Source of the DNA: Escherichia coli
Lineage (GTDB): Bacteria; Pseudomonadota; Gammaproteobacteria; Enterobacterales; Enterobacteriaceae
Assembly: GCF_024298765.1 (NCBI RefSeq)
Contig: NZ_CP101210.1
Length of the DNA: 64,000 nucleotides
Reading direction: 5' to 3' (one strand)
Shown: positions 1 through 64,000 of the stretch, in pieces
Layout of the letters: each line of letters begins with the position of its first letter
Position numbering within the stretch: position 1 is the stretch's first letter
The notes under the pieces: model-generated
Seen by the model: only the letters and a program-made list of their open reading frames with translations
Databases searched by the model: none
Told to the model about the DNA's origin: nothing
Translations under genes and position numbers: made by a program

Positions 1-355
1 TAGCGCGCATTCTATGGAGACATGCGAGTTCATGCAACTAAAAAATTGCATAATTTGTTTTATTGGTCACATTTTATGCGACGCGATGAAGAAACAGCCG
101 AATGGAGGGCAGATTAGCACACTTTTTCAACATCATTGTGCTCAACAATGCGCTCCTGCTAAACCATAATTCTTTTTATCAGATGGAATATCTGTCACAT
201 TGCTTTTCAACGATAGCTTCCTGGGAGAGATTTTTTCTTATTATTCCTCCCCATCTGGTGTTACCCTCCTGCCCATTAACCCATTCAACAGAACTGTGGC
301 GCGCCATGGCAAATATCGCTTTGCCGATAGAGCTATGACCGCCAGAAACATGCTT

Positions 356-1306
356 ATGAGTATAAAAGAGCAAACGTTAATGACGCCTTACCTACAGTTT
401 GACCGCAACCAGTGGGCAGCTCTGCGTGATTCCGTACCTATGACGTTATCGGAAGATGAGATCGCCCGTCTCAAAGGTATTAATGAAGATCTCTCGTTAG
501 AAGAAGTTGCCGAGATCTATTTACCTCTATCACGTTTGCTGAACTTCTATATAAGCTCGAATCTGCGCCGTCAGGCAGTTCTGGAACAGTTTCTTGGTAC
601 CAACGGGCAACGCATTCCTTACATTATCAGTATTGCTGGTAGTGTCGCGGTGGGGAAAAGTACAACCGCCCGTGTATTGCAGGCGCTATTAAGCCGTTGG
701 CCGGAACATCGTCGTGTTGAACTGATCACTACAGATGGCTTCCTTCACCCTAATCAGGTTCTGAAAGAACGTGGTCTGATGAAGAAGAAAGGCTTCCCGG
801 AATCGTATGATATGCATCGCTTGGTGAAGTTTGTTTCCGATCTCAAATCCGGCGTGCCAAACGTTACAGCACCTGTTTACTCGCATCTTATTTATGATGT
901 GATCCCGGATGGAGATAAAACGGTTGTTCAGCCTGATATTTTAATTCTTGAAGGGTTAAATGTCTTACAGAGCGGGATGGATTATCCACACGATCCACAT
1001 CATGTATTTGTTTCTGATTTTGTCGATTTTTCGATATATGTTGATGCACCGGAAGACTTACTTCAGACGTGGTATATCAACCGTTTCCTGAAATTCCGCG
1101 AAGGGGCTTTTACAGACCCGGATTCCTATTTTCATAACTACGCGAAATTAACTAAAGAAGAAGCGATTAATACTGCCATGACGTTGTGGAAAGAGATCAA
1201 CTGGCTGAACTTAAAGCAAAATATTCTACCTACTCGCGAGCGCGCCAGTTTAATCCTAACGAAAAGTGCTAATCATGCGGTAGAAGAGGTCAGACTACGC
1301 AAATAA
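356..1306 (+). CDS. coaA: pantothenate kinase (type I)
   Basis: ORF 200..1306. The internal ATG at 356 gives [20 protein letters not shown]..., 316 aa, with P-loop GSVAVGKST. Matches E. coli CoaA as I recall it. The 5' ORF extension has no support. Confidence 0.95.
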
Positions 1307-1311
1307 TTTTC

Positions 1312-1331
1312 AGGGGAGCTAATGCTCCCCT
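1312..1331. terminator. hairpin between convergent coaA and birA (aggggagc-taat-gctcccct)
   Basis: Perfect 8-bp inverted repeat read directly. It lies between two convergent stop codons and has T-rich flanks. Confidence 0.6.
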
Positions 1332-1334
1332 ATC

Positions 1335-2300
1335 TTATTTTTCCGCACTACGCAGGGATATTTCACCGCCCATCCAGGGTTTTATTATTCCATCCTGCTC
1401 AAGCAATAAAGCGCCCTGTTTGTCTATTCCACGTGAAATGCCAAATATTTCTTTATCACCAATGATAAGTTTCACTGGGCGATTAATAAAATTATCCAGC
1501 TTTTCCCAGCGCGAAAGATAAGGTGCCAATCCTTCTTGCTCGAAGAGTTCCAGCGCCGCGCGTAATTCACGTATGAGCATGGCCGCCAACGTATTACGAT
1601 CGAGATTGATTCCCGCTTCCTGCAGCGTGATCCACCCTTGATTAACGACACTCTCTTCAACACGACGCATTGCCATGTTGATCCCGGCTCCAATGACTAT
1701 TTGCGCCGCATCGCCGGTTTTGCCAGTTAGCTCCACAAGAATGCCTGCCAGCTTGCGATCCTGCAGATAGAGGTCATTAGGCCATTTAACACGAACTTTA
1801 TCTGCACCCAGCTTGCGTAATACTTCCGCCATCACGATACCGATAACCAGACTTAAACCAATCGCCGCCGCCGGGCCTTGTTCCAGACGCCAGAACATCG
1901 ACAAATATAAGTTTGCGCCAAAAGGCGAAAACCATTTCCGCCCCCGGCGACCACGGCCAGCCTGCTGGTATTCTGCAACACAGGCATCGCCCGATTTAAG
2001 CTCTCCGATACGATCAAGAAGGTACTGATTCGTGGAGTCAATAACGGGCAGCACAGTTACACTACCGCCATCCAGCTGACCCAATATCTGTTCAGCATTA
2101 AGTAACTGGATAGGCTCAGGCAGGCTGTATCCTTTACCCGGAACGGTAAAGACATCAACGCCCCAGTCACGCAGTGTCTGAATGTGTTTATTAATAGCCG
2201 CCCGGCTCATTCCTAACGTTTCACCCAACTGCTCACCAGAGTGAAATTCGCCATTCGCTAACAGCGCGATTAATTTCAGCGGAACGGTATTATCCTTCAT
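1335..2300 (-). CDS. birA: biotin-[acetyl-CoA-carboxylase] ligase / bio operon repressor
   Basis: 321-aa ORF starting [27 protein letters not shown]..., with an N-terminal wHTH and the GRGRRGR biotin-binding loop. Its start overlaps the murB stop (ATGA). Confidence 0.96.
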
Positions 2301-3325
2301 GAAATCGTCTCCACTGCGCTAACTTCACCTGATGCACCAATAAAGCGAACTTCAGGCTCAAGCCAGACATTAAATTTTTCACCCACTTTTTGTCTTACAT
2401 GATGTGCCAGTTGCACCACATCTTCGCTTTTTGCATTGTCTTCATTAATGAGGACTAACGCCTGTTGACGGTGCACCGCAGCACCACCCATTTGCATCCC
2501 TTTTAGCTGGCACTGATCGATAAGCCAACCTGCTGCCAGTTTTACTGAACCATCCGCCTGGGGATAATTTGGTGCTGTTGGAAATTGTGCCAGTAATGCT
2601 TTAGCCGTTTCGGCAGATACAACAGGGTTTTTGAAGAAACTACCGGCATTGCCATTCACTTTTGGATCAGGGAGTTTGGTGGTGCGCATATGACACACCG
2701 CATTAAATACTTGCTGTGGCGTTACGGTTGTAGGATCCAGACGAGTTAAGTCACCATACGTTAGTACAGGTTGCCACTCTTTTGGCAGACGCAGACCTAC
2801 GGCTACAATGGCGAAGCGGTCCTGGTATTCATGTTTAAAAATACTGTCGCGATAGCCAAAACGGCACTCTTTGGCAGTTAAGCGCACTAGCTTGCCTGTC
2901 GCCAGTTCAACACAGTCAACATAAGCGCAAACTCGCTGTAATTCTACGCCATAAGCACCAATATTCTGGATAGGTGATGAGCCGACACAACCAGGAATTA
3001 ATGCCAGATTTTCCAGACCAGGCATACCTTCCTGCAAAGTGTATTTTACCAGGCGATGCCAGTTTTCTCCGGCTCCTACATGTAAATACCACGCATCAGG
3101 TTCATCATGAATTTCGATACCTTTAATCCGGTTGATGATCACCGTGCCGCGATAGTCTTCCAGAAAAAGTACATTACTTCCTTCACCCAGAATAAGAACG
3201 GGTTGTCCTTCTGCGGTTGCATGCTGCCAGGCATTGAGTAGTTGTTGTTCGTCTTCGGCACATACAATGTGCTGAGCATTATGATCAATGCCAAATGTGT
3301 TCCAGGGTTTTAAGGAGTGGTTCAT
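2297..3325 (-). CDS. murB: UDP-N-acetylenolpyruvoylglucosamine reductase
   Basis: 342-aa ORF starting [21 protein letters not shown]... It has the MurB FAD-binding fold signature and sits where K-12 murB does (rrnB-murB-birA). Confidence 0.96.
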
Positions 3326-3417
3326 AGCTGCTTTCCTGATGCAAAAACGAGGCTAGTTTACCGTATCTGCGGGGGGATGGCTTGTAGATATGATGACAGG
3401 AAGAGTTTGTAGAAACG

Positions 3418-3446
3418 CAAAAAGGCCCAGTCTTCCGACCGAGCCT
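3418..3446 (-). terminator. intrinsic terminator downstream of 5S rRNA
   Basis: In the rRNA-sense strand the sequence reads aggcucggucGGAAgacugggccuUUUUUg. This is a 10-bp stem with two G-U pairs followed by a U-run. Confidence 0.65.
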
Positions 3447-3459
3447 TCTGCTTAATTTG

Positions 3460-3579
3460 ATGCCTGGCAGTTCCCTACTCTCGCATGGGGAGACCCCACA
3501 CTACCATCAGCGCTACGGCGTTTCACTTCTGAGTTCGGCATGGGGTCAGGTGGGACCACCGCGCTAAGGCCGCCAGGCA
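3460..3579 (-). rRNA. rrfB: 5S ribosomal RNA
   Basis: The reverse complement starts TGCCTGGCGGCC... and ends ...GGGAACTGCCAGGCAT. It is 120 nt. Confidence 0.97.
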
Positions 3580-3677
3580 AATTCTGTTTTATCAACACGT
3601 CTCGTTATGACCTGTCGATTTAATCTGTATCAGGCTGAAAATCTTCTCTCTATCCGCCAAAACACCTTCGGCGTTGT

Positions 3678-6583
<2,906 letters not shown>

Positions 6584-6767
6584 TCACAACCCGAAGATGT
6601 TTCACTTCAGAGTTGCGAAAATTTGAGAGACTCACGAACAACTTTCGTTGTTCAGTGTTTCAATTTTCAGCTTGATCCAGATTTTTAAAGAGCAAATATC
6701 TCAAACATCACCCGAAGATGAGTTTTGAGATATTAAGGCAGGTGACTTTCACTCACAAACCAGCAAG

Positions 6768-6843
6768 TGGCGTCCCCTAGGGGATTCGAACCCCTGTTAC
6801 CGCCGTGAAAGGGCGGTGTCCTGGGCCTCTAGACGAAGGGGAC
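6768..6843 (-). tRNA. gltT: tRNA-Glu (UUC) in the 16S-23S spacer
   Basis: Reverse complement is GTCCCCTTCGTCTAGAGGCCCAGGACACCGCCCTTTCACGGCGGTAACAGGGGTTCGAATCCCCTAGGGGACGCCA, 76 nt with an encoded CCA. Confidence 0.97.
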
Positions 6844-6928
6844 GTATCAGTCTGCTTCGCAAGACGCCTTGCTTTTCACTTTCTATCAGACAATCTGTGT
6901 GAGCACTGCAAAGAACGCTTCTTTAAGG

Positions 6929-8470
<1,542 letters not shown>

Positions 8471-8602
8471 AAAAGTTTGATGCTCAAAGAATTAAACTTC
8501 GTAATGAATTACGTGTTCACTCTTGAGACTTGGTATTCATTTTTCGTCTTGCGACGTTAAGAATCCGTATCTTCGAGTGCCCACACAGATTGTCTGATAA
8601 AT

Positions 8603-8614
8603 TGTTAAAGAGCA
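8603..8614 (-). promoter_or_regulatory. rrn leader boxA antitermination element
   Basis: Reverse complement is TGCTCTTTAACA, upstream of the 16S 5' end. A second boxA-like copy (tgctctttaaa) lies in the 16S-23S spacer near 6684..6694. Confidence 0.6.
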
Positions 8615-8651
8615 GTGCCGCTTCGCTTTTTCTCAGCGGCGCGGGGTGTGC

Positions 8652-8679
8652 ATGATACACTTTCCCGCTACAGAGTCAA
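8652..8679 (-). promoter_or_regulatory. rrn P2 promoter
   Basis: Minus-strand sequence is TTGACT-N16-TATCAT (ttgactctgtagcgggaaagtgtatcat). The position matches rrnB P2 as I recall it. Confidence 0.7.
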
Positions 8680-8770
8680 GCATTTATTTTTGCTTTCTCT
8701 GCCGGAATTCTCAGGAGAACCCCGCTGACCCGGCGGCGTGTTTGCCGTTGTTCCGTGTCAGTGGTGGCGC

Positions 8771-8822
8771 ATTATAGGGAGTTATTCCGGCCTGACAAGA
8801 GGAAATTTAAAATAATTTTCTG
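8771..8822 (-). promoter_or_regulatory. rrn P1 promoter with A/T-rich UP element
   Basis: Minus-strand sequence is TTGTCA-N16-TATAAT, followed by the discriminator gcgccacc. It is preceded by gaaaattattttaaatttcc (UP element). Confidence 0.8.
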
Positions 8823-8843
8823 ACCGCGCAACATTCAACCAAA

Positions 8844-9701
8844 TCAGTCTAAAACTGCCAGTTTTTCGAGCGTTTCGAAGCCGTAACGCTGTAAAACGGG
8901 CAATAATTGTTCAGCTTCTGGCGTCATTGCCATACAAAAGGCAATATTCGCATCGGCAGATTTTGCATCCGGGGCTTCATGTTCTAACAGCCAGGCCGTT
9001 CGGCGAGCAATCGCTGCGCCAGAATCCACCAGCCGGGTTCCCTCTGGCAGCACCTGTAACAGTTCTTCTTGTAGTAGAGGGAAATGGGTACACCCCAGTA
9101 CAACGGTATCTGGCGGCTCTTTCATTCTTAACCACGGACGCAAGATACGTTTTAGCGCATCCAGAGAAACATCTTCGCCATGCAGCTTCGCTTCAGCCAA
9201 CTCGACCATCTCTGCCGAGCCCAGCATTTCTATCTGGCATTCATTAGCGAAACGCGCGATCAGCTCATGAGTATAAGAACGTTTAACAGTTCCGCGGGTT
9301 GCCAGTAATCCGACAATGCCATTTGCCGTCAGACGTGCAGCAGGTTTAATCGCCGGCACGACACCAACAACCGGGAAGTCGAACTTTTCGCGTAATGCAG
9401 GAAGTGAAACGGTACTGGCGGTGTTGCAAGCGACCACAGCCAGCGCAAGGGGATAACGTTCTTGCACTGCGGTGACAATTGCCACCACTCGCTCAACAAT
9501 AAACTCTTCGCTTTTTTCGCCATACGGGAAAGCGACGTTATCGAAAGCATAAATGTAATGGAGATCCGGTAAGAGATGCCGGATCTCGTCATAGACCGAC
9601 AACCCACCGACGCCGGAGTCAAACACCAGCACGGTGGGACGTGGTTCAGAAGGTGTAGCTGCCAGACAAGGTGTATTCCCGTCCTGCAGTTTGGTAGCCA
9701 T
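8844..9701 (-). CDS. murI: glutamate racemase
   Basis: ORF 8844..9713. The ATG at 9701 gives [37 protein letters not shown]..., 285 aa. An alternative start at 9713 adds MRQS. The 5' end overlaps the btuB 3' end by 56 nt. Confidence 0.93.
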
Positions 9702-11490
9702 AGACTGTCTCATAATCTTTGTCGAACAGGTTGGCTATTTTACCACGAACTGTCAGATGAGAGGTGACCGGATACGCAACCGCAAGATCCCACAAGCTCA
9801 CACCGCCCATTTTGACTGACTTATAGGGCCAGGATGAGTAATCCGAATCGTATCGCGATCCCAGATATTGATAAGTTACACCCCAGTCAAAATCGAACAC
9901 TTGCCAGTCGAGCTGATACTTTACTTGCTGTTTAGGACGACGTTCTAACGGTTTGTCAGTTAAGGCATTTCTGGCATCCGTATAATCGTAGCTAACGGTA
10001 TGCACCAGCGGTCCAGTCTCGAAGTTTGCTGTAGATTCAATACCCTTAATATGCACCTTTGCGTCGTTATAATATCTTTCGCAGTTTTGGGTACAATTAA
10101 TCATATCACTGATATCATTACGGTATCCTGAAATTCGCCAGTTCACTCCTGCTGTTAAGCCTTCAAACGCCCCTTCCCACTGTTTGCTTTTTTCTGGATC
10201 GAGATTCGGATTACCTTTGTAACCATATAACTGACCGAGATTTGGCGCTTTAAATGCAGTTCCATAGGAAGCGATAAAGCGATAGCCTTCAATAAACTCC
10301 CATCCCACACTGGATTGCCATGTTGTGTGGCGATCAAATTGCGAGTTGTCGTCATTACGCACCGCGCCTTCTAACGTAAAATCGCCAACTTTTTGTAATC
10401 CAGTCAGATAAATCCCCGTGTTACGCTGATCGTAACCTTTTGGCAAATATCCAGTTCCAGGAGTAGTGGATTGTTTTTGCCAGTCGATACCAGCTCCAAC
10501 ATCACCGTGACCGACTGTGACGCTATTTGTCCACTGGAGATTGTATTGTTTCATCTCATCCAGGTTAGCTGATGCGTCATAGCGTCCATAATGTGGATCG
10601 TAGTTGTAATCTTTACTATGGCTATAACTGGAAACAAGTTGAGATTGCAGTGTTTCGCCAGCGTAGCGAAGACCCGCATCCCAGCTTTGACTATAAAGTT
10701 TTCGTGTATCAATCAGCGGAGAACCAGGAGAGTACCAGGCGTCATATTTAGTTCGGTTATCATAGCCGTAGCCACGAACAAATCCGCTCCACGTATCAGA
10801 GAAGTTATGTTCAAGTTTGCCGTAGAGTGTTTTACTTAAAAAACCGTCTCTGTCTGACTGTGGCTGCATCCCAGTGTTGCCATAGGCAACGACATCAAAT
10901 CCCCTGGTATAGGCATAATCACCAAGAAGTGTTACTTGAGTATTTTCACCAATTTGTTGCTGAGTGGAAATATCGTAATTTTGATAACTATTACTTCCCC
11001 ATCCGGCTGAAATTTCAGTGCCAGTATTCTCACGGGAGGTAATAATATTTATCACACCGCCAATGGCATCTGAGCCATAAATCGCTGAACGTGGCCCACG
11101 GATATATTCGATACGCTGCACCAAAGCGATCGGAAACTGGCTCAGGTCAGCCGATCCGCTAACACCTGCTAAATTCAGACGTACACCATCAATTAAAACC
11201 AGTGCATGGTTAGAGTTCGTGCCTCGAATAAAAATAGTTGAGAGCTGACCTTCTCCTCCATTTTGTGCAATTGCCACACCAGGCAAACGGCGGAGAACAT
11301 CATTTACAGAGGAAACTTGCCATCGTTCAATATCCTCACGTGTCACGACAGTGACAGGAGCAAGCACGGCACTTAATGGTTCCTGAAAACGGTTAGCAGT
11401 AACAACGAGAGTATCCGGGCTGGTATCCTGTGCCCAAGCAGAAAAAGCTGTGACAGAACACGCCGTCAGCAGCGAAGCTTTTTTAATCAT
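9646..11490 (-). CDS. btuB: TonB-dependent cobalamin outer-membrane transporter (divergent allele)
   Basis: ORF 9646..11535. The ATG at 11490 gives [35 protein letters not shown]... (signal peptide, TonB box DTLVVTA) and a C-terminal ...YTLSGSYTF. It is 614 aa. The central part differs markedly from K-12 BtuB (see findings). Confidence 0.95.
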
Positions 11491-11730
11491 TGTAAAGCAT
11501 CCACAATAGAAGAAGGATGCCGCAGGTTTCATCAATATTACGCGATGATGAGAACCAGATGCGACGTTAGCCGGCAGGTCTTCGGGCTTGGAGGGGTATC
11601 TAAGATACTAAGAGATGATGACTTCCCACCGGATGGCAGTGTCCGCATAACGCAATCATCGCACCTTTCCTTACCGCTGCGCGTCAGCTCCAGATTCGCA
11701 CTGGATTCCCTATTAACTCACAGGACCGGC
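11491..11730 (-). promoter_or_regulatory. cobalamin (AdoCbl) riboswitch / btuB leader
   Basis: The minus strand reads gccggtcctgtgagttaatagggaatccagtgcgaatctggagctgacgcgcagcggtaaggaaaggtgcg... and contains the B12 box agcccgaagacctgccgg (reverse complement of 11571..11588). A leader of about 240 nt directly precedes the btuB ATG. Confidence 0.9.
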
Positions 11731-11858
11731 AAGTGGATGCTACAGGTTGTAACAAGTTACTGTCCAGACGTAGCTCACAAATAGGAATTCATCAAGATCT
11801 GGACATCTGATGAGCAATCCCTACAATCGCCGCGTACTTTAATTTTTCAGGATACATC

Positions 11859-12959
11859 ATGACCCCCGAACACCTTCCAACAGAACAGTATGAAGCGCAG
11901 TTAGCCGAAAAAGTGGTACGTTTGCAAAGTATGATGGCACCGTTTTCTGACCTGGTTCCGGAAGTGTTTCGCTCGCCGGTCAGTCATTATCGGATGCGTG
12001 CGGAGTTCCGCATCTGGCACGATGGCGATGACCTGTACCACATCATTTTCGATCAACAAACCAAAAGTCGTATCCGTGTGGATAGCTTCCCCGCCGCCAG
12101 TGAACTTATCAACCAGTTGATGACGGCGATGATTGCGGGTGTGCGTAATAATCCCATTCTGCGCCACAAGTTGTTCCAGATTGATTACCTCACTACGCTA
12201 AGCAATCAAGCGGTTGTTTCCTTGCTGTACCATAAAAAGCTGGATGATGAGTGGCGTCAGCAGGCGGAAGCCCTGCGCGATGCACTGCGCGCGCAGAATC
12301 TGAATGTGCATCTGATTGGTCGGGCAACGAAAACCAAAATCGAGCTGGACCAGGATTACATCGATGAACGTCTGCCGGTCGCAGGGAAAGAGATGATCTA
12401 CCGTCAGGTAGAAAACAGCTTTACCCAGCCGAACGCGGCGATGAATATTCAGATGCTGGAATGGGCGCTGGACGTAACCAAAGGCTCAAAAGGCGATTTG
12501 CTGGAGCTGTACTGCGGCAACGGTAACTTTTCATTAGCACTGGCGCGCAATTTTGATCGGGTATTAGCCACCGAAATCGCTAAGCCGTCGGTCGCTGCCG
12601 CGCAATACAACATTGCCGCTAACCATATTGATAACGTACAAATTATTCGTATGGCGGCAGAAGAATTTACTCAGGCGATGAATGGCGTACGCGAGTTTAA
12701 CCGCCTGCAAGGAATCGACTTAAAGAGTTATCAGTGCGAAACCATTTTTGTCGACCCACCGCGCAGCGGTCTGGACAGTGAAACCGAGAAAATGGTGCAG
12801 GCGTATCCACGTATTCTGTATATCTCCTGCAATCCGGAAACGTTATGCAAGAATCTGGAAACATTAAGCCAGACGCACAAGGTCGAACGTCTGGCTCTGT
12901 TTGATCAGTTCCCCTACACGCACCATATGGAGTGCGGCGTATTACTGACCGCGAAGTAA
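11859..12959 (+). CDS. trmA: tRNA (uracil54-C5)-methyltransferase
   Basis: 366-aa ORF starting [29 protein letters not shown]..., with a SAM-binding motif [15 protein letters not shown] and catalytic Cys context [11 protein letters not shown]. Confidence 0.96.
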
Positions 12960-12964
12960 AACCC

Positions 12965-12990
12965 ATGCCGGATGCACCAGCATCCGGCAT
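12965..12990. terminator. hairpin between convergent trmA and yijD
   Basis: atgccggatg-caccag-catccggcat is a perfect 10-bp inverted repeat. There is no clear U-run, so its function is uncertain. Confidence 0.45.
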
Positions 12991-12998
12991 GATACCGA

Positions 12999-13358
12999 TT
13001 ACTCAGCAACTTCCTGCTTACGGTTACGCATCTTCGCGCCAATCCAGAACACCATAATGACGGAGAGTACTGCCGGGAAGAAGTTAGAGCCGATATCCGG
13101 ATATTCCGCACGAACTACCGTGCTGTACAGCAGTACGCCGAGAATAAAACAGGCAGCTGCCAGACCCGGCAAGCCTACCGGCATGGTGCGATTAAGATAA
13201 CGTTGATGCAGGCAGTAAACCGTCAGCAACAGGGAAATAATCGGGAATACAGAAAATGGCACAATGGAGCTAAACAGCGCTGCGAAAGTACCATTAATCG
13301 ATAAGCCAGCAACCAACGCCAGCAGCAGCGTACCTCTATCTTGATTTGCTTGTTTCAT
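12999..13358 (-). CDS. yijD: small inner-membrane protein (DUF1422 family)
   Basis: 119-aa ORF starting [25 protein letters not shown]..., with four hydrophobic segments. Its start shares one nucleotide with the fabR stop, which suggests translational coupling. Confidence 0.9.
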
Positions 13359-14005
13359 TACTCGTCCTTCACATTTCCCGGAATAATTGCGGTTTTCTCT
13401 TGTTCACGGCGATACCAGTAATAAGCCCCTTTAGAAATCATTCGCAGTTGCAGTACCAGTCGCTCTTCTAATTGCCGACGTTGTTCGACGCCGACATCCA
13501 ACGCCTCGGCCCCCGCACTGAAGACAATCGTCACCATTGCTTCGGCTTGCGCTTCAGTAAACGCACGCGGCATATGGTTTTCGAGTTCCAGATAGTCCGC
13601 AAGTTCCGCAATGAAGTGCTGAATTTCACGCGCAACGGCGGCACGAAACGCAGCGGAGGTGCCGGAGCGTTCCCGCAATAATAACCGGAAGGCGTTAGGA
13701 TTATTACCGATGAACTCCATAAATGTGGAGACCGAGGTGCGGATCACACTCCCGCCTTTGGCGATACGCTGACGCGCCTGACGCATGAGTTGGCGTAGCA
13801 TTAAACCGCTCTCATCAACCATGGTCAGACCCAGTTCGTCTACGTCGCGGAAATGCCGATAAAAAGAGGTGGGAGCAATGCCCGCTTCACGCGCCACTTC
13901 ACGCAAACTCAGGCTGGCGAAGCTGCGTTCAGCACTTAATTGGCTAAATGCGGCTTCCACCAGCGAACGGCGGGTTTTTTCTTTTTGTTGCGCTCTTACG
14001 CCCAT
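13358..14005 (-). CDS. fabR: TetR-family repressor of unsaturated fatty-acid synthesis
   Basis: ORF 13358..14101. The ATG at 14005 gives [52 protein letters not shown]... (TetR HTH), 215 aa. An alternative upstream ATG at 14062 would give 234 aa. Confidence 0.9.
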
Positions 14006-14339
14006 CACGATGTCTGAATCCTTGCCAAAAGTACTGCTGGCACTATACCAGAGAATGAACATACTGGATTGCTCCAGTATTGTGAATGAACGGTAACGCA
14101 ATAAAACATATTTACTGCAATTCTTTGGCCGGTTCTTTTACGTACAACGGAAACCTGCCGCTTAAACGGAGAGTATCGTCGATAAAAATCCAATAAAACG
14201 TTCAGGTCAAAAGTAAGAAACAGACAAAGCAAAGGCCGCTCACGATATAGCCAGATAAATGACGGGGATCAATTGGCTTACCCGCGATAAAATGTTATCA
14301 TTCTGTTGCTTTTATGTATAAGAACAGGTAAGCCCTACC

Positions 14340-15740
14340 ATGCCACATTCCTACGATTACGATGCCATAGTAATAGGTTCCGGCCCCGGCGGCGAAGGCG
14401 CTGCAATGGGCCTGGTTAAGCAAGGTGCGCGCGTCGCAGTTATCGAGCGTTATCAAAATGTTGGCGGCGGTTGCACCCACTGGGGCACCATCCCGTCGAA
14501 AGCTCTCCGTCACGCCGTCAGCCGCATTATAGAATTTAATCAAAACCCACTTTACAGCGACCATTCGCGACTGCTCCGCTCTTCTTTTGCCGATATCCTT
14601 AACCATGCCGATAACGTGATTAATCAACAAACGCGCATGCGTCAGGGATTTTACGAACGTAATCACTGTGAAATATTGCAGGGGAACGCTCGCTTTGTTG
14701 ACGAGCACACGCTGGCGCTGGATTGCCCGGACGGCAGCGTCGAGACACTAACCGCTGAAAAATTTGTTATTGCTTGCGGCTCTCGTCCATATCATCCAAC
14801 AGATGTTGATTTCACGCATCCACGCATTTACGACAGCGACTCAATTCTTAGCATGCACCACGAACCGCGCCATGTACTTATCTATGGTGCTGGAGTGATC
14901 GGCTGTGAATATGCGTCGATCTTCCGCGGTATGGATGTAAAAGTGGATCTGATCAACACCCGCGATCGCCTGCTGGCATTTCTCGATCAAGAGATGTCAG
15001 ATTCTCTCTCCTATCACTTCTGGAACAGTGGCGTAGTGATTCGTCACAACGAAGAGTACGAGAAGATCGAAGGCTGTGACGACGGTGTGATCATGCATTT
15101 GAAGTCGGGTAAAAAACTGAAAGCTGACTGCCTGCTCTATGCCAACGGTCGCACCGGTAATACCGATTCGCTGGCGTTACAGAACATTGGGCTGGAAACT
15201 GACAGCCGCGGACAGCTGAAGGTCAACAGCATGTATCAGACCGCACAGCCGCACGTTTACGCGGTGGGCGACGTGATTGGTTATCCGAGCCTGGCGTCGG
15301 CGGCCTATGACCAGGGGCGCATTGCCGCGCAGGCGCTGGTGAAAGGTGAAGCCACCGCACATCTGATTGAAGATATCCCTACCGGTATTTACACCATCCC
15401 GGAAATCAGCTCTGTGGGCAAAACCGAACAGCAGCTGACCGCGATGAAAGTGCCATATGAAGTGGGCCGCGCCCAGTTTAAACATCTGGCACGTGCACAA
15501 ATCGTCGGCATGAACGTGGGCACGCTGAAAATTTTGTTCCATCGGGAAACAAAAGAGATTCTGGGTATTCACTGCTTTGGCGAGCGCGCTGCCGAAATTA
15601 TTCATATCGGTCAGGCGATTATGGAACAGAAAGGTGGCGGCAACACTATTGAGTACTTCGTCAACACCACCTTTAACTACCCGACGATGGCGGAAGCCTA
15701 TCGGGTAGCTGCGCTAAATGGCTTAAACCGCCTGTTTTAA
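14340..15740 (+). CDS. sthA: soluble pyridine nucleotide transhydrogenase
   Basis: 466-aa ORF starting [25 protein letters not shown]..., with two Rossmann GxGxxG motifs (GSGPGG, GAGVIG). Its 3' end overlaps the convergent oxyR by 18 nt. Confidence 0.96.
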
Positions 15741-16640
15741 CACTTTATCGAAATGGCCATCCATTCTTGCGCGGATGGCCTCTGCCAGCTGCTCATAGCG
15801 GCTGCGCAGCGGTGAGCCAGGACGATAAACCAGACCAATGGTACGGCGTGGTTCCGGCTTAATACACGGCAAATAAACAACCCCATCGCGTTTGCGCTCC
15901 GGCGGCACAGCCAGCGCAGGCAGTAAAGTGATCCCGCTACCTGCCGCCACCATGTTGCGCAGAGTTTCCAGGCTGGTCGCGCGGAAGTGTGTATCTTCAT
16001 CCGCCCCGGCTTCAAAACAGAAACCCATTGCCTGATCGCGCAAACAGTGACCGTCTTCCAGCATCAGCAGTTTTTCCCCTGCCAGATCGGCCATCGGTAC
16101 GCATTCGCGGTTCGCCCACGGATGGTCTTCATAGATAGCCAGCAACATTGGCTCATCAAACAACGGCACTTCAATGAATGCTTCGCTCTCTTTCACCAGC
16201 GCGAGGATCACGCAATCGAGTTTGCCGCTGTCCAGTTGCGCCAGTAACTGGTGGGTCTGTGCTTCATGCAGATACATTTCCAGCTTTGGAAAGGTCTGGT
16301 GCAGCATCGGGATAATATGCGGTAGCAGGTACGGTCCAACCGTGGGAATCAGACCAATATGCAGCGGTCCGGACATCGTCTCGCCCTGCTGGCTTGCCAT
16401 CTCTTTAAGGACTTTCACCTCACGCAGCACGGTACGCGCCTGATCCACCAGCAGCATTCCCGCCTGGGTGAATAACACTTTACGGCTGGTCCGCTCCAGC
16501 AACATCACACCCAACTCATCTTCCAGCTTACGAATTTGCCCGCTAAGCGTCGGCTGGCTAACGTGGCAGGAATCTGCCGCACGCCGAAAATGGCGGTGTT
16601 CGGCCAATGCCACCAGGTACTCAAGATCACGAATATTCAT
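15723..16640 (-). CDS. oxyR: LysR-family hydrogen-peroxide sensor/regulator
   Basis: ORF 15723..16685. The ATG at 16640 gives [40 protein letters not shown]..., 305 aa. The redox Cys context EDGHCLRDQ (C199) is present. Confidence 0.96.
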
Positions 16641-16660
16641 TATCCATCCTCCATTGCCAC

Positions 16661-16708
16661 GATAGTTCGCGGCGATAGGTAGCATAGCAACGAACGATTA
16701 TCCCTATC
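16661..16708. promoter_or_regulatory. OxyR operator in the divergent oxyR/oxyS promoter region
   Basis: gatagttcgcggcgataggtagcatagcaacgaacgattatccctatc carries repeated ATAG/CTAT elements at helical spacing, in the known location between oxyR and oxyS. Confidence 0.7.
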
Positions 16709-16735
16709 AAGCATTCTGACTGATAATTGCTCACA

Positions 16736-16848
16736 GAAACGGAGCGGCACCTCTTTTAACCCTTGAAGTCACTGCCCGTTTCGAGAGTTTCTCAACTCGA
16801 ATAACTAAAGCCAACGTGAACTTTTGCGGATCTCCAGGATCCGCTTTT
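16736..16848 (+). ncRNA. oxyS: OxyS oxidative-stress small RNA
   Basis: Sequence is GAAACGGAGCGGCACCTCTTTTAACCCTTGAAGTCACTGCCCGTTTCGAGAGTTTCTCAACTCGAATAACTAAAGCCAACGTGAACTTTTGCGGATCTCCAGGATCCGC followed by a T-run. It matches OxyS as I recall it and ends in a terminator hairpin gcggatc-tccag-gatccgc. Confidence 0.92.
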
Positions 16849-16891
16849 TTTTATTCTACAGGCCCACAGCAAGAGAGCCTGATAGTAACGG

Positions 16892-18175
16892 TTACTCAAT
16901 CCGATCTTTGACAATAAAGAAGTAACACAGCGCCCCGGTGAACGTCACACAGGCCGCGATAACCAGCGCCAGATTAAACGAGTGTGTGGTATCCACGACC
17001 CAACCGGTTACGATCGGAGCAAAGGAAGCAAAAACAAAACTGCCAAAGTTTTGAATCCCGGCGATGGAAGCCACTTTTGTTTCTGACACCATCACCTGCA
17101 CCAGCCCCCATGCAGATGTTCCCGCGAAATGCACGCAGAACAGCGCCATTGAGATAAACGCTACCGCCTGGGCTGGCGAGGAAGATTGCACGACCAGCAA
17201 CGTGCCTAATGCCGACATCATCAAACCGCAGACAATCGCCGTTTTACGCGTCTTCGCCAGGTCATAGCCTTTTTTCGCCAGCCGATCGACAACAATACCG
17301 TTAACCCACATCCCGACCGCCGCCGCGAGGAAAGGAATTGCCGCCACCCAACCGGTTTTCGCCAGACTGAAACCTTGTTCGGCCTGCAAATAACCGGGTA
17401 ACCACGCGATGTAGAGCCAACCGGTATAATTGACGCCAGAGAAACCTAAAATCATCCCCCAGGTTGTCCGATGCTTAAACAGCGCCAGCCACTCGCTAAA
17501 TTGTAACTGTGGACGCGGTTTAACCGGCGCGGAGAGATATGTCCGTTCTTCCTCGGTCAGGACAAACTGCGCCCGGTTGCGATACCACGCGTACCAACAG
17601 ATCCCAACCAGAATCCCTGCTACGCCGATGATGACAAACATCGTCCGCCAGCCCCATGCCAGTTGCATCAATACAAGAGCAGGAGGCGCGATAGCCTGAC
17701 CGATAACGGTAGATGAGTTAAAAATCCCCAGCGCCGTGCCGCGTTCTTTTTGCGCATACCAGTCGGTGATCGACTTTACTCCCGCAGGCATAAATGGCGC
17801 TTCGCCAATACCCAGACCGATACGCATTAAAATAAAGTGGCTAAAAGAATTAACCATTCCTGTTAATGCCTGCATTAATGACCAGAATATTAAGCCTGCG
17901 CCTAACACTATTCGTGGGCCAAAGCGGTCTAGCAAAATACCGGAAGGAAGTTGTGAAAAACCATAAGACAGAGAAAATGCAGAAAGCAAAACACCAAACT
18001 CGGTAGCGGATAATCCTAACTCGCCACGAATTGCTTCACCTGCCACGCTCAATGACGAACGGTCGAGAAAATTAACGATCCCCGCCATAAATAATAAAAC
18101 CAGGGTCACTGTCTGAATACGACGAATCCGTTGCGGTTTATTACCCGCAACACTGGTTGACACATCAACGTCCAT
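16892..18175 (-). CDS. MFS transporter, anion:cation symporter (hexuronate/aldonate/glucarate-type) family
   Basis: 427-aa ORF with about 12 hydrophobic segments and MFS motifs (GILLDRFGPR, IGLGIGEAPFMPA). RBS aaggag lies 6 nt upstream of the ATG. It has no K-12 counterpart at this locus. Confidence 0.85.
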   Translation of the reverse strand: MDVDVSTSVAGNKPQRIRRIQTVTLVLLFMAGIVNFLDRSSLSVAGEAIRGELGLSATEFGVLLSAFSLSYGFSQLPSGILLDRFGPRIVLGAGLIFWSLMQALTGMVNSFSHFILMRIGLGIGEAPFMPAGVKSITDWYAQKERGTALGIFNSSTVIGQAIAPPALVLMQLAWGWRTMFVIIGVAGILVGICWYAWYRNRAQFVLTEEERTYLSAPVKPRPQLQFSEWLALFKHRTTWGMILGFSGVNYTGWLYIAWLPGYLQAEQGFSLAKTGWVAAIPFLAAAVGMWVNGIVVDRLAKKGYDLAKTRKTAIVCGLMMSALGTLLVVQSSSPAQAVAFISMALFCVHFAGTSAWGLVQVMVSETKVASIAGIQNFGSFVFASFAPIVTGWVVDTTHSFNLALVIAACVTFTGALCYFFIVKDRIE

Positions 18176-18241
18176 TTTTAGCTCCTTGAGCGGAATTAAT
18201 CGATTTGATGAATATTCAGAAAATAATTAAGCGAACCGCTA

Positions 18242-19456
18242 TTACCAGTTCCACAATGTGCCATCTTCCAGTCGTGCGACGGGGAGATACGCCGGGTCAT
18301 ACGGATATTTCGCCGCCAGTTTCTCATCGAAAGAAATACCCAGCCCCGGTTCATCGCCTGGGTGCATATAACCTTCATCGAAGCGCCAGCTATGCGGGAA
18401 GACTTCAAGCATTTGTTCGGAATAGCCCATGTACTCCTGAACGCCAAAGTTTGGCACCCAGAGGTCAAAATGCAGCGCCGCCGCATGGCAAACAGGCGAT
18501 AAATCTGAAGGGCCATGCGAACCGGTACGTACCTGATAAAGCGATGCAAAATCGGCAATCCGTCGCATCCCGGTAATGCCGCCTGCATGGGTAATCGTCG
18601 TGCGAATATAGTCAATCAGCTGCTCTTCGATTAACTGCTTGCAGTCCCAGATACTGTTAAACACTTCACCGACCGCAATCGGCGTCACGGTATGCTGACG
18701 AATCAGACGAAAACATTCCTGATTCTCGGCAGGCGTCGGATCTTCCATCCAGAACAGGCGGTAATCTTCAATGCTCTTCCCAAAGCGCGCCGCTTCGATG
18801 GGGGTCAGGCGATGGTGCATGTCATGCAACAGATGTTCGTTAAAACCGAACTTATTACGCACCGCTTCAAATAACTTCGGCGTAAAATCGAGATACTTTT
18901 CTGAAGACCACAACTGCTCTTCTGGCCACAGGCCTTTGGTTGCTGGTTCATACGCCAGTCCTTTGCCCTTCGCCAGACCATAGGTGGTTTGCATACCCGG
19001 TACACCACACTGCACACGAATCGCCTTAAAGCCCATCTGCTGGTGCTTTGCATAGTCTTCAAGGACTTCATCAATCGTACGCCCGGTGGTGTGGCAATAA
19101 ACCATAACGCCTTCACGAGAAGCACCACCAAGCAGTTGATACAATGGCATATTTGCCGCTTTTGCTTTGATATCCCACAACGCCATATCAATGGCAGAAA
19201 TGGCTGACATCGTGACGGGGCCACGTCGCCAGTAAGCACCTTTATAAAAGAATTGCCAGATATCTTCGATACGGCTGGCATCGCGGCCAATTAGTTGTGG
19301 ACAAAGATGATCTTTCAGATAAGAAGCGACCGACAATTCGCGACCATTTAACGTGGCATCTCCTAATCCACAAAGTCCGCTTGCAGTGGTTATTTTAAGC
19401 GTAACGAAATTACGCCCTGGGCAAGTAACAAAAACATCTGCAGCAATAATTTTCAT
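18242..19456 (-). CDS. enolase-superfamily dehydratase, D-mannonate dehydratase (ManD)/RspA-like
   Basis: ORF 18242..19516. The ATG at 19456, preceded by aggag, gives [47 protein letters not shown]..., 404 aa. It is near-colinear with, and highly similar to, E. coli RspA as I recall it. The upstream 20 codons lack support. Confidence 0.88.
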
Positions 19457-19859
19457 TATTGCAATCTCCTGTGTTGTAAATAGACGTTTCAAACTTAATT
19501 TTGCGCCTACTACCATACAAGAGAGAAAGAGCGATTATTCAACCATGATCACATTAAAAATAAAAATTTCTACCGAGGAGAAAAAACACCCTCAAAAACC
19601 ACCTGAATAATTAGCTATCATCGTTAAAACAACACGTTAAATAATCACATAACAAACTCCATTAATCATTAAAAATGAACACAGCAATAGAAATGAATTA
19701 TATTCAATTAATTAAAGTATGTATTGGCTGATGTATTGAAAATATAATTTTTATGGGGAGAGTGAAGGTAAAGAAGACGCAAGAATAAAAAGGAATGTGA
19801 CAAATAATGGTTCTGGTTGGGCGTTAAATTTAAGGTCACCAGAATACTGACAAATTTCT

Positions 19860-19918
19860 GCCTGATGCGGCGTAAACGCCTTATCCGCCTACGAAGTGTC
19901 GCACTTTGTAGGCGTGGT
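19860..19918. repeat. REP (repetitive extragenic palindrome) element(s)
   Basis: gcctgatgcggcgtaaacgccttatccgcctac followed by ...tgtaggcg. This is the typical REP consensus (GCCTGATGCG...CTTATC...CCTAC). Confidence 0.8.
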
Positions 19919-19920
19919 AA

Positions 19921-19941
19921 GCTCCCCATTTTCAGGGGAGC
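19921..19941 (-). terminator. argH terminator hairpin
   Basis: The minus strand reads gctcccctgaaaatggggagc, lying 13 nt after the argH stop. Confidence 0.6.
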
Positions 19942-19953
19942 AATATAAACAAA

Positions 19954-21327
19954 CTACTCTAACCGAGCTTGCGCAAAAGCAATCGCCTGCGCCACCTGCT
20001 GCGGTGAGACGCCGCCTTTTGCAGCACGCTTGTCGAGGCACGATTGCAGCGACAGAATCGGATAGACATCTTCGCCAATCACCTGGCTGAATTTCTGCAA
20101 CTCACTGAGCGGCAGATCTTCCAACGCTTTGCCCTGACGAATGGCTTCCACCACAGCTTCACCCACAATATGGTGCGCCTCGCGGAACGGTACGCCTTTC
20201 GCCACCAGATAATCCGCCAGTTCAGTAGCGTTGGCGTAACCCTGCTGCGCCGCTTCCTGGCAACGCGGACGTTTCACCTGAATGCCGTCCAGCACCAGCG
20301 CCGCCATATGCAGGCAGTCCAGCCAGGTATCGAGCGCGTCGAACAGACCTTCTTTGTCTTCCTGCATATCTTTGTTGTAAGCCAGCGGCAAACCTTTCAG
20401 CGTCATCATCATGCCGGTTAACGCCCCCTGCACCCGACCGCATTTACCGCGAATCAGCTCCAGCGCATCCGGGTTTTTCTTCTGCGGCATTAATGATGAA
20501 CCGGAAGTCACACGGTCAGAAAGCTCCACAAACCCCGCTTCGCCGGTGTTAAAGAAAATCAGATCTTCAGCAAAACGCGACAGATGCACCATGCCGATAG
20601 CGGCAGCAGAAAGCAGTTCCAACACATGGTCACGGTCAGAAACGCTGTCGAGACTGTTACGGGTCGCCGAAGCAAAGCCCAGCCAGCCTGCTAACTGTTC
20701 ACGGTCGATTTCATAGGCCGTTCCTGCCAGTGCGCCACAGCCTAGCGGGCTGACATCCAGACGCTTAAGCGCGTCCTGCAAACGGCTTTCATCACGCGCC
20801 AGCATCTCAACGTAGGCCAGGCACCAGTGAGCGAACGTCACCGGCTGGGCGCGTTGCAGGTGAGTGTAACCCGGCATCACCGCGTCCTGATTGTTCTGCG
20901 CGGTCTCGACCAGAGCGGATTGTAACTGCCGGTTAGCCGTCAGCAACTCGCTAACGGTATCTTTGCACCACAGTTTCAGGTCAGTTGCTACCTGATCATT
21001 ACGGCTACGCCCGGTATGCAGTTTTTTGCCTAACTGACCCACTTTGTCGATCAGTTTGCCTTCCACCCAGCTATGGATATCTTCGGCGTCGCTTTCAAGG
21101 ATTTGTTGTGGCCTGGCGCGAACATCTTCCAGCAGCACGTTCAGCGCCTCTTCCAGTTGCGCCTGCTCTTCTGCGGTTAACACGCCGACCGTTACCAGGG
21201 CTTTGGACCAGGCCACAGAGCCAACAATATCCTGCTCCGCCAGACGGTAATCAAAGCGCAGTGAGTCGTTGAATTGTTTGAACCGTTGATCTGCTGCCTG
21301 GGTAAAACGCCCGCCCCAAAGTGCCAT
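19954..21327 (-). CDS. argH: argininosuccinate lyase
   Basis: 457-aa ORF starting [37 protein letters not shown]..., with the fumarate-lyase signature [12 protein letters not shown]. Confidence 0.97.
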
Positions 21328-21387
21328 AACTCTGTTTCCTTATTTTGAAATTCAATGCCGGAAAGCTGCGCCTCCGGCCAACAAAAC

Positions 21388-22164
21388 TTAAGCTAAAATC
21401 CGCGTACCCATCGGCATACCGTTAAACAGTGCCGGAAGCTGTTCCGCATGACGCCAGGAGGCGATATCTACCGGACGGCCCAACGTGCGCGCAGCATCCA
21501 GCGCCGCGTTCACTTTCACAATCATGCCGTCAGTAATAATGCCCTGCTCAATCAGTTGTTCTGCTTTCGCGGCGGTCATTTCGGCAATACGTTGCCCTTT
21601 GCCGTCGAGAATGCCGCTGACGTCAGAGAGCAAAATCAGATCCGCGCCCAGCGTTGCCGCCAGCGCCGTCGCCGCCTGGTCGGCATTGACATTCATCAGT
21701 TGCCCTTCGTCTGTTACGCCAATGGAGCTGACCACCGGCAGATAACCGTTCTCCAGCAAACTGTTGATAAGCTTAGGCGAACCTGGCTGCGCCAGTCCAA
21801 CATGGCCTAACTCTTCATCAAGCTGGGTCACTTTGACGCTGTCGCCGTCACCGAGAAACAAACCTACGGCCGCAATCTGATGTTTCTTCGCCCATGCCAG
21901 CAGGGTTTTATTTGCCGTTCCCGCCAGTGCTCCGGTGATAATGTCTATCTGATCCGCAGGCGTCACCCGCAGGCCATTTTTCTTTTTCACCGGCAGATTC
22001 AGCCCTTTCATCAGCTCATCCACCACGCAACCGCCGCCGTGCACAATCACCAGCGGACGCTGATGTGACTCGCGATAATTCACCAGTGCGCTAAACAGAC
22101 GTTCCAGCGCCTCTTCACTATCCAGCAGTACGCCACCCAGTTTGATAATTAATGGATTCATCAT
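21388..22164 (-). CDS. argB: acetylglutamate kinase
   Basis: ORF 21388..22197. The ATG at 22164 gives [24 protein letters not shown]..., 258 aa. Confidence 0.95.
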
Positions 22165-22171
22165 TGCACCC

Positions 22172-23176
22172 TTAAATAAGAGACTGCGTTTCCGCATAGC
22201 CGAAACGAATATTGGCGCACTGCACCGCTTGTGCCGCCGCGCCTTTCAGTAAGTTGTCTTCGGTCGCCACAATAATCAGATGCTCGCCCTGAACGGCAAA
22301 ACCGATATCGCAGAATGGCAGTCCAACGACATTTTTCAGCGCCGGAACGCCTTTGTCATACAGCCGCACCAGTGGTTTATGGGCATACGCCTGCTGTAAC
22401 GCTTGCGCCACTTGCACCTGGCTCACACCCGGTTTCAGGCGGCAGGTAATGGTTTCGAGAATGCCGCGCGGGAAATTGCCCAGATGCGGGGTGAAGATAA
22501 CGTCAGCACCGAGGTGTGTGGCGATCTCTGGTTGATGGCGATGGGTAAAGACGCCATACGGTTGCAGGCTAACTTCACAAAAACTATTTGAAATCGCTGC
22601 CTTACGTCCTGCACCGCTCACGCCGCTGGTGGCGTTGATCACCGGCCACTGATTGAGGTCAAGAAGATCGGCATCAATCAACGGTTTCAGCGCCAGCTGT
22701 GCTGCCGTCGGATAACAGCCTGGCACGGCAATCAAGTTCGCTTCTTTTAATTTATTACCGCACCACTCCGCCAGACCGTAGGCTGCCTGTTCCAGCAGTT
22801 CCGGGTATTGATGGGTAAAGCCGTAATATTTTTCATAGAAGGCGACATCGTTAACACGAAACGCGCCGGAAAGGTCGAACACCACACAGCCTGCTTCAAG
22901 AAATTGCGGCGCTAAATCGTGGCTGACTTCATGGGCGGTGGCGAGAAACACCACGTCCACCCCTGGGCTAAACTCGCTGATATCCGACATCGGCTGCAAC
23001 GGCAGATCAACGATGCCTTTTAGCTGCGGATGCAAATCGGAGATTAACTTTCCCGCATCATTGCTTTGCGCTGAAACAGTCAAAGCGGTTATGTTCATAT
23101 GCGGATGGCGATTTACATAGGTCACTAGCTCTGCGCCAGCGTAGCCGCTGGCACCCACAATCAGCGTATTCAACAT
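22172..23176 (-). CDS. argC: N-acetyl-gamma-glutamyl-phosphate reductase
   Basis: 334-aa ORF starting [21 protein letters not shown]..., with active-site context [10 protein letters not shown]. Confidence 0.96.
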
Positions 23177-23265
23177 CGGGGCTATTCACCTTCTTATGTC
23201 TGGTTGCCAGGTTAAACGTAAAACATTCACCTTACGGCTGGTGGGTTTTATTACGCTCAACGTTA

Positions 23266-23305
23266 GTGTATTTTTATTCATAAATACTGCATGAATATTG
23301 ATACT
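23266..23305. promoter_or_regulatory. ArgR operator (ARG boxes) in the divergent argE/argCBH control region
   Basis: gtgtatttttattcataaatactgcatgaatattgatac contains two adjacent imperfect TGAAT/ATTCA-type palindromes, in the 153-bp region between argC and argE. Confidence 0.6.
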
Positions 23306-23329
23306 ATCATGACCAGAGGTGTGTCAACA

Positions 23330-24481
23330 ATGAAAAACAAATTACCGCCATTTATCGAGATTTACCGTGCTCTGATTGCCACACCTTCAATAAGCGCCAC
23401 GGAAGAGGCACTCGATCAAAGCAATGCAGATTTAATCACTCTGCTGGCGGACTGGTTTAAGGATTTAGGCTTCAATGTGGAAGTACAGCCTGTGCCAGGA
23501 ACTCGCAACAAATTTAATATGCTGGCCAGTTGCGGACAGGGGGCTGGCGGTTTGTTGCTGGCGGGGCATACCGATACGGTGCCATTTGATGACGGACGCT
23601 GGACGCGCGATCCATTTACGTTGACGGAGCATGACGGCAAGCTTTACGGCTTAGGCACCGCCGACATGAAAGGCTTTTTTGCGTTTATCCTTGATGCGCT
23701 ACGCGATGTCGACGTCACGAAACTGAAAAAACCGCTCTACATTCTGGCGACTGCCGATGAAGAAACCAGTATGGCCGGAGCGCGTTATTTTGCCGAAACT
23801 ACCGCCCTGCGCCCGGATTGCGCCATCATTGGCGAACCGACGTCACTACAACCGGTACGCGCACATAAAGGTCATATCTCTAACGCCATCCGTATTCAGG
23901 GCCAGTCGGGGCACTCCAGCGATCCAGCACGCGGAGTTAACGCTATCGAACTAATGCACGACGCCATCGGGCATATTTTGCAATTGCGCGATAACCTGAA
24001 AGAACGTTATCACTACGAAGCGTTTACCGTGCCATACCCCACGCTCAACCTCGGGCATATTCACGGTGGCGACGCTTCTAACCGTATTTGTGCTTGCTGT
24101 GAGTTGCATATGGATATTCGTCCGCTGCCGGGCATGACACTCAATGAACTTAATGGCCTACTCAACGATGCGCTGGCTCCGGTGAGCGAACGCTGGCCGG
24201 GTCGTCTGACGGTCGACGAGCTGCATCCGCCGATCCCTGGCTATGAATGCCCGCCAAATCATCAACTGGTTGAAGTAGTTGAGAAATTGCTCGGAGCAAA
24301 GACCGAAGTGGTGAATTACTGTACCGAAGCGCCGTTTATTCAAACGTTATGCCCGACGCTGGTTCTGGGGCCTGGCTCAATTAATCAGGCTCATCAGCCT
24401 GATGAATATCTGGAGACGCGGTTTATCAAGCCCACCCGTGAGCTGATAACCCAGGTGATTCACCATTTTTGCTGGCATTAA
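23330..24481 (+). CDS. argE: acetylornithine deacetylase
   Basis: ORF 23291..24481. The ATG at 23330 gives [32 protein letters not shown]..., 383 aa. M20 peptidase motifs are present ([13 protein letters not shown]). Confidence 0.95.
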
Positions 24482-24484
24482 AAC

Positions 24485-24534
24485 GTAGGCCAAACAATGT
24501 CGGATGCGATGCTTACGCATCTTATCCGACCTAC
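24485..24534. repeat. REP element
   Basis: gtaggccaaacaatgtcggatgcgatgcttacgcatcttatccgacctac. Confidence 0.75.
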
Positions 24535-24782
24535 ACCTTTGGTGTTACTCGAGGCGATTTTTTAACATTCCCATAAGTTACGCTTATTTAAAGCGTCGTG
24601 AATTTAATGGCGTAAATTCCTGCTATTTATTCGTTTGCTGAAGCGATTTCGCAGCATTTGACGTCACCGCTTTTACGTGGCTTTATAAAAGACGACGAAA
24701 AGCAAAGCCCGAGCATATTCGCGCCAATGCGACGTGAAGGATACAGGGCTATCAAACGATAAGATGGGGTGTCTGGGGTAAT

Positions 24783-27434
24783 ATGAACGAACAATATTCC
24801 GCATTGCGTAGTAATGTCAGTATGCTCGGCAAAGTGCTGGGAGAAACCATCAAGGATGCGTTAGGAGAACACATTCTTGAACGCGTAGAAACTATCCGTA
24901 AGTTGTCCAAATCTTCACGCGCTGGCAATGATGCTAACCGCCAGGAGTTGCTCACCACCTTACAAAATTTGTCGAACGACGAGCTGCTGCCCGTTGCGCG
25001 TGCGTTTAGTCAGTTTCTGAACCTGGCCAACACCGCCGAGCAATACCACAGCATTTCGCCGAAAGGCGAAGCTGCCAGCAACCCGGAAGTGATCGCCCGC
25101 ACCCTGCGTAAACTGAAAAACCAGCCGGAACTGAGCGAAGACACCATCAAAAAAGCAGTGGAATCGCTGTCGCTGGAACTGGTCCTCACGGCTCACCCAA
25201 CCGAAATTACCCGTCGTACACTGATCCACAAAATGGTGGAAGTGAACGCCTGCTTAAAACAGCTCGATAACAAAGATATCGCCGACTACGAACATAACCA
25301 GCTGATGCGCCGCCTGCGCCAGTTGATCGCCCAGTCATGGCATACAGATGAAATCCGTAAGCTGCGTCCAAGCCCGGTAGATGAAGCCAAATGGGGCTTT
25401 GCCGTAGTAGAAAACAGCCTGTGGCAAGGCGTACCGAATTACCTGCGCGAACTGAACGAACAACTGGAAGAGAACCTCGGCTACAAACTGCCCGTCGAAT
25501 TTGTTCCGGTACGTTTTACCTCGTGGATGGGCGGTGACCGCGACGGCAACCCGAACGTCACTGCCGATATCACCCGCCACGTCCTGCTACTCAGCCGCTG
25601 GAAAGCCACCGATTTGTTCCTGAAAGATATTCAGGTGCTGGTTTCTGAACTGTCGATGGTTGAAGCGACCCCTGAACTGCTGGCGCTGGTTGGCGAAGAA
25701 GGTGCCGCAGAGCCGTATCGCTATCTGATGAAAAACCTGCGCTCTCGCCTGATGGCGACACAGGCATGGCTGGAAGCGCGCCTGAAAGGCGAAGAACTGC
25801 CAAAACCAGAAGGCCTGCTGACACAAAACGAAGAACTGTGGGAACCACTCTACGCTTGCTACCAGTCACTTCAGGCGTGTGGCATGGGTATTATCGCCAA
25901 CGGCGATCTGCTCGACACCCTGCGCCGCGTGAAATGTTTCGGCGTACCGCTGGTCCGTATTGATATCCGTCAGGAGAGCACCCGCCATACCGAAGCGCTG
26001 GGCGAGCTGACCCGCTACCTCGGTATCGGCGACTACGAAAGCTGGTCAGAGGCCGACAAACAGGCGTTCCTGATCCGCGAACTGAACTCCAAACGTCCGC
26101 TTCTGCCGCGCAACTGGCAACCAAGCGCCGAAACGCGCGAAGTGCTCGATACCTGCCAGGTGATTGCCGAAGCGCCGCAAGGCTCCATTGCCGCCTACGT
26201 GATCTCGATGGCGAAAACGCCGTCCGACGTGCTGGCTGTCCACCTGCTGCTGAAAGAAGCGGGTATCGGGTTTGCGATGCCGGTTGCTCCGCTGTTTGAA
26301 ACCCTCGATGACCTGAACAACGCCAACGATGTCATGACTCAGCTACTGAATATCGACTGGTATCGCGGCCTGATTCAGGGCAAACAGATGGTGATGATTG
26401 GCTATTCCGACTCAGCAAAAGATGCGGGCGTGATGGCAGCTTCCTGGGCGCAATATCAGGCACAGGATGCATTAATCAAAACCTGCGAAAAAGCGGGTAT
26501 TGAGCTGACGTTGTTCCACGGTCGCGGCGGTTCCATTGGTCGCGGCGGCGCACCTGCTCATGCGGCGCTGCTGTCACAACCGCCAGGAAGCCTGAAAGGT
26601 GGCCTGCGCGTGACTGAACAGGGCGAGATGATCCGCTTTAAATATGGTCTGCCAGAAATCACCGTCAGCAGCCTGTCGCTGTACACCGGGGCGATTCTGG
26701 AAGCCAACCTGCTGCCACCACCTGAGCCGAAAGAGAGCTGGCGTCGCATTATGGATGAACTGTCAGTCATCTCCTGCGATCTCTACCGTGGCTACGTACG
26801 TGAAAACAAAGATTTTGTGCCTTACTTCCGCTCCGCTACGCCGGAACAAGAACTGGGCAAACTGCCGTTGGGTTCACGTCCGGCGAAACGTCGCCCAACC
26901 GGCGGCGTCGAGTCACTACGCGCCATTCCGTGGATCTTCGCCTGGACGCAAAACCGCCTGATGCTCCCCGCCTGGCTGGGTGCAGGTACGGCGCTGCAAA
27001 AAGTGGTCGAAGATGGCAAACAGAGCGAGCTGGAGGCTATGTGCCGCGATTGGCCATTCTTCTCGACGCGTCTCGGCATGCTGGAGATGGTCTTCGCCAA
27101 AGCAGACCTGTGGCTGGCGGAATACTATGATCAACGTCTGGTAGACAAAGCACTGTGGCCGTTAGGTAAAGAGTTACGCAATCTGCAAGAAGAAGACATC
27201 AAAGTGGTGCTGGCGATTGCCAACGATTCCCATCTGATGGCCGATCTGCCGTGGATTGCAGAGTCTATTCAGCTACGGAATATTTACACCGACCCGCTGA
27301 ACGTATTGCAGGCCGAGTTGCTGCACCGCTCCCGCCAGGCAGAAAAAGAAGGCCATGAGCCGGATCCTCGCGTCGAGCAGGCGTTAATGGTCACTATTGC
27401 CGGGATTGCGGCAGGTATGCGTAATACCGGCTAA
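24783..27434 (+). CDS. ppc: phosphoenolpyruvate carboxylase
   Basis: 883-aa ORF starting [30 protein letters not shown]... and ending ...GMRNTG. Signatures VLTAHPTE and [10 protein letters not shown] are present. Confidence 0.98.
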
Positions 27435-27451
27435 TCTTCCTCTCCTGCAAA

Positions 27452-27477
27452 CCCTCGTGCTTTTGCGCGAGGGTTTT
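27452..27477 (+). terminator. ppc intrinsic terminator
   Basis: ccctcgtgc-tttt-gcgcgaggg followed by tttt. Confidence 0.75.
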
Positions 27478-27616
27478 CTGAAATACTTCTGTTCTAACAC
27501 CCTCGTTTTCAATATATTTCTGTCTGCATTTTATTCAAATTCTGGATATCCCTTCAGATATCCTTAAGGAATTGTCGGTACATTCGGCGATATTTTTTTC
27601 AAGACAGGTTCTTACT

Positions 27617-29350
27617 ATGCATTCCACAGAAGTCCAGGCTAAACCTCTTTTTAGCTGGAAAGCCCTGGGTTGGGCACTGCTCTACTTTTGGTTTTTCTCT
27701 ACTCTGCTACAGGCCATTATTTACATCAGTGGTTATAGTGGCACTAACGGCATTCGCGACTCGCTGTTATTCAGTTCGCTGTGGTTGATCCCGGTATTCC
27801 TCTTTCCGAAGCGGATTAAAATTATTGCCGCAGTGATCGGCGTGGTGCTATGGGCGGCCTCTCTGGCAGCGTTGTGCTACTACGTCATCTACGGTCAGGA
27901 GTTCTCGCAGAGCGTTCTGTTTGTGATGTTTGAAACCAACACCAACGAAGCCAGCGAGTATTTAAGCCAGTATTTCAGCCTGAAGATTGTGCTTATCGCG
28001 CTGGCCTATACGGCGGTGGCAGTTTTGCTGTGGACGCGCCTGCGCCCGGTCTATATTCCAAAGCCGTGGCGTTATGTTGTCTCTTTTGCCCTACTTTATG
28101 GCTTGATTCTGCATCCGATCGCCATGAATACGTTTATCAAAAACAAGCCATTTGAGAAAACGTTGGATAACCTGGCATCGCGTATGGAGCCTGCCGCACC
28201 GTGGCAATTCCTGACCGGCTATTATCAGTATCGTCAGCAACTAAACTCGCTAACAAAGCTACTGAATGAAAATAATGCCTTGCCGCCGCTGGCGAATTTC
28301 AAAGATGAATCGGGTAACGAACCGCGCACTTTAGTGCTGGTGATTGGCGAGTCGACCCAGCGTGGCCGCATGAGTCTGTACGGTTATCCGCGTGAAACCA
28401 CGCCGGAGCTGGATGCGCTGCATAAAACCGATCCGAATCTGACCGTGTTTAATAACGTGGTGACGTCTCGTCCGTACACCATTGAAATCCTGCAACAGGC
28501 GCTGACCTTTGCCAATGAAAAGAACCCGGATCTGTATCTGACGCAGCCGTCGCTGATGAACATGATGAAACAGGCGGGTTATAAAACCTTCTGGATCACC
28601 AACCAGCAGACGATGACCGCCCGCAATACCATGCTGACGGTATTTTCGCGCCAGACCGACAAGCAGTACTACATGAACCAGCAACGTACGCAGAGTGCGC
28701 GTGAATACGACACCAACGTGCTGAAGCCGTTCCAGGAAGTGCTGAATGACCCTGCGCCGAAGAAACTGATCATCGTTCATCTGCTGGGTACGCATATCAA
28801 ATACAAATACCGCTACCCGGAAAATCAGGGCAAGTTTGATGGCAATACCGATCATGTTCCGCCGGGATTAAGCGCAGAAGAACTGGAGTCATATAACGAT
28901 TATGACAACGCTAACTTGTATAACGATCACGTGGTTGCCAGCCTGATTAAAGACTTTAAAGCGACCGATCCGAACGGTTTCCTGGTTTATTTCTCTGACC
29001 ACGGTGAAGAGGTTTACGACACGCCGCCGCACAAAACTCAGGGGCGTAATGAAGACAACCCGACGCGTCATATGTACACCATTCCGTTCCTGCTGTGGAC
29101 GTCAGAAAAATGGCAAGCGACTCATCCGCGTGATTTCTCACAGGATGTTGATCGTAAATACAGCCTGGCGGAACTGATCCACACCTGGTCAGATTTAGCG
29201 GGCTTATCTTACGACGGTTACGATCCAACCCGTTCAGTGGTGAATCCGCAGTTCAAAGAAACTACCCGCTGGATTGGTAACCCGTACAAGAAAAACGCGC
29301 TGATCGATTACGACACTCTGCCGTATGGCGATCAGGTGGGTAATCAGTAA
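27617..29350 (+). CDS. eptC: phosphoethanolamine transferase (LPS core heptose I)
   Basis: ORF 27572..29350. The ATG at 27617 gives MHSTEVQAKPLFSWKALGWALLYFWFF..., 577 aa, with N-terminal TM helices and a sulfatase-fold domain (VLVIGESTQR). Confidence 0.93.
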   Translation: MHSTEVQAKPLFSWKALGWALLYFWFFSTLLQAIIYISGYSGTNGIRDSLLFSSLWLIPVFLFPKRIKIIAAVIGVVLWAASLAALCYYVIYGQEFSQSVLFVMFETNTNEASEYLSQYFSLKIVLIALAYTAVAVLLWTRLRPVYIPKPWRYVVSFALLYGLILHPIAMNTFIKNKPFEKTLDNLASRMEPAAPWQFLTGYYQYRQQLNSLTKLLNENNALPPLANFKDESGNEPRTLVLVIGESTQRGRMSLYGYPRETTPELDALHKTDPNLTVFNNVVTSRPYTIEILQQALTFANEKNPDLYLTQPSLMNMMKQAGYKTFWITNQQTMTARNTMLTVFSRQTDKQYYMNQQRTQSAREYDTNVLKPFQEVLNDPAPKKLIIVHLLGTHIKYKYRYPENQGKFDGNTDHVPPGLSAEELESYNDYDNANLYNDHVVASLIKDFKATDPNGFLVYFSDHGEEVYDTPPHKTQGRNEDNPTRHMYTIPFLLWTSEKWQATHPRDFSQDVDRKYSLAELIHTWSDLAGLSYDGYDPTRSVVNPQFKETTRWIGNPYKKNALIDYDTLPYGDQVGNQ

Positions 29351-29370
29351 TTATCAGCCAGATGTTATTT

Positions 29371-29451
<81 letters not shown>

Positions 29452-29499
29452 AATACAAGTCGACTGAAACTGCCGCAATGTTTACATCTCACTCCCATC

Positions 29500-29527
29500 A
29501 GGCCACACTTTTCAGGTGGCCTTTTTT
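29500..29527 (+). terminator. intrinsic terminator downstream of eptC
   Basis: aggccac-acttttcag-gtggcct followed by tttttt. Confidence 0.65.
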
Positions 29528-29574
29528 CATAATGCCAGTTACTGTTTTCCCGTCTACATACCTAAGGGAATAAC

Positions 29575-30426
29575 ATGTATCACGACGTCAGCTATCTGCT
29601 CTCCCGCCTGATCAACGGCCCGCTGTCCCTGCGCCAGATTTACTTTGCCAGCAGCAACGGCCCGGTACCCGATCTTGCGTATCAGGTCGATTTTCCACGG
29701 CTGGAAATTGTGCTGGAAGGTGAGTTTATTGATACCGGCGCTGGAGCAGCGTTAGTTCCCGGCGATGTGCTGTACGTCCCTGCTGGTGGCTGGAATTTTC
29801 CACAATGGCAAGCCCCCGCCACCACCTTTAGCGTGCTGTTTGGCAAACAGCAACTCGGCTTCAGCGTTGTGCAATGGGATGGCAAACAATATCAAAATCT
29901 GGCGAAGCAACACGTCGCCCGACGCGGCCCGCGCATTGGTTCTTTTCTGCTACAAACGCTCAATGAAATGCAAATGCAGTCGCAGGAGCAGCAAACGGCC
30001 AGACTTATCGTCGCCAGCCTGCTTAGCCACTGCCGCGATTTGCTCGGCAGCCAAATCCAGACCGCCTCACGCAGCCAGGCACTGTTCGAAGCTATTCGTG
30101 ATTATATCGACGAACGCTATGCCTCCGCGCTTACCCGCGAATCTGTCGCACAGGCATTCTATATTTCGCCAAATTACCTCTCGCACCTGTTTCAAAAAAC
30201 GGGGGCCATTGGTTTTAACGAATACCTGAATCACACGCGACTGGAGCACGCTAAGACGTTATTGAAAGGCTATGACCTGAAGGTAAAAGAAGTGGCGCAC
30301 GCCTGCGGCTTTGTCGACAGCAACTACTTCTGCCGTCTGTTTCGTAAAAATACCGAACGCTCGCCGTCGGAATATCGTCGGCAGTACCACAGCCAACTGA
30401 CAGAAAAACCGACTACTCCAGAATAA
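29575..30426 (+). CDS. yijO: AraC/XylS-family transcriptional regulator
   Basis: 283-aa ORF starting MYHDVSYLLSRLINGPLSLRQIYF..., with a C-terminal double HTH (SPNYLSHLFQK..., ACGFVDSNYFCRLFRKNTERSPSEYR). Confidence 0.9.
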   Translation: MYHDVSYLLSRLINGPLSLRQIYFASSNGPVPDLAYQVDFPRLEIVLEGEFIDTGAGAALVPGDVLYVPAGGWNFPQWQAPATTFSVLFGKQQLGFSVVQWDGKQYQNLAKQHVARRGPRIGSFLLQTLNEMQMQSQEQQTARLIVASLLSHCRDLLGSQIQTASRSQALFEAIRDYIDERYASALTRESVAQAFYISPNYLSHLFQKTGAIGFNEYLNHTRLEHAKTLLKGYDLKVKEVAHACGFVDSNYFCRLFRKNTERSPSEYRRQYHSQLTEKPTTPE

Positions 30427-30754
30427 GATGGGTTTGCTGCGGCGCAGAAAGCACTTTGCGCACTGCGCTCATCACCCTCTGCGGCTCACGCAGGAAAGCG
30501 TAGATGCTGCATTGCACGTAGCGACAATGTTCAAATCGCTCAGCACCGGCAAGCTCGATATCCGTAATTAACAGCGCAACATCCGCCCGGCGGATATCCT
30601 CGTCCGCTAAACGATTCTCCGTTCCCAACGCGCCCTGAGTTTCAATGCTAACGCCCCACTTCTCTAACTGGCACAACTTTTCCAGCCGTTCCGCCGCCAT
30701 ATAAGTATGCGCCACGCCGCTTACGCAGGCGGTTACTGCCACCAGGTATGCCAT
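30413..30754 (-). CDS. frwD: PTS fructose-like EIIB component 2
   Basis: ORF 30413..30838. The ATG at 30754 gives MAYLVAVTACVSGVAHTYMAAERLEK... (PTS IIB-Fru motif TAC..GVAHTYMAAE), 113 aa. Confidence 0.9.
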   Translation of the reverse strand: MAYLVAVTACVSGVAHTYMAAERLEKLCQLEKWGVSIETQGALGTENRLADEDIRRADVALLITDIELAGAERFEHCRYVQCSIYAFLREPQRVMSAVRKVLSAPQQTHLILE

Positions 30755-30755
30755 T

Positions 30756-31634
30756 TTAACCTCCCACGGTAACCTGAAATCCGGCCCGTTCTGCCATTTC
30801 ACGCATCGTTGCCACATCGGCTGACGACGGCGCAGCAACCTCTTTCATCGACCATGTTTTCCCCAGCAGGCGGTATTTCGGCTCGCCGTACTGATGAAAC
30901 GGTAACAGATGGATCTGCCTGATATTCAGCGGGATCAGCACGTCCAGCGCCTGCTGCATATTCTCCCGGCTGAGCGTGAAACCAGGGATCAGCGGTAAAC
31001 GCGGGATCACGTTGACACCCTCACTCACCAGCAAACGCAGATTCTCCAGCACGCGTTGCAGGTTCATCTTCACCACATCCCGCGCCTGAGCCGCATCCAT
31101 AATTTTTAAATCGAACAACACTTCATCGCACAATTTCGCCAGCGGTAACAGCTTGCTGGCTGGCGCGTCTCCGGCAGTTTCGATGGCGCATGACACACCC
31201 CATAGCCGCAGTCGCTGTAAAAAACGGGTCGCAAACTCCGCCTGCATTAACACTTCGCCGCCAGAAAGCGTGACGCCACCGCCGGACGTGCGAAAGAAAA
31301 TGTCATCTTTCATCACTTCCCGTTCCAGAGCGTCAAGACTGATATCGCGGCCAATCCGTTCAAATGCCCCGGAGGGGCATTCATCCGCATCACGCAAACA
31401 TTTCGCGCAGTGCAGACATTTCGCCTCTCTGCGCACCGTCTGGATTTTGCCGGAGATCGACTCCGGATTAGCACACCATGGGCAAAGATGCGGACAGCCT
31501 TTAAAAAAGACCACCGTACGAATGCCCTCGCCGTCATTCAGTGAATAACGCTGAATGTTGAAAATGCGCGCCACATCATCGCGGCGCGTTTCCACAACGT
31601 TACAGCTGATGCGCTGTCCGGCGGATGATGTCAT
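30756..31634 (-). CDS. pflC: glycyl-radical enzyme activating protein (radical SAM)
   Basis: ORF 30756..31703. The ATG at 31634 gives MTSSAGQRISCNVVETRRDDVARIFNIQRYSLNDGEGIRTVVFFKGCPHLCPWCANPE... (CxxxCxxC cluster plus ferredoxin-like Cys motifs), 292 aa. Confidence 0.92.
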   Translation of the reverse strand: MTSSAGQRISCNVVETRRDDVARIFNIQRYSLNDGEGIRTVVFFKGCPHLCPWCANPESISGKIQTVRREAKCLHCAKCLRDADECPSGAFERIGRDISLDALEREVMKDDIFFRTSGGGVTLSGGEVLMQAEFATRFLQRLRLWGVSCAIETAGDAPASKLLPLAKLCDEVLFDLKIMDAAQARDVVKMNLQRVLENLRLLVSEGVNVIPRLPLIPGFTLSRENMQQALDVLIPLNIRQIHLLPFHQYGEPKYRLLGKTWSMKEVAAPSSADVATMREMAERAGFQVTVGG

Positions 31635-33897
31635 CCTGGATCTCCTTCGACAGTTCGACAAAGAAGGCGCTGTATCCGGCAACGCGCACCACCAGCCCGG
31701 CATAATCTTGTGGGCGCTGTTGCGCTTCCCGCAACGTGTCGGCGTTCACCACGTTAAACTGAATATGCTGCAACTTAAGCTGGGTAAACGCCCGTAAGAA
31801 GTCGGCCAGTTTGCGTAATCCCGCTTCACCTTCCAGGGTCGCCGGAGTGAATTTCACGTTCAGCAACGTACCGTTAGACAGCAGCGTATTATCGAGCTTA
31901 CTGACTGATTTCAGTACCGCCGTTGGCCCTTGTGCATCCTGACCCAGCATGGGTGACAAGCCACCGTCTGCCAGTTGTTCCCCGGCAAAACGACCGTCTG
32001 GCGTCGCGCCAACCACCGATCCCAACGGGACGTGGGCAGAAACGGTATACGATCCCGGCGTGAAGTAGCCGCCGCGCGGGTTCTGGTATTTTTCCACTTC
32101 TTTGCAGTAGTGGCGTAACAGTTCGGCGCTAATGTTATCCACCTCGTCGATATCGTTACCGTATTTCTCGAAGCGGTTAATTAAGCGAGCGCGGACTTTT
32201 TCGCCTTCTGGCGTGGCGAAGTTGGCTTTTAATACCGACAGCAATTCGTCAAAACTTAAACGCTGTTGATCAAAAATCATCCCTTTCAACGCATGGAGAG
32301 AATCGCTCAGGTTGGCGATACCGATCCCCTGTACGCCGGAGAAGTTATAACGCGCGCCGCCATCGGTAATATCGCGACCTTTTTCCAGACAATCGCTGAT
32401 AAAAGACGAGAGTAGCGGTACAGGAGCCCAGTCGCGATGGCCGATATCACAAATATTGCTGCCCTCAACCATCAGGGTGATGTAGTGGCTGATCTTGGCG
32501 CGGATCTGTTCCAGTAAACCTTCATAAGTCAGCGCAGCGTTGCCTTCATTTTCATGCAGGCAGATTTCCATCACTTTCAGCAGGTTAAACATCGCGATGT
32601 CATGCAAGCCGTAGGTTCTGCCGGGAATAGATAATTCCACACAGCCCACTACGGAATAGTCGCGCGCATCTTCCAGCGAAACGCCACGGTTGAGGAACGC
32701 TGGCACCACCACTTCATCGTTAAAGATTTGCGGAATACCGGTGCCGAGGCGAATGGTTTCTGCGGTTTTCATCAGGAACGGCGTGTCGATCAAGGCGTTA
32801 GTGCGCACGCCGAGGTTCGGTTGCGGTAATTGCACGCTTTGATAAGCGTCAAGGCAAAGGAACGAAAGCACGTTCACCGCGCTACGTCCGTTCTCGGTTA
32901 ACCCGCCGAGCAGTGCGGTATAGCCGGTAGGGAAACCTGCGAAATAACGCGCGCTACTGGTGGAGCGCAACAGCACGATGTCGTTGCATTTCACCCATAA
33001 AGATTCGAGCAGTTCTTTCAGGAATGCCGGATCTTCGTCCTGGGTTAATGATGCCTGATAGAACGGCAACATATACTGGTCGAAGCGCCCCAACGATAGC
33101 GAACTGGCGTTGGATTCGTATTGCAGAATGATGTTCATGTACCAGAATAACTGGCACGCCTGCCAGAACGTCTGCGGCTTATGTTCGGCGTTATGGCGGG
33201 AGATCTCCGCAATGGTCAGCAGTTCTTCGCGACGCTGGCCATCAGTGCAGCTTGCCGCCATCGTTTCCGCCAGTTCGGCGTAACGCAAAATATGTTTCTG
33301 CGAGGCTTCCAGCAGTAACAGCGCTGCCTGATAAAAGTGATTCTCCGGCTGTTGCTGACAATGTTGCTGCATCTGTGCCACCAGCTCCCCCAGCCCGTGA
33401 TTCAGCAGGCGCGGGTAATCAATAATAATGTGCCCCTGGCCTTTATCCGTCTGGTTGATGCTGAAAATCTGCGTGCTGGTCGCGGCTTTTACTTCATCCG
33501 TCATCTGCCCGTTGATGAAATCTTTCATCGAACGTTTTTCCCAGTACGGGAACAACTCTTCGCGGTAGATACGTTTATCTTCTTCGCTGATAGCAAAGCG
33601 GTCCTGCGGACGCGTCGGGAATTGATCCAGCTCTTTCAGCAGCCAGTAAGGGTCCATTTCCGGCGACATAATCCCGGCGCGCGGTTTTACGGTGCGGTTA
33701 CCGGCAATCAGTTCTTCATCACGAATCGAAATTTCAACGTGTTCAAGGATATACGCTGTTGCTTTCGCCCGACGCATTATCACCGGCTCCCCTTCGGTTT
33801 GCCGATGGCTGGCGGTATAAAGCAACGCCCGCTCCAGCGAGATTTCACGGGTATTGGCAAACAGTGCAGTTTTGAGGCGAGAGATACGATTCGTCAT
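31600..33897 (-). CDS. pflD: glycyl-radical enzyme, pyruvate formate-lyase-like (substrate unknown)
   Basis: 765-aa ORF starting MTNRISRLKTALFANTREISLERALLYT..., with the C-terminal glycyl-radical motif VVRVAGYSAFF. Confidence 0.94.
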   Translation of the reverse strand: MTNRISRLKTALFANTREISLERALLYTASHRQTEGEPVIMRRAKATAYILEHVEISIRDEELIAGNRTVKPRAGIMSPEMDPYWLLKELDQFPTRPQDRFAISEEDKRIYREELFPYWEKRSMKDFINGQMTDEVKAATSTQIFSINQTDKGQGHIIIDYPRLLNHGLGELVAQMQQHCQQQPENHFYQAALLLLEASQKHILRYAELAETMAASCTDGQRREELLTIAEISRHNAEHKPQTFWQACQLFWYMNIILQYESNASSLSLGRFDQYMLPFYQASLTQDEDPAFLKELLESLWVKCNDIVLLRSTSSARYFAGFPTGYTALLGGLTENGRSAVNVLSFLCLDAYQSVQLPQPNLGVRTNALIDTPFLMKTAETIRLGTGIPQIFNDEVVVPAFLNRGVSLEDARDYSVVGCVELSIPGRTYGLHDIAMFNLLKVMEICLHENEGNAALTYEGLLEQIRAKISHYITLMVEGSNICDIGHRDWAPVPLLSSFISDCLEKGRDITDGGARYNFSGVQGIGIANLSDSLHALKGMIFDQQRLSFDELLSVLKANFATPEGEKVRARLINRFEKYGNDIDEVDNISAELLRHYCKEVEKYQNPRGGYFTPGSYTVSAHVPLGSVVGATPDGRFAGEQLADGGLSPMLGQDAQGPTAVLKSVSKLDNTLLSNGTLLNVKFTPATLEGEAGLRKLADFLRAFTQLKLQHIQFNVVNADTLREAQQRPQDYAGLVVRVAGYSAFFVELSKEIQDDIIRRTAHQL

Positions 33898-33947
33898 GAG
33901 GAACTCCTGTGGGAAAGCGAACCCGCCCTTGCGGGCGGGATAAGAAC

Positions 33948-34268
33948 TTAAGCGGTTTGTGCCAGGTGAGCTTCAATTTTGCTCATAATGGCGTCAGCAC
34001 GTTTTACTGCGTCGCTGATGTTGACACGCACGATAGTCTTGCCAGCAAAACGCTCTTCAAATTTGATGCCGATATCTTTGGTCAAAATCACCATATCGGC
34101 GCTTGCCACGTCTTCCGCAGTCAGTTCATTTTCCAGACCAATCGACCCCTGGGTTTCTACTTTCACTTCCCAGCCTTTCGCTTTCGCGGCGCTTTCCAGC
34201 GCCTCTGCCGCCATATAAGTATGGGCAACACCTGAAGGACATGCGGTTACTGCGATAATTTTCGTCAT
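33948..34268 (-). CDS. frwB: PTS fructose-like EIIB component
   Basis: 106-aa ORF starting MTKIIAVTACPSGVAHTYMAAEALESAAKAKGWEVKVETQG... Confidence 0.92.
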   Translation of the reverse strand: MTKIIAVTACPSGVAHTYMAAEALESAAKAKGWEVKVETQGSIGLENELTAEDVASADMVILTKDIGIKFEERFAGKTIVRVNISDAVKRADAIMSKIEAHLAQTA

Positions 34269-34282
34269 GGCTCGTTCCTCAA

Positions 34283-35362
34283 TTAATTAATTTCAAAATC
34301 CAGATCCAGGTCGTCTTCCTTCTCTTCAGTTGAAGACCCATTTTTACGCGCCAGACTTTTCAGCACGTTCACGCAGACTGCCGTCACAACCGCCCCGACA
34401 GCCACTGCCGCGATGTAACCCAACTTACCTTCAACCACCGGCAGCACAATCAGACCACCCCAGCCTGCATAGCACTGCGCACCGACCAGCGCCGCAGTTA
34501 CCGCACTACAAACTGAACCGACCATGATGGAAGGAATGACACGCAGCGGATCGGCAGCGGCGAAAGGAATCGCCCCTTCAGTAACGCCAACACAGCCCAT
34601 CACCAGTGCCGCCTTGCCGGTTTCGCGCTCTTCTGCGGAGAAATTTTTACGACCAATCAGCGTCGCCAGCCCCATCCCCAGCGGTGGAACACAAATCCCA
34701 ACAGCGGCAATAGCCACCACGGTATAAACACCCTGAGCAACGCAAATCAGCATGAAGGCATAGGCCACTTTGTTAACCGGGCCGCCCATATCGAACGCCA
34801 GCATCAGACCCATGATCACCGCCAGCATAACAATGCTGCCCTGCTGCATCCCCTGAAGCCACTGGGTCAGGCTGTTGGTCAACGCCCCCACCGGCTCGCC
34901 CAGCCCCCACATCATGACGCCAGCGGTAATCAGTGTGCCGACGATTGGAATGATGAAGATTGGCATCACCGAGCGCAGAACTTTATGCACCGGAATTTTC
35001 TTCAGGTAATGCACCACGATGCCGCCGATAATCCCGGCGATCAGCGCACCAAAGAAGCCCGCGCCAAAGCTGTTACCAACCCAGGCACCGATAGCGCATG
35101 GAGCCAGCGCAGAACGTTCTGCAATGGAATAACCGATGTAAGCGGCGAGGAAAGGCACCATCAGCGTCAAACCTGCAACGCCGATATCAAACAGTTTTTT
35201 CAGATTCGGATCGGCTACGGCATCCGGCACTGCGCCTTTGCCATACAACATGACGGAAACCGCCAGCAAAATACCGCCCGATACCACGAAGGGAATCATG
35301 TGTGAAACGCCCGTCATTAAATGCTGACGGGTATTTTTCAGGATCTGCACCAACTCATTCAT
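34283..35362 (-). CDS. frwC: PTS fructose-like EIIC permease
   Basis: 359-aa polytopic membrane ORF starting MNELVQILKNTRQHLMTGVSHMIPFVVSGGILLA... Confidence 0.92.
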   Translation of the reverse strand: MNELVQILKNTRQHLMTGVSHMIPFVVSGGILLAVSVMLYGKGAVPDAVADPNLKKLFDIGVAGLTLMVPFLAAYIGYSIAERSALAPCAIGAWVGNSFGAGFFGALIAGIIGGIVVHYLKKIPVHKVLRSVMPIFIIPIVGTLITAGVMMWGLGEPVGALTNSLTQWLQGMQQGSIVMLAVIMGLMLAFDMGGPVNKVAYAFMLICVAQGVYTVVAIAAVGICVPPLGMGLATLIGRKNFSAEERETGKAALVMGCVGVTEGAIPFAAADPLRVIPSIMVGSVCSAVTAALVGAQCYAGWGGLIVLPVVEGKLGYIAAVAVGAVVTAVCVNVLKSLARKNGSSTEEKEDDLDLDFEIN

Positions 35363-35670
35363 AAGCTGCTCCCGGGCTTGCGAAAGCCCATGTCCATATT
35401 TTTGATGGAAGAAACAATAGGCAATCGCAGGCGGAGCAAACAGTGGATAAAAAGGCCATTTACTGGACTTTTGTAATATCAGTACAAAAATGCGATCCGC
35501 CTCATAACTTGCGATAATCCGGAAGCATGCCGCAAAACGGCGTCTTGTGAGACGCGTCGCAAATTGACGGTTACATTACATTTGTCCAGCTTTTGGCAGA
35601 TTTGTCACATGGCAGGCCGTTACCGTGCGCTCTTATCCTGTAAACAGAAAACCGTACCGGGAGAAAGGCA

Positions 35671-38172
35671 ATGGCCCTGATTGTGGAATTTATTTGTGAG
35701 CTACCTAACGGCGTCCATGCGCGTCCGGCAAGCCACGTTGAAACGCTGTGTAATACTTTTTCATCACAAATTGAGTGGCATAACCTGCGCACTGACCGCA
35801 AGGGCAACGCCAAAAGCGCCCTTGCGCTGATTGGCACCGATACGCTGGTGGGCGATAACTGCCAGTTACTGATTTCCGGGGCCGACGAACAGGAAGCGCA
35901 CCAGCGTTTAAGCCAGTGGCTGCGCGATGAATTCCCCCACTGCGACGCACCGCTGGCGGAAGTAAAATCTGACGAACTGGAACCACTGCCGATTTCACTG
36001 ACCAATCTGAATCCGCAAATTATCCGTGCTCGCATCGTGTGCAGCGGTAGCGCAGGCGGCATTCTGACGCCGATCTCTTCTTTAGATCTCAATGCGCTGG
36101 GTAATCTTCCCGCAGCCAAAGGCGTTGACGCCGAACAATCCGCACTGGAAAACGGTCTGACGCTGGTACTGAAAAACATAGAGTTTCGTCTGCTGGATAG
36201 CGACGGTGCTACCAGCGCGATTCTGGAAGCGCACCGATCCCTGGCTGGCGATACTTCCCTGCGCGAACATTTACTGGCAGGTGTCAGCGCCGGATTAAGC
36301 TGCGCCGAAGCGATTGTTGCCAGTGCGAATCACTTTTGCGAAGAGTTCGCCCGTTCCAGCAGCAGCTACCTGCAAGAACGTGCCCTGGACGTACGCGACG
36401 TCTGCTTCCAGTTACTCCAGCAAATCTACGGTGAGCAACGCTTCCCGGCACCGGGCAAACTGACGCAGCCCGCCATTTGTATGGCTGATGAACTGACCCC
36501 CAGCCAGTTCCTCGAACTGGATAAAAATCACCTCAAAGGTCTATTACTGAAAAGTGGCGGCACCACCTCACATACGGTGATCCTTGCCCGTTCGTTCAAC
36601 ATTCCGACGCTGGTAGGTGTGGATATTGATGCCCTTACTCCGTGGCAGCATCAAACGATTTATATCGACGGCAACGCAGGGGCGATTGTGGTTGAGCCAG
36701 GGGAAGCCGTGGCCCGTTATTATCAGCAAGAAGCCCGCGTACAGGACGCCCTGCGTGAGCAACAGCGTGTCTGGCTGACCCAACAAGCCCGTACCGCTGA
36801 CGGTATCCGCATTGAAATTGCCGCTAACATCGCTCACTCCGTGGAAGCGCAGGCCGCATTCGGCAATGGTGCGGAAGGCGTTGGTTTATTCCGCACTGAA
36901 ATGCTCTATATGGATCGCACCAGTGCACCGGGCGAAAGCGAGCTGTACAACATTTTTTGTCAGGCGCTGGAGTCCGCCAACGGACGCAGCATTATTGTGC
37001 GCACTATGGATATTGGCGGTGACAAACCCGTTGATTATCTGAATATTCCCGCAGAGGCAAACCCGTTCCTCGGTTATCGCGCGGTGCGTATTTATGAAGA
37101 ATACGCGTCGTTGTTTACCACACAACTACGGTCGATCCTGCGCGCCTCTGCTCACGGCAGCCTGAAAATCATGATCCCGATGATCTCCTCAATGGAAGAG
37201 ATCTTATGGGTGAAAGAAAAACTGGCGGAAGCCAAACAGCAACTGCGTAACGAACACATTCCGTTTGATGAGAAGATTCCACTCGGCATCATGCTGGAAG
37301 TGCCGTCGGTGATGTTCATCATCGATCAATGCTGCGAAGAGATTGATTTCTTTAGTATTGGTAGTAATGACCTGACGCAATATCTACTGGCAGTGGATCG
37401 CGATAACGCTAAGGTGACTCGTCACTACAACAGCCTGAATCCAGCATTCTTGCGGGCGCTCGATTACGCCGTGCAGGCGGTGCATCGCCAGGGCAAATGG
37501 ATTGGTCTGTGCGGTGAACTGGGAGCGAAAGGTTCCGTGCTGCCGTTGCTGGTCGGTTTAGGGCTGGATGAACTCAGCATGAGCGCACCATCAATTCCGG
37601 CGGCGAAAGCGCGGATGGCGCAACTTGATAGCCGTGAGTGCCGCAAGTTGCTCAACCAGGCAATGGCCTGCCGTACTTCGCTGGAAGTGGAACACCTGCT
37701 GGCGCAATTCCGCATGACCCAACAAGACGCACCGCTGGTCACCGCCGAGTGCATCACACTGGAAAGCGACTGGCGCAGCAAAGAAGAAGTGCTCAAAGGC
37801 ATGACCGATAACCTGCTGCTGGCGGGCCGCTGTCGCTATCCGCGTAAACTGGAAGCCGACTTGTGGGCGCGCGAGGCCGTTTTCTCTACCGGTCTGGGCT
37901 TTAGTTTTGCCATTCCCCACAGCAAATCAGAACACATTGAGCAATCCACCATCAGCGTGGCGCGTCTGGCAGCGCCGGTGCGCTGGGGCGATGATGAAGC
38001 GCAATTCATCATTATGTTAACCCTGAACAAACATGCTGCGGGCGATCAGCACATGCGCATTTTCTCGCGCCTCGCTCGTCGCATCATGCACGAAGAATTC
38101 CGTAACGCGCTGGTTAACGCCGCCTCTGCCGACGCTATCGCCAGCCTGCTGCAACATGAACTGGAACTGTAA
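35671..38172 (+). CDS. ptsA: multiphosphoryl transfer protein (HPr-like + Enzyme I-like + EIIA-Fru-like domains)
   Basis: 833-aa ORF. N-terminus resembles HPr (NGVHARPAS). The middle carries the EI signature [13 protein letters not shown]. The C-terminus has an EIIA-type motif (AIPHSKSEH). Confidence 0.93.
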
Positions 38173-38183
38173 AAGGAAACATC

Positions 38184-38846
38184 ATGGAACTGTATCTGGA
38201 CACCGCTAACGTCGCAGAAGTCGAACGTCTGGCACGCATATTCCCGATTGCCGGGGTGACAACTAACCCGAGCATTATCGCTGCCAGCAAGGAGTCCATC
38301 TGGGAAGTGCTGCCGCGCCTTCAAAAAGCGATCGGTGATGAGGGAATTCTGTTTGCTCAGACCATGAGCCGCGACGCGCAGGGTATGGTGAAAGAAGCGA
38401 AACGCCTGCGCGACGCTATTCCGGGCATTGTGGTTAAAATTCCGGTAACCTCTGAAGGTCTGGCAGCAATTAAAATGCTGAAGAAAGAAGGCATTACTAC
38501 GCTGGGAACCGCAGTGTACAGCGCAGCGCAAGGATTACTGGCGGCGCTGGCTGGAGCCAAATACGTTGCTCCATACGTTAACCGCGTAGATGCCCAGGGC
38601 GGTGACGGCATTCGTACTGTACAGGAGCTGCAAGCGCTGTTGGAAATGCATGCGCCAGAAAGCATGGTGCTGGCTGCCAGCTTTAAAACACCACGTCAGG
38701 CGCTGGACTGTTTACTGGCAGGATGTGAATCCATCACCCTGCCCTTAGATGTAGCGCAACAAATGCTCAACACCCCTGCGGTAGAGTCAGCTATAGAGAA
38801 GTTCGAACACGACTGGAATGCCGCATTTGGCACTACTCATCTCTAA
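38184..38846 (+). CDS. fsaB: fructose-6-phosphate aldolase 2
   Basis: 220-aa ORF starting [33 protein letters not shown]..., with the transaldolase-like fold Schiff-base lysine context VVKIPVT. Confidence 0.94.
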
Positions 38847-38856
38847 AGGAGCAATT

Positions 38857-39960
38857 ATGGACCGCATTATTCAATCACCGGGTAAATACATCCAGGGCGC
38901 TGATGTGATTAATCGTCTGGGCGAATACCTGAAGCCGCTGGCAGAACGCTGGTTAGTGGTGGGTGACAAATTTGTTTTAGGTTTTGCTCAATCCACTGTC
39001 GAGAAAAGCTTTAAAGATGCTGGACTGGTAGTAGAAATTGCGCCGTTTGGCGGTGAATGTTCGCAAAATGAGATCGACCGTCTGCGTGGCATCGCGGAGA
39101 CTGCGCAGTGTGGCGCAATTCTCGGTATCGGTGGCGGAAAAACTCTCGATACTGCCAAAGCACTGGCACATTTCATGGGTGTTCCGGTAGCGATCGCACC
39201 GACTATCGCCTCTACCGACGCACCGTGCAGCGCATTGTCTGTTATCTACACCGATGATGGTGAATTTGACCGCTATCTGATGTTGCCAAATAACCCGAAT
39301 ATGGTCATTGTCGACACCAAAATCGTCGCTGGCGCACCTGCACGTCTGTTAGCGGCGGGTATCGGCGATGCGCTGGCAACCTGGTTTGAAGCGCGTGCTT
39401 GCTCTCGTAGCGGCGCGACCACCATGGCGGGCGGCAAGTGCACCCAGGCGGCGCTGGCACTGGCTGAACTGTGCTACAACACCCTGCTGGAAGAAGGCGA
39501 AAAAGCGATGCTTGCCGCCGAGCAGCATGTAGTAACCCCGGCGCTGGAGCGCGTGATTGAAGCGAACACCTATTTGAGCGGCGTTGGTTTTGAAAGCGGC
39601 GGGCTGGCGGCGGCTCACGCGGTGCATAACGGCCTGACCGCTATCCCGGACGCGCATCACTATTACCACGGTGAAAAAGTGGCATTTGGTACGCTGACGC
39701 AGCTGGTTCTGGAAAACGCGCCGGTGGAGGAAATCGAAACCGTAGCTGCACTTAGCCATGCGGTAGGTTTGCCAATAACTCTCGCTCAACTGGATATTAA
39801 AGAAGATGTCCCGGCGAAAATGCGAATTGTGGCAGAAGCGGCATGTGCAGAAGGTGAAACCATCCACAACATGCCTGGCGGCGCGACGCCAGATCAGGTT
39901 TACGCCGCACTGCTGGTAGCCGACCAGTATGGTCAGCGTTTCCTGCAAGAGTGGGAATAA
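38857..39960 (+). CDS. gldA: glycerol dehydrogenase
   Basis: ORF 38818..39960. The ATG at 38857 (RBS aaagga) gives [32 protein letters not shown]..., 367 aa, iron-type ADH family. Confidence 0.95.
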
Positions 39961-39968
39961 CCTACTCC

Positions 39969-39993
39969 AAACTCCCGGCTTGTCCGGGAGTTT
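39969..39993 (+). terminator. gldA terminator hairpin
   Basis: aaactcccgg-cttgt-ccgggagttt. Confidence 0.7.
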
Positions 39994-40005
39994 GAACGCA
40001 AAATT

Positions 40006-40104
40006 GCCTGATGCGCTACGCTTATCAGGCCTACGCAATCTCTGCAATATAGTAAATTTACGTACTTTTGTAGGCCGGATAAGGCGTTCACGCCGCATCC
40101 GGCA
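40006..40104. repeat. BIME: two inverted REP units
   Basis: gcctgatgcgctacgcttatcaggcctac ... gtaggccggataaggcgttcacgccgcatccggca. Confidence 0.85.
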
Positions 40105-40235
40105 CGCTGTGCCAGTAATCTGAAACTTCCACCTTGTTCGGGTGTTTTTTTATCCGCTTCTGGACATTTTCTCCACAGAACAATCGTTAGCCCGGAAGGT
40201 CGAATCTGTGACTCTTATTTTCACGGACGAAACAG

Positions 40236-40853
40236 ATGAAAGCTTCACTGGCGTTATTCAGTCTTCTGACGGTATTTACCAGTTACTCCTTAAAATCTCC
40301 CGCCGTTCCACCAACCGTGGTACAAATCCAGGCCAACACCAATCTTGCCATCGCAGACGGCGCCAGACAGCAAATCGGCAGCACGCTATTTTACGATCCG
40401 GCGTATGTGCAGCTTACCTATCCTGGCGGTGATGTCCTGCAAGAACGCGGCGTATGTTCCGATGTGGTGATCCGTGCATTGCGCAGCCAGAAGGTCGATT
40501 TGCAGAAACTGGTGCACGAAGATATGGCGAAGAATTTTGCTGCGTACCCGCAAAAATGGCAGTTAAAGCGCCCGGACAGCAACATCGATCACCGCCGGGT
40601 GCCTAATCTGGAAACCTGGTTTACCCGCCACGATAAAACACGCCCCACCAGCAAGAACCCCAGTGACTATCAAGCGGGCGATATTGTCTCCTGGCGATTA
40701 GATAACGGGCTGGCACATATTGGGGTGGTGTCAGATGGCTTCGCCCGCGACGGTACGCCGCTGGTGATACATAACATTGGCGCAGGCGCGCAGGAAGAAG
40801 ATGTACTGTTTAGCTGGCGGATGGTGGGGCACTATCGGTATTTTGCTAAATAA
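40236..40853 (+). CDS. yijF: DUF1287-family secreted protein
   Basis: 205-aa ORF starting MKASLALFSLLTVFTSYSLKSPAVPPT... (signal peptide). Matches K-12 YijF as I recall it. Confidence 0.88.
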   Translation: MKASLALFSLLTVFTSYSLKSPAVPPTVVQIQANTNLAIADGARQQIGSTLFYDPAYVQLTYPGGDVLQERGVCSDVVIRALRSQKVDLQKLVHEDMAKNFAAYPQKWQLKRPDSNIDHRRVPNLETWFTRHDKTRPTSKNPSDYQAGDIVSWRLDNGLAHIGVVSDGFARDGTPLVIHNIGAGAQEEDVLFSWRMVGHYRYFAK

Positions 40854-40879
40854 GAGATCTCCCCACATGAAGAAAAAAT

Positions 40880-41785
40880 TCAGATCCTTTTTACACTGAC
40901 GGCTTCTTTTTTCTTACGGCTCACCAGCGCCAGTGCCAGTACAATCAGCACAATACCGCTACCTTCAACTGCCCCCGGATTCTCACCGAGCAGCCACCAG
41001 GAAAAGAGTACGCCGCAAACGGGAACGGCCAGTGTGCTTAAGCTGGCAATACTGGCAGGCAAGTTTTTCAATACAAACAACCATAAGCTCCACGCCAGCG
41101 CTGTCGCCAGAATCGCACTGTAGGCCAGCGCCCAGAACACGGTGGGTTGCCAGTCAATTTCACGTTGCGGCACCAGTAAAGCGACCACGCTCATCACCAG
41201 CGCCGCATACAGCATCTGCCAGGATGTTAGCGACAATAAATCCACGCGCGGATGGCGGGCATACAGACGTTTAGCAACAATCGCGCTCGCCCCCCAACTC
41301 ACACCGGAGAGGATTGCCAGCATGGCGCTTTTCATCGAAGAGAAATCGAGTTGCCACGGCTGCAACACCAAAAATAAGCCGAAAGCGGCAATCAGAATCG
41401 CGAAATATTGTCCGCGTCGCAGGCGTTCACCGAGAAACAACGCGGCGAAAATTACCACCCAGAACGGCATGGTATAGCTCAGGATTGCCACCTTCCCCGC
41501 TCCTCCGCTGACCAGCGCCCACTGCGCCAGGCCGACCATCCCGCAGGTTTGTAACAGGGCAATGGCTAAGGTGTATTTAAACGGTGTCGGGCGCATTCCG
41601 CGACCACGTAATAAAAGGACGATGAATAAAACGAGAGCGCCGAAAATGCAGCGTAAGGCGGTAAAGTCGAAGGCACCGATGTAGCTGGTGACTTGCTTCA
41701 TGAAAATCCAGCTATAACTCCAGATAAGTGTGAGCACAACCAGGCCACTGATTGCCAGTGGGTTGCTCTTTCCTGCGGCAGACAT
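40880..41785 (-). CDS. yijE: EamA/DMT-family transporter
   Basis: ORF 40880..41818. The ATG at 41785 gives [30 protein letters not shown]..., 301 aa, with 10 predicted TM segments. Confidence 0.9.
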
Positions 41786-41836
41786 GAGAGATCCAGTGTG
41801 TAGTTTTCCTGTGGACACTATACGCCGGTAAAGAAA

Positions 41837-41869
41837 CTTCAGCGACTGCCTGAAAGGCAGTCGCTGAAG
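41837..41869 (-). terminator. katG intrinsic terminator
   Basis: Perfect 14-bp inverted repeat cttcagcgactgcc-tgaaa-ggcagtcgctgaag. It is followed on the minus strand by tttcttt. Confidence 0.8.
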
Positions 41870-41878
41870 AAGGTCAGA

Positions 41879-44160
<2,282 letters not shown>

Positions 44161-44387
44161 TGTTGGTTAAAGAGATGTAGATCAAATTGATCGTAATTAA
44201 GACTTTTTGATTATGTCCGATTTAGGATAAATGCTTTATAAAAAAGGGTTTTAGATTTGTATCCTTCAAGTAATGAGGGAGAAAACAAGGCTGATAACCT
44301 TATTTTCCCGCCCTCATTTCGAGGCAGCATTTTGTGCTCTGTTTAAAATTTGTGATCACTGTGTGATTTTCACAAAAGGCACACTAT

Positions 44388-45281
<894 letters not shown>

Positions 45282-45321
45282 TTACCTCATCAATCGCTTA
45301 TCGTTATATGTTGTGTTGTGC

Positions 45322-45356
45322 ACATCTATCCGTTTAGACGTCCAGATGTAAAGATG
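45322..45356 (-). promoter_or_regulatory. MetJ operator (tandem met boxes) of metF
   Basis: The minus strand reads catctttacatctggacgtctaaacggatagatgt, containing tandem 8-bp repeats related to AGACGTCT. Confidence 0.75.
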
Positions 45357-45659
45357 AAGGAAAAGCCGAAGGGCGTCAACCGAAAAATAACCAATGATGG
45401 TGAGGAAAAATCAGGGAAGATGAAAAAAACTCATCTTAATTAGAGGCGATAAAAGATTTCTCTATAGCACAATCCACCTCGCACGTTTTGACTCATATTC
45501 TGACAACACAGCGACACCTGGGCTAATTCGAAAAACAACGTCCTGCCACCGGATGGTGATGCTAAGGCATCTGATTCGGCCTGCGCCCTCGCGTAGGCCG
45601 AATACAGGATCTGCGCAATCAACGGGTAACAAACAGTTGAGTCAATTCAGTGCGCACTT

Positions 45660-47213
45660 TTATTTGATATCCTTCACGCGCATACCGTTGAGCTGTTCAT
45701 CCGTAATGGTGTTGCCCGCTTTGAAGTAATCAACCACCGCGTGATAAACGTAATAACCGCCCGTTGTGTTACGCGCTTTCCCTTCGGTAAAGGCGGTAAA
45801 ACCATCTCCACCATCAGCAAGGAAACTCTGAGTAGCAATGTGATAAACCGTCGCATCTTCAATGGGTTTGCCATTCAGAGCCAGTGTGATTACCCGCTGA
45901 CCAACCGGCTTGCTGCTGTCGTACTTCATTTCCAGGCCTTTCGATACCTGTAAAACGCCATTGCTTAAACTTGCGCCGTGTTCCATCAGACTGCGTAATT
46001 GTTTACCCGTGAGTTCCATCGTCACCAGTTCGTTGGGGAACGGGAACGTACTGATGACGCCGCCCATCGTGATCGCCCCTGCGGGGATCTCATTGCGAAT
46101 GCCGCCAGAGTTGGTTAACGCCAATTGGGTGTTTTTACCCGCCGCTACCAGTAAAGCGTCAGCCGCCAGGTTCCCGAGGGAAGCCGATTCACCATAGGCA
46201 CGTTTTAATTCAACCGGCGATTGCGCCACCGTTTGTTGCACCACTTCATCAAGCTTTTTATTCCAGCCGTCGATCACCTGTTTCGTTTGTGGATCGGGCT
46301 TCCACTCGTCAGCGTAAATGGTTTTAAGCTCGAAGTTTTTCACCGTAAAATTATGCGGCTTCTCTTTGTAGTCGAGAACCAGTTTGCCCACATCAATCCC
46401 GCCGCTGTCAGTGGAGAGGATGAGCGTATTGCCGACTTTAATCGGTTCCGGCGTACCCACATGTGCATGTCCGGTGATCAAAATATCCAGCCCTTTCACC
46501 TGACTTGCCGTCTGAATATCTTTATCCAGCGCGCGACGCACATCTGTGCCTCCCATACTGGACTGGCGGGCCGGAACACCTTCATGGATCAGGGCGACGG
46601 TCAAATCAACCTTGCCTTTAAGTTCATCGATATAACGTTGTAGCCATTTAATTTCATCACGCGCCTCAATACCCACTCGCGTGGCAGCAGATACTGTGTC
46701 ATTAAAGGCAAATACACCGTGCAAACCTATAACGCCTATTTTCACACCGTCTTTTTCGATGATGGTATAGGGCTTATCCCAGAATGATTTACTGCTGTTC
46801 TGATAAAAAACATTGCCCTGCACAATCGGGAATTTTGCCTGACTCAACTGTAATAATGTGTTGTCCCAGCCGTGGTCAAATTCATGGTTGCCTATCGTGA
46901 CGGCATCAAACGGCATAGTATTCATAATATCGATAATAGCCTTACCTTTGGTCAGGCTGCTGATATATGGCCCGGTAAAATAGTCGCCCGCATCAAAAAA
47001 CCATGTCGCTTTATTTTTTGCTTTTTCTTGCTTAACCAGCGTAGTGATATTTGCCCAGCCGCCAATATCCCGTTTACCGTCAGCGATCCACGGCACTTTA
47101 TAAGGTTCTACATGCGCATGGAGGTCGTTGGTATAAATAATAGTGACATCTTTAGCGCAAGCCCAGAACGGCAGTGTTAATGCGATACCCGCAGCAAGTA
47201 TTTTAATTTTCAT
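45660..47213 (-). CDS. secreted metallophosphoesterase / 5'-nucleotidase-family protein, paralogue A
   Basis: ORF 45660..47219; the track start is a TTG codon. The ATG at 47213 (RBS aaggga, 6-nt spacer) gives [34 protein letters not shown]..., 517 aa. It has a signal peptide and the motifs NDLH, GDYFTG, GNHEFD, HEG and GHAH, plus a 5'-nucleotidase C-terminal-type domain (NSGGIR, STFPFPN). Confidence 0.88.
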
Positions 47214-47272
47214 AAACAATCCCTTTCAGTGAGATAAAGGATTGCTACATTACGTTCTGAAAGACTTATTTA

Positions 47273-47288
47273 TGTGAGAGTAATCACA
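47273..47288. promoter_or_regulatory. perfect CRP-consensus palindrome TGTGA-N6-TCACA
   Basis: tgtgagagtaatcaca read directly. It is centred in the 132-bp divergent region between paralogue A and the Zn-ribbon ORF. A TAATGT hexamer on the minus strand (47247..47252) would put the site near -41.5 for paralogue A. Confidence 0.6.
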
Positions 47289-47345
47289 TCTGCAGGGGAT
47301 AGTTGCCGGACAAAATCAACGACCTTGTGAAATCGTTGGTGATAT

Positions 47346-48470
47346 ATGTCGACTCTGTTTACGATTAATGCCTGTAAAACGTTCGGTTGCCGAAATTTGG
47401 GATTGGCCTCATCGGAAGATTACAGTTGGCCAGACTATAAACTGGGTTATCCGGCACTGCACTGTCGGGCATGTGGCAGTTACCCGCCGTTGTTTGACGA
47501 GCAACAATTTCGTGACTGGTTGTCAGTTCACTTATCTACGTGGGCCTCGGAGAAGGGTCATTTCTGCCCGGTATGTTATGGCACAGACATGATTTGTTAT
47601 GGTCACAATCCACAGGGTTCGCAACGCATTCAATGCCGTAACTGCAAAAAAGTCTGGACGCCTAAACAGTATCAGAAAGAAATTACGCATCCCCAGGCCA
47701 TTGAAACCGTTCAACTGTTCATACCCTTTCAAGGGGCCAGCGCAGTACAAAAACTGTATGTTTTAGTCAGTCTTGACGCCACTCGTGGCAACATTCTTCA
47801 TCTCTCCACGAATTATACGCAACATCAGACAGGAGACAGTCTGCGGTACAGTTACAAGGGCAACACAGAACCAACTATGCACCATCGCGATATCGTGCAG
47901 AAGGTAGATATGCGTGAAGCGCAATTCTTGCGCCGGAGCCAGTTCGATGAAATTCAGTATGGCAGTGCTGTACTCAAGCGCAACGGTAAGGGAGCCATAC
48001 TACGCCCGGTTATCACGGCACACGGGCATTTCAGAATACTGAAAATCCGCTATCCAGATGTCAAAACGCATATTATTTCACACGAATGTTTTCTAAGAGG
48101 CGCAATTATTACAGCCTGGGCAGATCAGTTCCGCCAACAACAAGGTGAACTTTGGTTCGTAGAAGAAGAAATCAGTGACAGTAACGCTGATACGCCCTGG
48201 CATTTTAAGGGAACGACATACCATGGTTGGTGGCAAAATCAGTGGCAGCGCTGGGAGCAGGGGAATAACTGCAAGATGGTCTGCCTACTCACGGGAGCCA
48301 GCTTAGAAAGGGGCGCAAATGTTTCTCTGGCAACCAGTCGTTGTTTTATCACATGGCTGACAGACCAACACGACTTTACCCAAAGCGCGTTATTATCCGC
48401 AGGTCGCGTAACGCAAATGCTGACCTCACTGGCGTTAAAATACAATGAATCGCTCACTCCATCTTGTTAG
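47346..48470 (+). CDS. hypothetical protein with two N-terminal zinc ribbons (second one IS1 InsA-like)
   Basis: 374-aa ORF with an ATG start. Cys pairs are C10/C15 + C40/C43 and C74/C77 + C97/C100 (CPVCYGTDMICYGHNPQGSQRIQCRNCKKVW). The C-terminal roughly 270 aa has no motif I can place, apart from a W/Q-rich patch HGWWQNQWQRWEQ. Confidence 0.7.
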   Translation: MSTLFTINACKTFGCRNLGLASSEDYSWPDYKLGYPALHCRACGSYPPLFDEQQFRDWLSVHLSTWASEKGHFCPVCYGTDMICYGHNPQGSQRIQCRNCKKVWTPKQYQKEITHPQAIETVQLFIPFQGASAVQKLYVLVSLDATRGNILHLSTNYTQHQTGDSLRYSYKGNTEPTMHHRDIVQKVDMREAQFLRRSQFDEIQYGSAVLKRNGKGAILRPVITAHGHFRILKIRYPDVKTHIISHECFLRGAIITAWADQFRQQQGELWFVEEEISDSNADTPWHFKGTTYHGWWQNQWQRWEQGNNCKMVCLLTGASLERGANVSLATSRCFITWLTDQHDFTQSALLSAGRVTQMLTSLALKYNESLTPSC

Positions 48471-48542
48471 TCAATACACTCGACAAACGACCATAAATTA
48501 AGAGAGATCACTACCTTTCATTTAATTAAATATATAAATGTA

Positions 48543-48567
48543 TGACCGTGAAATATAATCATGGTCA
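48543..48567. promoter_or_regulatory. inverted repeat TGACCGTGA-N7-TCATGGTCA (candidate operator)
   Basis: Read directly. The arms are 9 bp with one mismatch. It lies in the 229-bp A+T-rich region upstream of paralogue B. Confidence 0.35.
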
Positions 48568-48589
48568 ATGTTTAATTAATAACATTATT

Positions 48590-48605
48590 TGTTACTAAGA
48601 TCACA
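48590..48605. promoter_or_regulatory. CRP-like site TGTTA-N6-TCACA
   Basis: tgttactaagatcaca has one mismatch to the TGTGA-N6-TCACA core. It lies about 100 bp upstream of the paralogue B start. Confidence 0.4.
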
Positions 48606-48702
48606 TAATACTTTTCTGAACTATGCTTACATAAAATAAGACACGATGTGCCTTTTATTTAAATAATTCAACAAATGTAACACACCCTATCCAGGAGGGA
48701 TG

Positions 48703-50253
48703 ATGAAAACTGTATTTACAACATTATCAGTCATATTCGGCGTGATATTTTCTCACAGTGTTCTAGCTCAGGACGTTACTATTTATTATACGAATGACAT
48801 TCACGCACATGTCAATCCGGCAAAAATCCTCGCTGTTGATAAGAACAGACTTATAGGTGGTATGGCTAATATTGCAGGCATCGTTAATGAAGCGAAGAAA
48901 AAAAGCAAAGATGTGTTTTTCTTTGATGCAGGCGACTATTTTACCGGGCCGTATATCAGCACCCTGACCAAAGGTGAAGCTATTATTGATATCATGAACA
49001 CTATGCCCTTTGATGCGGTGTCTGTTGGTAATCACGAGTTCGATCACGGTGTGCCCAATATGGTGTCTCAGTTATCAAAAGCAAAATTTCCCATTCTGCT
49101 GGGAAATATCTACTACACCGATACGAATAAACCAGTTTGGGATCATCCGTGGACCATTATCGAAAAAGATGGTTTAAAGATTGGTGTGATTGGATTGCAT
49201 GGCGCATTCGCTTTCTATGATACAGTCGCGGCAAAAGCACGTGAAGGCGTAGAAGCCAGAGACGAAATTAAATATTTAAATAAAGCACTTGCAGAATTAA
49301 AAGGCAAAGTCGACATTACCGTTTTGCTAATTCACGAAGGTGTCCCGGCGCGTCAATCAAGCTTTGGTAGTAAAGATGTGGAGCGGCTACTACAGGCAGA
49401 TATTGAGACAGCTAAAAAAGTGAATGGTGTTGATGTCTTAATTACCGGTCACGCACATGTCGGAACACCGCAACCAATAAAAGTTAATAACACATTAATT
49501 GTATCTACCGATGCATACGGCACCAACATCGGAAAACTTGTGCTTGATTACAATCCGAAAACGAAGAAAATTGATAGTTATAATGGTGAGTTAATCACCA
49601 TCTTTGCAGATCAATTTAAACCTGACACCATCGTTCAAAATACTATTGATAAATGGAGTGCAAAGCTTAACAAAATAACACAGGAAGTTGTCGGCCATTC
49701 TCCCGTAGTTTTAACACGTGAGTATGGTAGTTCCTCTTCTACCGGCAACCTTATTCTTGATGCAATGATGGAAAAAACACCTGATGCCGTTGCCGGATTT
49801 CAAAATAGCGGTGGGATTCGAGCTGATTTTCCTAAAGGCGATATCACACTGGGAGATGTTATTAGCACATTCCCCTTTAATAATGACCTCATCGAGATGG
49901 ATTTGACGGGCCGCGATCTCAAATCATTGATGACGCATGCAACCAATCTAACTAACGGTGTGTTACAAGTTTCTAAAAGTGTTGCGGTTGTCTATGACAG
50001 CAAAAAACCCCTCAACCAACGGTTAATCTCTTTCACCATTAACGGCAAACCTGTGGAAGATAATCAAACATATCGTATTGCCACGCACTCCTTTTGTGCC
50101 AGTGGTGGTGACGGTTTTGAAGCATTTTTGAATGGAAAAAATGTGAAGACGATACCGGGAACAACCTCGGCGGAATCTATCATCGATTATTTCAAAAATC
50201 ATAAACCTGTCACCCCAGACTTAACTAAACGAGTCATGGACGTCGCCAAATAA
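48703..50253 (+). CDS. secreted metallophosphoesterase / 5'-nucleotidase-family protein, paralogue B
   Basis: ORF 48700..50253. RBS aggagg at 48693..48698 favours the second ATG (48703). Protein starts MKTVFTTLSVIFGVIFSHSVLAQDVTIYYTNDIHAH... It has a signal peptide, the same metallophosphoesterase motif series, and NSGGIR / STFPFNN in the C-terminal domain. Confidence 0.88.
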   Translation: MKTVFTTLSVIFGVIFSHSVLAQDVTIYYTNDIHAHVNPAKILAVDKNRLIGGMANIAGIVNEAKKKSKDVFFFDAGDYFTGPYISTLTKGEAIIDIMNTMPFDAVSVGNHEFDHGVPNMVSQLSKAKFPILLGNIYYTDTNKPVWDHPWTIIEKDGLKIGVIGLHGAFAFYDTVAAKAREGVEARDEIKYLNKALAELKGKVDITVLLIHEGVPARQSSFGSKDVERLLQADIETAKKVNGVDVLITGHAHVGTPQPIKVNNTLIVSTDAYGTNIGKLVLDYNPKTKKIDSYNGELITIFADQFKPDTIVQNTIDKWSAKLNKITQEVVGHSPVVLTREYGSSSSTGNLILDAMMEKTPDAVAGFQNSGGIRADFPKGDITLGDVISTFPFNNDLIEMDLTGRDLKSLMTHATNLTNGVLQVSKSVAVVYDSKKPLNQRLISFTINGKPVEDNQTYRIATHSFCASGGDGFEAFLNGKNVKTIPGTTSAESIIDYFKNHKPVTPDLTKRVMDVAK

Positions 50254-50293
50254 AATCTCATTTATCAGTCAATTTATTTAACAAGGAATGCGA

Positions 50294-51913
50294 ATGAAAA
50301 CAGCGCAGCGTACTTTATTTGCCGCAACATTGCTGACTATTTTTTCGACCTCAGTTATGGCGCAGGATGTCACGATTATTTATACCAATGATCTTCACGC
50401 CCATGTGGATTCCTATAAAGTACCATATGTCGCAGACGGAAAACGCGACATTGGTGGCTTTGCCAATATATCTACGTTAGTAAAACAAGAGAAAGCCAAA
50501 AATAAAGCCACTTTTTATTTTGATGCTGGAGACTATTTCACCGGGCCATATATCAGTAGCCTGACAAAGGGCGAAGCAATAATTGATATTATGAATACCA
50601 TGCCTTTTGACGCAGTATCAATCGGTAATCATGAGTTTGACCATGGCTGGGATAATGCCCTCCGACAATTAAGCAAAGCGAATTTCCCTGTTTTATTAGG
50701 CAATGTTTATCATAAAGAGAGTGAGAAACCCTTCTGGAACAAGCCCTACACCATCCTGGAAAAAGATGGCATCAGGATTGGTATTGTTGGGCTACACGGC
50801 GTATTTGCATTTAATGACACGGTCTCGGAGCTCTCTCTCCAGGGACTCGATAATGACAATAATAACCGATTTGATAAATCTTCCGCGACCCTCAAGAATC
50901 AGGGGATTGAAGCACGTGATGAAGTAAAGTATTTGCAGCATTATATCGACGAGTTACGTGATAAGGTTGACCTCACCGTGGCGCTGGTTCATGAAGGCGT
51001 ACCGGCGCGTCAGTCCAGCATTGGCAATACAGATGTTAGACGTGCGCTGGATAAAGATATTCAAACCGCAAGCAAGGTGAAAGGATTGGATATTCTGATT
51101 ACCGGGCATGCCCACGTCGGAACGCCAGAACCAATCAAAGTCGGCAACACCTTAATCCTTTCGACTGACAGTGGCGGTATCGATATTGGTAAATTAATCC
51201 TTGATGTCAACCCTACAGCTCGTACTCATAAAGTGAAGAGCTTTGAGCTGAAAACGGTTTATGCCGATGAATGGATACCCGATCCAACCACACAAAAAGT
51301 TATCAATGGCTGGAATAAAAAACTGGCGGATCTTGTACGCCAACCAGTCGGTGAATCATCGATTGCATTAACTCGTGCCTACGGTGAGTCATCGCAACTT
51401 GGCAACCTGTTTACCGATGCAATGCTTGTCGCTGCACCGACTGCACAAATTGCGTTGATAAACTCCGGCAGTTTACGTGCTGATATAAATGCAGGCACGA
51501 TTACCTTTGGTGACATTACCAGTACATTCCCCTTCAAGAATGAACTTACTGAAATGGATCTCAGCGGTAAGGATCTGCGTAACCTACTGGAACACGGGGC
51601 ATCGCTTACCAATGGCATCCTGCAAATGTCAAAAGGCGCAGAAATGCGCTATACCCTGCAGAAACCAGTAGGTCAGCGCATTGTATCTTTTAAAATTAAT
51701 GGTGAAGAGATCGTTGATACGAATATTTACCATGTTGCGACTACGACTTTCCTTGCACTTGGGGGCGATGGTTTTCTGGCATTCAAAGAAGGGAAAAATG
51801 TCCAGGTCCGCGCCGGAAATAACATGTCCAATGTCGTAATCGATTATTTTAAGAAAGGCCACAAGATTACTCCTGCACAGGTAAATGAAATGCGGGTAGA
51901 AGTAAGCAAATAA
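50294..51913 (+). CDS. secreted metallophosphoesterase / 5'-nucleotidase-family protein, paralogue C (with 20-aa net insertion)
   Basis: ORF 50288..51913. RBS aagga at 50283..50287 favours the ATG at 50294. Protein starts [37 protein letters not shown]... It has the same motif series and is closest to paralogue A. Confidence 0.88.
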   Translation: MKTAQRTLFAATLLTIFSTSVMAQDVTIIYTNDLHAHVDSYKVPYVADGKRDIGGFANISTLVKQEKAKNKATFYFDAGDYFTGPYISSLTKGEAIIDIMNTMPFDAVSIGNHEFDHGWDNALRQLSKANFPVLLGNVYHKESEKPFWNKPYTILEKDGIRIGIVGLHGVFAFNDTVSELSLQGLDNDNNNRFDKSSATLKNQGIEARDEVKYLQHYIDELRDKVDLTVALVHEGVPARQSSIGNTDVRRALDKDIQTASKVKGLDILITGHAHVGTPEPIKVGNTLILSTDSGGIDIGKLILDVNPTARTHKVKSFELKTVYADEWIPDPTTQKVINGWNKKLADLVRQPVGESSIALTRAYGESSQLGNLFTDAMLVAAPTAQIALINSGSLRADINAGTITFGDITSTFPFKNELTEMDLSGKDLRNLLEHGASLTNGILQMSKGAEMRYTLQKPVGQRIVSFKINGEEIVDTNIYHVATTTFLALGGDGFLAFKEGKNVQVRAGNNMSNVVIDYFKKGHKITPAQVNEMRVEVSK

Positions 51914-51989
51914 CAAAAACTTATAATACCATTCATTCACTGGATGACATTATTTCTCTCTAAATCAACAATATATAAGAGATATATTT

Positions 51990-52850
51990 ATGTATATAAA
52001 AAAGCACTGGATAGCTTTATCCATTCTATTAATACCTTGCATTGGAAACGCTCAGGAAATTAAAATTGATGAAAGCTGGTTACATCAAAGCTTGAATGTC
52101 ATTGGTCGCACAGACTCTCGCTTTGGCCCAAGACTGACTAACGACCTCTACCCTGAATATACTGTAGCAGGAAGAAAAGACTGGTTTGATTTTTATGGTT
52201 ATGTTGATCTACCAAAATTCTTTGGCGTCGGCAGTCACTATGATGTTGGGATCTGGGATGAGGGCTCACCACTATTTACGGAAATAGAACCTCGGTTTTC
52301 CATTGACAAATTGACCGGATTAAATCTTGCGTTCGGCCCATTTAAAGAATGGTTCATTGCAAACAACTATGTCTATGATATGGGTGACAACCAGTCATCC
52401 CGGCAAAGTACATGGTATATGGGGCTTGGTACAGATATCGACACGGGTCTACCAATTAAGCTTTCTGCCAATATATACGCCAAGTATCAGTGGCAAAACT
52501 ATGGTGCCGCTAATGAAAATGAATGGGACGGATATCGATTCAAAATAAAATATAGCATCCCTCTTACAAATTTATTCGGAGGGCGATTGGTATACAATAG
52601 TTTTACTAACTTTGATTTTGGCTCCGATCTTGCGGACAAGTCACACAATAATAAACGAACCAGTAATGCTATTGCTTCAAGCCATATCCTTTCCCTTCTA
52701 TATGAACACTGGAAATTTGCATTTACACTACGTTATTTTCACAACGGTGGACAATGGAATGCGGGAGAGAAGGTTAACTTCGGAGATGGTCCATTTGAAT
52801 TGAAAAATACAGGATGGGGAACCTATACTACTATTGGTTATCAATTTTAA
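51990..52850 (+). CDS. Tsx-family nucleoside-specific outer-membrane channel paralogue
   Basis: 286-aa ORF with a signal peptide ([23 protein letters not shown]). Long blocks are shared with E. coli Tsx as I recall it ([84 protein letters not shown]). It has a C-terminal aromatic residue ...IGYQF. Confidence 0.9.
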
Positions 52851-53027
52851 ATTAGGTGACATTTTAGATATTGTTACTTAATGTCATTTTGTAATTGTCA
52901 TTAATAACTTCACCATTCACTCTGTTACTTCATCGCTCAACACAAAAGCCCCCTTATTACCGGGGGCACTGACCAAAGGCAAAATGACAATCAATCACCA
53001 CTTCCCCAGGAAGAGGTTTAGGGGTGA

Positions 53028-53058
53028 CAACAAAAGCTGGCAACTGCCAGCTTTTGTT
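53028..53058. terminator. metL terminator (bidirectional-looking hairpin)
   Basis: aacaaaagctggca-a-ctgccagcttttgtt has A/T runs on both sides and lies 10 nt after the metL stop. Confidence 0.75.
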
Positions 53059-53067
53059 CAATAATCA

Positions 53068-55500
53068 CTACAACAACTGCGCCAGCCGGTTAATATCCGA
53101 CTGAATCGCCCCGGCGGTGACGTCGCGCCCTGCACCTGGCCCGCGGATCACCAGCGGGTTGTCGCGATACCAGCGGCTTTCGATGGCAAAGACGTTATCG
53201 CATGGCAGTAGTGATGCCAGCGGATGGTCTTCACGCACCGCTTCCACGCCCACACGCGCTTTGCCATTGGCATCGAAACGCGCCACGTAGCGCAGCACCA
53301 GCCCCATTTCGCGGGCCGCTTCCAGTCGTTGCACCATCTGCTCGTTAAGTTCATCGCCATTTTCAAAGAAATGGTCGATGCTGCCGCCTTCGCAATGGGC
53401 AGGTACCAGTGATTCAACACGTACCTGGTCCGGTTCAATGTTGTAACCCGCTTCACGCGCCAGAATCACCAGCTTGCGCATCACGTCTTTGCCGGAAAGG
53501 TCATCACGCGGGTCAGGCTCGGTTAAGCCCTGCTGCCACGCCTGATCCACCAGTTCGGTAAACGGCACGCTACCGTCGAATTGCAGGAACAGCCAGGAGA
53601 GCGTGCCAGAGAAGATCCCACTGATCGACAAAATGGTATCGCCGCTGTCGATCAGATCGCGCACGGTATGGTTGATCGGCAAACCCGCACCGACAGTGGC
53701 ATTGTACAGCCAGTGACGCCCGGTTTTTTCGAAGGCGTCGTGGATCTGGCGATATTTATTGCTGTCGCTGGCTCCTGCCAGTTTGTTGGCACTGATGACG
53801 TGGAAACCGTGGCTGGCGAAATCAAGATACTGGTCAGCGAGCTGCTGGCTGGCGGTAACGTCCAGCACCACTAAATCATCATACGGGTGGGCGCGCATCC
53901 ACAGGAACAGCGACTCTTCATCCTGCTCGACCGCTTCATCGTTGAAGAAGGCTAACGCGCGGCTGGCGTCCAGCCCGTCATAGCTCAACAGGCTGCGGCG
54001 GCTGTCCACCACGCCTGCCAGCACAAATTCAAAGCCGGTACGCGCCGAAAGCGTGCTCTGCTCACGGGCGAACAGTTCCAGCCAGCGGGAACCGATATTG
54101 CCCTTGCCGAACAATACCAGGCCGATGCGTTTTTCTGCGCGGAAGACGGACTGATGCAGCCCCTGAATCAGGCTTTCGGTCGGGCCGGTGCGCAGTACTG
54201 CCACCAGGCTGATGCCGTCATCGGACTGCCAGGTAAATTCGACCGGCTGGCCTTTCAGTTGCTGCCAGAAGCGGTGGCAATGCAGCGGGTTACGGGTGAC
54301 GCCTGCCCCAACCATCGCCACCAGCGCCAGCCCCTGACGCAGGCGCAGTTCGCCAGGTAATCCCGCTTCGTCGAGGATTTTCAGCGCACTGTCGGCCACT
54401 TCTGAGGTGTAGCAAAATTGCAGCAACTGGCGATCGTTATGCACGCCAACCGCCAGTGGGCGCACCTGAGCACGTTTCAGGATCTGGTCGATCTCTTTAT
54501 GCGTCAGTTTGAAATCCTGGCTGGCGGGCACCTGAAACTCAATCAAGCAGACATCATCATGGCTGGTGACAATACGCGCACCAGTACCGGAGGCCAGCAC
54601 GCGTTCAATGCGCGTGGAACCTTGATCCGGCGTGTAGCTACAGCGCAGTTGCAGGTCGATTTCGCTGCCAGAAACGGGCTGTAAAGTACGGGCATGAAGA
54701 ACGGGAGCCGCCAGACGCGCCAGTTCGCTGGCTTCATCCAGACGCAGCAACGGCAGCAGGCAGGCATCTTTCACTTTACGCGGGTCGGCGCTATATACCC
54801 CGGCGACGTCGCTCCAGATGGTTACGCGAGAAACACCCGCCAGCGCACCGATTTGTGTCGCGGAATAGTCGGAACCGTTACGCCCCAGCAGCACCGTTTC
54901 ACCGGCGTTGTTACAGCTGATAAACCCGGTCACCACCAGACGTTTGCCCGGATGTTGTACCAGTAGCTGTTGCAGCAACGGGTAAGAAAGTCCTTCATCA
55001 ACCTGCGGTTGCGCAGCGCGTTCAGCGCGTAAAAACTCGCGGGCATCAAGCCAGGCCGCTGGCAGCCCTTGTTGATTAAGCACCGCAGACATCAGGCGCG
55101 CCGACCACACTTCACCGTGGCCCACCACTTCCGCATACACCGCGTCGTTAATACCGCTGTCGAGCAACGCCGCCAGGCGCTCAAGATCGCTGACAAAAGC
55201 GCTAATGAGGCTATCGGCTTCTTCGGCGGGTAACAGGCCGCTAATCAGATCGCACTGATAGCGACGCAGCGTTTGTTGAACCTGATGCGCAGAGAGACGA
55301 TCGGTCTGGCTTAGTTTCAACCAGTTAATCAACTGGTTAGTGGTGCTACCGGCGGCGGAAACCACCATCATATCGTCAGGCTGAGAGTACTCCGCCATAA
55401 TGCCCGCGACACGCAAATAACACTTCACATCAGCCAGACTACTGCCACCAAATTTATGCAGTTGACGACCTTTCGCCCCTGCCTGCGCAATCACACTCAT
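53068..55500 (-). CDS. metL: bifunctional aspartokinase II / homoserine dehydrogenase II
   Basis: 810-aa ORF starting MSVIAQAGAKGRQLHKFGGSSLADVKCYLRVAGIMAEY... Confidence 0.97.
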   Translation of the reverse strand: MSVIAQAGAKGRQLHKFGGSSLADVKCYLRVAGIMAEYSQPDDMMVVSAAGSTTNQLINWLKLSQTDRLSAHQVQQTLRRYQCDLISGLLPAEEADSLISAFVSDLERLAALLDSGINDAVYAEVVGHGEVWSARLMSAVLNQQGLPAAWLDAREFLRAERAAQPQVDEGLSYPLLQQLLVQHPGKRLVVTGFISCNNAGETVLLGRNGSDYSATQIGALAGVSRVTIWSDVAGVYSADPRKVKDACLLPLLRLDEASELARLAAPVLHARTLQPVSGSEIDLQLRCSYTPDQGSTRIERVLASGTGARIVTSHDDVCLIEFQVPASQDFKLTHKEIDQILKRAQVRPLAVGVHNDRQLLQFCYTSEVADSALKILDEAGLPGELRLRQGLALVAMVGAGVTRNPLHCHRFWQQLKGQPVEFTWQSDDGISLVAVLRTGPTESLIQGLHQSVFRAEKRIGLVLFGKGNIGSRWLELFAREQSTLSARTGFEFVLAGVVDSRRSLLSYDGLDASRALAFFNDEAVEQDEESLFLWMRAHPYDDLVVLDVTASQQLADQYLDFASHGFHVISANKLAGASDSNKYRQIHDAFEKTGRHWLYNATVGAGLPINHTVRDLIDSGDTILSISGIFSGTLSWLFLQFDGSVPFTELVDQAWQQGLTEPDPRDDLSGKDVMRKLVILAREAGYNIEPDQVRVESLVPAHCEGGSIDHFFENGDELNEQMVQRLEAAREMGLVLRYVARFDANGKARVGVEAVREDHPLASLLPCDNVFAIESRWYRDNPLVIRGPGAGRDVTAGAIQSDINRLAQLL

Positions 55501-55502
55501 TT

Positions 55503-56663
55503 TTACCCCTTGTTTGCAGCCCGGAAGCCATTTTCCAGGTCGGCAATTAAATCTTCGCCATCTTCAATACCGGTGGAGATACGCAGCAGCGTCTCGGAGA
55601 TCCCGGCGGCAGCACGCGCTTCTGGTGCCATGCCTGCATGTGTCATGGTTGCGGCGTGAGAGATTAAACTTTCCACTCCCCCTAATGATTCCGCCAGCGT
55701 AAACAACGACAGCCCGCCCAGGAAACGACGCAGCGTGTGCTCATCGCCATCCAGTTCAAAACTCAACATTGCGCCAAAGCCTTTTTGCTGGCGCGCGGCA
55801 ATTTCATGCCCCTGATTTTCCGGCAGCGACGGGTGATACAGTTTTTTCACCAACGGCTGGGTTTGCAGATATTTCACAATCGCCTGCGCGTTGCGCTGGG
55901 CCAGCTCCATACGCGGCACCAGTGTTCGCAACCCGCGCAGCAGCAGATAGCTGTCAAACGCGCCGCCCGTCACGCCAATATTGTTTGCCCACCAGGCAAG
56001 TTCAGTGACAACGTCTGGATCTTTAGCAATCACCACGCCTGCCACCACGTCTGAGTGACCGTTCAGATATTTCGTACATGAATGCAACACCAGATCGGCA
56101 CCTAATGCCAGCGGATTTTGTAATGCCGGGCTTAAGAAGGTGTTATCCACCACACTCACCGCCCCGACTTCCCTTGCCAGATGGCAGATTTTCGCAATAT
56201 CCACGACGCGTAACAATGGATTACTTGGGCTTTCTACCAGTACCAGTTTGGGGTTTTCTGCCAGCGCTGCCCGTAATGCCTGTTCATCGCTTTGATCAAC
56301 AAACAACACGCGATAGCAACCGCGTTTCGCCAGACTGTCGAACAGGCGATAGCTGCCGCCATAGCAGTCGTGCGGCGCAACCAGCAGATCGCCCGGTTTC
56401 AAAAAGACGGTCGTTACCAGGTGAATCGCGGACATGCCGGTATTAGTAAGTACGGCACCAGCACCGCCTTCCAGTTCTGCCAGCGCACGCTGAACCACAT
56501 CGCGCGTTGGGTTGCCGCGCCGCGAGTAATCATGCGCGCGCGGTTCATTAAATCCGGTAAAGTTATAGGTGCTGGAAAGATGGATCGGTGGGACAACGCA
56601 ACCATACTGTTCGTCGTCATTTAACCCGCTACGCACTGCGATGGTGGCCTGTTTACGCGTCAT
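55503..56663 (-). CDS. metB: cystathionine gamma-synthase
   Basis: ORF 55503..56840. The ATG at 56663 gives MTRKQATIAVRSGLNDDEQYGCVVPPIHLSSTYNF..., 386 aa, with PLP-lysine context HSCTKYLNGHSD. The 59-codon upstream extension runs through the operator region and is rejected. Confidence 0.95.
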   Translation of the reverse strand: MTRKQATIAVRSGLNDDEQYGCVVPPIHLSSTYNFTGFNEPRAHDYSRRGNPTRDVVQRALAELEGGAGAVLTNTGMSAIHLVTTVFLKPGDLLVAPHDCYGGSYRLFDSLAKRGCYRVLFVDQSDEQALRAALAENPKLVLVESPSNPLLRVVDIAKICHLAREVGAVSVVDNTFLSPALQNPLALGADLVLHSCTKYLNGHSDVVAGVVIAKDPDVVTELAWWANNIGVTGGAFDSYLLLRGLRTLVPRMELAQRNAQAIVKYLQTQPLVKKLYHPSLPENQGHEIAARQQKGFGAMLSFELDGDEHTLRRFLGGLSLFTLAESLGGVESLISHAATMTHAGMAPEARAAAGISETLLRISTGIEDGEDLIADLENGFRAANKG

Positions 56664-56723
56664 GTGATGAAGTTCCCTGGGCTTGGTCGGTGAAATGTCA
56701 GGCACCAGAGTAAACATTGTGTT

Positions 56724-56754
56724 AATGGACGTCAACACATCTGGACATCTAAAC
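56724..56754. promoter_or_regulatory. MetJ operator (met boxes) in the divergent metB/metJ region
   Basis: The minus strand reads tagatgtccagatgtgttgacgtccat, with tandem 8-bp AGACGTCT-like repeats. Confidence 0.7.
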
Positions 56755-56939
56755 TTCTTTGCGTATAGATTGAGCAAATCCCAAATAGCCGTTAAAATTA
56801 TATGCATTATCACGCCGACAGGTGCATTACACGATGTCACGGTAACGCCTGTACGGTAAACTATGCGGGTTTACGGTCAGTACCCATATTAATTGTGTGG
56901 TCTGGCCTCAATTTATTGACGAAGAGGATTAAGTATCTC

Positions 56940-57257
56940 ATGGCTGAATGGAGCGGCGAATATATCAGCCCATACGCTGAGCACGGCAAGAAGAGTGAAC
57001 AAGTCAAAAAAATTACGGTTTCCATTCCTCTTAAGGTGTTAAAAATCCTCACCGATGAACGCACGCGTCGTCAGGTGAACAACCTGCGTCACGCGACCAA
57101 CAGCGAGCTGCTGTGCGAAGCGTTTCTGCATGCCTTTACCGGGCAACCTTTGCCGGATGATGCCGACCTGCGTAAAGAGCGCAGCGACGAAATTCCGGAG
57201 GCGGCAAAAGAGATCATGCGTGAGATGGGGATTAACCCGGAGACGTGGGAATACTAA
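56940..57257 (+). CDS. metJ: methionine repressor (ribbon-helix-helix)
   Basis: ORF 56802..57257. The ATG at 56940 gives [58 protein letters not shown]..., 105 aa. Confidence 0.96.
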
Positions 57258-57263
57258 AGCGGA

Positions 57264-57297
57264 AAAGAGCGGCGCGGAGTTAACCAGCCGCTTTTTT
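57264..57297 (+). terminator. metJ intrinsic terminator
   Basis: aaaagagcggc...gccgc followed by tttttt. Confidence 0.65.
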
Positions 57298-57316
57298 CAT
57301 ACATGGACGTTTAACG

Positions 57317-57925
57317 ATGAAAATCAGGCTACTGATTCTCAGCCTGCTGGTTTCTGTGCCTGCCTTTGCCTGGCAGCCGCAAACTGGCGACATCATCTTT
57401 CAAATCTCTCGCTCATCGCAAAGTAAAGCGATCCAACTGGCGACCCATTCCGATTACAGCCACACCGGTATGCTGGTGATACGCAACAAAAAGCCCTACG
57501 TTTTTGAAGCGGTCGGCCCGGTAAAATACACCCCACTCAAGCAGTGGATCGCCCATGGTGAAAAGGGCAAATACGTTGTTCGCCGCGTTGAAGGCGAACT
57601 GAGTGTTGAACAACAGCAAAAACTGGCGCAAACGGCAAAACGTTATCTCGGTAAACCGTATGACTCCAGCTTCTCGTGGAGCGACGATCGCCAGTACTGT
57701 TCGGAAGTGGTTTGGAAGGTTTATCAGAACGCGCTGGGAATGCGCGTGGGCAAACAGCAAAAGTTGAAAGAGTTCGACCTTAGTAACCCGCAGGTTCAGG
57801 CAAAGCTCAAAGAACGCTACGGCAAAAATATTCCGCTTGAGGAAACGGTGGTCTCGCCACAAGCCGTTTTCGATGCGCCACAACTCACCACGGTCGCCAA
57901 AGAATGGCCGCTGTTTTCGTGGTAA
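57317..57925 (+). CDS. yiiX: secreted permuted-papain-fold (NlpC/P60-like, DUF830) protein
   Basis: 202-aa ORF starting MKIRLLILSLLVSVPAFAWQPQTGDIIFQ..., with a signal peptide and Cys context RQYCSEVVW. Confidence 0.88.
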   Translation: MKIRLLILSLLVSVPAFAWQPQTGDIIFQISRSSQSKAIQLATHSDYSHTGMLVIRNKKPYVFEAVGPVKYTPLKQWIAHGEKGKYVVRRVEGELSVEQQQKLAQTAKRYLGKPYDSSFSWSDDRQYCSEVVWKVYQNALGMRVGKQQKLKEFDLSNPQVQAKLKERYGKNIPLEETVVSPQAVFDAPQLTTVAKEWPLFSW

Positions 57926-57944
57926 TACGACCAAAATTCAGGCA

Positions 57945-57972
57945 CAAAAAAAGCGCCGTGCGGCGCTTTTTT
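57945..57972. terminator. bidirectional terminator between convergent yiiX and rpmE
   Basis: aaaaaaagcgccgtgcggcgctttttt is a GC stem flanked by an A-run and a T-run. Confidence 0.8.
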
Positions 57973-57985
57973 CGGAAATCCGGTC

Positions 57986-58237
<252 letters not shown>

Positions 58238-58241
58238 CTAA

Positions 58242-60599
<2,358 letters not shown>

Positions 60600-60661
60600 T
60601 GCGCTCACGATGCGAGGCGGATCGAAAAATTCAATATTCATCACACTTTTCATGAAAATTC

Positions 60662-60677
60662 TGTAACCGTTTTCACG
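60662..60677 (+). promoter_or_regulatory. CRP-type site in the cytR promoter region
   Basis: tgtaaccgttttcacg (TGTAA-N6-TCACG) lies about 80 bp upstream of the cytR start. cytR is known to be CRP-activated and autoregulated. Confidence 0.5.
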
Positions 60678-60754
60678 CGCTATCTGCTAAAAATGTTGCC
60701 GATGTGAAGTAAACATGGATGTAGTACGCCTGACGTGCCAGGCGAGGAGTGAGT

Positions 60755-64000: not shown

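Follow-up and report, generated by a model that had tools for sequence, protein, structure and literature searches.

How can a receptor gene of E. coli be practically identical to its K-12 counterpart at both ends and differ from it at about every fourth nucleotide in between, and from where might such an interior have come? The question is raised by btuB in the 64,000-nt stretch of E. coli DNA analysed here (contig NZ_CP101210.1; henceforth the window). Colicins E1-E9 and A, BF23 and other T5-like phages dock to BtuB, which is usually taken as an invariant E. coli receptor and is a standard cysteine-less model in transporter biophysics.

The btuB gene and its native surroundings

The gene is an intact open reading frame encoding 614 amino acids from MIKKASLL (9646..11490 on the minus strand, stop codon included; taken from the ORF list), and it has the same position and length as the annotated btuB of K-12 and of strain 104. 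It is flanked by trmA (11859..12959, plus strand; ORF and annotation), which shows 0-9 differences per 100 nt, and by the glutamate racemase gene murI (8844..9701, minus strand; ORF and the K-12 and strain 104 annotation), which is 1-2% divergent, both being of the E. coli type. The trmA-btuB-murI synteny is as in K-12, and so is the 56-nt overlap with murI (9646..9701, minus strand) that is formed by the last 56 nt of btuB. The leader of btuB carries an E. coli-type cobalamin riboswitch (11556..11745, minus strand; Rfam RF00174, 87.8 bits).

The two ends of the reading frame are also native. The 5' end (11386..11490, minus strand) encodes the signal peptide and the TonB box and includes the early-CDS attenuator and the region of the OmrA site; 5 of its 105 nt differ from K-12, and most of the variants are also found in E. 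coli alleles whose sequence is K-12-like in the remainder of the gene. The regulatory elements have been placed at CDS positions +18 to +48, and the OmrA site inside the first 81 nt (PMC11162775). The 3' end (gene nt 1678-1845, including the murI overlap; 9646..9813, minus strand) differs from K-12 at 1 of 168 nt. The preliminary description, made from the letters alone, had suggested that the overlap with murI constrains this part, and the comparison with other genes bears this out: between K-12 and Salmonella, identity is 91-98% over the last 168 nt and 78% over the block region, whereas the overlap region of an island-borne btuB that is followed by a truncated murI (see below) is only 84% identical.

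A divergent block with sharp boundaries

Between the native ends lies a divergent block, whose sequence type we call the D-family (9814..11385, minus strand; gene nt 106-1677, codons 36-559), aligned to K-12 without indels. The whole gene differs from K-12 at 416 of 1845 nt, and 410 of these differences are inside the block, i.e. 26.1% of its 1572 nt, as compared to 74 differences (1.9%) in the surrounding 3846 nt (Fisher p = 1e-159). When the window was compared with K-12 in 172 alignable 300-nt bins, the median was 7 differences, the btuB bins had 70-83 and the next-highest bin had 37. In other words, no other segment in the 52 kb of alignable sequence is as divergent as the block, which exceeds the next bin about twofold. 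The protein differs at 104 of its 614 residues (83.1% identity), while residues 1-35 and the last 56 are unchanged. The preliminary description had reported a divergence of roughly one residue in six between K-12-like ends, at 9817-11385, within 3 nt of the block delimited here. The divergence is real: the peptides it quoted are all at the places given for them, the K-12 strings that it gave are right, and the flanks, which we compared in view of the possibility that they are equally divergent, are ordinary E. coli DNA.

The boundaries can be narrowed down by comparison with K-12 on the one hand and the island-borne copy on the other. At the 5' junction, nt 70-74, at which the island copy deviates, are still of the E. 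coli type in the window, and the sequence is D-type from nt 106 onwards; this leaves a 31-nt crossover interval (11386..11416, minus strand; gene nt 75-105) that overlaps the codons of the TonB box (DTLVVTA, nt 76-96); within it the island type and K-12 share an 18-nt identical run (nt 88-105). At the 3' junction the last D-specific base is nt 1677 and the first island-specific base missing from the window is nt 1695, so the crossover interval is confined to 17 nt that the island type and K-12 have in common (9797..9813, minus strand; gene nt 1678-1694). A related allele, M121, has additional non-K-12 variants just beyond the common block (nt 93 and 1696-1779), which suggests more than one import, or a later trimming, in the history of the allele. 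The sharp boundaries, the saturated synonymous sites, the shift in base composition and the ordinary flanks agree with the import of an internal segment proposed earlier: the interior of this btuB is a recombinant (xenologous) segment inside native flanks.

Composition and phylogenetic position

The block is old. Compared with K-12 it has a pS of 0.77 and a pN of 0.11 (pN/pS about 0.15), so it is at least as saturated at synonymous sites as are the btuB genes of K-12 and Salmonella when compared with one another (pS 0.71). It is also poorer in GC (44.7%, with a GC3 of 37.6%) than its K-12 counterpart (50.2% and 51.0%) and the flanks (50.7% GC). In the Rho-utilisation region of the CDS (+81 to +210), the replaced nt 106-210 lower the C content from 33% to 25%, which may weaken AdoCbl- and Rho-dependent repression. 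GC3 is at least 0.44 in every sampled chromosomal btuB ortholog and at least 0.49 in all sampled members of the Escherichia-Salmonella-Citrobacter group, as compared to 0.376 in the block and 0.355 in the island copy.

In a neighbour-joining tree the window allele, the alleles GF47, ws5-3 and M121 and the island copy form a single clade (the D clade, 100% bootstrap), which is located within the Escherichia-Salmonella-Citrobacter group (100%) and outside the K-12-type Escherichia clade (100%). The K-12-type gene is found in E. albertii, E. ruysiae, E. whittamii and Escherichia sp. E1V33, at 92-96% DNA identity to K-12. The earlier impression that several substitutions resemble Salmonella or Citrobacter does not point to a donor, as the DNA identity of the block is about 74% to each of K-12, Salmonella and Citrobacter and it is a separate deep branch. 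Salmonella and Citrobacter were rejected as donors, and so were the other Escherichia species; the only close relatives are E. coli alleles and the btuB of the LAA/LPA island.

A nested patch around loop L8

The block itself is not uniform. A second, nested import is located at 9991..10290 (minus strand; gene nt approximately 1201-1500, codons approximately 401-500), covering strands 13-16 and the loops L7 and L8. Here the window differs from the ws5-3 type with a pS of 0.43 in codons 401-461, 0.92 in L8 and 0.36 in codons 479-500, as compared to 0.06 and 0.03 in the parts of the block outside the patch, and ws5-3, M121 and the island copy agree with one another across the patch. This nested import was not noticed in the preliminary description.

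Within the patch, the extracellular loop L8 (10057..10107, minus strand; 17 residues, precursor 462-478, mature 442-458; boundaries from PMC7360065) differs from K-12 at 11 of 17 residues. It has a pN of about 0.3, and the synonymous sites of the patch are saturated. The loop is hypervariable across the BtuB family. The two cysteines reported earlier in a replaced loop are indeed located in L8 (C466 and C470 of the precursor; codons 10093-10095 and 10081-10083, minus strand). As C446 and C450 of the mature protein (C-T-Q-N-C) they are its sole cysteines, mature K-12 BtuB having none, and the C-x-x-x-C form of L8 is unique among approximately 149 full-length homologs. The pair could form a disulfide. 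A protein-database search with the 112-residue L8 patch alone matched only fragments and gave no donor.

Predicted function and receptor surface

The protein passes both NCBIfam equivalog models for BtuB over its full length (NF007926, 1078 bits, cutoff 836; TIGR01779, 874 bits, cutoff 600), and the precomputed Pfam assignment is Plug plus TonB_dep_Rec. The TonB box (DTLVVTA, residues 26-32), inside the native 5' segment, is identical to that of K-12. The aspartates of L2 (179, 193, 195) and L3 (230, 241), which we take to be the residues of the calcium cage, are all conserved. The sequence aligns end to end and without gaps to that of the 1NQE structure, at 83% identity. In an AlphaFold model built from 45 sequences the strand segments fit a 22-strand barrel, but the mean pLDDT is 52 and that of the plug is below 50; we used it for the strand order and the periplasmic turns only, and a single-sequence model (pLDDT 29) was set aside.

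Out of the 41 cobalamin-contact residues listed for BtuB (PMC7360065), approximately 30 are conserved and 7 have mild changes (six conservative ones and N228K). The four L8 contacts named in the same study are all replaced (Y446C, D447T, D448Q, H449N). Partial deletions of L8 are reported to lower B12 binding strongly (PMC7360065), so the change of all four contacts may affect the affinity for B12. Nevertheless, the conservation of the TonB box, of the aspartates and of most B12 contacts, together with the low pN/pS, suggests that the window allele is probably a working, TonB- and calcium-dependent cobalamin transporter.

Substitutions relative to K-12 amount to 19% in the plug, 16% in the strands and 27% in the loops, a modest loop excess (p = 0.02) that is driven by L8. 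Since pN/pS is about 0.15 and the substitutions are spread over plug, strands and loops, most of the divergence is best regarded as inherited from a distant donor and is not evidence of adaptation. Receptor escape from BtuB-dependent phages and colicins is a plausible driver of the allele, and the changed cell surface may alter the sensitivity to these agents. The sites at which the ColE9 R-domain and B12 bind to BtuB reportedly overlap substantially (PMC8561637); our search of the literature for a residue-level list of colicin or phage contacts found none.

Distribution among E. coli strains

The allele is present at the native locus in 90-91 out of 5,426 complete E. coli genomes (about 1.7%), as counted with an interior-only query and, in identity bands, with a junction-spanning query. 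The D-family as a whole numbers about 160 sequences. Its presence in about 90 sequenced genomes was not noticed in the preliminary description. Among the complete genomes, 79 independent ones share the block interior at 99% identity or more, and in strain 104 a 19.8-kb stretch is 99.97% identical to the window. The carriers have at least 4 flank haplotypes that differ by 1.5-2%, and their blocks differ by 0-5%. As read from these sequences, ordinary recombination within the species has carried the allele from one E. coli lineage to another. In the list of 60 carriers, poultry or APEC isolates account for approximately 40, a raw tally that is uncorrected for sampling. We note that one unrelated record, H100 (41% coverage), has a scrambled btuB fragment in an assembly region and was set aside.

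The island-borne relative and the search for a donor

The second home of the D-family is the LAA/LPA pathogenicity island of LEE-negative STEC, where the island context of a second btuB is known (PMC6920203). We found the order porin-sulfatase-btuB-iha in two genomes and one metagenome contig, and the neighbouring LAA genes have 40-43% GC. The island copy belongs to the same deep lineage as the window allele (100% bootstrap), is 89% identical to it in DNA and 90% in protein, and shares its low GC3 and its length of 614 residues without indels. The similarity is uneven, about 96% over nt 600-1200 and about 83% in the 5' third. The two also differ in their setting. The island gene is an additional copy with its own diverged riboswitch (68% identical to K-12), another signal peptide and a D-type 3' end, whereas the window allele is at the native trmA-btuB-murI locus, has E. 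coli-type ends and carries a different L8 with the cysteine pair; the 300 nt of its leader match K-12 at 99.3% and the leader of the island copy at only 68-69%. In short, on the island the gene is D-type throughout, including its leader and signal peptide, and at the native locus it is D-type in the interior only.

The island copy itself was ruled out as the direct donor, with a dS of 0.40 from the window allele and a 5' third that is only about 83% identical. It retains the first 23 or so murI codons 3' of btuB, a remnant that we dropped as a donor marker as it is too short.

The search for other donors was carried out in several collections. None was found among 185,579 GTDB species representatives in a pattern-limited search. 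A collection of 5.8 billion proteins gave no source other than E. coli, the clusters of at least 90% identity all being labelled E. coli. A D-family-specific degenerate pattern had a single match in the JGI metagenomes, which was the LAA island copy. The best plasmid matches were approximately 75% identical, and the "plasmid" records were mislabelled chromosomal pieces with oxyR-trmA-btuB-murI synteny. Thus, outside E. coli, no sequence at least 90% identical to the block was found in the GTDB representatives, the protein collection, the JGI metagenomes or the plasmids, and no donor genome or element in the databases searched carries the block at 95% identity or more. For this reason the source of the block is inferred from its relatives and its composition only.

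Origin of the allele

The explanation that we favour, and consider probable, is a xenologous allelic replacement in which the interior of btuB came from the D-family lineage, likely from a paralog borne on a mobile element or from the same organism that supplied the island copy. Homologous recombination would have exchanged nt 106-1677 or thereabouts of the chromosomal gene for the matching segment of an AT-rich D-family btuB, with crossovers in the short, better-conserved gene ends, within the 17-18-nt runs that are identical between the D-type and the E. coli-type. The native promoter, riboswitch, signal peptide, TonB box and murI-overlapping 3' end would have stayed in place. A later and smaller exchange at codons 401-500 or so would then have brought in another version of L8, with its C-x-x-x-C, from a third D-family variant. 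The product would be a remodelled outer surface on a presumably working cobalamin transporter, and the allele would then have spread between E. coli lineages. A mobile-element-borne paralog, or the organism that supplied it, is the most likely source because the island is the sole other known home of the D-family and its base composition matches. The direction, from the island or paralog to the native locus, is inferred from the sequences, and the low GC3 could equally be compatible with an unsampled AT-richer enterobacterium.

This last point leads to the main competing explanation, a direct import, by transduction or conjugation and subsequent homologous recombination, of chromosomal DNA of a so far unsampled relative of Escherichia, Salmonella and Citrobacter that is richer in AT, with no mobile paralog involved and the LAA island copy coming independently from the same organism. 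We find this possible though rather unlikely. The D clade is a fourth deep branch in the group, the murI codons behind the island gene suggest capture from a chromosomal btuB-murI locus, and the diversity of the D-family (dS 0.40, three sub-variants) resembles the gene pool of a species or genus. Yet no such organism is seen among the 185,579 species representatives (within the limits of the pattern), the 5.8 billion proteins or the JGI metagenomes, and btuB GC3 never falls below 0.49 in the sampled members of the group. Moreover, both junctions are inside btuB, while a syntenic donor would permit crossovers anywhere in trmA or murI.

Explanations without an import fare worse than the replacement from the D-family lineage. 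Two ancient allele classes, kept as a balanced polymorphism within Escherichia by frequency-dependent phage and colicin selection, would account for an allele found on several E. coli backgrounds at about 1.7% and for the hypervariability of L8 across the family. This is very improbable, given a divergence that equals or exceeds the E. coli-Salmonella distance, a 13-point shift in GC3 that indicates a long stay in another mutational background, sharp junctions within the reading frame, and the uniformly K-12-type genes (92-96%) of the four other Escherichia species mentioned above. That btuB diverged in place, with phages or colicins driving a rapid positive selection or a local hypermutation, is hardly conceivable and was rejected on the synonymous-site data: phages and colicins are known to use BtuB as a receptor and L8 has a pN of about 0.3, but the saturated pS of 0.77 goes with a pN/pS of 0.15, the synonymous sites of the L8 patch are saturated too, divergence in the plug and the transmembrane strands is on a par with that of most loops, and the neighbouring DNA is only 1.9% from K-12. 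An assembly or chimera artefact of a single genome is ruled out by the 79 independent complete genomes with an interior at least 99% identical, and by strain 104.

Relation to known receptor mosaics and significance

Intragenic mosaic receptor alleles are known in E. coli for fhuA, lamB, ompA, ompC and ompF (bioRxiv 10.1101/2021.09.21.461324). The case described here resembles them in its conserved chromosomal locus, within-gene recombination, variable extracellular loops (phage-binding sites in those genes) and a fold and transport function that are probably kept; btuB is, however, not among the genes of that study. It is also different in extent, as 85% of the reading frame is replaced by sequence that is approximately 26% divergent and of foreign composition, whereas the known mosaics are small hypervariable patches shuffled among E. 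coli alleles. The nested L8 patch alone fits this classical pattern. In comparison to the K-12 protein of the structures (PDB 1NQE, 1NQH, 1UJW, 2YSU, 2GSK, 7NSU), the length, the TonB box, the predicted layout of plug and 22 strands and the L2 and L3 aspartates are the same, and the differences are the 104 substitutions, the 11 of 17 changed residues of L8 with its four contacts, and two mature cysteines instead of none. Mobilised btuB genes are known from elsewhere: a third BtuB lineage (P0008/P0012) is found on E. coli-labelled contigs with a Rep3 replicon, btuCD-like genes and genes of B12-dependent glutamate mutase, and mobile B12 transporters have been reported from Bacteroides (PMC8759732). 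These share the location of btuB on mobile DNA, but they are extra gene copies, unlike the interior replacement seen here. The window btuB adds a hitherto undescribed case to a known class, the mosaic outer-membrane receptor allele.

The kinship with the LAA/LPA copy ties a cargo gene of a virulence island to variation at a core locus, and it prompts the idea that paralogs on islands supply the chromosome with receptor diversity. A wider version of this idea is speculative and, in our view, improbable: the btuB paralogs of mobile islands would be a standing reservoir that overwrites the interior of chromosomal btuB by gene conversion, with a disulfide-stapled L8, B12 uptake kept and escape from colicins and T5-like phages, which would help to explain the spread in E. 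coli lineages associated with poultry. As a natural allele with 17% of its residues changed and a rebuilt L8, the window btuB bears on host-range prediction for BtuB-dependent phages and on colicin-based biocontrol, and it is a natural experiment on which surface loops are needed for B12 uptake.

A btuB gene with a foreign interior

The btuB ORF (614 residues, window 9646-11490, minus strand) is found in the K-12 arrangement: upstream come a cobalamin riboswitch at 11556-11745 (Rfam score 87.8 bits) and then trmA, and murI is downstream, sharing the last 56 nt of btuB. Gene order and overlap match the K-12 annotation. The protein scores far above the cutoffs of the two curated equivalog models for BtuB and aligns without gaps to the BtuB crystal-structure sequence, which sets the mature numbering used here (precursor minus 20).

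The first 35 and the last 56 residues are those of K-12, and 104 of the 614 residues differ overall. At the DNA level there are 416 differences, 410 of which fall within gene nt 106-1677 (window 11385-9814), hereafter the block. The block diverges from K-12 by 26.1%, without any indel, and 3.8 kb of neighbouring sequence by 1.9% (p = 1e-159 by Fisher's test). When the 52 kb alignable with K-12 was divided into 300-nt bins, the median was 7 differences, with 70-83 in btuB and 37 in the next highest bin. In other words, the flanks are ordinary E. coli, about 2% from K-12, and the btuB interior is a gross outlier. The preliminary description had proposed precisely this, a strongly divergent interior between K-12-like ends and flanks, and the peptides that it quoted and the K-12 strings that it gave are all correct on direct comparison. 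In the K-12 alignment btuB falls short of 98% identity and the flanks are not equally diverged.

Other parts of the window also depart from K-12. The second most divergent bin (window 38292-38591, 12%) maps to about the fsa/ptsP border, by coordinate mapping onto the K-12 annotation, and may be another small recombination patch. A 7.6-kb insertion between metL and metF (45429-53068) carries three 5'-nucleotidase paralogs (45660-47219, minus; 48700-50253 and 50288-51913, plus), a 374-aa ORF (47346-48470) and a Tsx-like nucleoside channel (51990-52850), and looks like an accessory nucleotide-scavenging module. A 3.1-kb insertion between oxyR and argH (16853-19954) is annotated as D-mannonate dehydratase ManD and an MFS transporter in the near-identical strain 104.

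Age and phylogenetic position of the block

The synonymous difference between the block and K-12 is saturated (pS 0.77; 0.71 for K-12 vs Salmonella), and the nonsynonymous difference is 0.113 (pN/pS ~0.15). The block has 44.7% GC and a GC3 of 0.376, as compared with 50.2% and 0.510 for the K-12 allele and 50.7% GC for the flanks; GC3 is at least 0.44 in every chromosomal btuB ortholog retrieved, and at least 0.49 within Enterobacteriaceae. The saturated pS, the pN/pS ratio and the low GC3 rule out fast local evolution. By its composition and divergence the block is old, foreign DNA, and the selection visible in it is mainly purifying, acting on a distant sequence.

In DNA, the K-12-type allele has 92-96% identity with btuB from four other Escherichia (E. 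albertii, E. ruysiae, E. whittamii and Escherichia sp. E1V33) and ~78% with the Salmonella and Citrobacter genes. For the block, identity is ~74% to K-12-type Escherichia, Salmonella and Citrobacter, and ~67% to Enterobacter. Neighbour joining on the block region grouped the window allele with related E. coli alleles in a clade of their own (D-type; 100% bootstrap), which falls inside the Escherichia-Salmonella-Citrobacter group (100%) and outside the K-12-type Escherichia clade (100%); the tree gives no resolution of its branching order among the three genera. This separate position and the ~74% identity exclude as donors Salmonella and Citrobacter, whose BtuB had been noted to resemble the segment at several substitutions.

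No donor was found in the GTDB species representatives (pattern-limited scan), in JGI metagenomes, on plasmids, or outside E. coli among 5.8 billion proteins. In the latter set every cluster with at least 90% identity carries an E. coli label, and below these clusters the best matches are Salmonella (84%) and K-12-type (83%) proteins. Several of the records that match btuB in the plasmid collection PLSDB, including NZ_CP019203.1, are chromosomal fragments or whole chromosomes labelled as plasmids; the fragments have the gene order oxyR-sthA-fabR-trmA-btuB-murI.

Distribution of D-type btuB in E. coli

A query with the interior alone matched 162 of 5,426 complete genomes: 79 at ≥99% identity, 12 at 90-99%, and 69 at ~89%, the last being copies on a genomic island. 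A junction-spanning query matched 90 genomes at ≥95%, which confirms the native-locus count, and all 8 native-type records inspected lie at trmA-btuB-murI. The carriers belong to at least four flank haplotypes, 1.5-2% apart, and their blocks are 0-5% apart; the dense block limits are common to carriers of all the flank haplotypes. Poultry is the source of about 40 of the 60 carriers listed, APEC O78:H4 and APEC O2-211 among them (a count uncorrected for sampling bias). The window allele has a private synonymous SNP at gene nt 45 (window 11446), the one position where it differs from all 60 carriers listed and from the near-identical strains 104, D10 and 22AR0750, aligned in full. In strain IH5 (NZ_CP168949.1), 633 nt with 99% identity to the block lie within a region of many truncated, unrelated gene fragments that is most likely a misassembly.

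The 69 genomes with the ~89% identical second btuB are mostly LEE-negative STEC. The gene order porin-sulfatase-riboswitch-btuB-iha, seen in all three contexts inspected (two genomes and one metagenome contig), is that of the LAA/LPA pathogenicity island (PMC6920203; PMC9729726). The island copy resembles the window allele in its D-type interior and low GC3 (0.355; the neighbouring island genes have 40-43% GC). It differs in being D-type throughout, including the 3' end, and in having another signal peptide and a separate leader (68% identical to K-12). Only ~23 murI codons remain on the island because an IS fragment cuts in ~14 nt past the btuB stop. The similarity to the window allele is patchy (~83% over nt 120-360, ~96% over nt 600-1200), and dS between the two is 0.40, similar to that between E. 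coli and E. albertii. The dS and the patchiness rule out the island copy as the direct donor and mean that there is a pool of D-type variants that recombine with one another.

A third BtuB lineage (clusters P0008/P0012; signal peptide MKTQILILL...) was seen in E. coli-labelled sequences. Its protein is 74-77% identical to window BtuB and nearer to the K-12 type. The P0008 metagenome contigs (L047-L049) carry a Rep3 replicon and integrase, btuCD-like ABC genes adjoining, a LysR regulator and B12-dependent glutamate mutase genes, and resemble a mobile module for the uptake and use of B12.

Crossovers and a nested patch

The 5' crossover lies within gene nt 75-105 (window 11416-11386): E. coli-type sequence, distinct from that of the island, is still seen at nt 70-74, and from nt 106 onwards the sequence is D-type. 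The 3' crossover lies within nt 1678-1694 (window 9813-9797). Both intervals correspond to 17-18-nt runs identical in the D-type and K-12-type; few runs of this kind in the gene are longer. The last 168 nt of btuB are 91-98% identical between K-12 and Salmonella, which agrees with the proposed constraint of the murI overlap on the 3' end. Between K-12 and the island copy, identity is 81-88% at the two gene ends and 74% inside. The crossovers landed at the gene ends because these are generally better conserved.

Within the block, codons ~401-500 (window ~10290-9991) are sharply different between the window type and the type carried by strains ws5-3 and M121, with a pS of 0.36-0.92, as against 0.03-0.06 elsewhere in the block. 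Such values rule out local adaptation as the origin of this patch. Since ws5-3, M121 and the island copy agree with one another across it, the window allele acquired the patch in a second import, with a third variant of the D-type as its source. M121 (ECNB21-M121) has a few further non-K-12 variants just outside the block limits (nt 93, 1696, 1698, 1710 and 1779), so that either its original tract was a little wider or it goes back to an event of its own. The btuB of strain 06-00048 is mostly K-12-type, with 75 differences clustered in small patches, e.g. nt ~1200-1320, which suggests that smaller mosaic patches occur in this gene too.

Consequences for the receptor and its regulation

According to the loop boundaries published in PMC7360065, changes from K-12 affect 19% of the plug residues, 16% of the strand residues and 27% of those in extracellular loops (odds ratio 1.7, p = 0.02); the figures for K-12 vs Salmonella are 12%, 14% and 16%. 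The loop excess is owed largely to extracellular loop 8 (L8, mature 442-458), where 11 of 17 residues are changed, from [17 protein letters not shown] in K-12 to [17 protein letters not shown] in the window. All four cobalamin contacts that simulations named in L8 (PMC7360065) are replaced (Y446C, D447T, D448Q, H449N), and most other listed contacts and all L2 and L3 aspartates are kept. Partial deletions of L7, L8, L9 and L11 are reported to lower B12 binding strongly without abolishing it (PMC7360065).

The two cysteines noted earlier in the replaced loop are indeed present, C446 and C450, and are the only ones in the mature protein; mature K-12 BtuB has none. The L8 tip is hypervariable across Enterobacteriaceae, and among ~149 full-length homologs the C-x-x-x-C form is found only in this E. 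coli allele. Small disulfide-closed loops are known in other TonB-dependent transporters, e.g. FhuA and FepA, and a C446-C450 disulfide is plausible by analogy.

The allele keeps the native riboswitch and the native ORF sequence up to nt 105. That stretch holds the reported attenuator (+18..+48) and, in its first 81 nt, the OmrA site (PMC11162775). Rho-dependent termination has been linked to the +81..+210 region (PMC11162775), most of which the block replaces, and the C content of this region drops from 33% to 25%.

Origin of the recombinant allele

The structure of btuB is best explained by homologous recombination that put D-type sequence in place of the resident interior, by a second, small exchange at L8 after this replacement, and by subsequent spread of the recombinant allele within E. 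coli. A mobile paralog is the most economical source of the block, since D-family composition is island-like, a complete D-family gene is known only on the island, and D-family homology to the native locus does not reach beyond the leader and ORF of the btuB transcription unit. A serious rival to the mobile paralog is an AT-richer relative outside the sampled set.

As to the selective driver, receptor escape would be reasonable: L8 adjoins the B12 and ColE9 R-domain site of BtuB, and the two ligands have overlapping sites (PMC8561637). Against it stands the mainly purifying selection seen in this distant sequence. No account of a divergent btuB allele at the native locus turned up in the literature searched. 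Intragenic mosaicism is established in E. coli fhuA, lamB, ompA, ompC and ompF (bioRxiv 10.1101/2021.09.21.461324), and btuB resembles these genes in its intragenic recombination. What is unusual in btuB is that the exchange spans nearly the whole gene, that the divergence is of genus level and that the allele is linked to a paralog on a pathogenicity island.

Follow-up and report, generated by a model that had tools for sequence, protein, structure and literature searches.

Candidate two-layer locus for extracellular nucleotide scavenging between metL and metF of Escherichia coli

In E. coli K-12, the CytR/DeoR and cAMP-CRP regulon comprises tsx, deo, udp, cdd, nupC and nupG, and the structure of the Tsx channel has been solved (PDB 1TLW/1TLY/1TLZ). 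UshA forms a superfamily with CpdB, NadN, CD73 and the Thermus protein 2Z1A, and the N-terminal zinc ribbons of IS1/IS1595 transposases are presumed to bind DNA. The locus described here, between metL and metF, has likenesses to each of these systems. One of its products, A, is ~99% identical to PDB 3IVD/3IVE, which we take to be CFT073 c4898 as deposited by a structural-genomics programme, in complex with uridine and cytidine; for these entries the literature searched yielded the structure only, with no paper or biochemical characterization. The same 7.8-kb region, metL to metF, has been published as GR31 of APEC BEN2908 (PLoS One 2026, PMC12928451), in silico only and with the same guess at its function. 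That paper takes the region for a single unit that other strains lack, and its passages on GR31 make no mention of a CRP site, the zinc-ribbon gene, an ancestral A-Zn pair or a recombination tract. Biochemistry or genetics on the locus was not found in the literature searched.

We propose, with a probability of roughly 0.55, that this is a two-layer locus for extracellular nucleotide scavenging under cAMP-CRP, with the zinc-ribbon protein (Zn) as its dedicated regulator, which would be a new kind of dedicated regulator for nucleotide scavenging. The gene content and functional reading of the original prediction, an envelope nucleotide-processing module under catabolite control, have held up, while its view of the region as one 7.5-kb insertion, with an orphan Zn-ribbon protein and no earlier description, has not, given the crystal structures of A, the GR31 paper and the genome comparisons below. 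An open reading frame check of the window (the whole 64-kb stretch of DNA analyzed) recovered metF, metL and all five intervening frames at the coordinates, and with the gaps, that had been predicted. The features are as follows.

44388-45278, minus strand: metF
45429..53068, unstranded: segment differing from K-12-type E. coli; when the empty-site locus L003 and K-12 L079 were aligned to the window by blastn, homology stopped at 45428 and restarted at 53069
45660..47213, minus strand: gene A (CFT073 c4898), for a secreted 517-aa metallophosphoesterase of the 5'-nucleotidase family, with Pfam Metallophos and 5_nucleotid_C
47214..47345, unstranded: divergent A/Zn control region, its length kept over about 55 loci (116-153 bp overall, 128-138 bp in most)
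47247..47252, minus strand: candidate -10 hexamer TAATGT of the A promoter, read from the sequence, 28.5-33.5 nt from the CRP centre (class II spacing)
47273..47288, unstranded: perfect CRP-type site TGTGA-N6-TCACA, TGTGAgagtaaTCACA, its centre 67.5 nt from the start codon of A and 65.5 nt from that of Zn
47317..47338, plus strand: conserved inverted repeat CAACGA-N10-TCGTTG just 5' of the Zn start codon, its 3' arm abutting the GGTGA ribosome-binding site
47346..48470, plus strand: Zn gene (c4897), cytoplasmic protein of 374 aa and probable regulator, whose two Cys4 zinc ribbons are of the IS1/IS1595 type and whose RNase H-fold core resembles those of DDE transposases/integrases
47400..53068 (start approximate), unstranded: foreign/recombinant tract of 'full-form' E. 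coli only, holding the 3' two-thirds of Zn, B, C and the tsx-like gene
48471..48702, plus strand: A+T-rich control region of B-C-tsx (28% G+C), with a CRP-like site at 48590-48605 (1 mismatch), then TTTCTGAAC at 48613-48621
48703..50253, plus strand: gene B (c4896), for a secreted 516-aa paralogue of the 5'-nucleotidase family sharing 57% identity with A
50294..51913, plus strand: gene C (c4895), for a secreted 539-aa paralogue of the 5'-nucleotidase family sharing 68% identity with A and carrying ~20 inserted aa
51990..52850, plus strand: tsx-like gene (c4894), for a 286-aa outer-membrane nucleoside channel of the Tsx family; Channel_Tsx E 1.5e-69, NCBIfam Tsx 493 bits against a cutoff of 311
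53029..53058, unstranded: likely bidirectional terminator for the tsx-like gene and metL, a hairpin with perfect 14-bp arms between an A-run and a T-run
53068-55500, minus strand: metL

The gaps are 132 bp between the divergent A and Zn, 40 bp between B and C and 76 bp between C and the tsx-like gene. In K-12 MG1655 the metL-metF interval is only 348 bp, in keeping with the few hundred base pairs given in the original prediction, and in K-12-type E. coli the segment is replaced by an unrelated 198-199 bp with a REP-like element. The blastn limits of 45429-53068 supersede the earlier ones of 45440-53027. G+C fractions are 0.41 for B, 0.44 for C, 0.39 for the tsx-like gene and 0.28 for the Zn-B spacer, with metL at 0.58, and a recount returned exactly the earlier hand counts for single lines (14/60, 17/60 and 44/60). 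As had also been noted, no tRNA or integrase was found and no direct or inverted repeats flank the segment beyond those from paralogy; an Rfam search gave no match.

A, B and C each match Metallophos and 5_nucleotid_C (C-terminal domain E 1e-36 to 4e-39), the two-domain build of UshA, and together with the Channel_Tsx match this bears out the three nucleotidase-family paralogues and the Tsx barrel that had been predicted. The metallophosphoesterase motif series earlier noticed by eye (NDxH, GDYFTG, GNHEFD, HEG, GHAH) is invariant in the alignment of the three, as are the UshA metal ligands D41, H43, D84, N116, H217 and H252, the catalytic His-Asp dyad H117/D120 and the substrate residues R410, F429 and F498, with the two base-stacking Phe. 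All three also share with UshA a putative cleavable signal peptide, read by eye; the match of A to 3IVD/3IVE spans residues 19-517, and that construct begins at residue 19, near the A cleavage site ACA|KD after residue 20 (again read by eye). A periplasmic location is probable for A, B and C. They differ from UshA in being only 26-28% identical to it and in lying together, three linked paralogues with a channel gene and a dedicated neighbour gene. As their NCBIfam scores against UshA (152-169 bits, cutoff 600) and against CpdB and NadN fall far below the cutoffs, they are not orthologues of any of the three. A orthologues lie between metL and metF in many genera at 87-98% identity, with dN/dS of 0.03-0.05. 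Because Zn-A-B-Tsx-C clusters of Enterobacter and Citrobacter hold separate orthologues of A, B and C (91%, 72% and 85-88% identity), the three are old paralogues; outside E. coli, no relative of B exceeds 75% identity.

The tsx-like protein aligns with K-12 Tsx along the whole barrel (258 residues, 387 bits), differing by a 5-residue deletion, many substitutions and its place in a putative operon with nucleotidases, and it is presumably a second copy beside the normal tsx. It has been reported as 67.3% identical to Tsx P0A261 (in the BEN2908 paper, PMC12928451), whereas the related clusters of other genera have Tsx-like genes with only 55-60% identity to it.

The perfect CRP palindrome of the original prediction was confirmed in the 132-bp A/Zn region and is kept across genera: in about 55 loci, including those beside C-like genes and those of Vibrio, the half-sites are positionally fixed and the spacer is free. 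It is among only three CRP-like sites with at most one mismatch in the 64 kb, and two of these three best sites lie in promoter regions of the locus (A/Zn and upstream of B). A block TAAnGT is conserved in the alignment at the candidate A -10, and a TTTCWGAAC motif follows the CRP site at both A (47254-47262) and B (48613-48621). These sequences suggest that the promoters of the locus are CRP-dependent, and the arrangement would then resemble the CytR/DeoR regulon, with CRP-dependent promoters and a dedicated regulator over a Tsx channel and nucleoside catabolism, whereas the putative regulator Zn, with its IS1-type ribbons and DDE-like core, is unrelated to LacI-/DeoR-type proteins. The CRP-like site 5' of B has one mismatch and no clear spacing to any -10 element. 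An RNA hairpin at the inverted repeat before Zn is unsupported, as the arm changes seen in other genera are uncompensated.

Zn is a transposase-derived protein. Like IS1/IS1595 transposases, it has an N-terminal Cys4 zinc ribbon followed by an RNase H-fold core (AlphaFold2 model, pLDDT 94.3), and the transposase-type zinc ribbon NF050000 is matched by 34/47 family members (best E 1.8e-10). It differs from them in its incomplete acidic triad, usual single copy, synteny, lack of inverted repeats and purifying selection (dN/dS 0.09-0.23), and family members gave no match to transposase catalytic-domain models. No helix-turn-helix is recognizable in the E. coli form, which is missing a linker of 45-60 residues present in distant members. 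Rather than being an orphan, as had been proposed, Zn keeps a conserved partnership with these nucleotidases and with further genes of nucleoside catabolism. It always adjoins A-like or C-like genes in Enterobacteriaceae and Vibrio, and distant members have nucleotide- or nucleoside-related neighbours in 8/9 informative contexts: 5'-nucleotidase genes (P0181, P0195, P0200, P0212, P0221), a NupC- or NupG-type transporter and a nucleoside phosphorylase (P0170 and P0172, the latter also with a phosphopentomutase-like gene), or a porin, an AphA-like phosphatase and a class II cNMP phosphodiesterase (P0174). One distant homologue, P0178, has no such neighbour.

An alternative that we consider possible, if unlikely, is that Zn is an enzyme or other cytoplasmic partner in the same pathway, for instance an RNase H-like nuclease or a nucleotide-processing protein. 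The RNase H-like/DDE fold fits this, H228 and R197 are invariant, and the acidic residues kept across the family (E247 in 100%, D201 in 83%) make a catalytic role possible; in several distant lineages Zn also directly follows a nucleotidase gene in the same orientation, as an operon partner would. However, the DDE triad is not fully kept, D144 being acidic in only 70% of members, the ribbons are of the presumed DNA-binding type, and the neighbours vary while their theme stays constant, as would be expected of a regulator rather than a pathway enzyme. Zn is therefore probably a regulator of the neighbouring nucleotide genes.

Under the scavenging model, the ancestral layer would consist of A, a Sec-exported dimetal 5'-nucleotidase-family phosphoesterase, divergent from cytoplasmic Zn, and the second layer would add the two further ancient paralogues B and C together with TsxL, a second Tsx-type nucleoside channel. 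Without glucose, cAMP-CRP would occupy the conserved A/Zn site and activate both divergent promoters from class II positions, and it may also act at the second CRP-like site 5' of B. The three periplasmic enzymes, with differing substrate preferences, would dephosphorylate nucleotides or related phosphoesters, and the nucleosides released, or those entering by TsxL, would pass to inner-membrane transporters. Zn would bind DNA through its IS1-type ribbons as a locus-specific regulator, probably sensing a nucleoside- or nucleotide-derived signal.

Salmonella, Klebsiella, Citrobacter, Kluyvera, Kosakonia and other Escherichia carry the A-Zn pair in their metL-metF interval. Since the order metB-metL-Zn-A-metF-katG is found in many Enterobacteriaceae, the pair is ancestral and the K-12 state a deletion, leaving only ~47,400-53,068 as foreign DNA. 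Survey of 5,426 complete E. coli genomes agreed with the expectation that K-12 and most strains lack these genes at the junction, the K-12-type state (A-Zn lost) accounting for 66%. The B-C-tsx tract is found in 12% of complete genomes, and the suggested check of co-inheritance showed it always with A-Zn (658/658 genomes). Carriers include the reference strains ATCC 25922, CFT073, APEC O1, IHE3034, NRG857c and E2348/69; BEN2908 also has the full form, and in UTI89 and 536 only gene A was demonstrated. Full forms in CFT073, APEC O1, IHE3034, BEN2908, NRG857c and E2348/69 would fit a role of A, B and C in host interaction or signal degradation instead of nutrition, for example by turning extracellular ATP/AMP into adenosine or destroying cyclic di-/oligonucleotides or NAD in the gut or urinary tract, which would explain enrichment in extraintestinal pathogenic lineages; CD73 and NAD nucleotidase belong to the same family, and three non-redundant paralogues suggest a broad substrate range. 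We regard this as distinctly unlikely. Many environmental and commensal Enterobacteriaceae, as well as Vibrio, have the module and the A-Zn pair, so pathogens did not invent it for themselves; catabolism is what CRP control suggests, as does the linkage to phosphorylases, transporters and a nucleoside channel; and the literature searched gave no experimental virulence link.

Some E. coli lineages gained the second layer of the scavenging locus, a divergent Zn allele with the B-C-tsxL operon, through recombination. Against the short form (locus L002), sliding identity falls from 94-100% through 87% to 54-79% on entering the tract, dS between the two E. coli forms is 1.1 for Zn against 0.09 for A, and the tract ends at conserved flanks, A/Zn on one side and the stop codon of metL on the other, fitting homologous recombination. 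In CFT073, c4894 rose by log2 3.3 when TosR was overexpressed (PMC5956150). Induction only under such overexpression, together with the low G+C (28-44%), suggests that B-C-tsx may be largely silent in laboratory culture, and IS insertions in some carriers (CT30, CS18F, APEC E12049) and the lack of B-C-tsx in the majority of A-Zn E. coli would likewise fit dispensable, silenced cargo in decay. This cargo reading appears quite improbable, as every gene is annotated as an intact CDS in the genomes listed, the B cluster holds 1,714 full-length sequences against a few hundred truncated or partial ones, 558 of the 658 carriers are at least 99% identical (nearly all others 95-99%), and a CRP-like site stands 5' of B.

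Finally, a classical mobile island brought in by Zn as a remnant or active transposase, suggested by its transposase-type ribbon and DDE-like fold, the low G+C of B-C-tsx and the patchy E. coli distribution, is highly improbable, as terminal inverted repeats, target duplications, tRNA and integrase are all absent, Zn is under purifying selection, occupies a single place in almost every genome sampled (two in a few, each beside a nucleotidase cluster), tracks its host in divergence, keeps the synteny metL-Zn-A across genera and, unlike an IS family, has ~150 representatives among 1.84 billion clustered proteins, and the borders fall at conserved flanks as homologous recombination predicts.

An ORF scan of the metF-metL segment reproduced every ORF coordinate of the original prediction, and the features of the locus are listed below.

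44388-45278, minus strand: metF
45660-47213, minus strand: A, secreted 5'-nucleotidase-family paralogue (CFT073 c4898)
47273-47288: perfect TGTGA-N6-TCACA in the A/Zn region
47346-48470, plus strand: Zn, zinc-ribbon gene (c4897), 374 aa
48703-50253, plus strand: B, second paralogue (c4896)
50294-51913, plus strand: C, third paralogue (c4895)
51990-52850, plus strand: tsx-like gene (c4894)
53068-55500, minus strand: metL

A and Zn diverge from 132 bp, B is separated from C by 40 bp and C from the tsx-like gene by 76 bp; the metL-metF spacing in K-12 MG1655 is 348 bp. The G+C fraction is 0.41 in B, 0.44 in C, 0.39 in the tsx-like gene and 0.28 in the Zn-B spacer, compared with 0.58 in metL, and the values for single lines of sequence that had earlier been counted by hand were exact. 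No tRNA was found at the locus and Rfam gave no match. As had been noted from the sequence, the signs of an integrase-mediated island (tRNA or attachment site, integrase, flanking direct repeats) are missing, the sole repeats being those of paralogy, and the segment boundaries fall within conserved flanks in place of attachment sites. The 381-bp spacer between metF and A exceeds its counterpart in Salmonella or Citrobacter by ~180 bp and holds a 60-aa ORF (45440-45622, minus strand) that nothing suggests is a gene. Beside metF, 150 bp are conserved throughout E. coli and in other genera; they include tandem AGACGTCT-like boxes (tttAGACGTCCAGATGT) at 45333-45350, which are consistent with the MetJ operator at the metF promoter, and the variable segment starts just past these boxes.

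The metF-metL junction of E. coli exists in three states, not two. Among 5,426 complete genomes, gene A is present in 1,843 (34%); the full form, in which B-C-tsx is present and all 7.8 kb lie in one place, is found in 658 (12%), the short form, with A and Zn only, in about 1,185 (22%), and an empty, K-12-like junction in about 3,583 (66%). Carriers of the full form include CFT073, APEC O1, IHE3034, BEN2908, NRG857c, E2348/69 and ATCC 25922, and UTI89, 536 and an O25b:H4-ST131 genome are carriers of at least gene A. In several complete genomes with a 96%-identity full form, a second matching place is present as well. The empty form aligns to the window as far as 45428 and then from 53069 onwards, and its own 198-199 bp, with a REP-like element inside, are unrelated to the window. 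In K-12 (L079, 4269-4466), 198 bp containing the REP-like palindromic element GCCGGATTAAGCGTTTACGACGAATCCGGCA stand in place of A-Zn; a leftover of A or Zn was ruled out here, as there is no similarity to either. The short form, examined in the blood isolate p11B (L002), aligns to window positions 44001-48433 and 7 bp later joins directly at the metL stop codon. In this isolate the Zn ORF (6068-7198) enters the 3' end of the convergent metL (7162-9594) by 37 bp, and the island-specific hairpin terminator (window 53029-53058) is absent, so that the metL and Zn transcripts would overlap there. In the window this hairpin is perfect and is the probable terminator of the tsx-like gene as well as of metL.

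A cross-taxon scan of one genome per prokaryotic species showed that the order metB-metL-Zn(-)-A(+)-metF-katG recurs in many taxa. The metL-Zn-A-metF order was found in Salmonella enterica subsp. arizonae, Klebsiella pneumoniae, K. oxytoca, K. spallanzanii and many Citrobacter, as well as in Kluyvera, Kosakonia, Phytobacter, Pseudescherichia, Superficieibacter, Pseudocitrobacter, Escherichia whittamii and cryptic Escherichia, with proteins 87-98% (A) and 58-82% (Zn) identical to those of the window. This breadth identifies the K-12 arrangement as a deletion rather than the baseline, and comparison of gene orders marks A-Zn as the ancestral pair and B-C-tsx as an addition. The proposal of a single insertion thus fails, since A-Zn lies at metL-metF in many genera and only about 47,400-53,068 is foreign; the locus cleanly illustrates that, viewed from K-12, a gene pair that is ancestral can pass for an insertion.

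Along the stretch that runs from metF over A to the A/Zn intergenic region, the full and short forms share 94-100% identity; identity then drops to 87% at about 47,400-47,700 and to 54-79% farther on, and the dS that separates the forms is 0.09 in A and 1.1 in Zn. Zn of other Escherichia, like the short-form Zn, is 75-78% identical to window Zn, and the short-form allele is the one common to other Escherichia. Together, the identity drop, the Zn dS and the shared allele argue that the full form arose when foreign DNA, carrying most of Zn together with B, C and tsx, was swapped in at about 47,400-53,068. The crossovers of this replacement are within Zn and at the metL end. As to a donor of B-C-tsx, no protein outside E. 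coli with more than 75% identity to B was found among 5.8 billion clusters, and no species representative in the one-genome-per-species scan has the order Zn-B-C-Tsx.

The family calls made from the sequence for the three enzymes and the channel were matched in Pfam. A, B and C score 43-49 bits against PF00149 (Metallophos; cutoff 21.5) and 127-135 bits against PF02872 (5_nucleotid_C; cutoff 23.6), and the whole of the metallophosphoesterase motif series claimed for them is common to all three. A is 57% identical to B and 68% to C, and the three are 26-28% identical to K-12 UshA. In alignment, the UshA metal ligands (D41, H43, D84, N116, H217, H252), catalytic H117/D120 and substrate residues (R410, F429, N431, F498, D504), whose roles come from established structural work on UshA, are invariant in A, B and C. 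With the 5'-nucleotidase/UshA superfamily they therefore share the dimetal phosphoesterase domain with its His-Asp dyad and the C-terminal domain with its base-stacking Phe pair and phosphate-binding Arg, and retention of these residues indicates that all three are probably active nucleotide phosphoesterases. Orthology to UshA, CpdB, NadN, SoxB or YfkN was not found, the NCBIfam equivalog scores lying far under the cutoffs (UshA 152-169, cutoff 600; NadN 121-133, cutoff 436), and A, B and C are a separate subfamily without biochemical characterisation. Each has, by eye, a typical signal peptide with an AxA-type cleavage site, and export to the periplasm is predicted. PDB 3IVD/3IVE ("Nucleotidase") matches the product of gene A at about 99% identity, and its construct begins at residue 19, near the by-eye cleavage site ACA|KD after residue 20. 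These entries are presumably structural-genomics depositions of CFT073 c4898 with uridine and cytidine bound; the literature search found no paper citing them. The nearest solved structure after A's own is Thermus 2Z1A (E 1e-46).

The tsx-like ORF matches Pfam Channel_Tsx with 234.9 bits (cutoff 27.2; E 1.5e-69) and NCBIfam PRK15106 with 492.8 bits (cutoff 311), and its residues 29-286 cover the full barrel of the solved Tsx 1TLW (387 bits), in keeping with a predicted Tsx-family nucleoside channel. In alignment it shows one 5-residue deletion against K-12 Tsx, and the BEN2908 genome paper puts it at 67.3% identity to Tsx P0A261 (PMC12928451). A second Tsx channel may alter sensitivity to Tsx-using phages, colicins and antibiotics. 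In CFT073, c4894 is among the genes most induced by TosR overexpression (PMC5956150).

The observations of the original prediction are confirmed and its interpretation is supported in part; the functional reading, an envelope-located nucleotide-processing module, is reasonable and was already in print. The locus had also been called undescribed, which does not hold, as the BEN2908 genome paper describes the region as "GR31, metL..metF" and reports it complete in UTI89 (PMC12928451), and A is PDB 3IVD/3IVE. The literature search for a biochemical or genetic study of the locus yielded only the BEN2908 and TosR papers. Relative to the scavenging functions of UshA, CpdB, AphA and Tsx, the locus is a clustered variant, and its new element is the transposase-derived partner protein Zn. 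Should this model hold, a catabolite-controlled module devoted to nucleotide scavenging is present in many Enterobacteriaceae, the main extraintestinal pathogenic lineages of E. coli among them, and has escaped study through its absence from K-12. The three phosphoesterases could widen the usable P, C or N sources to nucleotides, breakdown products of extracellular DNA and RNA, NAD and nucleotide sugars, and signalling nucleotides of the host or of bacteria could be among their substrates too.

The perfect CRP palindrome reported earlier in the A/Zn region was recovered at 47273-47288. The 64-kb window contains only three CRP-like sites with no more than one mismatch; this is one of them, and a second (48590-48605) is upstream of B. 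Across about 55 loci the A-Zn intergenic region measures 116-153 bp (128-138 bp in most), and the TGTGA/TCACA half-sites hold a fixed position while the 6-bp spacer is free to vary, the signature of a putative functional CRP site. The half-sites are kept also where the neighbour is a C-like gene and Zn identity is down to 36-40%, and in Vibrio (Zn 29%). From the centre of the site to the start codon the distance is 67.5 nt for A and 65.5 nt for Zn, and on the A side a conserved TAAnGT (TAATGT in the window) is found at 28.5-33.5 nt from that centre. With the perfect site at activating distance from a candidate -10 element, the A promoter would fit a class II CRP promoter. Conserved elements around it include CTTTCAG...CTGAAAG, with 7-bp arms 27 nt apart around the putative A promoter, and an inverted repeat, CAACGA-N10-TCGTTG (47317-47338), abutting the Zn ribosome-binding site. 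Arm changes of this repeat in other genera are uncompensated, so it is not an obvious RNA hairpin, and it has no Rfam family. TTTCWGAAC comes after both CRP-like sites (47254-47262, 48613-48621), with 5 matches in the window against 1.1 expected. These three conserved blocks beside the CRP site (window 47214-47345; loci L005-L067) are candidate operators.

Zn had been described as an orphan, and this description does not survive, as its relatives adjoin nucleotidase or nucleoside genes, with one exception. Window Zn has an IS1/IS1595-type zinc ribbon at residues 74-105 that is sub-threshold (23.2 bits, cutoff 28), and transposase-type zinc-binding models match 34 of 47 diverse family members (best E 1.8e-10). 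The family amounts to 248-275 clusters at 90% identity, or about 150 representatives among 1.84 billion proteins clustered at 50%. No Pfam family was found for Zn, and searches of Zn and its relatives against Pfam, NCBIfam, PHROGs and PADLOC returned the zinc ribbon only and no defence-system match. Its eight cysteines form two Cys4 ribbons that are almost invariant across the family; against PDB sequences, the Zn profile found only uninformative Cys-pattern matches to eukaryotic zinc fingers. AlphaFold2 with a shallow alignment (22 sequences, 56-80% identity) gave an unusable model (pLDDT 47), and with the 47 diverse members pLDDT rose to 94.3 (pTM 0.93), a model for which Foldseek weakly indicated an RNase H-like fold.

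Among distant homologues, P0181, P0195, P0200, P0212 and P0221 adjoin 5'-nucleotidase-family genes. P0170 is divergent from a NupC-type transporter and nucleoside phosphorylase, and P0172 from a phosphopentomutase-like gene, a nucleoside phosphorylase and a NupG-type symporter. For P0174 (L081, GCA_006755885.1, 23-5389) the divergently oriented genes encode a porin, a class B acid phosphatase resembling AphA and a class II cyclic-nucleotide phosphodiesterase, an arrangement that repeats the logic of the island, an outer-membrane channel with periplasmic nucleotide phosphoesterases, using unrelated enzymes. P0178 alone among the listed distant homologues has no nucleotide or nucleoside link nearby. 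It is well supported that Zn derives from a transposase, has become fixed as a host gene and is tied again and again to one metabolic theme.

We infer, with a probability of roughly 0.5-0.55, that Zn is a transposase-derived regulator of nucleotide and nucleoside utilisation, since its neighbours vary around a constant theme, its transposase-type ribbons are presumed to bind DNA, and its acidic set is incomplete. The main alternative is a catalytic role for Zn. In the family, R197 and H228 are almost invariant and E247 is always acidic, and the acidic share is 70% at D144 and 83% at D201. An insertion sequence is contradicted by the missing inverted repeats, the small family, purifying selection (dN/dS 0.09-0.23) and a position that is syntenic across genera and single in almost every sampled genome (a few have a second cluster). 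A TnpB/TldR-type RNA-guided protein is rejected, as the combination of RuvC core, C-terminal zinc finger and adjacent guide RNA was not found. Returning to the regulator, a more specific version, to which we give slightly less than even odds, is that c4897 founds an undescribed family of IS1/IS1595-like-transposase-derived transcription factors for specific control of extracytoplasmic nucleotide breakdown and nucleoside uptake and catabolism in Enterobacterales, Vibrio and other lineages, in which the ribbons would recognise operators and the dead DDE core would serve ligand sensing or oligomerisation. As a candidate for a new class of bacterial regulator, Zn can be tested directly, and this is the most general point of the locus.

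Enterobacter, Citrobacter, E. albertii and some E. coli carry, elsewhere on the chromosome, a related module in the order Zn(-) A B Tsx C. It contains separate orthologues of A (91% identical), B (72%) and C (85-88%), which indicates that the three paralogues are ancient and individually maintained. This second version, Zn(-) A B (B) Tsx C, was seen in Enterobacter and Citrobacter (L012, L015, L017, L018, L021), E. coli SCPM-O-B-8794 (L052), E. albertii (L053) and Escherichia sp. MOD1-EC7003 (L010), and some genomes have it in addition to the metL-metF copy. A 3.8-kb 'Bacillota bacterium' MAG contig (L005) carries A-type sequence 99% identical to E. coli A, and a 3.5-kb 'Chryseobacterium sp.' MAG contig (L050) carries Enterobacter-like Zn/A-type sequence (C 71%); both most likely reflect binning contamination. 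In some carriers IS1 or ISVsa5 is inserted in the island (CT30, CS18F and APEC E12049; matches H1, H31 and H71), and in CS18F the IS1 lies inside gene A.

Follow-up and report, generated by a model that had tools for sequence, protein, structure and literature searches.

Ancient, selectively constrained nucleotidase-family paralogues with predicted signal peptides in the metF-metL interval of Escherichia coli

Introduction

Three genes for putatively secreted nucleotidase-family proteins, here called A, B and C, lie in the interval between metF and metL in a 64-kb stretch of Escherichia coli DNA (the window, meaning the whole of the DNA that was analysed). Their similarity raises the question of whether they are recent copies of one another or old paralogues, and whether selection has kept them as distinct enzymes or as redundant ones. 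The original prediction, made from the DNA alone, held that they are old duplicates under strong purifying selection, maintained for distinct substrates or conditions and not in decay.

The cluster is real but ordinary and largely already described. It has been annotated and published as GR31, and a crystal structure of A already exists. GR31 (metL..metF) of APEC BEN2908 was reported to contain three UshA-domain ORFs of 1554, 1551 and 1620 bp together with an 861-bp Tsx homologue (PMC12928451, 2026). Metal and active sites were described as intact, and a function in nucleoside processing and transport was proposed (PMC12928451). GR31 is the same island as the one analysed here; BEN2908 matches the window at 99.5%. 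The passages of the GR31 account considered here do not treat paralogue age, selection, a two-step origin, signal peptides, the CRP site or the conserved neighbouring gene hyp (PMC12928451).

Results

Composition of the cluster

The genes and their main features were located as follows.

45660..47213, minus strand: paralogue A, 517 aa (ORF 45660-47219), with Pfam domains PF00149 and PF02872; putative periplasmic dimetal 5'-nucleotidase-family enzyme.
47213-47154, minus strand: signal peptide of A, predicted cleavage ACA-KD.
47346..48470, plus strand: hyp, 374 aa, cytoplasmic; two Cys4 zinc ribbons precede an RNase H-like core of DDE transposase/integrase type.
48703..50253, plus strand: paralogue B, 516 aa (ORF opens at 48700), predicted cleavage VLA-QD.
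50294..51913, plus strand: paralogue C, 539 aa (ORF opens at 50288), predicted cleavage VMA-QD.
50837-50896, plus strand: 20-aa insertion specific to the C clade.
51990..52850, plus strand: gene for a nucleoside-specific Tsx-like outer-membrane channel, 286 aa; a second Tsx-type gene.

The likely true starts are 47213 (A), 48703 (B) and 50294 (C), judging from Shine-Dalgarno spacing and from how RefSeq annotates identical loci. The Tsx-like protein scored 492.8 bits with NCBIfam NF011686 (versus 311) and 234.9 bits with Pfam PF03502 (versus 27.2; E = 1.5e-69).

Divergence and age of the paralogues

The original prediction had compared one 43-codon block of A and C codon by codon.

46392..46520, minus strand: 43-codon block of A, compared with the block of C.
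51056..51184, plus strand: 43-codon block of C, compared with the block of A.

Its count was exact. Nineteen codons are identical, 23 differ synonymously and one differs non-synonymously, a Q/K exchange being the only peptide change, and the nucleotide identity of the two blocks is 80.6%. The estimate that A and C are about 70% identical, with B more distant, was also accurate: full-length amino acid identities are 68.0% for A/C, 56.7% for A/B and 55.5% for B/C, and the full-length nucleotide identity of A and C is 66.7%. When whole genes were considered, 55-63% of the conserved degenerate codons used a different codon between paralogues, and the longest exact aligned run was 20 nt. Synonymous divergence therefore spans the whole gene and is not special to the 43-codon block.

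Synonymous sites were saturated for all three pairs (Nei-Gojobori dS undefined; ML dS 12-25), with dN values of 0.22-0.39, and YN00 also failed on these pairs. A pairwise dN/dS analysis of A, B and C had been proposed together with the prediction. The saturated dS confirms the age of the paralogues; ω itself could not be estimated directly for the same reason, and comparisons of orthologues and alleles were used in its place. In a neighbour-joining tree of 88 homologues, the paralogues separated into three deep clades, all of which include orthologues from several genera. Vibrio proteins branched outside A+C, and the B clade branched outside those. The saturation and the separate orthologue clade of each paralogue in other genera uphold the reading of A, B and C as old duplicates and not recent copies; as judged from their sequences, they are ancient out-paralogues of one 5'-nucleotidase/calcineurin-like metallophosphoesterase subfamily.

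Selective constraint

Strong purifying selection was found for each paralogue, as had been claimed, with ω between 0.03 and 0.13 on unsaturated comparisons. The values for A (0.026-0.085) were the same as those of the flanking genes metF and metL (0.02-0.06). Within E. coli, ω was 0.09-0.13 for B, a value that rests on 43 substitutions (32 synonymous and 11 non-synonymous; P = 1.5e-11 versus neutrality), and 0.084-0.105 for C, which gave 0.04-0.08 between genera. The Tsx-like gene had an ω of 0.11. The ORFs and catalytic residues of A, B and C are intact, which agrees with the earlier rejection of decay. Each paralogue is kept by purifying selection.

Enzyme family, active site and substrate specificity

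All three proteins scored above the Pfam gathering thresholds for PF00149 (Metallophos; 43-49 bits versus 21.5) and PF02872 (5_nucleotid_C; 127-135 bits versus 23.6). The metal-binding motifs DxH, GD, GNH, H and GHxH, which had been described as fully kept, are indeed intact in A, B and C. Equivalents of UshA residues D41, H43, D84, N116, H117, D120, H217, H252, R410, F429 and F498 were present in each paralogue, and these positions were also conserved in six more distant relatives. Each of the three keeps its dimetal ligands and catalytic His-Asp dyad, as well as the Arg that binds phosphate and the Phe pair that stacks on the base. The region of UshA R375/R379 aligns ambiguously with the paralogues; Arg338 is invariant.

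With the UshA equivalog model NCBIfam NF007109, A, B and C reached 151.9, 168.6 and 156.8 bits, under the cut-off of 600. Scores with the models for CpdB (84-102 bits), NadN (121-133), SoxB (143-157) and PRK09419 (183-196) were likewise all under the NCBIfam cut-offs, which are 486, 436, 550 and 1646 or more bits for CpdB, NadN, SoxB and YfkN-type enzymes, respectively. The PDB entries 3IVD/3IVE, named 'Nucleotidase', were about 99% identical to A over residues 19-517 (1119 bits). 3IVD/3IVE is a structural-genomics entry that corresponds to CFT073 c4898 and was reportedly solved in complex with uridine and cytidine; these nucleoside complexes are the only hint of nucleotide substrates. A literature search found no functional paper for 3IVD/3IVE, c4898 or the neighbouring c48xx/c49xx tags, and nothing on the biochemistry or expression of B or C; the published paper on the distribution of ushA-like genes does not treat the genes for A, B and C.

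When the three clades were compared, 60 alignment columns were fixed within each clade yet different between clades, and 195 columns were conserved in all clades. The clade-fixed columns include 371, 375 and 377 by Arg373, 393 by Phe392, and 463 and 465 flanking Phe464, and the C clade keeps a conserved 20-residue insertion. Distinct substrates for A, B and C, as originally suggested, would be consistent with this pattern but are unproven.

The alternative that survives best, although we regard it as unlikely, is that the paralogues are redundant isozymes that hydrolyse the same nucleotides, with selection acting on total activity (dosage or robustness). That A, B and C have identical residues in the catalytic core and the nucleoside clamp, and that many columns are shared by all clades, fits this idea. 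So does the absence of B and C from most E. coli and of A from two thirds, which means that none of the three is essential. However, clusters in Enterobacter, Citrobacter and Escherichia hold A-, B- and C-type genes together even though these have diverged to saturation, and such long-term co-retention is unusual for pure redundancy. The clade-fixed differences, moreover, are partly concentrated beside substrate-contacting residues, and the insertion of C is conserved and clade-specific.

History of the locus

The gene order metL-hyp-A-metF was found in Salmonella, Klebsiella, Citrobacter, Kluyvera, Kosakonia, Phytobacter and Pseudocitrobacter. Because the same position is held in many enterobacterial genera, A and hyp are ancestral to the metL-metF interval; the between-genus dS of A is comparable to that of the flanking genes. 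In E. coli the locus is polymorphic, with three states: empty; A + hyp; and A + hyp + B + C + Tsx-like gene. The full form occurs in 658 of 5,426 complete E. coli genomes (12%), and A in 1,843 of the 5,426. The full and short forms differ by one insertion.

48434..53068, unstranded: B-C-tsx insertion of 4,635 bp, which the short form (A + hyp only) lacks.

When aligned to the ST131 short form, the sequence is interrupted at 48433/53069. The insertion carries B, C and the Tsx-like gene and has a GC content of 40.6%, compared with 52.3% for the rest of the window, and a breakpoint in identity lies inside hyp. The nearest relatives found outside E. coli were 72-75% (B), 85-87% (C) and 57-60% (Tsx-like) identical. 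A duplication in this genome was ruled out: A is the ancestral resident, and B and C arrived with the Tsx-like porin in the 4.6-kb low-GC insertion. The first reading of the locus thus stands for age, constraint and the absence of decay, is corrected on the origin of the copies, and falls for a lipobox in A (see below).

In the history that best fits these data, A and hyp are vertically inherited occupants of the metL-metF interval in Enterobacteriaceae, and A has been lost from roughly two thirds of E. coli genomes. B, C and the Tsx-like channel gene were inserted later as one 4.6-kb block at the junction between the 3' ends of hyp and metL, and the same event swapped most of hyp for a divergent allele.

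The divergently transcribed gene hyp

hyp is the divergently transcribed partner of A and is conserved across genera. Sequence searches of Pfam, PDB and NCBIfam, transposase models included, gave no match above threshold. An AF2 model built with 18 close homologues had an unusable pLDDT of 38, and one built with 11 Vibrionaceae relatives added reached 85.6. A Foldseek search of the model against the PDB gave no significant match; the protein was scored as having an RNase H-like core of the DDE transposase type.

We considered that the cluster could be the cargo of a mobile element driven by hyp as an IS1-related transposase, hyp having no role in nucleotide metabolism. This reading draws on the IS1-type zinc ribbons and DDE-transposase-like fold of hyp, on the finding that Enterobacter, Citrobacter and some E. 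coli have hyp-linked nucleotidase clusters at more than one place in the chromosome, and on the label 'transposase' that relatives bear in some databases. It is nevertheless very improbable. The hyp-A pair occupies the same metL-metF position in many genera with a dS like that of its flanks, and hyp is present in one copy per genome in fixed synteny. The unit is without terminal inverted repeats, a search around it having returned only the A/C paralogy and short chance matches. No conserved acidic residue is evident where the first two members of a DDE triad usually lie, in predicted beta1 and after beta4; D201 and E247 are the only invariant acidic residues, alongside the invariant H226, H228 and H246. 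Since hyp adjoins nucleotidase genes across two bacterial families, it is possible that it is a domesticated transposase with a host function.

Putative regulatory elements

Four candidate elements were found around A, hyp and B, none of them assigned to a strand.

47273..47288: CRP-type site TGTGAGAGTAATCACA, perfect consensus, between A and hyp.
47317..47338: inverted repeat CAACGA-N10-TCGTTG overlapping the 5' leader of hyp; possibly an operator or an RNA hairpin.
48590..48605: CRP-type site TGTTACTAAGATCACA, near-consensus with 1 mismatch, upstream of B.
48638-48667: promoter-like site downstream of TGTTACTAAGATCACA and upstream of B.

TGTGAGAGTAATCACA is the only match without mismatches to TGTGA-N6-TCACA in the 64-kb window. 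Its centre lies 67.5 nt from the ATG of A and 65.5 nt from that of hyp, a spacing that would fit a predicted class II CRP arrangement. Across genera, a comparison of the matching intergenic region at about 48 orthologous loci showed the CRP half-sites to be conserved and the spacer to be variable. At up to 2 mismatches the pattern was not enriched in the window (20 matches versus 26.7 expected), so that only the perfect, conserved site carries weight. TGTTACTAAGATCACA is a candidate CRP site with weaker evidence than the site between A and hyp. The inverted repeat was flagged as a hairpin; from genus to genus its arms are conserved and its loop varies. An Rfam scan of the island gave no match at E ≤ 0.1. 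A generic promoter/terminator scan, whose counts were no higher than in shuffled sequence, was used for positions only. No plus-strand terminator-like site was found between B and the Tsx-like gene, and the latter is probably co-transcribed with B and C.

This arrangement suggests a mechanism in which, upon catabolite derepression, CRP would activate A and probably also the B-C-tsx unit. The three paralogues would hydrolyse the phosphoester bonds of different nucleotide substrates in the periplasm, and the Tsx-like channel and inner-membrane nucleoside transporters would move the nucleoside moieties, the outcome being a nucleotide/nucleoside scavenging module. Tsx channels pass nucleosides and not nucleotides, so it is not obvious why one would be paired with nucleotidases in the periplasm. 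The data show the age of the paralogues, their constraint, their intact catalytic machinery, the kind of export signal, how the locus arose and the conservation of the CRP site; we only infer what the enzymes cleave, that CRP controls them, that B, C and tsx are co-transcribed, and any part played by hyp.

A wider proposal can be put forward tentatively, although it is rather unlikely: a domesticated IS1-like hyp would regulate or partner the nucleotidases through the 47317-47338 repeat and CRP, from Vibrionaceae to Enterobacteriaceae, with separate specificities for A, B and C. If this were true, for example with pyrimidine 5'-nucleotides versus other nucleotide or dinucleotide substrates, the cluster would provide an accessory nucleotide-harvesting pathway for ExPEC-type strains.

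Export signals

Signal peptides had been predicted for all three proteins, and rule-based calls confirmed this from n-region charge, hydrophobic core and small residues at -3/-1. The n-regions carry 1-2 Lys/Arg, and the maximum 10-residue Kyte-Doolittle hydropathy is 2.4-2.5. The cleavage sites ACA-KD (A), VLA-QD (B) and VMA-QD (C) share one alignment column and obey the -3/-1 rule. A, B and C are thus predicted to be exported to the periplasm via a cleavable Sec/signal peptidase I signal peptide. The mature proteins would begin at Lys21 (A, with the N-terminus KDVTII), Gln23 (B) and Gln24 (C, numbered from the 50294 start).

For A, the original prediction had given the cleavage as WAC-AKD and had offered both a signal peptidase I site of the AxA type and a lipobox. 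The AxA reading holds; the position does not, the rule-compliant site lying one residue on, at ACA-KD after residue 20. By its sequence context, Cys19 is the variable -2 residue of this Ala-x-Ala site. That A is instead an outer- or inner-membrane lipoprotein, acylated at Cys19 and located apart from B and C, has very little probability. The Cys near the end of the signal peptide (LPFWAC) and the PDB construct of A, which begins at Ala20 directly after that Cys, are compatible with it. However, A fails PROSITE PS51257, the G+LPP-type pattern and the DOLOP pattern [LVI][ASTVI][GAS]C, Phe at -3 and Trp at -2 not being accepted. Among 48 A-clade orthologues, 33 have Cys at position 19, 14 have Ser and one has Gly (Ser/Gly in 15/48); the Ala that follows never varies, and the residue before it is A, V or S. 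The ACA-KD site of A is, in addition, in exact register with VLA-QD and VMA-QD. The different localisation proposed for A was therefore not borne out.

Discussion

The weakest alternative, that A, B and C are recent tandem duplicates or copies homogenised by gene conversion and owe their similarity to recent ancestry within E. coli, has next to no probability and is, for whole genes, effectively refuted: a sliding-window scan did find a 30-codon window (A codons ~70-100) in which the nucleotides of A and B are 90% identical, including ~45 nt with two differences, but in that segment B resembles A (84%) no more than it resembles its own orthologues (84-85%), which is what a nearly invariant peptide would give, GC3 is unequal among A, B and C (0.52, 0.38 and 0.43), and the codon differences and short exact runs reported above hold across whole genes.

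Taken as a whole, ancient, constrained and exported paralogues, a two-step origin of the locus and a proposed CRP-linked scavenging mechanism form the best explanation, which we consider likely. Multi-copy periplasmic hydrolases are ordinarily ancient paralogues under purifying selection, and this finding itself adds little. The contribution made here is a clearer history of an E. coli locus that is polymorphic, the rejection of the lipoprotein idea and a testable prediction of CRP control. The more interesting lead is hyp, a transposase-fold zinc-ribbon protein beside nucleotidase genes in two bacterial families.

Compared with IS1-family and other DDE transposases and retroviral integrases, hyp is without terminal repeats or an evident canonical DDE triad, and unlike IS1-family transposases it sits in fixed chromosomal synteny. 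As to the enzymes, 3IVD/3IVE is essentially the same protein as A, with a construct that begins at Ala20, so that a solved structure exists for A; B and C are without one. After 3IVD, the closest solved relatives are the Thermus thermophilus 5'-nucleotidase 2Z1A (E = 5e-46) and CD73 and snake-venom 5'-nucleotidases (1e-31 to 1e-35), whose matches span both domains and outscore UshA, NadN, YfkN and CpdB. 2Z1A and the CD73-type enzymes are distant from the paralogues, and CD73 is a GPI-anchored eukaryotic dimer. UshA is only 24-27% identical to A, B and C, and its Gln254 is replaced in them by His, as in CD73-type enzymes. It is likewise periplasmic, as predicted for the paralogues, and shares with them the two-domain architecture, the dimetal ligands, the His-Asp dyad, the Arg and the Phe-Phe base clamp.

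Gene content of the metF-metL interval

The 7.8-kb gap between metF and metL contains five genes: three nucleotidase paralogues (A, B, and C), delimited by ORF and domain searches; an unannotated 374-codon ORF diverging from A (hyp); and a Tsx-type porin gene, recognized by its ORF and family models.

41879-44098, minus strand: katG, left of metF
44388-45278, minus strand: metF, left flank of the nucleotidase interval
45660-47213, minus strand: nucleotidase A
47273-47288: CRP-type site TGTGAGAGTAATCACA, a perfect TGTGA-N6-TCACA in the 132-nt A-hyp intergenic region
47317-47338: inverted repeat CAACGA-N10-TCGTTG over the hyp leader, just 5' of the ATG
47346-48470, plus strand: hyp
48703-50253, plus strand: nucleotidase B
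50294-51913, plus strand: nucleotidase C
51990-52850, plus strand: Tsx-type porin gene
53068-55500, minus strand: metL, right flank of the nucleotidase interval

Identical loci in RefSeq carry three 'bifunctional metallophosphatase/5'-nucleotidase' genes, a 'hypothetical' or 'cytoplasmic' protein, and Tsx. The Tsx-type gene is a second, diverged nucleoside channel gene that travels together with B and C.

Paralogue divergence and purifying selection

The original prediction regarded A, B, and C as old paralogues under purifying selection, which proved right and is now quantified by identity, dS, and ω. Full-length protein identity was 68.0% for A/C, 56.7% for A/B, and 55.5% for B/C, matching the earlier estimate of roughly 70% for A and C with B more distant, and the 43-codon block compared between A and C (129 nt each) again gave 23 synonymous differences, 1 replacement, and 19 identical codons. 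Among the three pairs, 58-68% of codon third positions differ and dS is saturated (Nei-Gojobori undefined; ML dS >10, dN 0.22-0.39). A different codon is used at 55-63% of the conserved degenerate codons, and no exact aligned run longer than 20 nt was found between A, B, and C; the block is thus representative, and nothing points to recent homogenisation. A single A/B window of 30 codons is 90% identical, and there B showed 84-85% identity to its own orthologues and 84% to A; an almost invariant peptide accounts for this identity. A run of about 45 nt (A, 46947-46991; B, 48928-48972) contains only two differences within a nearly invariant 15-residue peptide and could be a micro gene-conversion tract, indistinguishable from constraint.

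Since saturated pairs bound ω from above only, closer pairs were used, including a second full-island haplotype (the 96% allele group, about 96.3% identical, roughly 100 genomes).

Table. ω in orthologue and allele comparisons.
A versus Escherichia, Pseudocitrobacter, Salmonella, Enterobacter, and Klebsiella orthologues: 0.03-0.085 (dS 0.05-1.7)
metF and metL, same genome pairs as A: 0.008-0.057
A versus 96% allele group: 0.03-0.04
B versus 96% allele group: 0.09-0.13 (32 synonymous, 11 non-synonymous)
C versus 96% allele group: 0.08-0.10 (51 synonymous, 15 non-synonymous)
Tsx-like gene versus 96% allele group: 0.11
C versus other-genus orthologues: 0.04-0.08
Foreign B- and C-type genes, most pairs: 0.05-0.14
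C-type pair, E. coli SCPM-O-B-8794 versus E. albertii: about 0.3 (29 synonymous, 27 non-synonymous)

Every per-gene comparison with the 96% allele group was far from neutrality, and no internal stops were present among the A, B, and C copies inspected. Values of 0.03-0.13 for A, B, and C across orthologue and allele pairs, not near 1, bear out strong purifying selection.

Origin and distribution of the locus

The island and its flanking genes were mapped onto 65 loci from a homologue scan using one genome per species. The order metL-hyp-A-metF recurs in Salmonella enterica arizonae, Klebsiella, Citrobacter, Kluyvera, Kosakonia, Phytobacter, Pseudocitrobacter, and other Escherichia species, and A has a dS similar in magnitude to those of metF and metL; hyp and A are therefore ancestral content of the interval. 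A survey of 5,426 complete E. coli genomes found A in 1,843 (34%) and the full form, in which B, C, and the porin accompany A, in 658 (12%), while the remainder (about 66%), such as K-12 and O157:H7, have neither.

Alignment of the window with the ST131 short form (A and hyp only) extends to 48433 and resumes at 53069, which places a 4,635-bp insertion in the full form exactly at the junction of the hyp and metL 3' ends. At 40.6% GC, the insertion is richer in AT than the remainder of the window (52.3% GC). The window matches the short form at 95-100% identity across metF, A, and the A-hyp spacer; inside hyp, from about 47400, identity drops to 89%, then 71%, then 41%, indicating that most of hyp was exchanged in the insertion event as well. 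The 3' ends of hyp and metL overlap in the short form, whereas the insertion carries, just 3' of the metL stop, a perfect 14-bp hairpin that on the minus strand is followed by a T-rich stretch (53029-53058); it is probably the metL terminator of full-form strains.

The tree resolved A, B, and C into three deep clades, with Vibrio proteins outside A+C and B outside those. Other genera carry hyp-A'-B'-tsx'-C' clusters at other sites, with a gene order differing from that of the window and identities of 72% (B), 85-87% (C), and 57-60% (porin), the nearest relatives of the B-C-tsx block found outside E. coli. The three nucleotidases did not duplicate in this genome: they are out-paralogues brought together through vertical descent and one horizontal insertion.

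E. coli SCPM-O-B-8794 (loci L050 and L005; compare E. albertii locus L051) has a second-site hyp-A'-B''-B'-tsx'-C' cluster with four nucleotidase genes, which, with the metL-metF copy, makes five subfamily paralogues in that one genome. IS insertions were also seen: IS1A between A and hyp in CT30 (L070), ISVsa5 between C and a shortened Tsx-like gene in APEC E12049 (L069), and IS1A inside A in CS18F (H66).

Signal peptides

A lipobox had been proposed as one reading of the A signal peptide, but PROSITE PS51257, the G+LPP-type pattern, and the DOLOP lipobox all fail. At the Cys19 position, 48 A-clade orthologues have Cys (33), Ser (14), or Gly (1), always followed by Ala and preceded by A, V, or S, and G, N, S, or F occurs there in related C-type proteins. 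Lipidation would require the Cys to be invariant; the position instead behaves as a -2 residue free to vary. The alternative WAC-AKD cut is one residue too early: ACA|KD is the sole suitably placed site obeying the -3/-1 rule and aligns with VLA|QD (B) and VMA|QD (C). The prediction for A is thus the same as for B and C, a soluble protein of the periplasm.

Many C-clade orthologues elsewhere (for example, at loci L008, L046, L050, and L051) have an A-like signal peptide, such as MKIK..LPLWACAKD, whereas that of C in the window (50294-50362; ..TIFSTSVMA|QD) resembles the 'C-like' clade, which suggests that paralogues have swapped their 5' ends in the past.

Putative regulatory sites

Apart from the site at 47273-47288, the 64-kb window has no perfect TGTGA-N6-TCACA (about 0.06 expected by chance, by our calculation); across genera, the half-sites of this site are conserved and its spacer is variable. 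Its centre lies 67.5 nt from the A ATG and 65.5 nt from the hyp ATG, midway between the divergent starts. For A, this arrangement would suit a CRP promoter of class II, in which the conserved AACGTAA would serve as the -10 region and GAAAGG would be the ribosome-binding site. One of two single-mismatch CRP-like sites in the window (48590-48605) lies 5' of B and is followed by a sigma-70-like promoter site (48638-48667) in a 28% GC spacer. The AT-rich B-C and C-tsx spacers are short (34 and 76 nt, from ORF starts) and have no plus-strand terminator-like site, suggesting that B-C-tsx may form one transcript. Nucleoside catabolic genes are typically catabolite-controlled, and putative promoters of this kind for both units (A; B-C-tsx) are plausible.

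The gene divergent from A

Pfam, NCBIfam, and PDB sequence searches gave no match above threshold for hyp. Its relatives (29-40% identity) are divergent neighbours of nucleotidase genes in Vibrio and in a C-like enterobacterial clade. Two Cys4 zinc ribbons (C10/C15/C40/C43 and C74/C77/C97/C100, invariant or nearly so) precede a transposase-like (RNase H-like) core; D201, H226, H228, H246, and E247 are invariant, no conserved acidic residue occupies the usual first two DDE positions, and no terminal inverted repeats were found flanking the hyp-nucleotidase unit. With ω mostly 0.14-0.35 at unsaturated dS, compared with 0.03-0.13 for its neighbours, hyp evolves faster. A hypervariable stretch at about 47538-47688, which spans the second zinc ribbon and the linker, has 73% identity in a comparison of two full-island alleles, against 91-100% elsewhere in hyp. 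The repeat at 47317-47338, with arms conserved and loop variable across genera, could be either an operator in the DNA or a hairpin in the RNA. On the simplest reading, hyp would derive from a transposase that has been domesticated, possibly as a regulator.

Comparison with known nucleotidases

Alignment with K-12 UshA and six distant relatives showed that A, B, and C keep the metal motifs, as originally stated (equivalents of UshA D41, H43, D84, N116, H217, and H252). The catalytic dyad (H117, D120), the phosphate-binding R410, and the base clamp F429/F498 (UshA numbering) are also present, whereas UshA Q254 is replaced by His in all three; these residue roles are reportedly those described from the UshA structures of Knöfel and Sträter.

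All three clades share 195 conserved columns, and 60 columns are fixed within but differ between clades (B odd in 31, A in 15, C in 9, all different in 5), including positions beside substrate contacts: 371, 375, and 377 (Arg373), 393 (Phe392), and 463 and 465 (Phe464). A 20-residue Asn/Asp-rich insertion in C (50837-50896) occurs in 12/12 C-clade sequences and nowhere else. This is the pattern expected of diverged specificity, although not proof of it.

None of the three reached the curated cut-off of the NCBIfam equivalogs for UshA, CpdB, NadN, SoxB, or YfkN-type enzymes. The nearest solved structures after A's own are Thermus 5'-nucleotidase (2Z1A), CD73, and snake-venom enzymes, with UshA, YfkN, and CpdB farther away; together, the cut-offs and this ranking indicate that A, B, and C form their own subfamily. 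A shares ~99% identity with PDB 3IVD/3IVE, whose deposited name is 'Nucleotidase'. We take both to be structural-genomics entries for CFT073 c4898, with uridine and cytidine as ligands. PMC12928451 describes the whole metL..metF interval as GR31 of APEC strain BEN2908, with three UshA-domain ORFs whose metal and active sites are intact and a Tsx homologue, for which it reports 67% identity to Salmonella Tsx; it proposes a role in processing and transporting nucleosides. The nucleotidase cluster is ordinary, and both the literature and the PDB already cover it; hyp is the only lead with some novelty.

Follow-up and report, generated by a model that had tools for sequence, protein, structure and literature searches.

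The locus, its neighbours and its distribution

The window is a 64,000-nucleotide stretch of Escherichia coli DNA (NZ_CP101210.1), in which an open reading frame (hereafter the ORF) for a 374-aa protein with two zinc ribbons lies divergent from a 5'-nucleotidase gene and upstream of a nucleotidase operon. The coordinates, strand and length that a first-pass annotation assigned to the ORF hold. The locus is composed as follows:

45660..47213, - strand: paralogue A, an exported metallophosphatase/5'-nucleotidase and the conserved partner gene (RefSeq ATG at 47213)
47346..48470, + strand: the ORF, 374 aa with an ATG start, member of a transposase-derived Zn-ribbon protein family (dN/dS 0.10-0.22)
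48543..48567, + strand: inverted repeat TGACCGTGA-N7-TCATGGTCA, with a compensatory C:G to T:A change in strain STLIN_13
48590..48605, + strand: CRP-like site TGTTA-CTAAGA-TCACA (9/10) upstream of paralogue B, kept in STLIN_13
48700..52850, + strand: the B-C-tsx operon, two more 5'-nucleotidases and a Tsx-like channel, in a lower-GC accessory block

The inverted repeat, which had been pointed out before and is present in the sequence, lies 73 nt past the ORF stop codon and 47 nt before the CRP-like site. It could serve as a hairpin that terminates ORF transcription, or else as an operator for the promoter of B.

The ORF was previously labelled an orphan, which is wrong. Exactly one copy of the gene is carried by 1841 of 5426 complete E. 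coli genomes, a second allele is found in about 1175 E. coli genomes, and the family, which is small, comprises 123 clusters at 50% identity among 1.84 billion representative proteins. Its range takes in Enterobacteriaceae, Vibrionaceae and Psychromonas: full-length homologues with 60-82% identity occur in about 20 enterobacterial genera, and the members from Vibrionaceae and Psychromonas share 20-35% identity. The gene is present well beyond the source strain (confinement to it would have spoken against the reading of the first-pass annotation) and is under purifying selection (dN/dS 0.10-0.22). RefSeq labels the proteins 'cytoplasmic protein' or 'hypothetical protein', and the names in public databases range from 'cytoplasmic protein' to 'lactate dehydrogenase' and 'IS1 family transposase', the last being the NCBI name of one homologue. 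Since no Pfam or NCBIfam model exists for the family and the names of its members are so scattered, a correct family definition would repair their annotation. A literature search by accessions and related concepts returned no earlier description of the family and no binding, expression or genetic study of any of its members.

Intact copies of the gene adjoin nucleotide or nucleoside scavenging genes at every locus checked, an obligatory synteny. A periplasmic 5'-nucleotidase is found beside the gene in 57 of 58 species loci, with nupC-deo or tsx operons elsewhere, which bears out the suspected co-occurrence with nucleotidase and tsx-like genes. In enterobacteria the nucleotidase is divergent and about 130 nt away (41/41 species loci). 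In Vibrionaceae and Psychromonas it lies directly upstream on the same strand (16 of 17 loci), and the Vibrionaceae gene follows it after 20-40 nt, as in an operon. Elsewhere in the family the gene stands divergent from nupC-PNP or nupC-deoCABD, or is placed within a tsx operon. The module of gene and nucleotidase occupies a different chromosomal site in each of Klebsiella, Enterobacter and E. coli/Citrobacter, three in all. The conserved partner is the divergent paralogue A and not B-C-tsx: in strain S13, the one second-allele genome inspected, the allele stands with A alone and B-C-tsx is missing. The breakpoint at which B-C-tsx was brought in falls within the ORF; homologous exchange fits this position, transposition does not.

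Transposase ancestry and loss of catalytic residues

The ORF is a single uninterrupted frame of 374 codons, in contrast to the IS1A copy in L074. AlphaFold2 models of its product and of a long-form member are confident (pLDDT 94.3 and 91.6, respectively). Together with a family alignment of 51 members, which reaches down to about 20% identity (related loci were searched with a 14-sequence alignment), they give the following layout:

47373..47474, + strand: Zn ribbon 1 (C10, C15 ... C40, C43), with Cys in 92-94% of the 51 members
47565..47645, + strand: Zn ribbon 2 (C74, C77 ... C97, C100), of the IS1 InsA / IS1595 / IS1249 type by profile matches
47646..47696, + strand: short linker, aa 101-117, without the three-helix InsA-like helix-turn-helix (HTH), from the alignment
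47697..48134, + strand: RNase H-like core, aa 118-263, in the order b1 b2 b3 a1 b4 a2 b5 a3
48147..48287, + strand: W-patch sheet, an extra four-stranded beta-sheet, aa 268-314, with conserved GWW..W (model and alignment)
48303..48455, + strand: C-terminal helical bundle, aa 320-370, ending in a conserved Y-N367 (model and alignment)

The eight cysteines proposed to form two ribbons (10, 15, 40, 43, 74, 77, 97 and 100) are 92-100% conserved across the 51 members and sit on beta-hairpins in the model, with one hairpin at residues 26-40 within Zn ribbon 1. This ribbon matches nothing in any library, Pfam and NCBIfam included. The likeness of ribbon 2 to InsA, which had been noticed by eye, is weak for the 374-aa protein alone but solid at the level of the family. 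For the single protein, the scores are sub-threshold both for Pfam Zn_ribbon_InsA (16.5 bits against a cut-off of 26.1, E 0.007) and for NCBIfam IS1_IS1595_Zn (23.2 bits against 28, E 7e-5). Among its relatives, Zn_ribbon_InsA is matched by 14 of the 51 members (best E 4e-8) and IS1_IS1595_Zn by 21 of the 39 long forms (best E 1.6e-9); N-terminal matches to the IS1, IS1249 and IS1_IS1595_Zn models occur in 18-21 of these 39. Moreover, hhalign aligns the family profile with the zinc finger and HTH of IS1A InsAB' at a probability of 96.5% (E 9e-10).

Distant members carry an InsA-like HTH of three helices and about 55 aa in the place of the linker; in the long-form model these helices lie at 114-127, 133-140 and 144-169. 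The HTH directly behind the zinc finger is absent from the 374-aa protein and from the whole enterobacterial clade, where a 17-aa linker stands instead, and the gap of the family profile in the hhalign alignment falls over InsA residues about 45-87. DNA recognition in this clade would therefore depend on the zinc ribbons alone. The first 117 residues of the 374-aa protein carry a net charge of only +3.

The core has the b1-b2-b3-a1-b4-a2-b5-a3 topology of the DDE transposase/retroviral integrase fold and can be superposed on solved transposase and integrase cores. With the InsA-type zinc finger and the InsA-like HTH of the long forms, this fold places the ancestry of the family among transposases. 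The catalytic DDE triad is absent, as judged with positions assigned by secondary-structure order and column statistics rather than by superposition. The centre of beta1 (T121) is T or S in 48 of 51 members, R220-P221-V222 follows beta4, H246-E247 follows beta5, and column statistics over the 51 members find an acidic residue universal only at E247. R197 and H228 are invariant in the core. Two segments had been read as possible strand-Asp motifs of a catalytic site, and neither fits: LYVLVSLD is strand beta2, where D144 is acidic in only 75% of members, and ITAWADQF lies in the helix after E247, with D261 outside the columns that are acidic in at least 60%. The W-rich patch flagged at the same time is real and conserved in the family alignment (W295 86%, W296 98%, W300 100%).

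No transposase catalytic model matches the 374-aa protein. The NF033558 score is 22.4 bits, with the cut-off at 100, and comes from the N-terminus only, and hhalign finds no similarity between the family profile and the catalytic part of InsB (probability 0.1%). A full-length match to an active insertion-sequence (IS) transposase with identifiable ends, named beforehand as an argument against domestication, was not found, and no inverted or direct repeats flank the ORF, in line with the earlier remark that terminal inverted repeats and a target duplication are missing. The catalytic residues have been lost, and domestication is supported by the missing Asp pair, the absence of ends, the single copy per genome, the dN/dS of 0.1-0.2 and the fixed synteny. 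Additional searches with the 374-aa protein gave no defence-system match in PADLOC and weak zinc-finger matches only in PHROGs. Sequence matches in the PDB, such as papillomavirus E6, were dismissed as chance zinc-motif matches (E >= 0.08).

A conserved promoter module in the divergent spacer

The spacer between paralogue A and the ORF contains the following elements:

47223..47263, no strand: conserved inverted pair CTTTCAG (47223-47229) / CTGAAAG (47257-47263)
47247..47252, - strand: putative -10 hexamer of paralogue A, TAATGT (TAAnnT conserved), from conservation and spacing
47273..47288, no strand: consensus CRP site TGTGA-GAGTAA-TCACA, by half-site matches
47311..47316, + strand: putative -10 hexamer of the ORF, CAAAAT (nAnnnT conserved), from conservation and spacing
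47315..47340, no strand: CAAC-box palindrome ATCAACGA-N10-TCGTTGGT, a candidate operator, by conservation

The CAAC box ends 5 nt before the ATG of the ORF, and its 11 bases at 47330..47340, AAATCGTTGGT, are invariant in 42 enterobacterial sequences. In these same sequences the CRP site matches 8-10 of the 10 consensus half-site positions (10/10 in the window). In all 42 enterobacterial spacers, read in the sense of paralogue A, the CRP-like site is preceded by ACCAAC, which begins 52 nt upstream of it. The distance recurs at the 19 non-enterobacterial loci, where [AT][CT]CAAC is found at offset 52 in 12 and at offset 51 in one, and at most once at each of the other offsets from 20 to 90. Both Vibrio and nupC-type loci show the 52-nt spacing. 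In Vibrio the box lies upstream of the promoter with its distance to the CRP site kept, some vibrios have a LacI-type palindrome beside it, and at nupC-type loci the CAAC-CRP module stands 366-543 nt from nupC. The ORF is the sole gene co-inherited with the CAAC box in every locus examined. IS1A sits in the spacer of strain CT30, which is thus a natural mutant.

From the putative -10 hexamers, a shared CRP site would be placed near -41.5 of both the paralogue A and the ORF promoters, and the candidate operator would cover the -10/+1 region of the ORF. A generic sigma-70 scan did not call these two promoters. The pair CTTTCAG/CTGAAAG flanks the putative -10/+1 of paralogue A, overlaps its Shine-Dalgarno sequence and shows one compensatory change in L025; it might be either a second operator or an RNA hairpin.

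Two further identities were considered for the CAAC box and rejected. As a second CRP site it has only 1/5 matches in the left half. As a CytR octamer it shares CAAC alone, with the conserved extension GATTT rather than AATG; the last four bases of the box coincide with AATGCAAC, which we take to be the CytR half-site.

A possible regulator of nucleotide scavenging

We put at roughly 55% the probability that the ORF encodes a domesticated, catalytically dead transposase which, with CRP, regulates paralogue A and itself. A regulatory role is the most likely one suggested by the conserved neighbourhood and by the conserved CAAC-box/CRP promoter module. The first-pass annotation had proposed a regulator derived from a transposase; its ancestry and domestication are confirmed, but the conserved target would be paralogue A and not B-C-tsx. 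We infer DNA binding by the protein, the sign of its regulation and its response to a ligand as follows. The protein would bind the CAAC-box palindrome (47315..47340), whose start is 52 bp, or five helical turns, from that of the CRP site at 47273..47288; this CRP site may in turn be shared by two class II promoters arranged back to back. Acting from about -89, the protein could modulate transcription of 5'-nucleotidase A, most likely as a co-activator with cAMP-CRP. Since the box would also cover the -10/+1 and Shine-Dalgarno sequence of its own gene, we propose that the protein represses itself. The dead RNase H-like core, with R197, H228, H246/E247 and W300 invariant, might act as an oligomerisation or signal-sensing module. 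A precedent is IS1 InsA, built of the same zinc finger and HTH, which represses transcription in a sequence-specific manner.

The CAAC box could belong to another factor common to both bacterial families. The ORF protein might be a cytoplasmic functional partner rather than a DNA-binding regulator, with the box read by such a factor. Through its remodelled RNase H-like pocket (R197, H228, H246, E247, R251) it could act enzymatically on, or bind, the nucleic-acid fragments or nucleosides that enter the cell once the nucleotidases have acted. RNase H-like folds belong mainly to nucleases, the invariant His, Glu and Arg cluster in sequence near the former active-site elements, in Vibrionaceae the gene shares a transcript with the nucleotidase, 20-40 nt behind it, as an operon partner would, and the enterobacterial clade has no HTH. 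We nevertheless consider a partner of this kind unlikely. The two-metal acidic site is gone, and the nucleotidases carry signal peptides while the ORF protein has none, so that they work in different compartments. Moreover, the zinc finger, joined by the HTH in long forms, represents DNA-binding modules under strong constraint, and in enterobacteria and nupC-type loci an operator-like palindrome abuts the start of the gene itself, as is typical of autoregulated transcription factors.

Control might alternatively be exerted on RNA, with the protein acting on the 5' leaders of the nucleotidase A mRNA and of its own mRNA to control translation or stability; in both leaders conserved inverted repeats can hide Shine-Dalgarno sequences. 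In the A leader a hairpin joins CAAUCCUUU and AAAGGGAUUG across the Shine-Dalgarno sequence (-13.6 kcal/mol, z -2.35), A-to-G and C-to-U changes on one side of it retain G-U pairs, CAACGA-N10-UCGUUG lies just 5' of the ORF ATG, and RNA is bound by RNase H-like and PIWI-like folds. However, RNAalifold found no consensus structure over 37 distinct leaders, and Rfam matched nothing in 47000..48900; we do not claim an RNA element. The inferred transcription start would leave the left arm of the CAAC box untranscribed, and the fixed 52-bp distance to a DNA site (CRP), retained in Vibrio even where the box lies upstream of the promoter, argues that the box is a DNA element. We regard regulation at the RNA level as improbable. 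A further reading takes the gene for the remnant of an IS1-like transposase that brought in the nucleotidase island, as in the second hypothesis of the first-pass annotation, or for one that is still active. The IS1-type zinc finger with a DDE-like fold, the accessory and lower-GC character of the island and the 'IS1 family transposase' name of one homologue speak for it. This reading is very improbable. The gene is older than the island and under purifying selection (dN/dS 0.1-0.2), occurs as one copy per genome in 1841 genomes with neither terminal repeats nor target duplication, reaches 22 bits of the 100 at the IS1 cut-off by its N-terminus only, and has a core that is unlike InsB and without a conserved Asp pair. 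Furthermore, it keeps its nucleotidase partner at several chromosomal sites and across two bacterial families, and the B-C-tsx breakpoint falls inside it.

A regulator descended from a transposase can be compared with several known systems. Ribbon 2 is the same kind of four-Cys zinc finger as in IS1 InsA/InsAB', and the long forms share with InsAB' both the HTH after the finger (hhalign 96.5%, InsAB' residues 4-87) and the order of zinc finger, HTH and RNase H-like core. InsA acts as a repressor by sequence-specific binding beside its own promoter, and we propose such a binding position for the ORF protein as well. Unlike IS1, the family has an extra N-terminal ribbon, a single ORF without frameshift, no inverted repeats and a single copy; its core is about 110 aa longer (the added beta-sheet and helical tail), lacks two Asp and does not resemble InsB, and the enterobacterial clade has no HTH. 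IS256/Mutator-type and IS1249-type transposases (e.g. ISCth4, PDB 6xg8) are similar in overall length, and the IS1249 and IS256_N_4Cys models match the N-terminus of 13-18 of 39 long forms, through the zinc finger only and with about 30 bits against a cut-off of 300. Structural alignment with such transposases gives 9-10% identity, and their catalytic DDE is absent from the ORF family.

The CytR/CRP nucleoside regulon of E. coli and Vibrio (deo, udp, cdd, tsx, nupC, nupG) has the same functional class of targets, and its arrangement is echoed in the ORF spacer by a consensus CRP site with a second site about five turns upstream. In deoP2 two CRP sites are 52-53 bp apart. The upstream element of the ORF differs in being neither a CRP site nor a CytR octamer, and the ORF protein is not of the LacI type.

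In eukaryotes, transcription factors domesticated from DDE transposases are a classic theme, as in FHY3/FAR1, ZBED and THAP; in bacteria, TldR derives from TnpB. In these factors catalysis and mobility were lost, nucleic-acid recognition was kept and a fixed host regulator came under purifying selection, a course that the ORF family may have followed likewise. Its source differs, being a bacterial DDE insertion-sequence transposase kept at full length. We found barely any documentation of DDE transposases turned into transcription factors in bacteria, our literature search returned no description of a bacterial DDE IS transposase domesticated at full length as a regulator, and neither 'DDE' nor 'IS1' occurs in the text of a 2022 review on how prokaryotes recruit mobile elements. 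We tentatively raise the further possibility, in which we have less confidence than in the regulator itself, of an undescribed bacterial transcription factor family from a full-length dead DDE IS transposase. Its former active-site domain would now be a sensor or oligomerisation module, and it would act at about -90 with cAMP-CRP at -41.5 as a dedicated scavenging switch in Enterobacteriaceae and Vibrionaceae, the enterobacterial branch, without the HTH, reading a new palindrome by zinc ribbons alone. If true, this would be an ancient, family-wide bacterial case with a readable series from zinc finger, HTH and core to zinc finger and core.

Extracellular nucleotide breakdown matters for phosphate and nucleoside nutrition and, in other pathogens, for adenosine-mediated immune evasion. 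The proposed regulation, if true, would supply a regulator and operator for 'GR 31', the accessory nucleotidase/Tsx island found in avian and extraintestinal pathogenic E. coli, and would extend to the 5'-nucleotidase orthologues in Klebsiella, Enterobacter, Citrobacter and many vibrios. The 'GR 31' island is listed in a recent genome study, in which this gene is not mentioned.

Island and gene neighbourhood

The window is part of the E. coli chromosome (katG-metF ... metL region), with an accessory island between metF and metL whose members are as follows.

45660..47213, minus strand: 5'-nucleotidase paralogue A
47346..48470, plus strand: the ORF under study
48700..52850, plus strand: nucleotidase paralogues B and C and a Tsx-like channel

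The genome paper of strain BEN2908 (2026; PMC12928451) describes this island as GR 31 and lists Tsx and three UshA-like ORFs, passing over the present ORF; we found no prior description of its protein family in the literature searched. Paralogue A starts at the ATG at 47213 according to RefSeq and to a CAT conserved in a 42-sequence enterobacterial alignment, the mechanical ORF list giving a TTG at 47219. The nucleotidases have signal peptides and the ORF protein has none. GC content is 0.34-0.47 (mostly 0.40-0.43) across the B-C-tsx block (48500..53000), 0.44-0.52 over the ORF together with paralogue A, and 0.55-0.60 in the flanking core genes; given these steps the island appears layered.

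Intact copies of the gene adjoin nucleotide or nucleoside scavenging genes in every context fetched, whatever the chromosomal site. The Citrobacter homologue sits at the metF-metL site, and those of Klebsiella and Enterobacter hormaechei lie at two further sites, divergent from a nucleotidase-tsx-nucleotidase and a nucleotidase-nucleotidase-tsx operon, respectively. Among 58 species loci, a divergent nucleotidase stood about 130 nt away in 41/41 enterobacterial loci; in Vibrionaceae/Psychromonas it immediately preceded the gene on the same strand, 20-40 nt away, in 16/17 loci, the exception (L072) being a partial match only. Other distant members are divergent from nupC and a nucleoside phosphorylase, or from nupC-deoC-deoA-deoB-deoD. 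One (P0163, L012 6001-7263) is located within an operon of tsx, sulfatase and radical SAM maturase genes, with an arylsulfotransferase fragment after it, and in E. hormaechei (L005 9282-10808) an arylsulfotransferase gene is the convergent neighbour; a second functional link, to sulfated substrates, is possible.

Distribution, alleles and selection

The first-pass annotation had largely described the locus correctly: the 374-codon ORF is there, with its eight cysteines exactly in place (C10, C15, C40 and C43 in ribbon 1; C74, C77, C97 and C100 in ribbon 2), a search found no inverted or direct repeats flanking it, and the inverted repeat at 48543..48567 exists. Its label "orphan" and its reading of DDE-type motifs did not hold. 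Of 5426 complete E. coli genomes, 1841 carry the ORF DNA, at one copy each (two of the matches are on records labelled plasmid rather than chromosome), and full-length homologues of 60-82% identity are found in Citrobacter, Klebsiella, Enterobacter, Kluyvera, Pluralibacter, Pseudocitrobacter, Phytobacter, Kosakonia, Rahnella and others. Across 1.84 billion representative proteins, an exhaustive HMMER search returned only 123 clusters, including proteins of 400-530 aa at 20-35% identity from Vibrio, Photobacterium, Enterovibrio and Psychromonas. Public names for these homologues are probably annotation errors that propagate: "lactate dehydrogenase" in Vibrio and "IS1 family transposase" in Cronobacter (P0251, P0252, P0253), and "transposase-like protein" for one homologue at JGI.

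Two alleles segregate in E. coli. About 670 genomes carry the window type (at least 90% identity), and about 1175 a second, 376-aa type (80-90% nucleotide identity). In strain S13, the one second-type genome inspected, the allele has paralogue A as its only partner from the island and overlaps metL with its 3' end. Identity between the window and S13 haplotypes is 94-100% across metF, A and the spacer separating A from the ORF, then falls to 70-88% at about 47400 and beyond, with an ORF dS of about 1.1; at the amino-acid level the window allele shares more with Pseudocitrobacter (82%) than with the second E. coli allele (78%). Such a drop within the ORF points to an exchange, with its left breakpoint inside the gene, by which B-C-tsx would have been acquired. 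Against other alleles and genera the dN/dS of the ORF is 0.10-0.22. The suggestion that the gene is a relic of the element that delivered it was rejected. A copy in Salmonella enterica subsp. arizonae matches residues 126-367 only, beside an intact nucleotidase, and may be truncated or decaying.

An IS1-like N-terminus and a core predicted to lack catalysis

AlphaFold2 (51-sequence alignment; pLDDT 94.3, pTM 0.93) models with high confidence two beta-hairpin ribbons joined by a long helix, a core in the order b1 b2 b3 a1 b4 a2 b5 a3, and an additional four-stranded sheet with a conserved GWW..W patch followed by a helical tail. Foldseek alone gave weak RNase H-superfamily matches, PADLOC had no match for the protein, and PHROGs and PDB sequences returned zinc motifs only. 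The proposed likeness of ribbon 2 to IS1 InsA stands at the level of the family, whose profile aligns with residues 4-87 of IS1A InsAB' (zinc finger and helix-turn-helix, HTH) at 96.5% probability and E 9e-10. The window protein by itself stays sub-threshold in the Pfam and NCBIfam searches, with matches confined to residues 74-135 (Zn_ribbon_InsA, E 0.007; IS1_IS1595_Zn, E 7e-5; transpos_IS1, 22 bits against a cut-off of 100), and is gapped across the HTH in the InsAB' alignment. In distant "long forms", three helices (about 55 aa) are inserted after ribbon 2 and ahead of b1, an insert missing throughout the enterobacterial clade; 18-21 of 39 long forms match IS1, IS1249 or IS1_IS1595_Zn models, at the N-terminus only and far below cut-offs.

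Sequence comparison detected no similarity between the core and IS1 InsB. The two supposed strand-Asp motifs are not catalytic positions: one corresponds to b2 (D144, acidic in 75%), the other to the helix following E247. E247, the only universally acidic column across 51 members (46 E, 5 D), begins the helix after b5, the place of the Glu in DDE enzymes. The centre of b1 is T/S in 48/51 members, and R220-P221-V222 follow b4. With positions mapped by secondary-structure order rather than superposition, catalysis is predicted to be gone from the family. R197, Y205, P221, H228, H246, E247, R251, W296, W300 and N367 are invariant or nearly so.

Promoter module and proposed regulation

We aligned the spacer of the window with those of 41 other enterobacterial loci. 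AAATCGTTGGT (47330..47340) is invariant in all 42 and forms the right arm of a palindrome, ATCAACGA-N10-TCGTTGGT (47315..47340), unique in the window (the CAAC box). A consensus CRP site, TGTGA-N6-TCACA (47273..47288), keeps 8-10 of 10 matches, and conserved hexamers, TAAnnT and nAnnnT, lie on opposite strands, each about 31 bp from its centre. ACCAAC begins at one fixed point in 42/42 spacers, exactly 52 nt before the CRP site when read in the nucleotidase sense. The same layout is seen ahead of the nucleotidase in Vibrionaceae and beside the gene's own start in nupC-type loci: among 19 non-enterobacterial loci, [AT][CT]CAAC (a motif picked after the alignment was seen) has offset 52 in 12 and 51 in 1, no other offset between 20 and 90 being represented more than once, and strict ACCAAC falls at 52 or 51 in 9/16 Vibrionaceae/Psychromonas loci.

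The best-supported reading, drawn from sequence comparison, is that the ORF protein is a domesticated transposase turned regulator; the first-pass annotation had proposed a regulator of the cluster, and the conserved target would be paralogue A. A single CRP site would be shared by two class II promoters arranged back to back, with starts around 47240 (-) and 47323 (+). Binding at the CAAC box would put the protein near -89 at the promoter of nucleotidase A, from where activators can act together with CRP; the box would also cover the -10/+1/Shine-Dalgarno region of the ORF, implying autorepression. The dead core would act as an oligomerisation or signal-sensing module. IS1 InsA is a precedent for a zinc-finger domain of this type working as a repressor. 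The missing HTH of the enterobacterial clade is a weakness of this reading. The CAAC box could also be the site of another factor; a LacI-type palindrome, GCAAACGTTTGC, lies beside it in some vibrios.

In five Vibrionaceae loci (L010, L061, L065, L070, L073) the interval separating the CAAC box from the CRP-like site contains a perfect LacI-family-type palindrome, GCAAACG(T/A)TTGC (PurR/CytR-like), which suggests a third regulator at the same promoter there. E. coli CT30 (L074, NZ_CP032078.1) has an IS1A copy (1709-2406) between A and the ORF, corresponding to the spacer just before 47346, and its annotated ORF is shortened at the 5' end; here a true IS1, beside an IS1-like gene, has naturally interrupted the proposed operator and promoter. 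Citrobacter sp. wls619 has two paralogues of the ORF (L023, L040), and each is paired with a separate nucleotidase: one copy accompanies a four-gene A-B-tsx-C operon, the other occupies the metF site; ACCAACGATTT is kept in both spacers, making cross-talk possible.

Around the start of A, a conserved inverted pair, CTTTCAG (47223..47229) and CTGAAAG (47257..47263), brackets the putative -10/+1 of the gene and overlaps its ribosome-binding site, with a compensatory CTTTCTG/CAGAAAG in one species (L025); the pair may form a hairpin in the leader or serve as a second operator. With neither an Rfam hit nor an RNAalifold consensus, an RNA element is unsupported, but A's leader is able to fold over its own Shine-Dalgarno sequence. 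In the downstream spacer (48471..48699), the inverted repeat at 48543..48567 lies 47 nt upstream of a CRP-like site (48590..48605). It may be a terminator of the ORF or an operator for B, and in STLIN_13, whose downstream spacer is 95% identical, its outer 6 bp are kept via a compensatory change.
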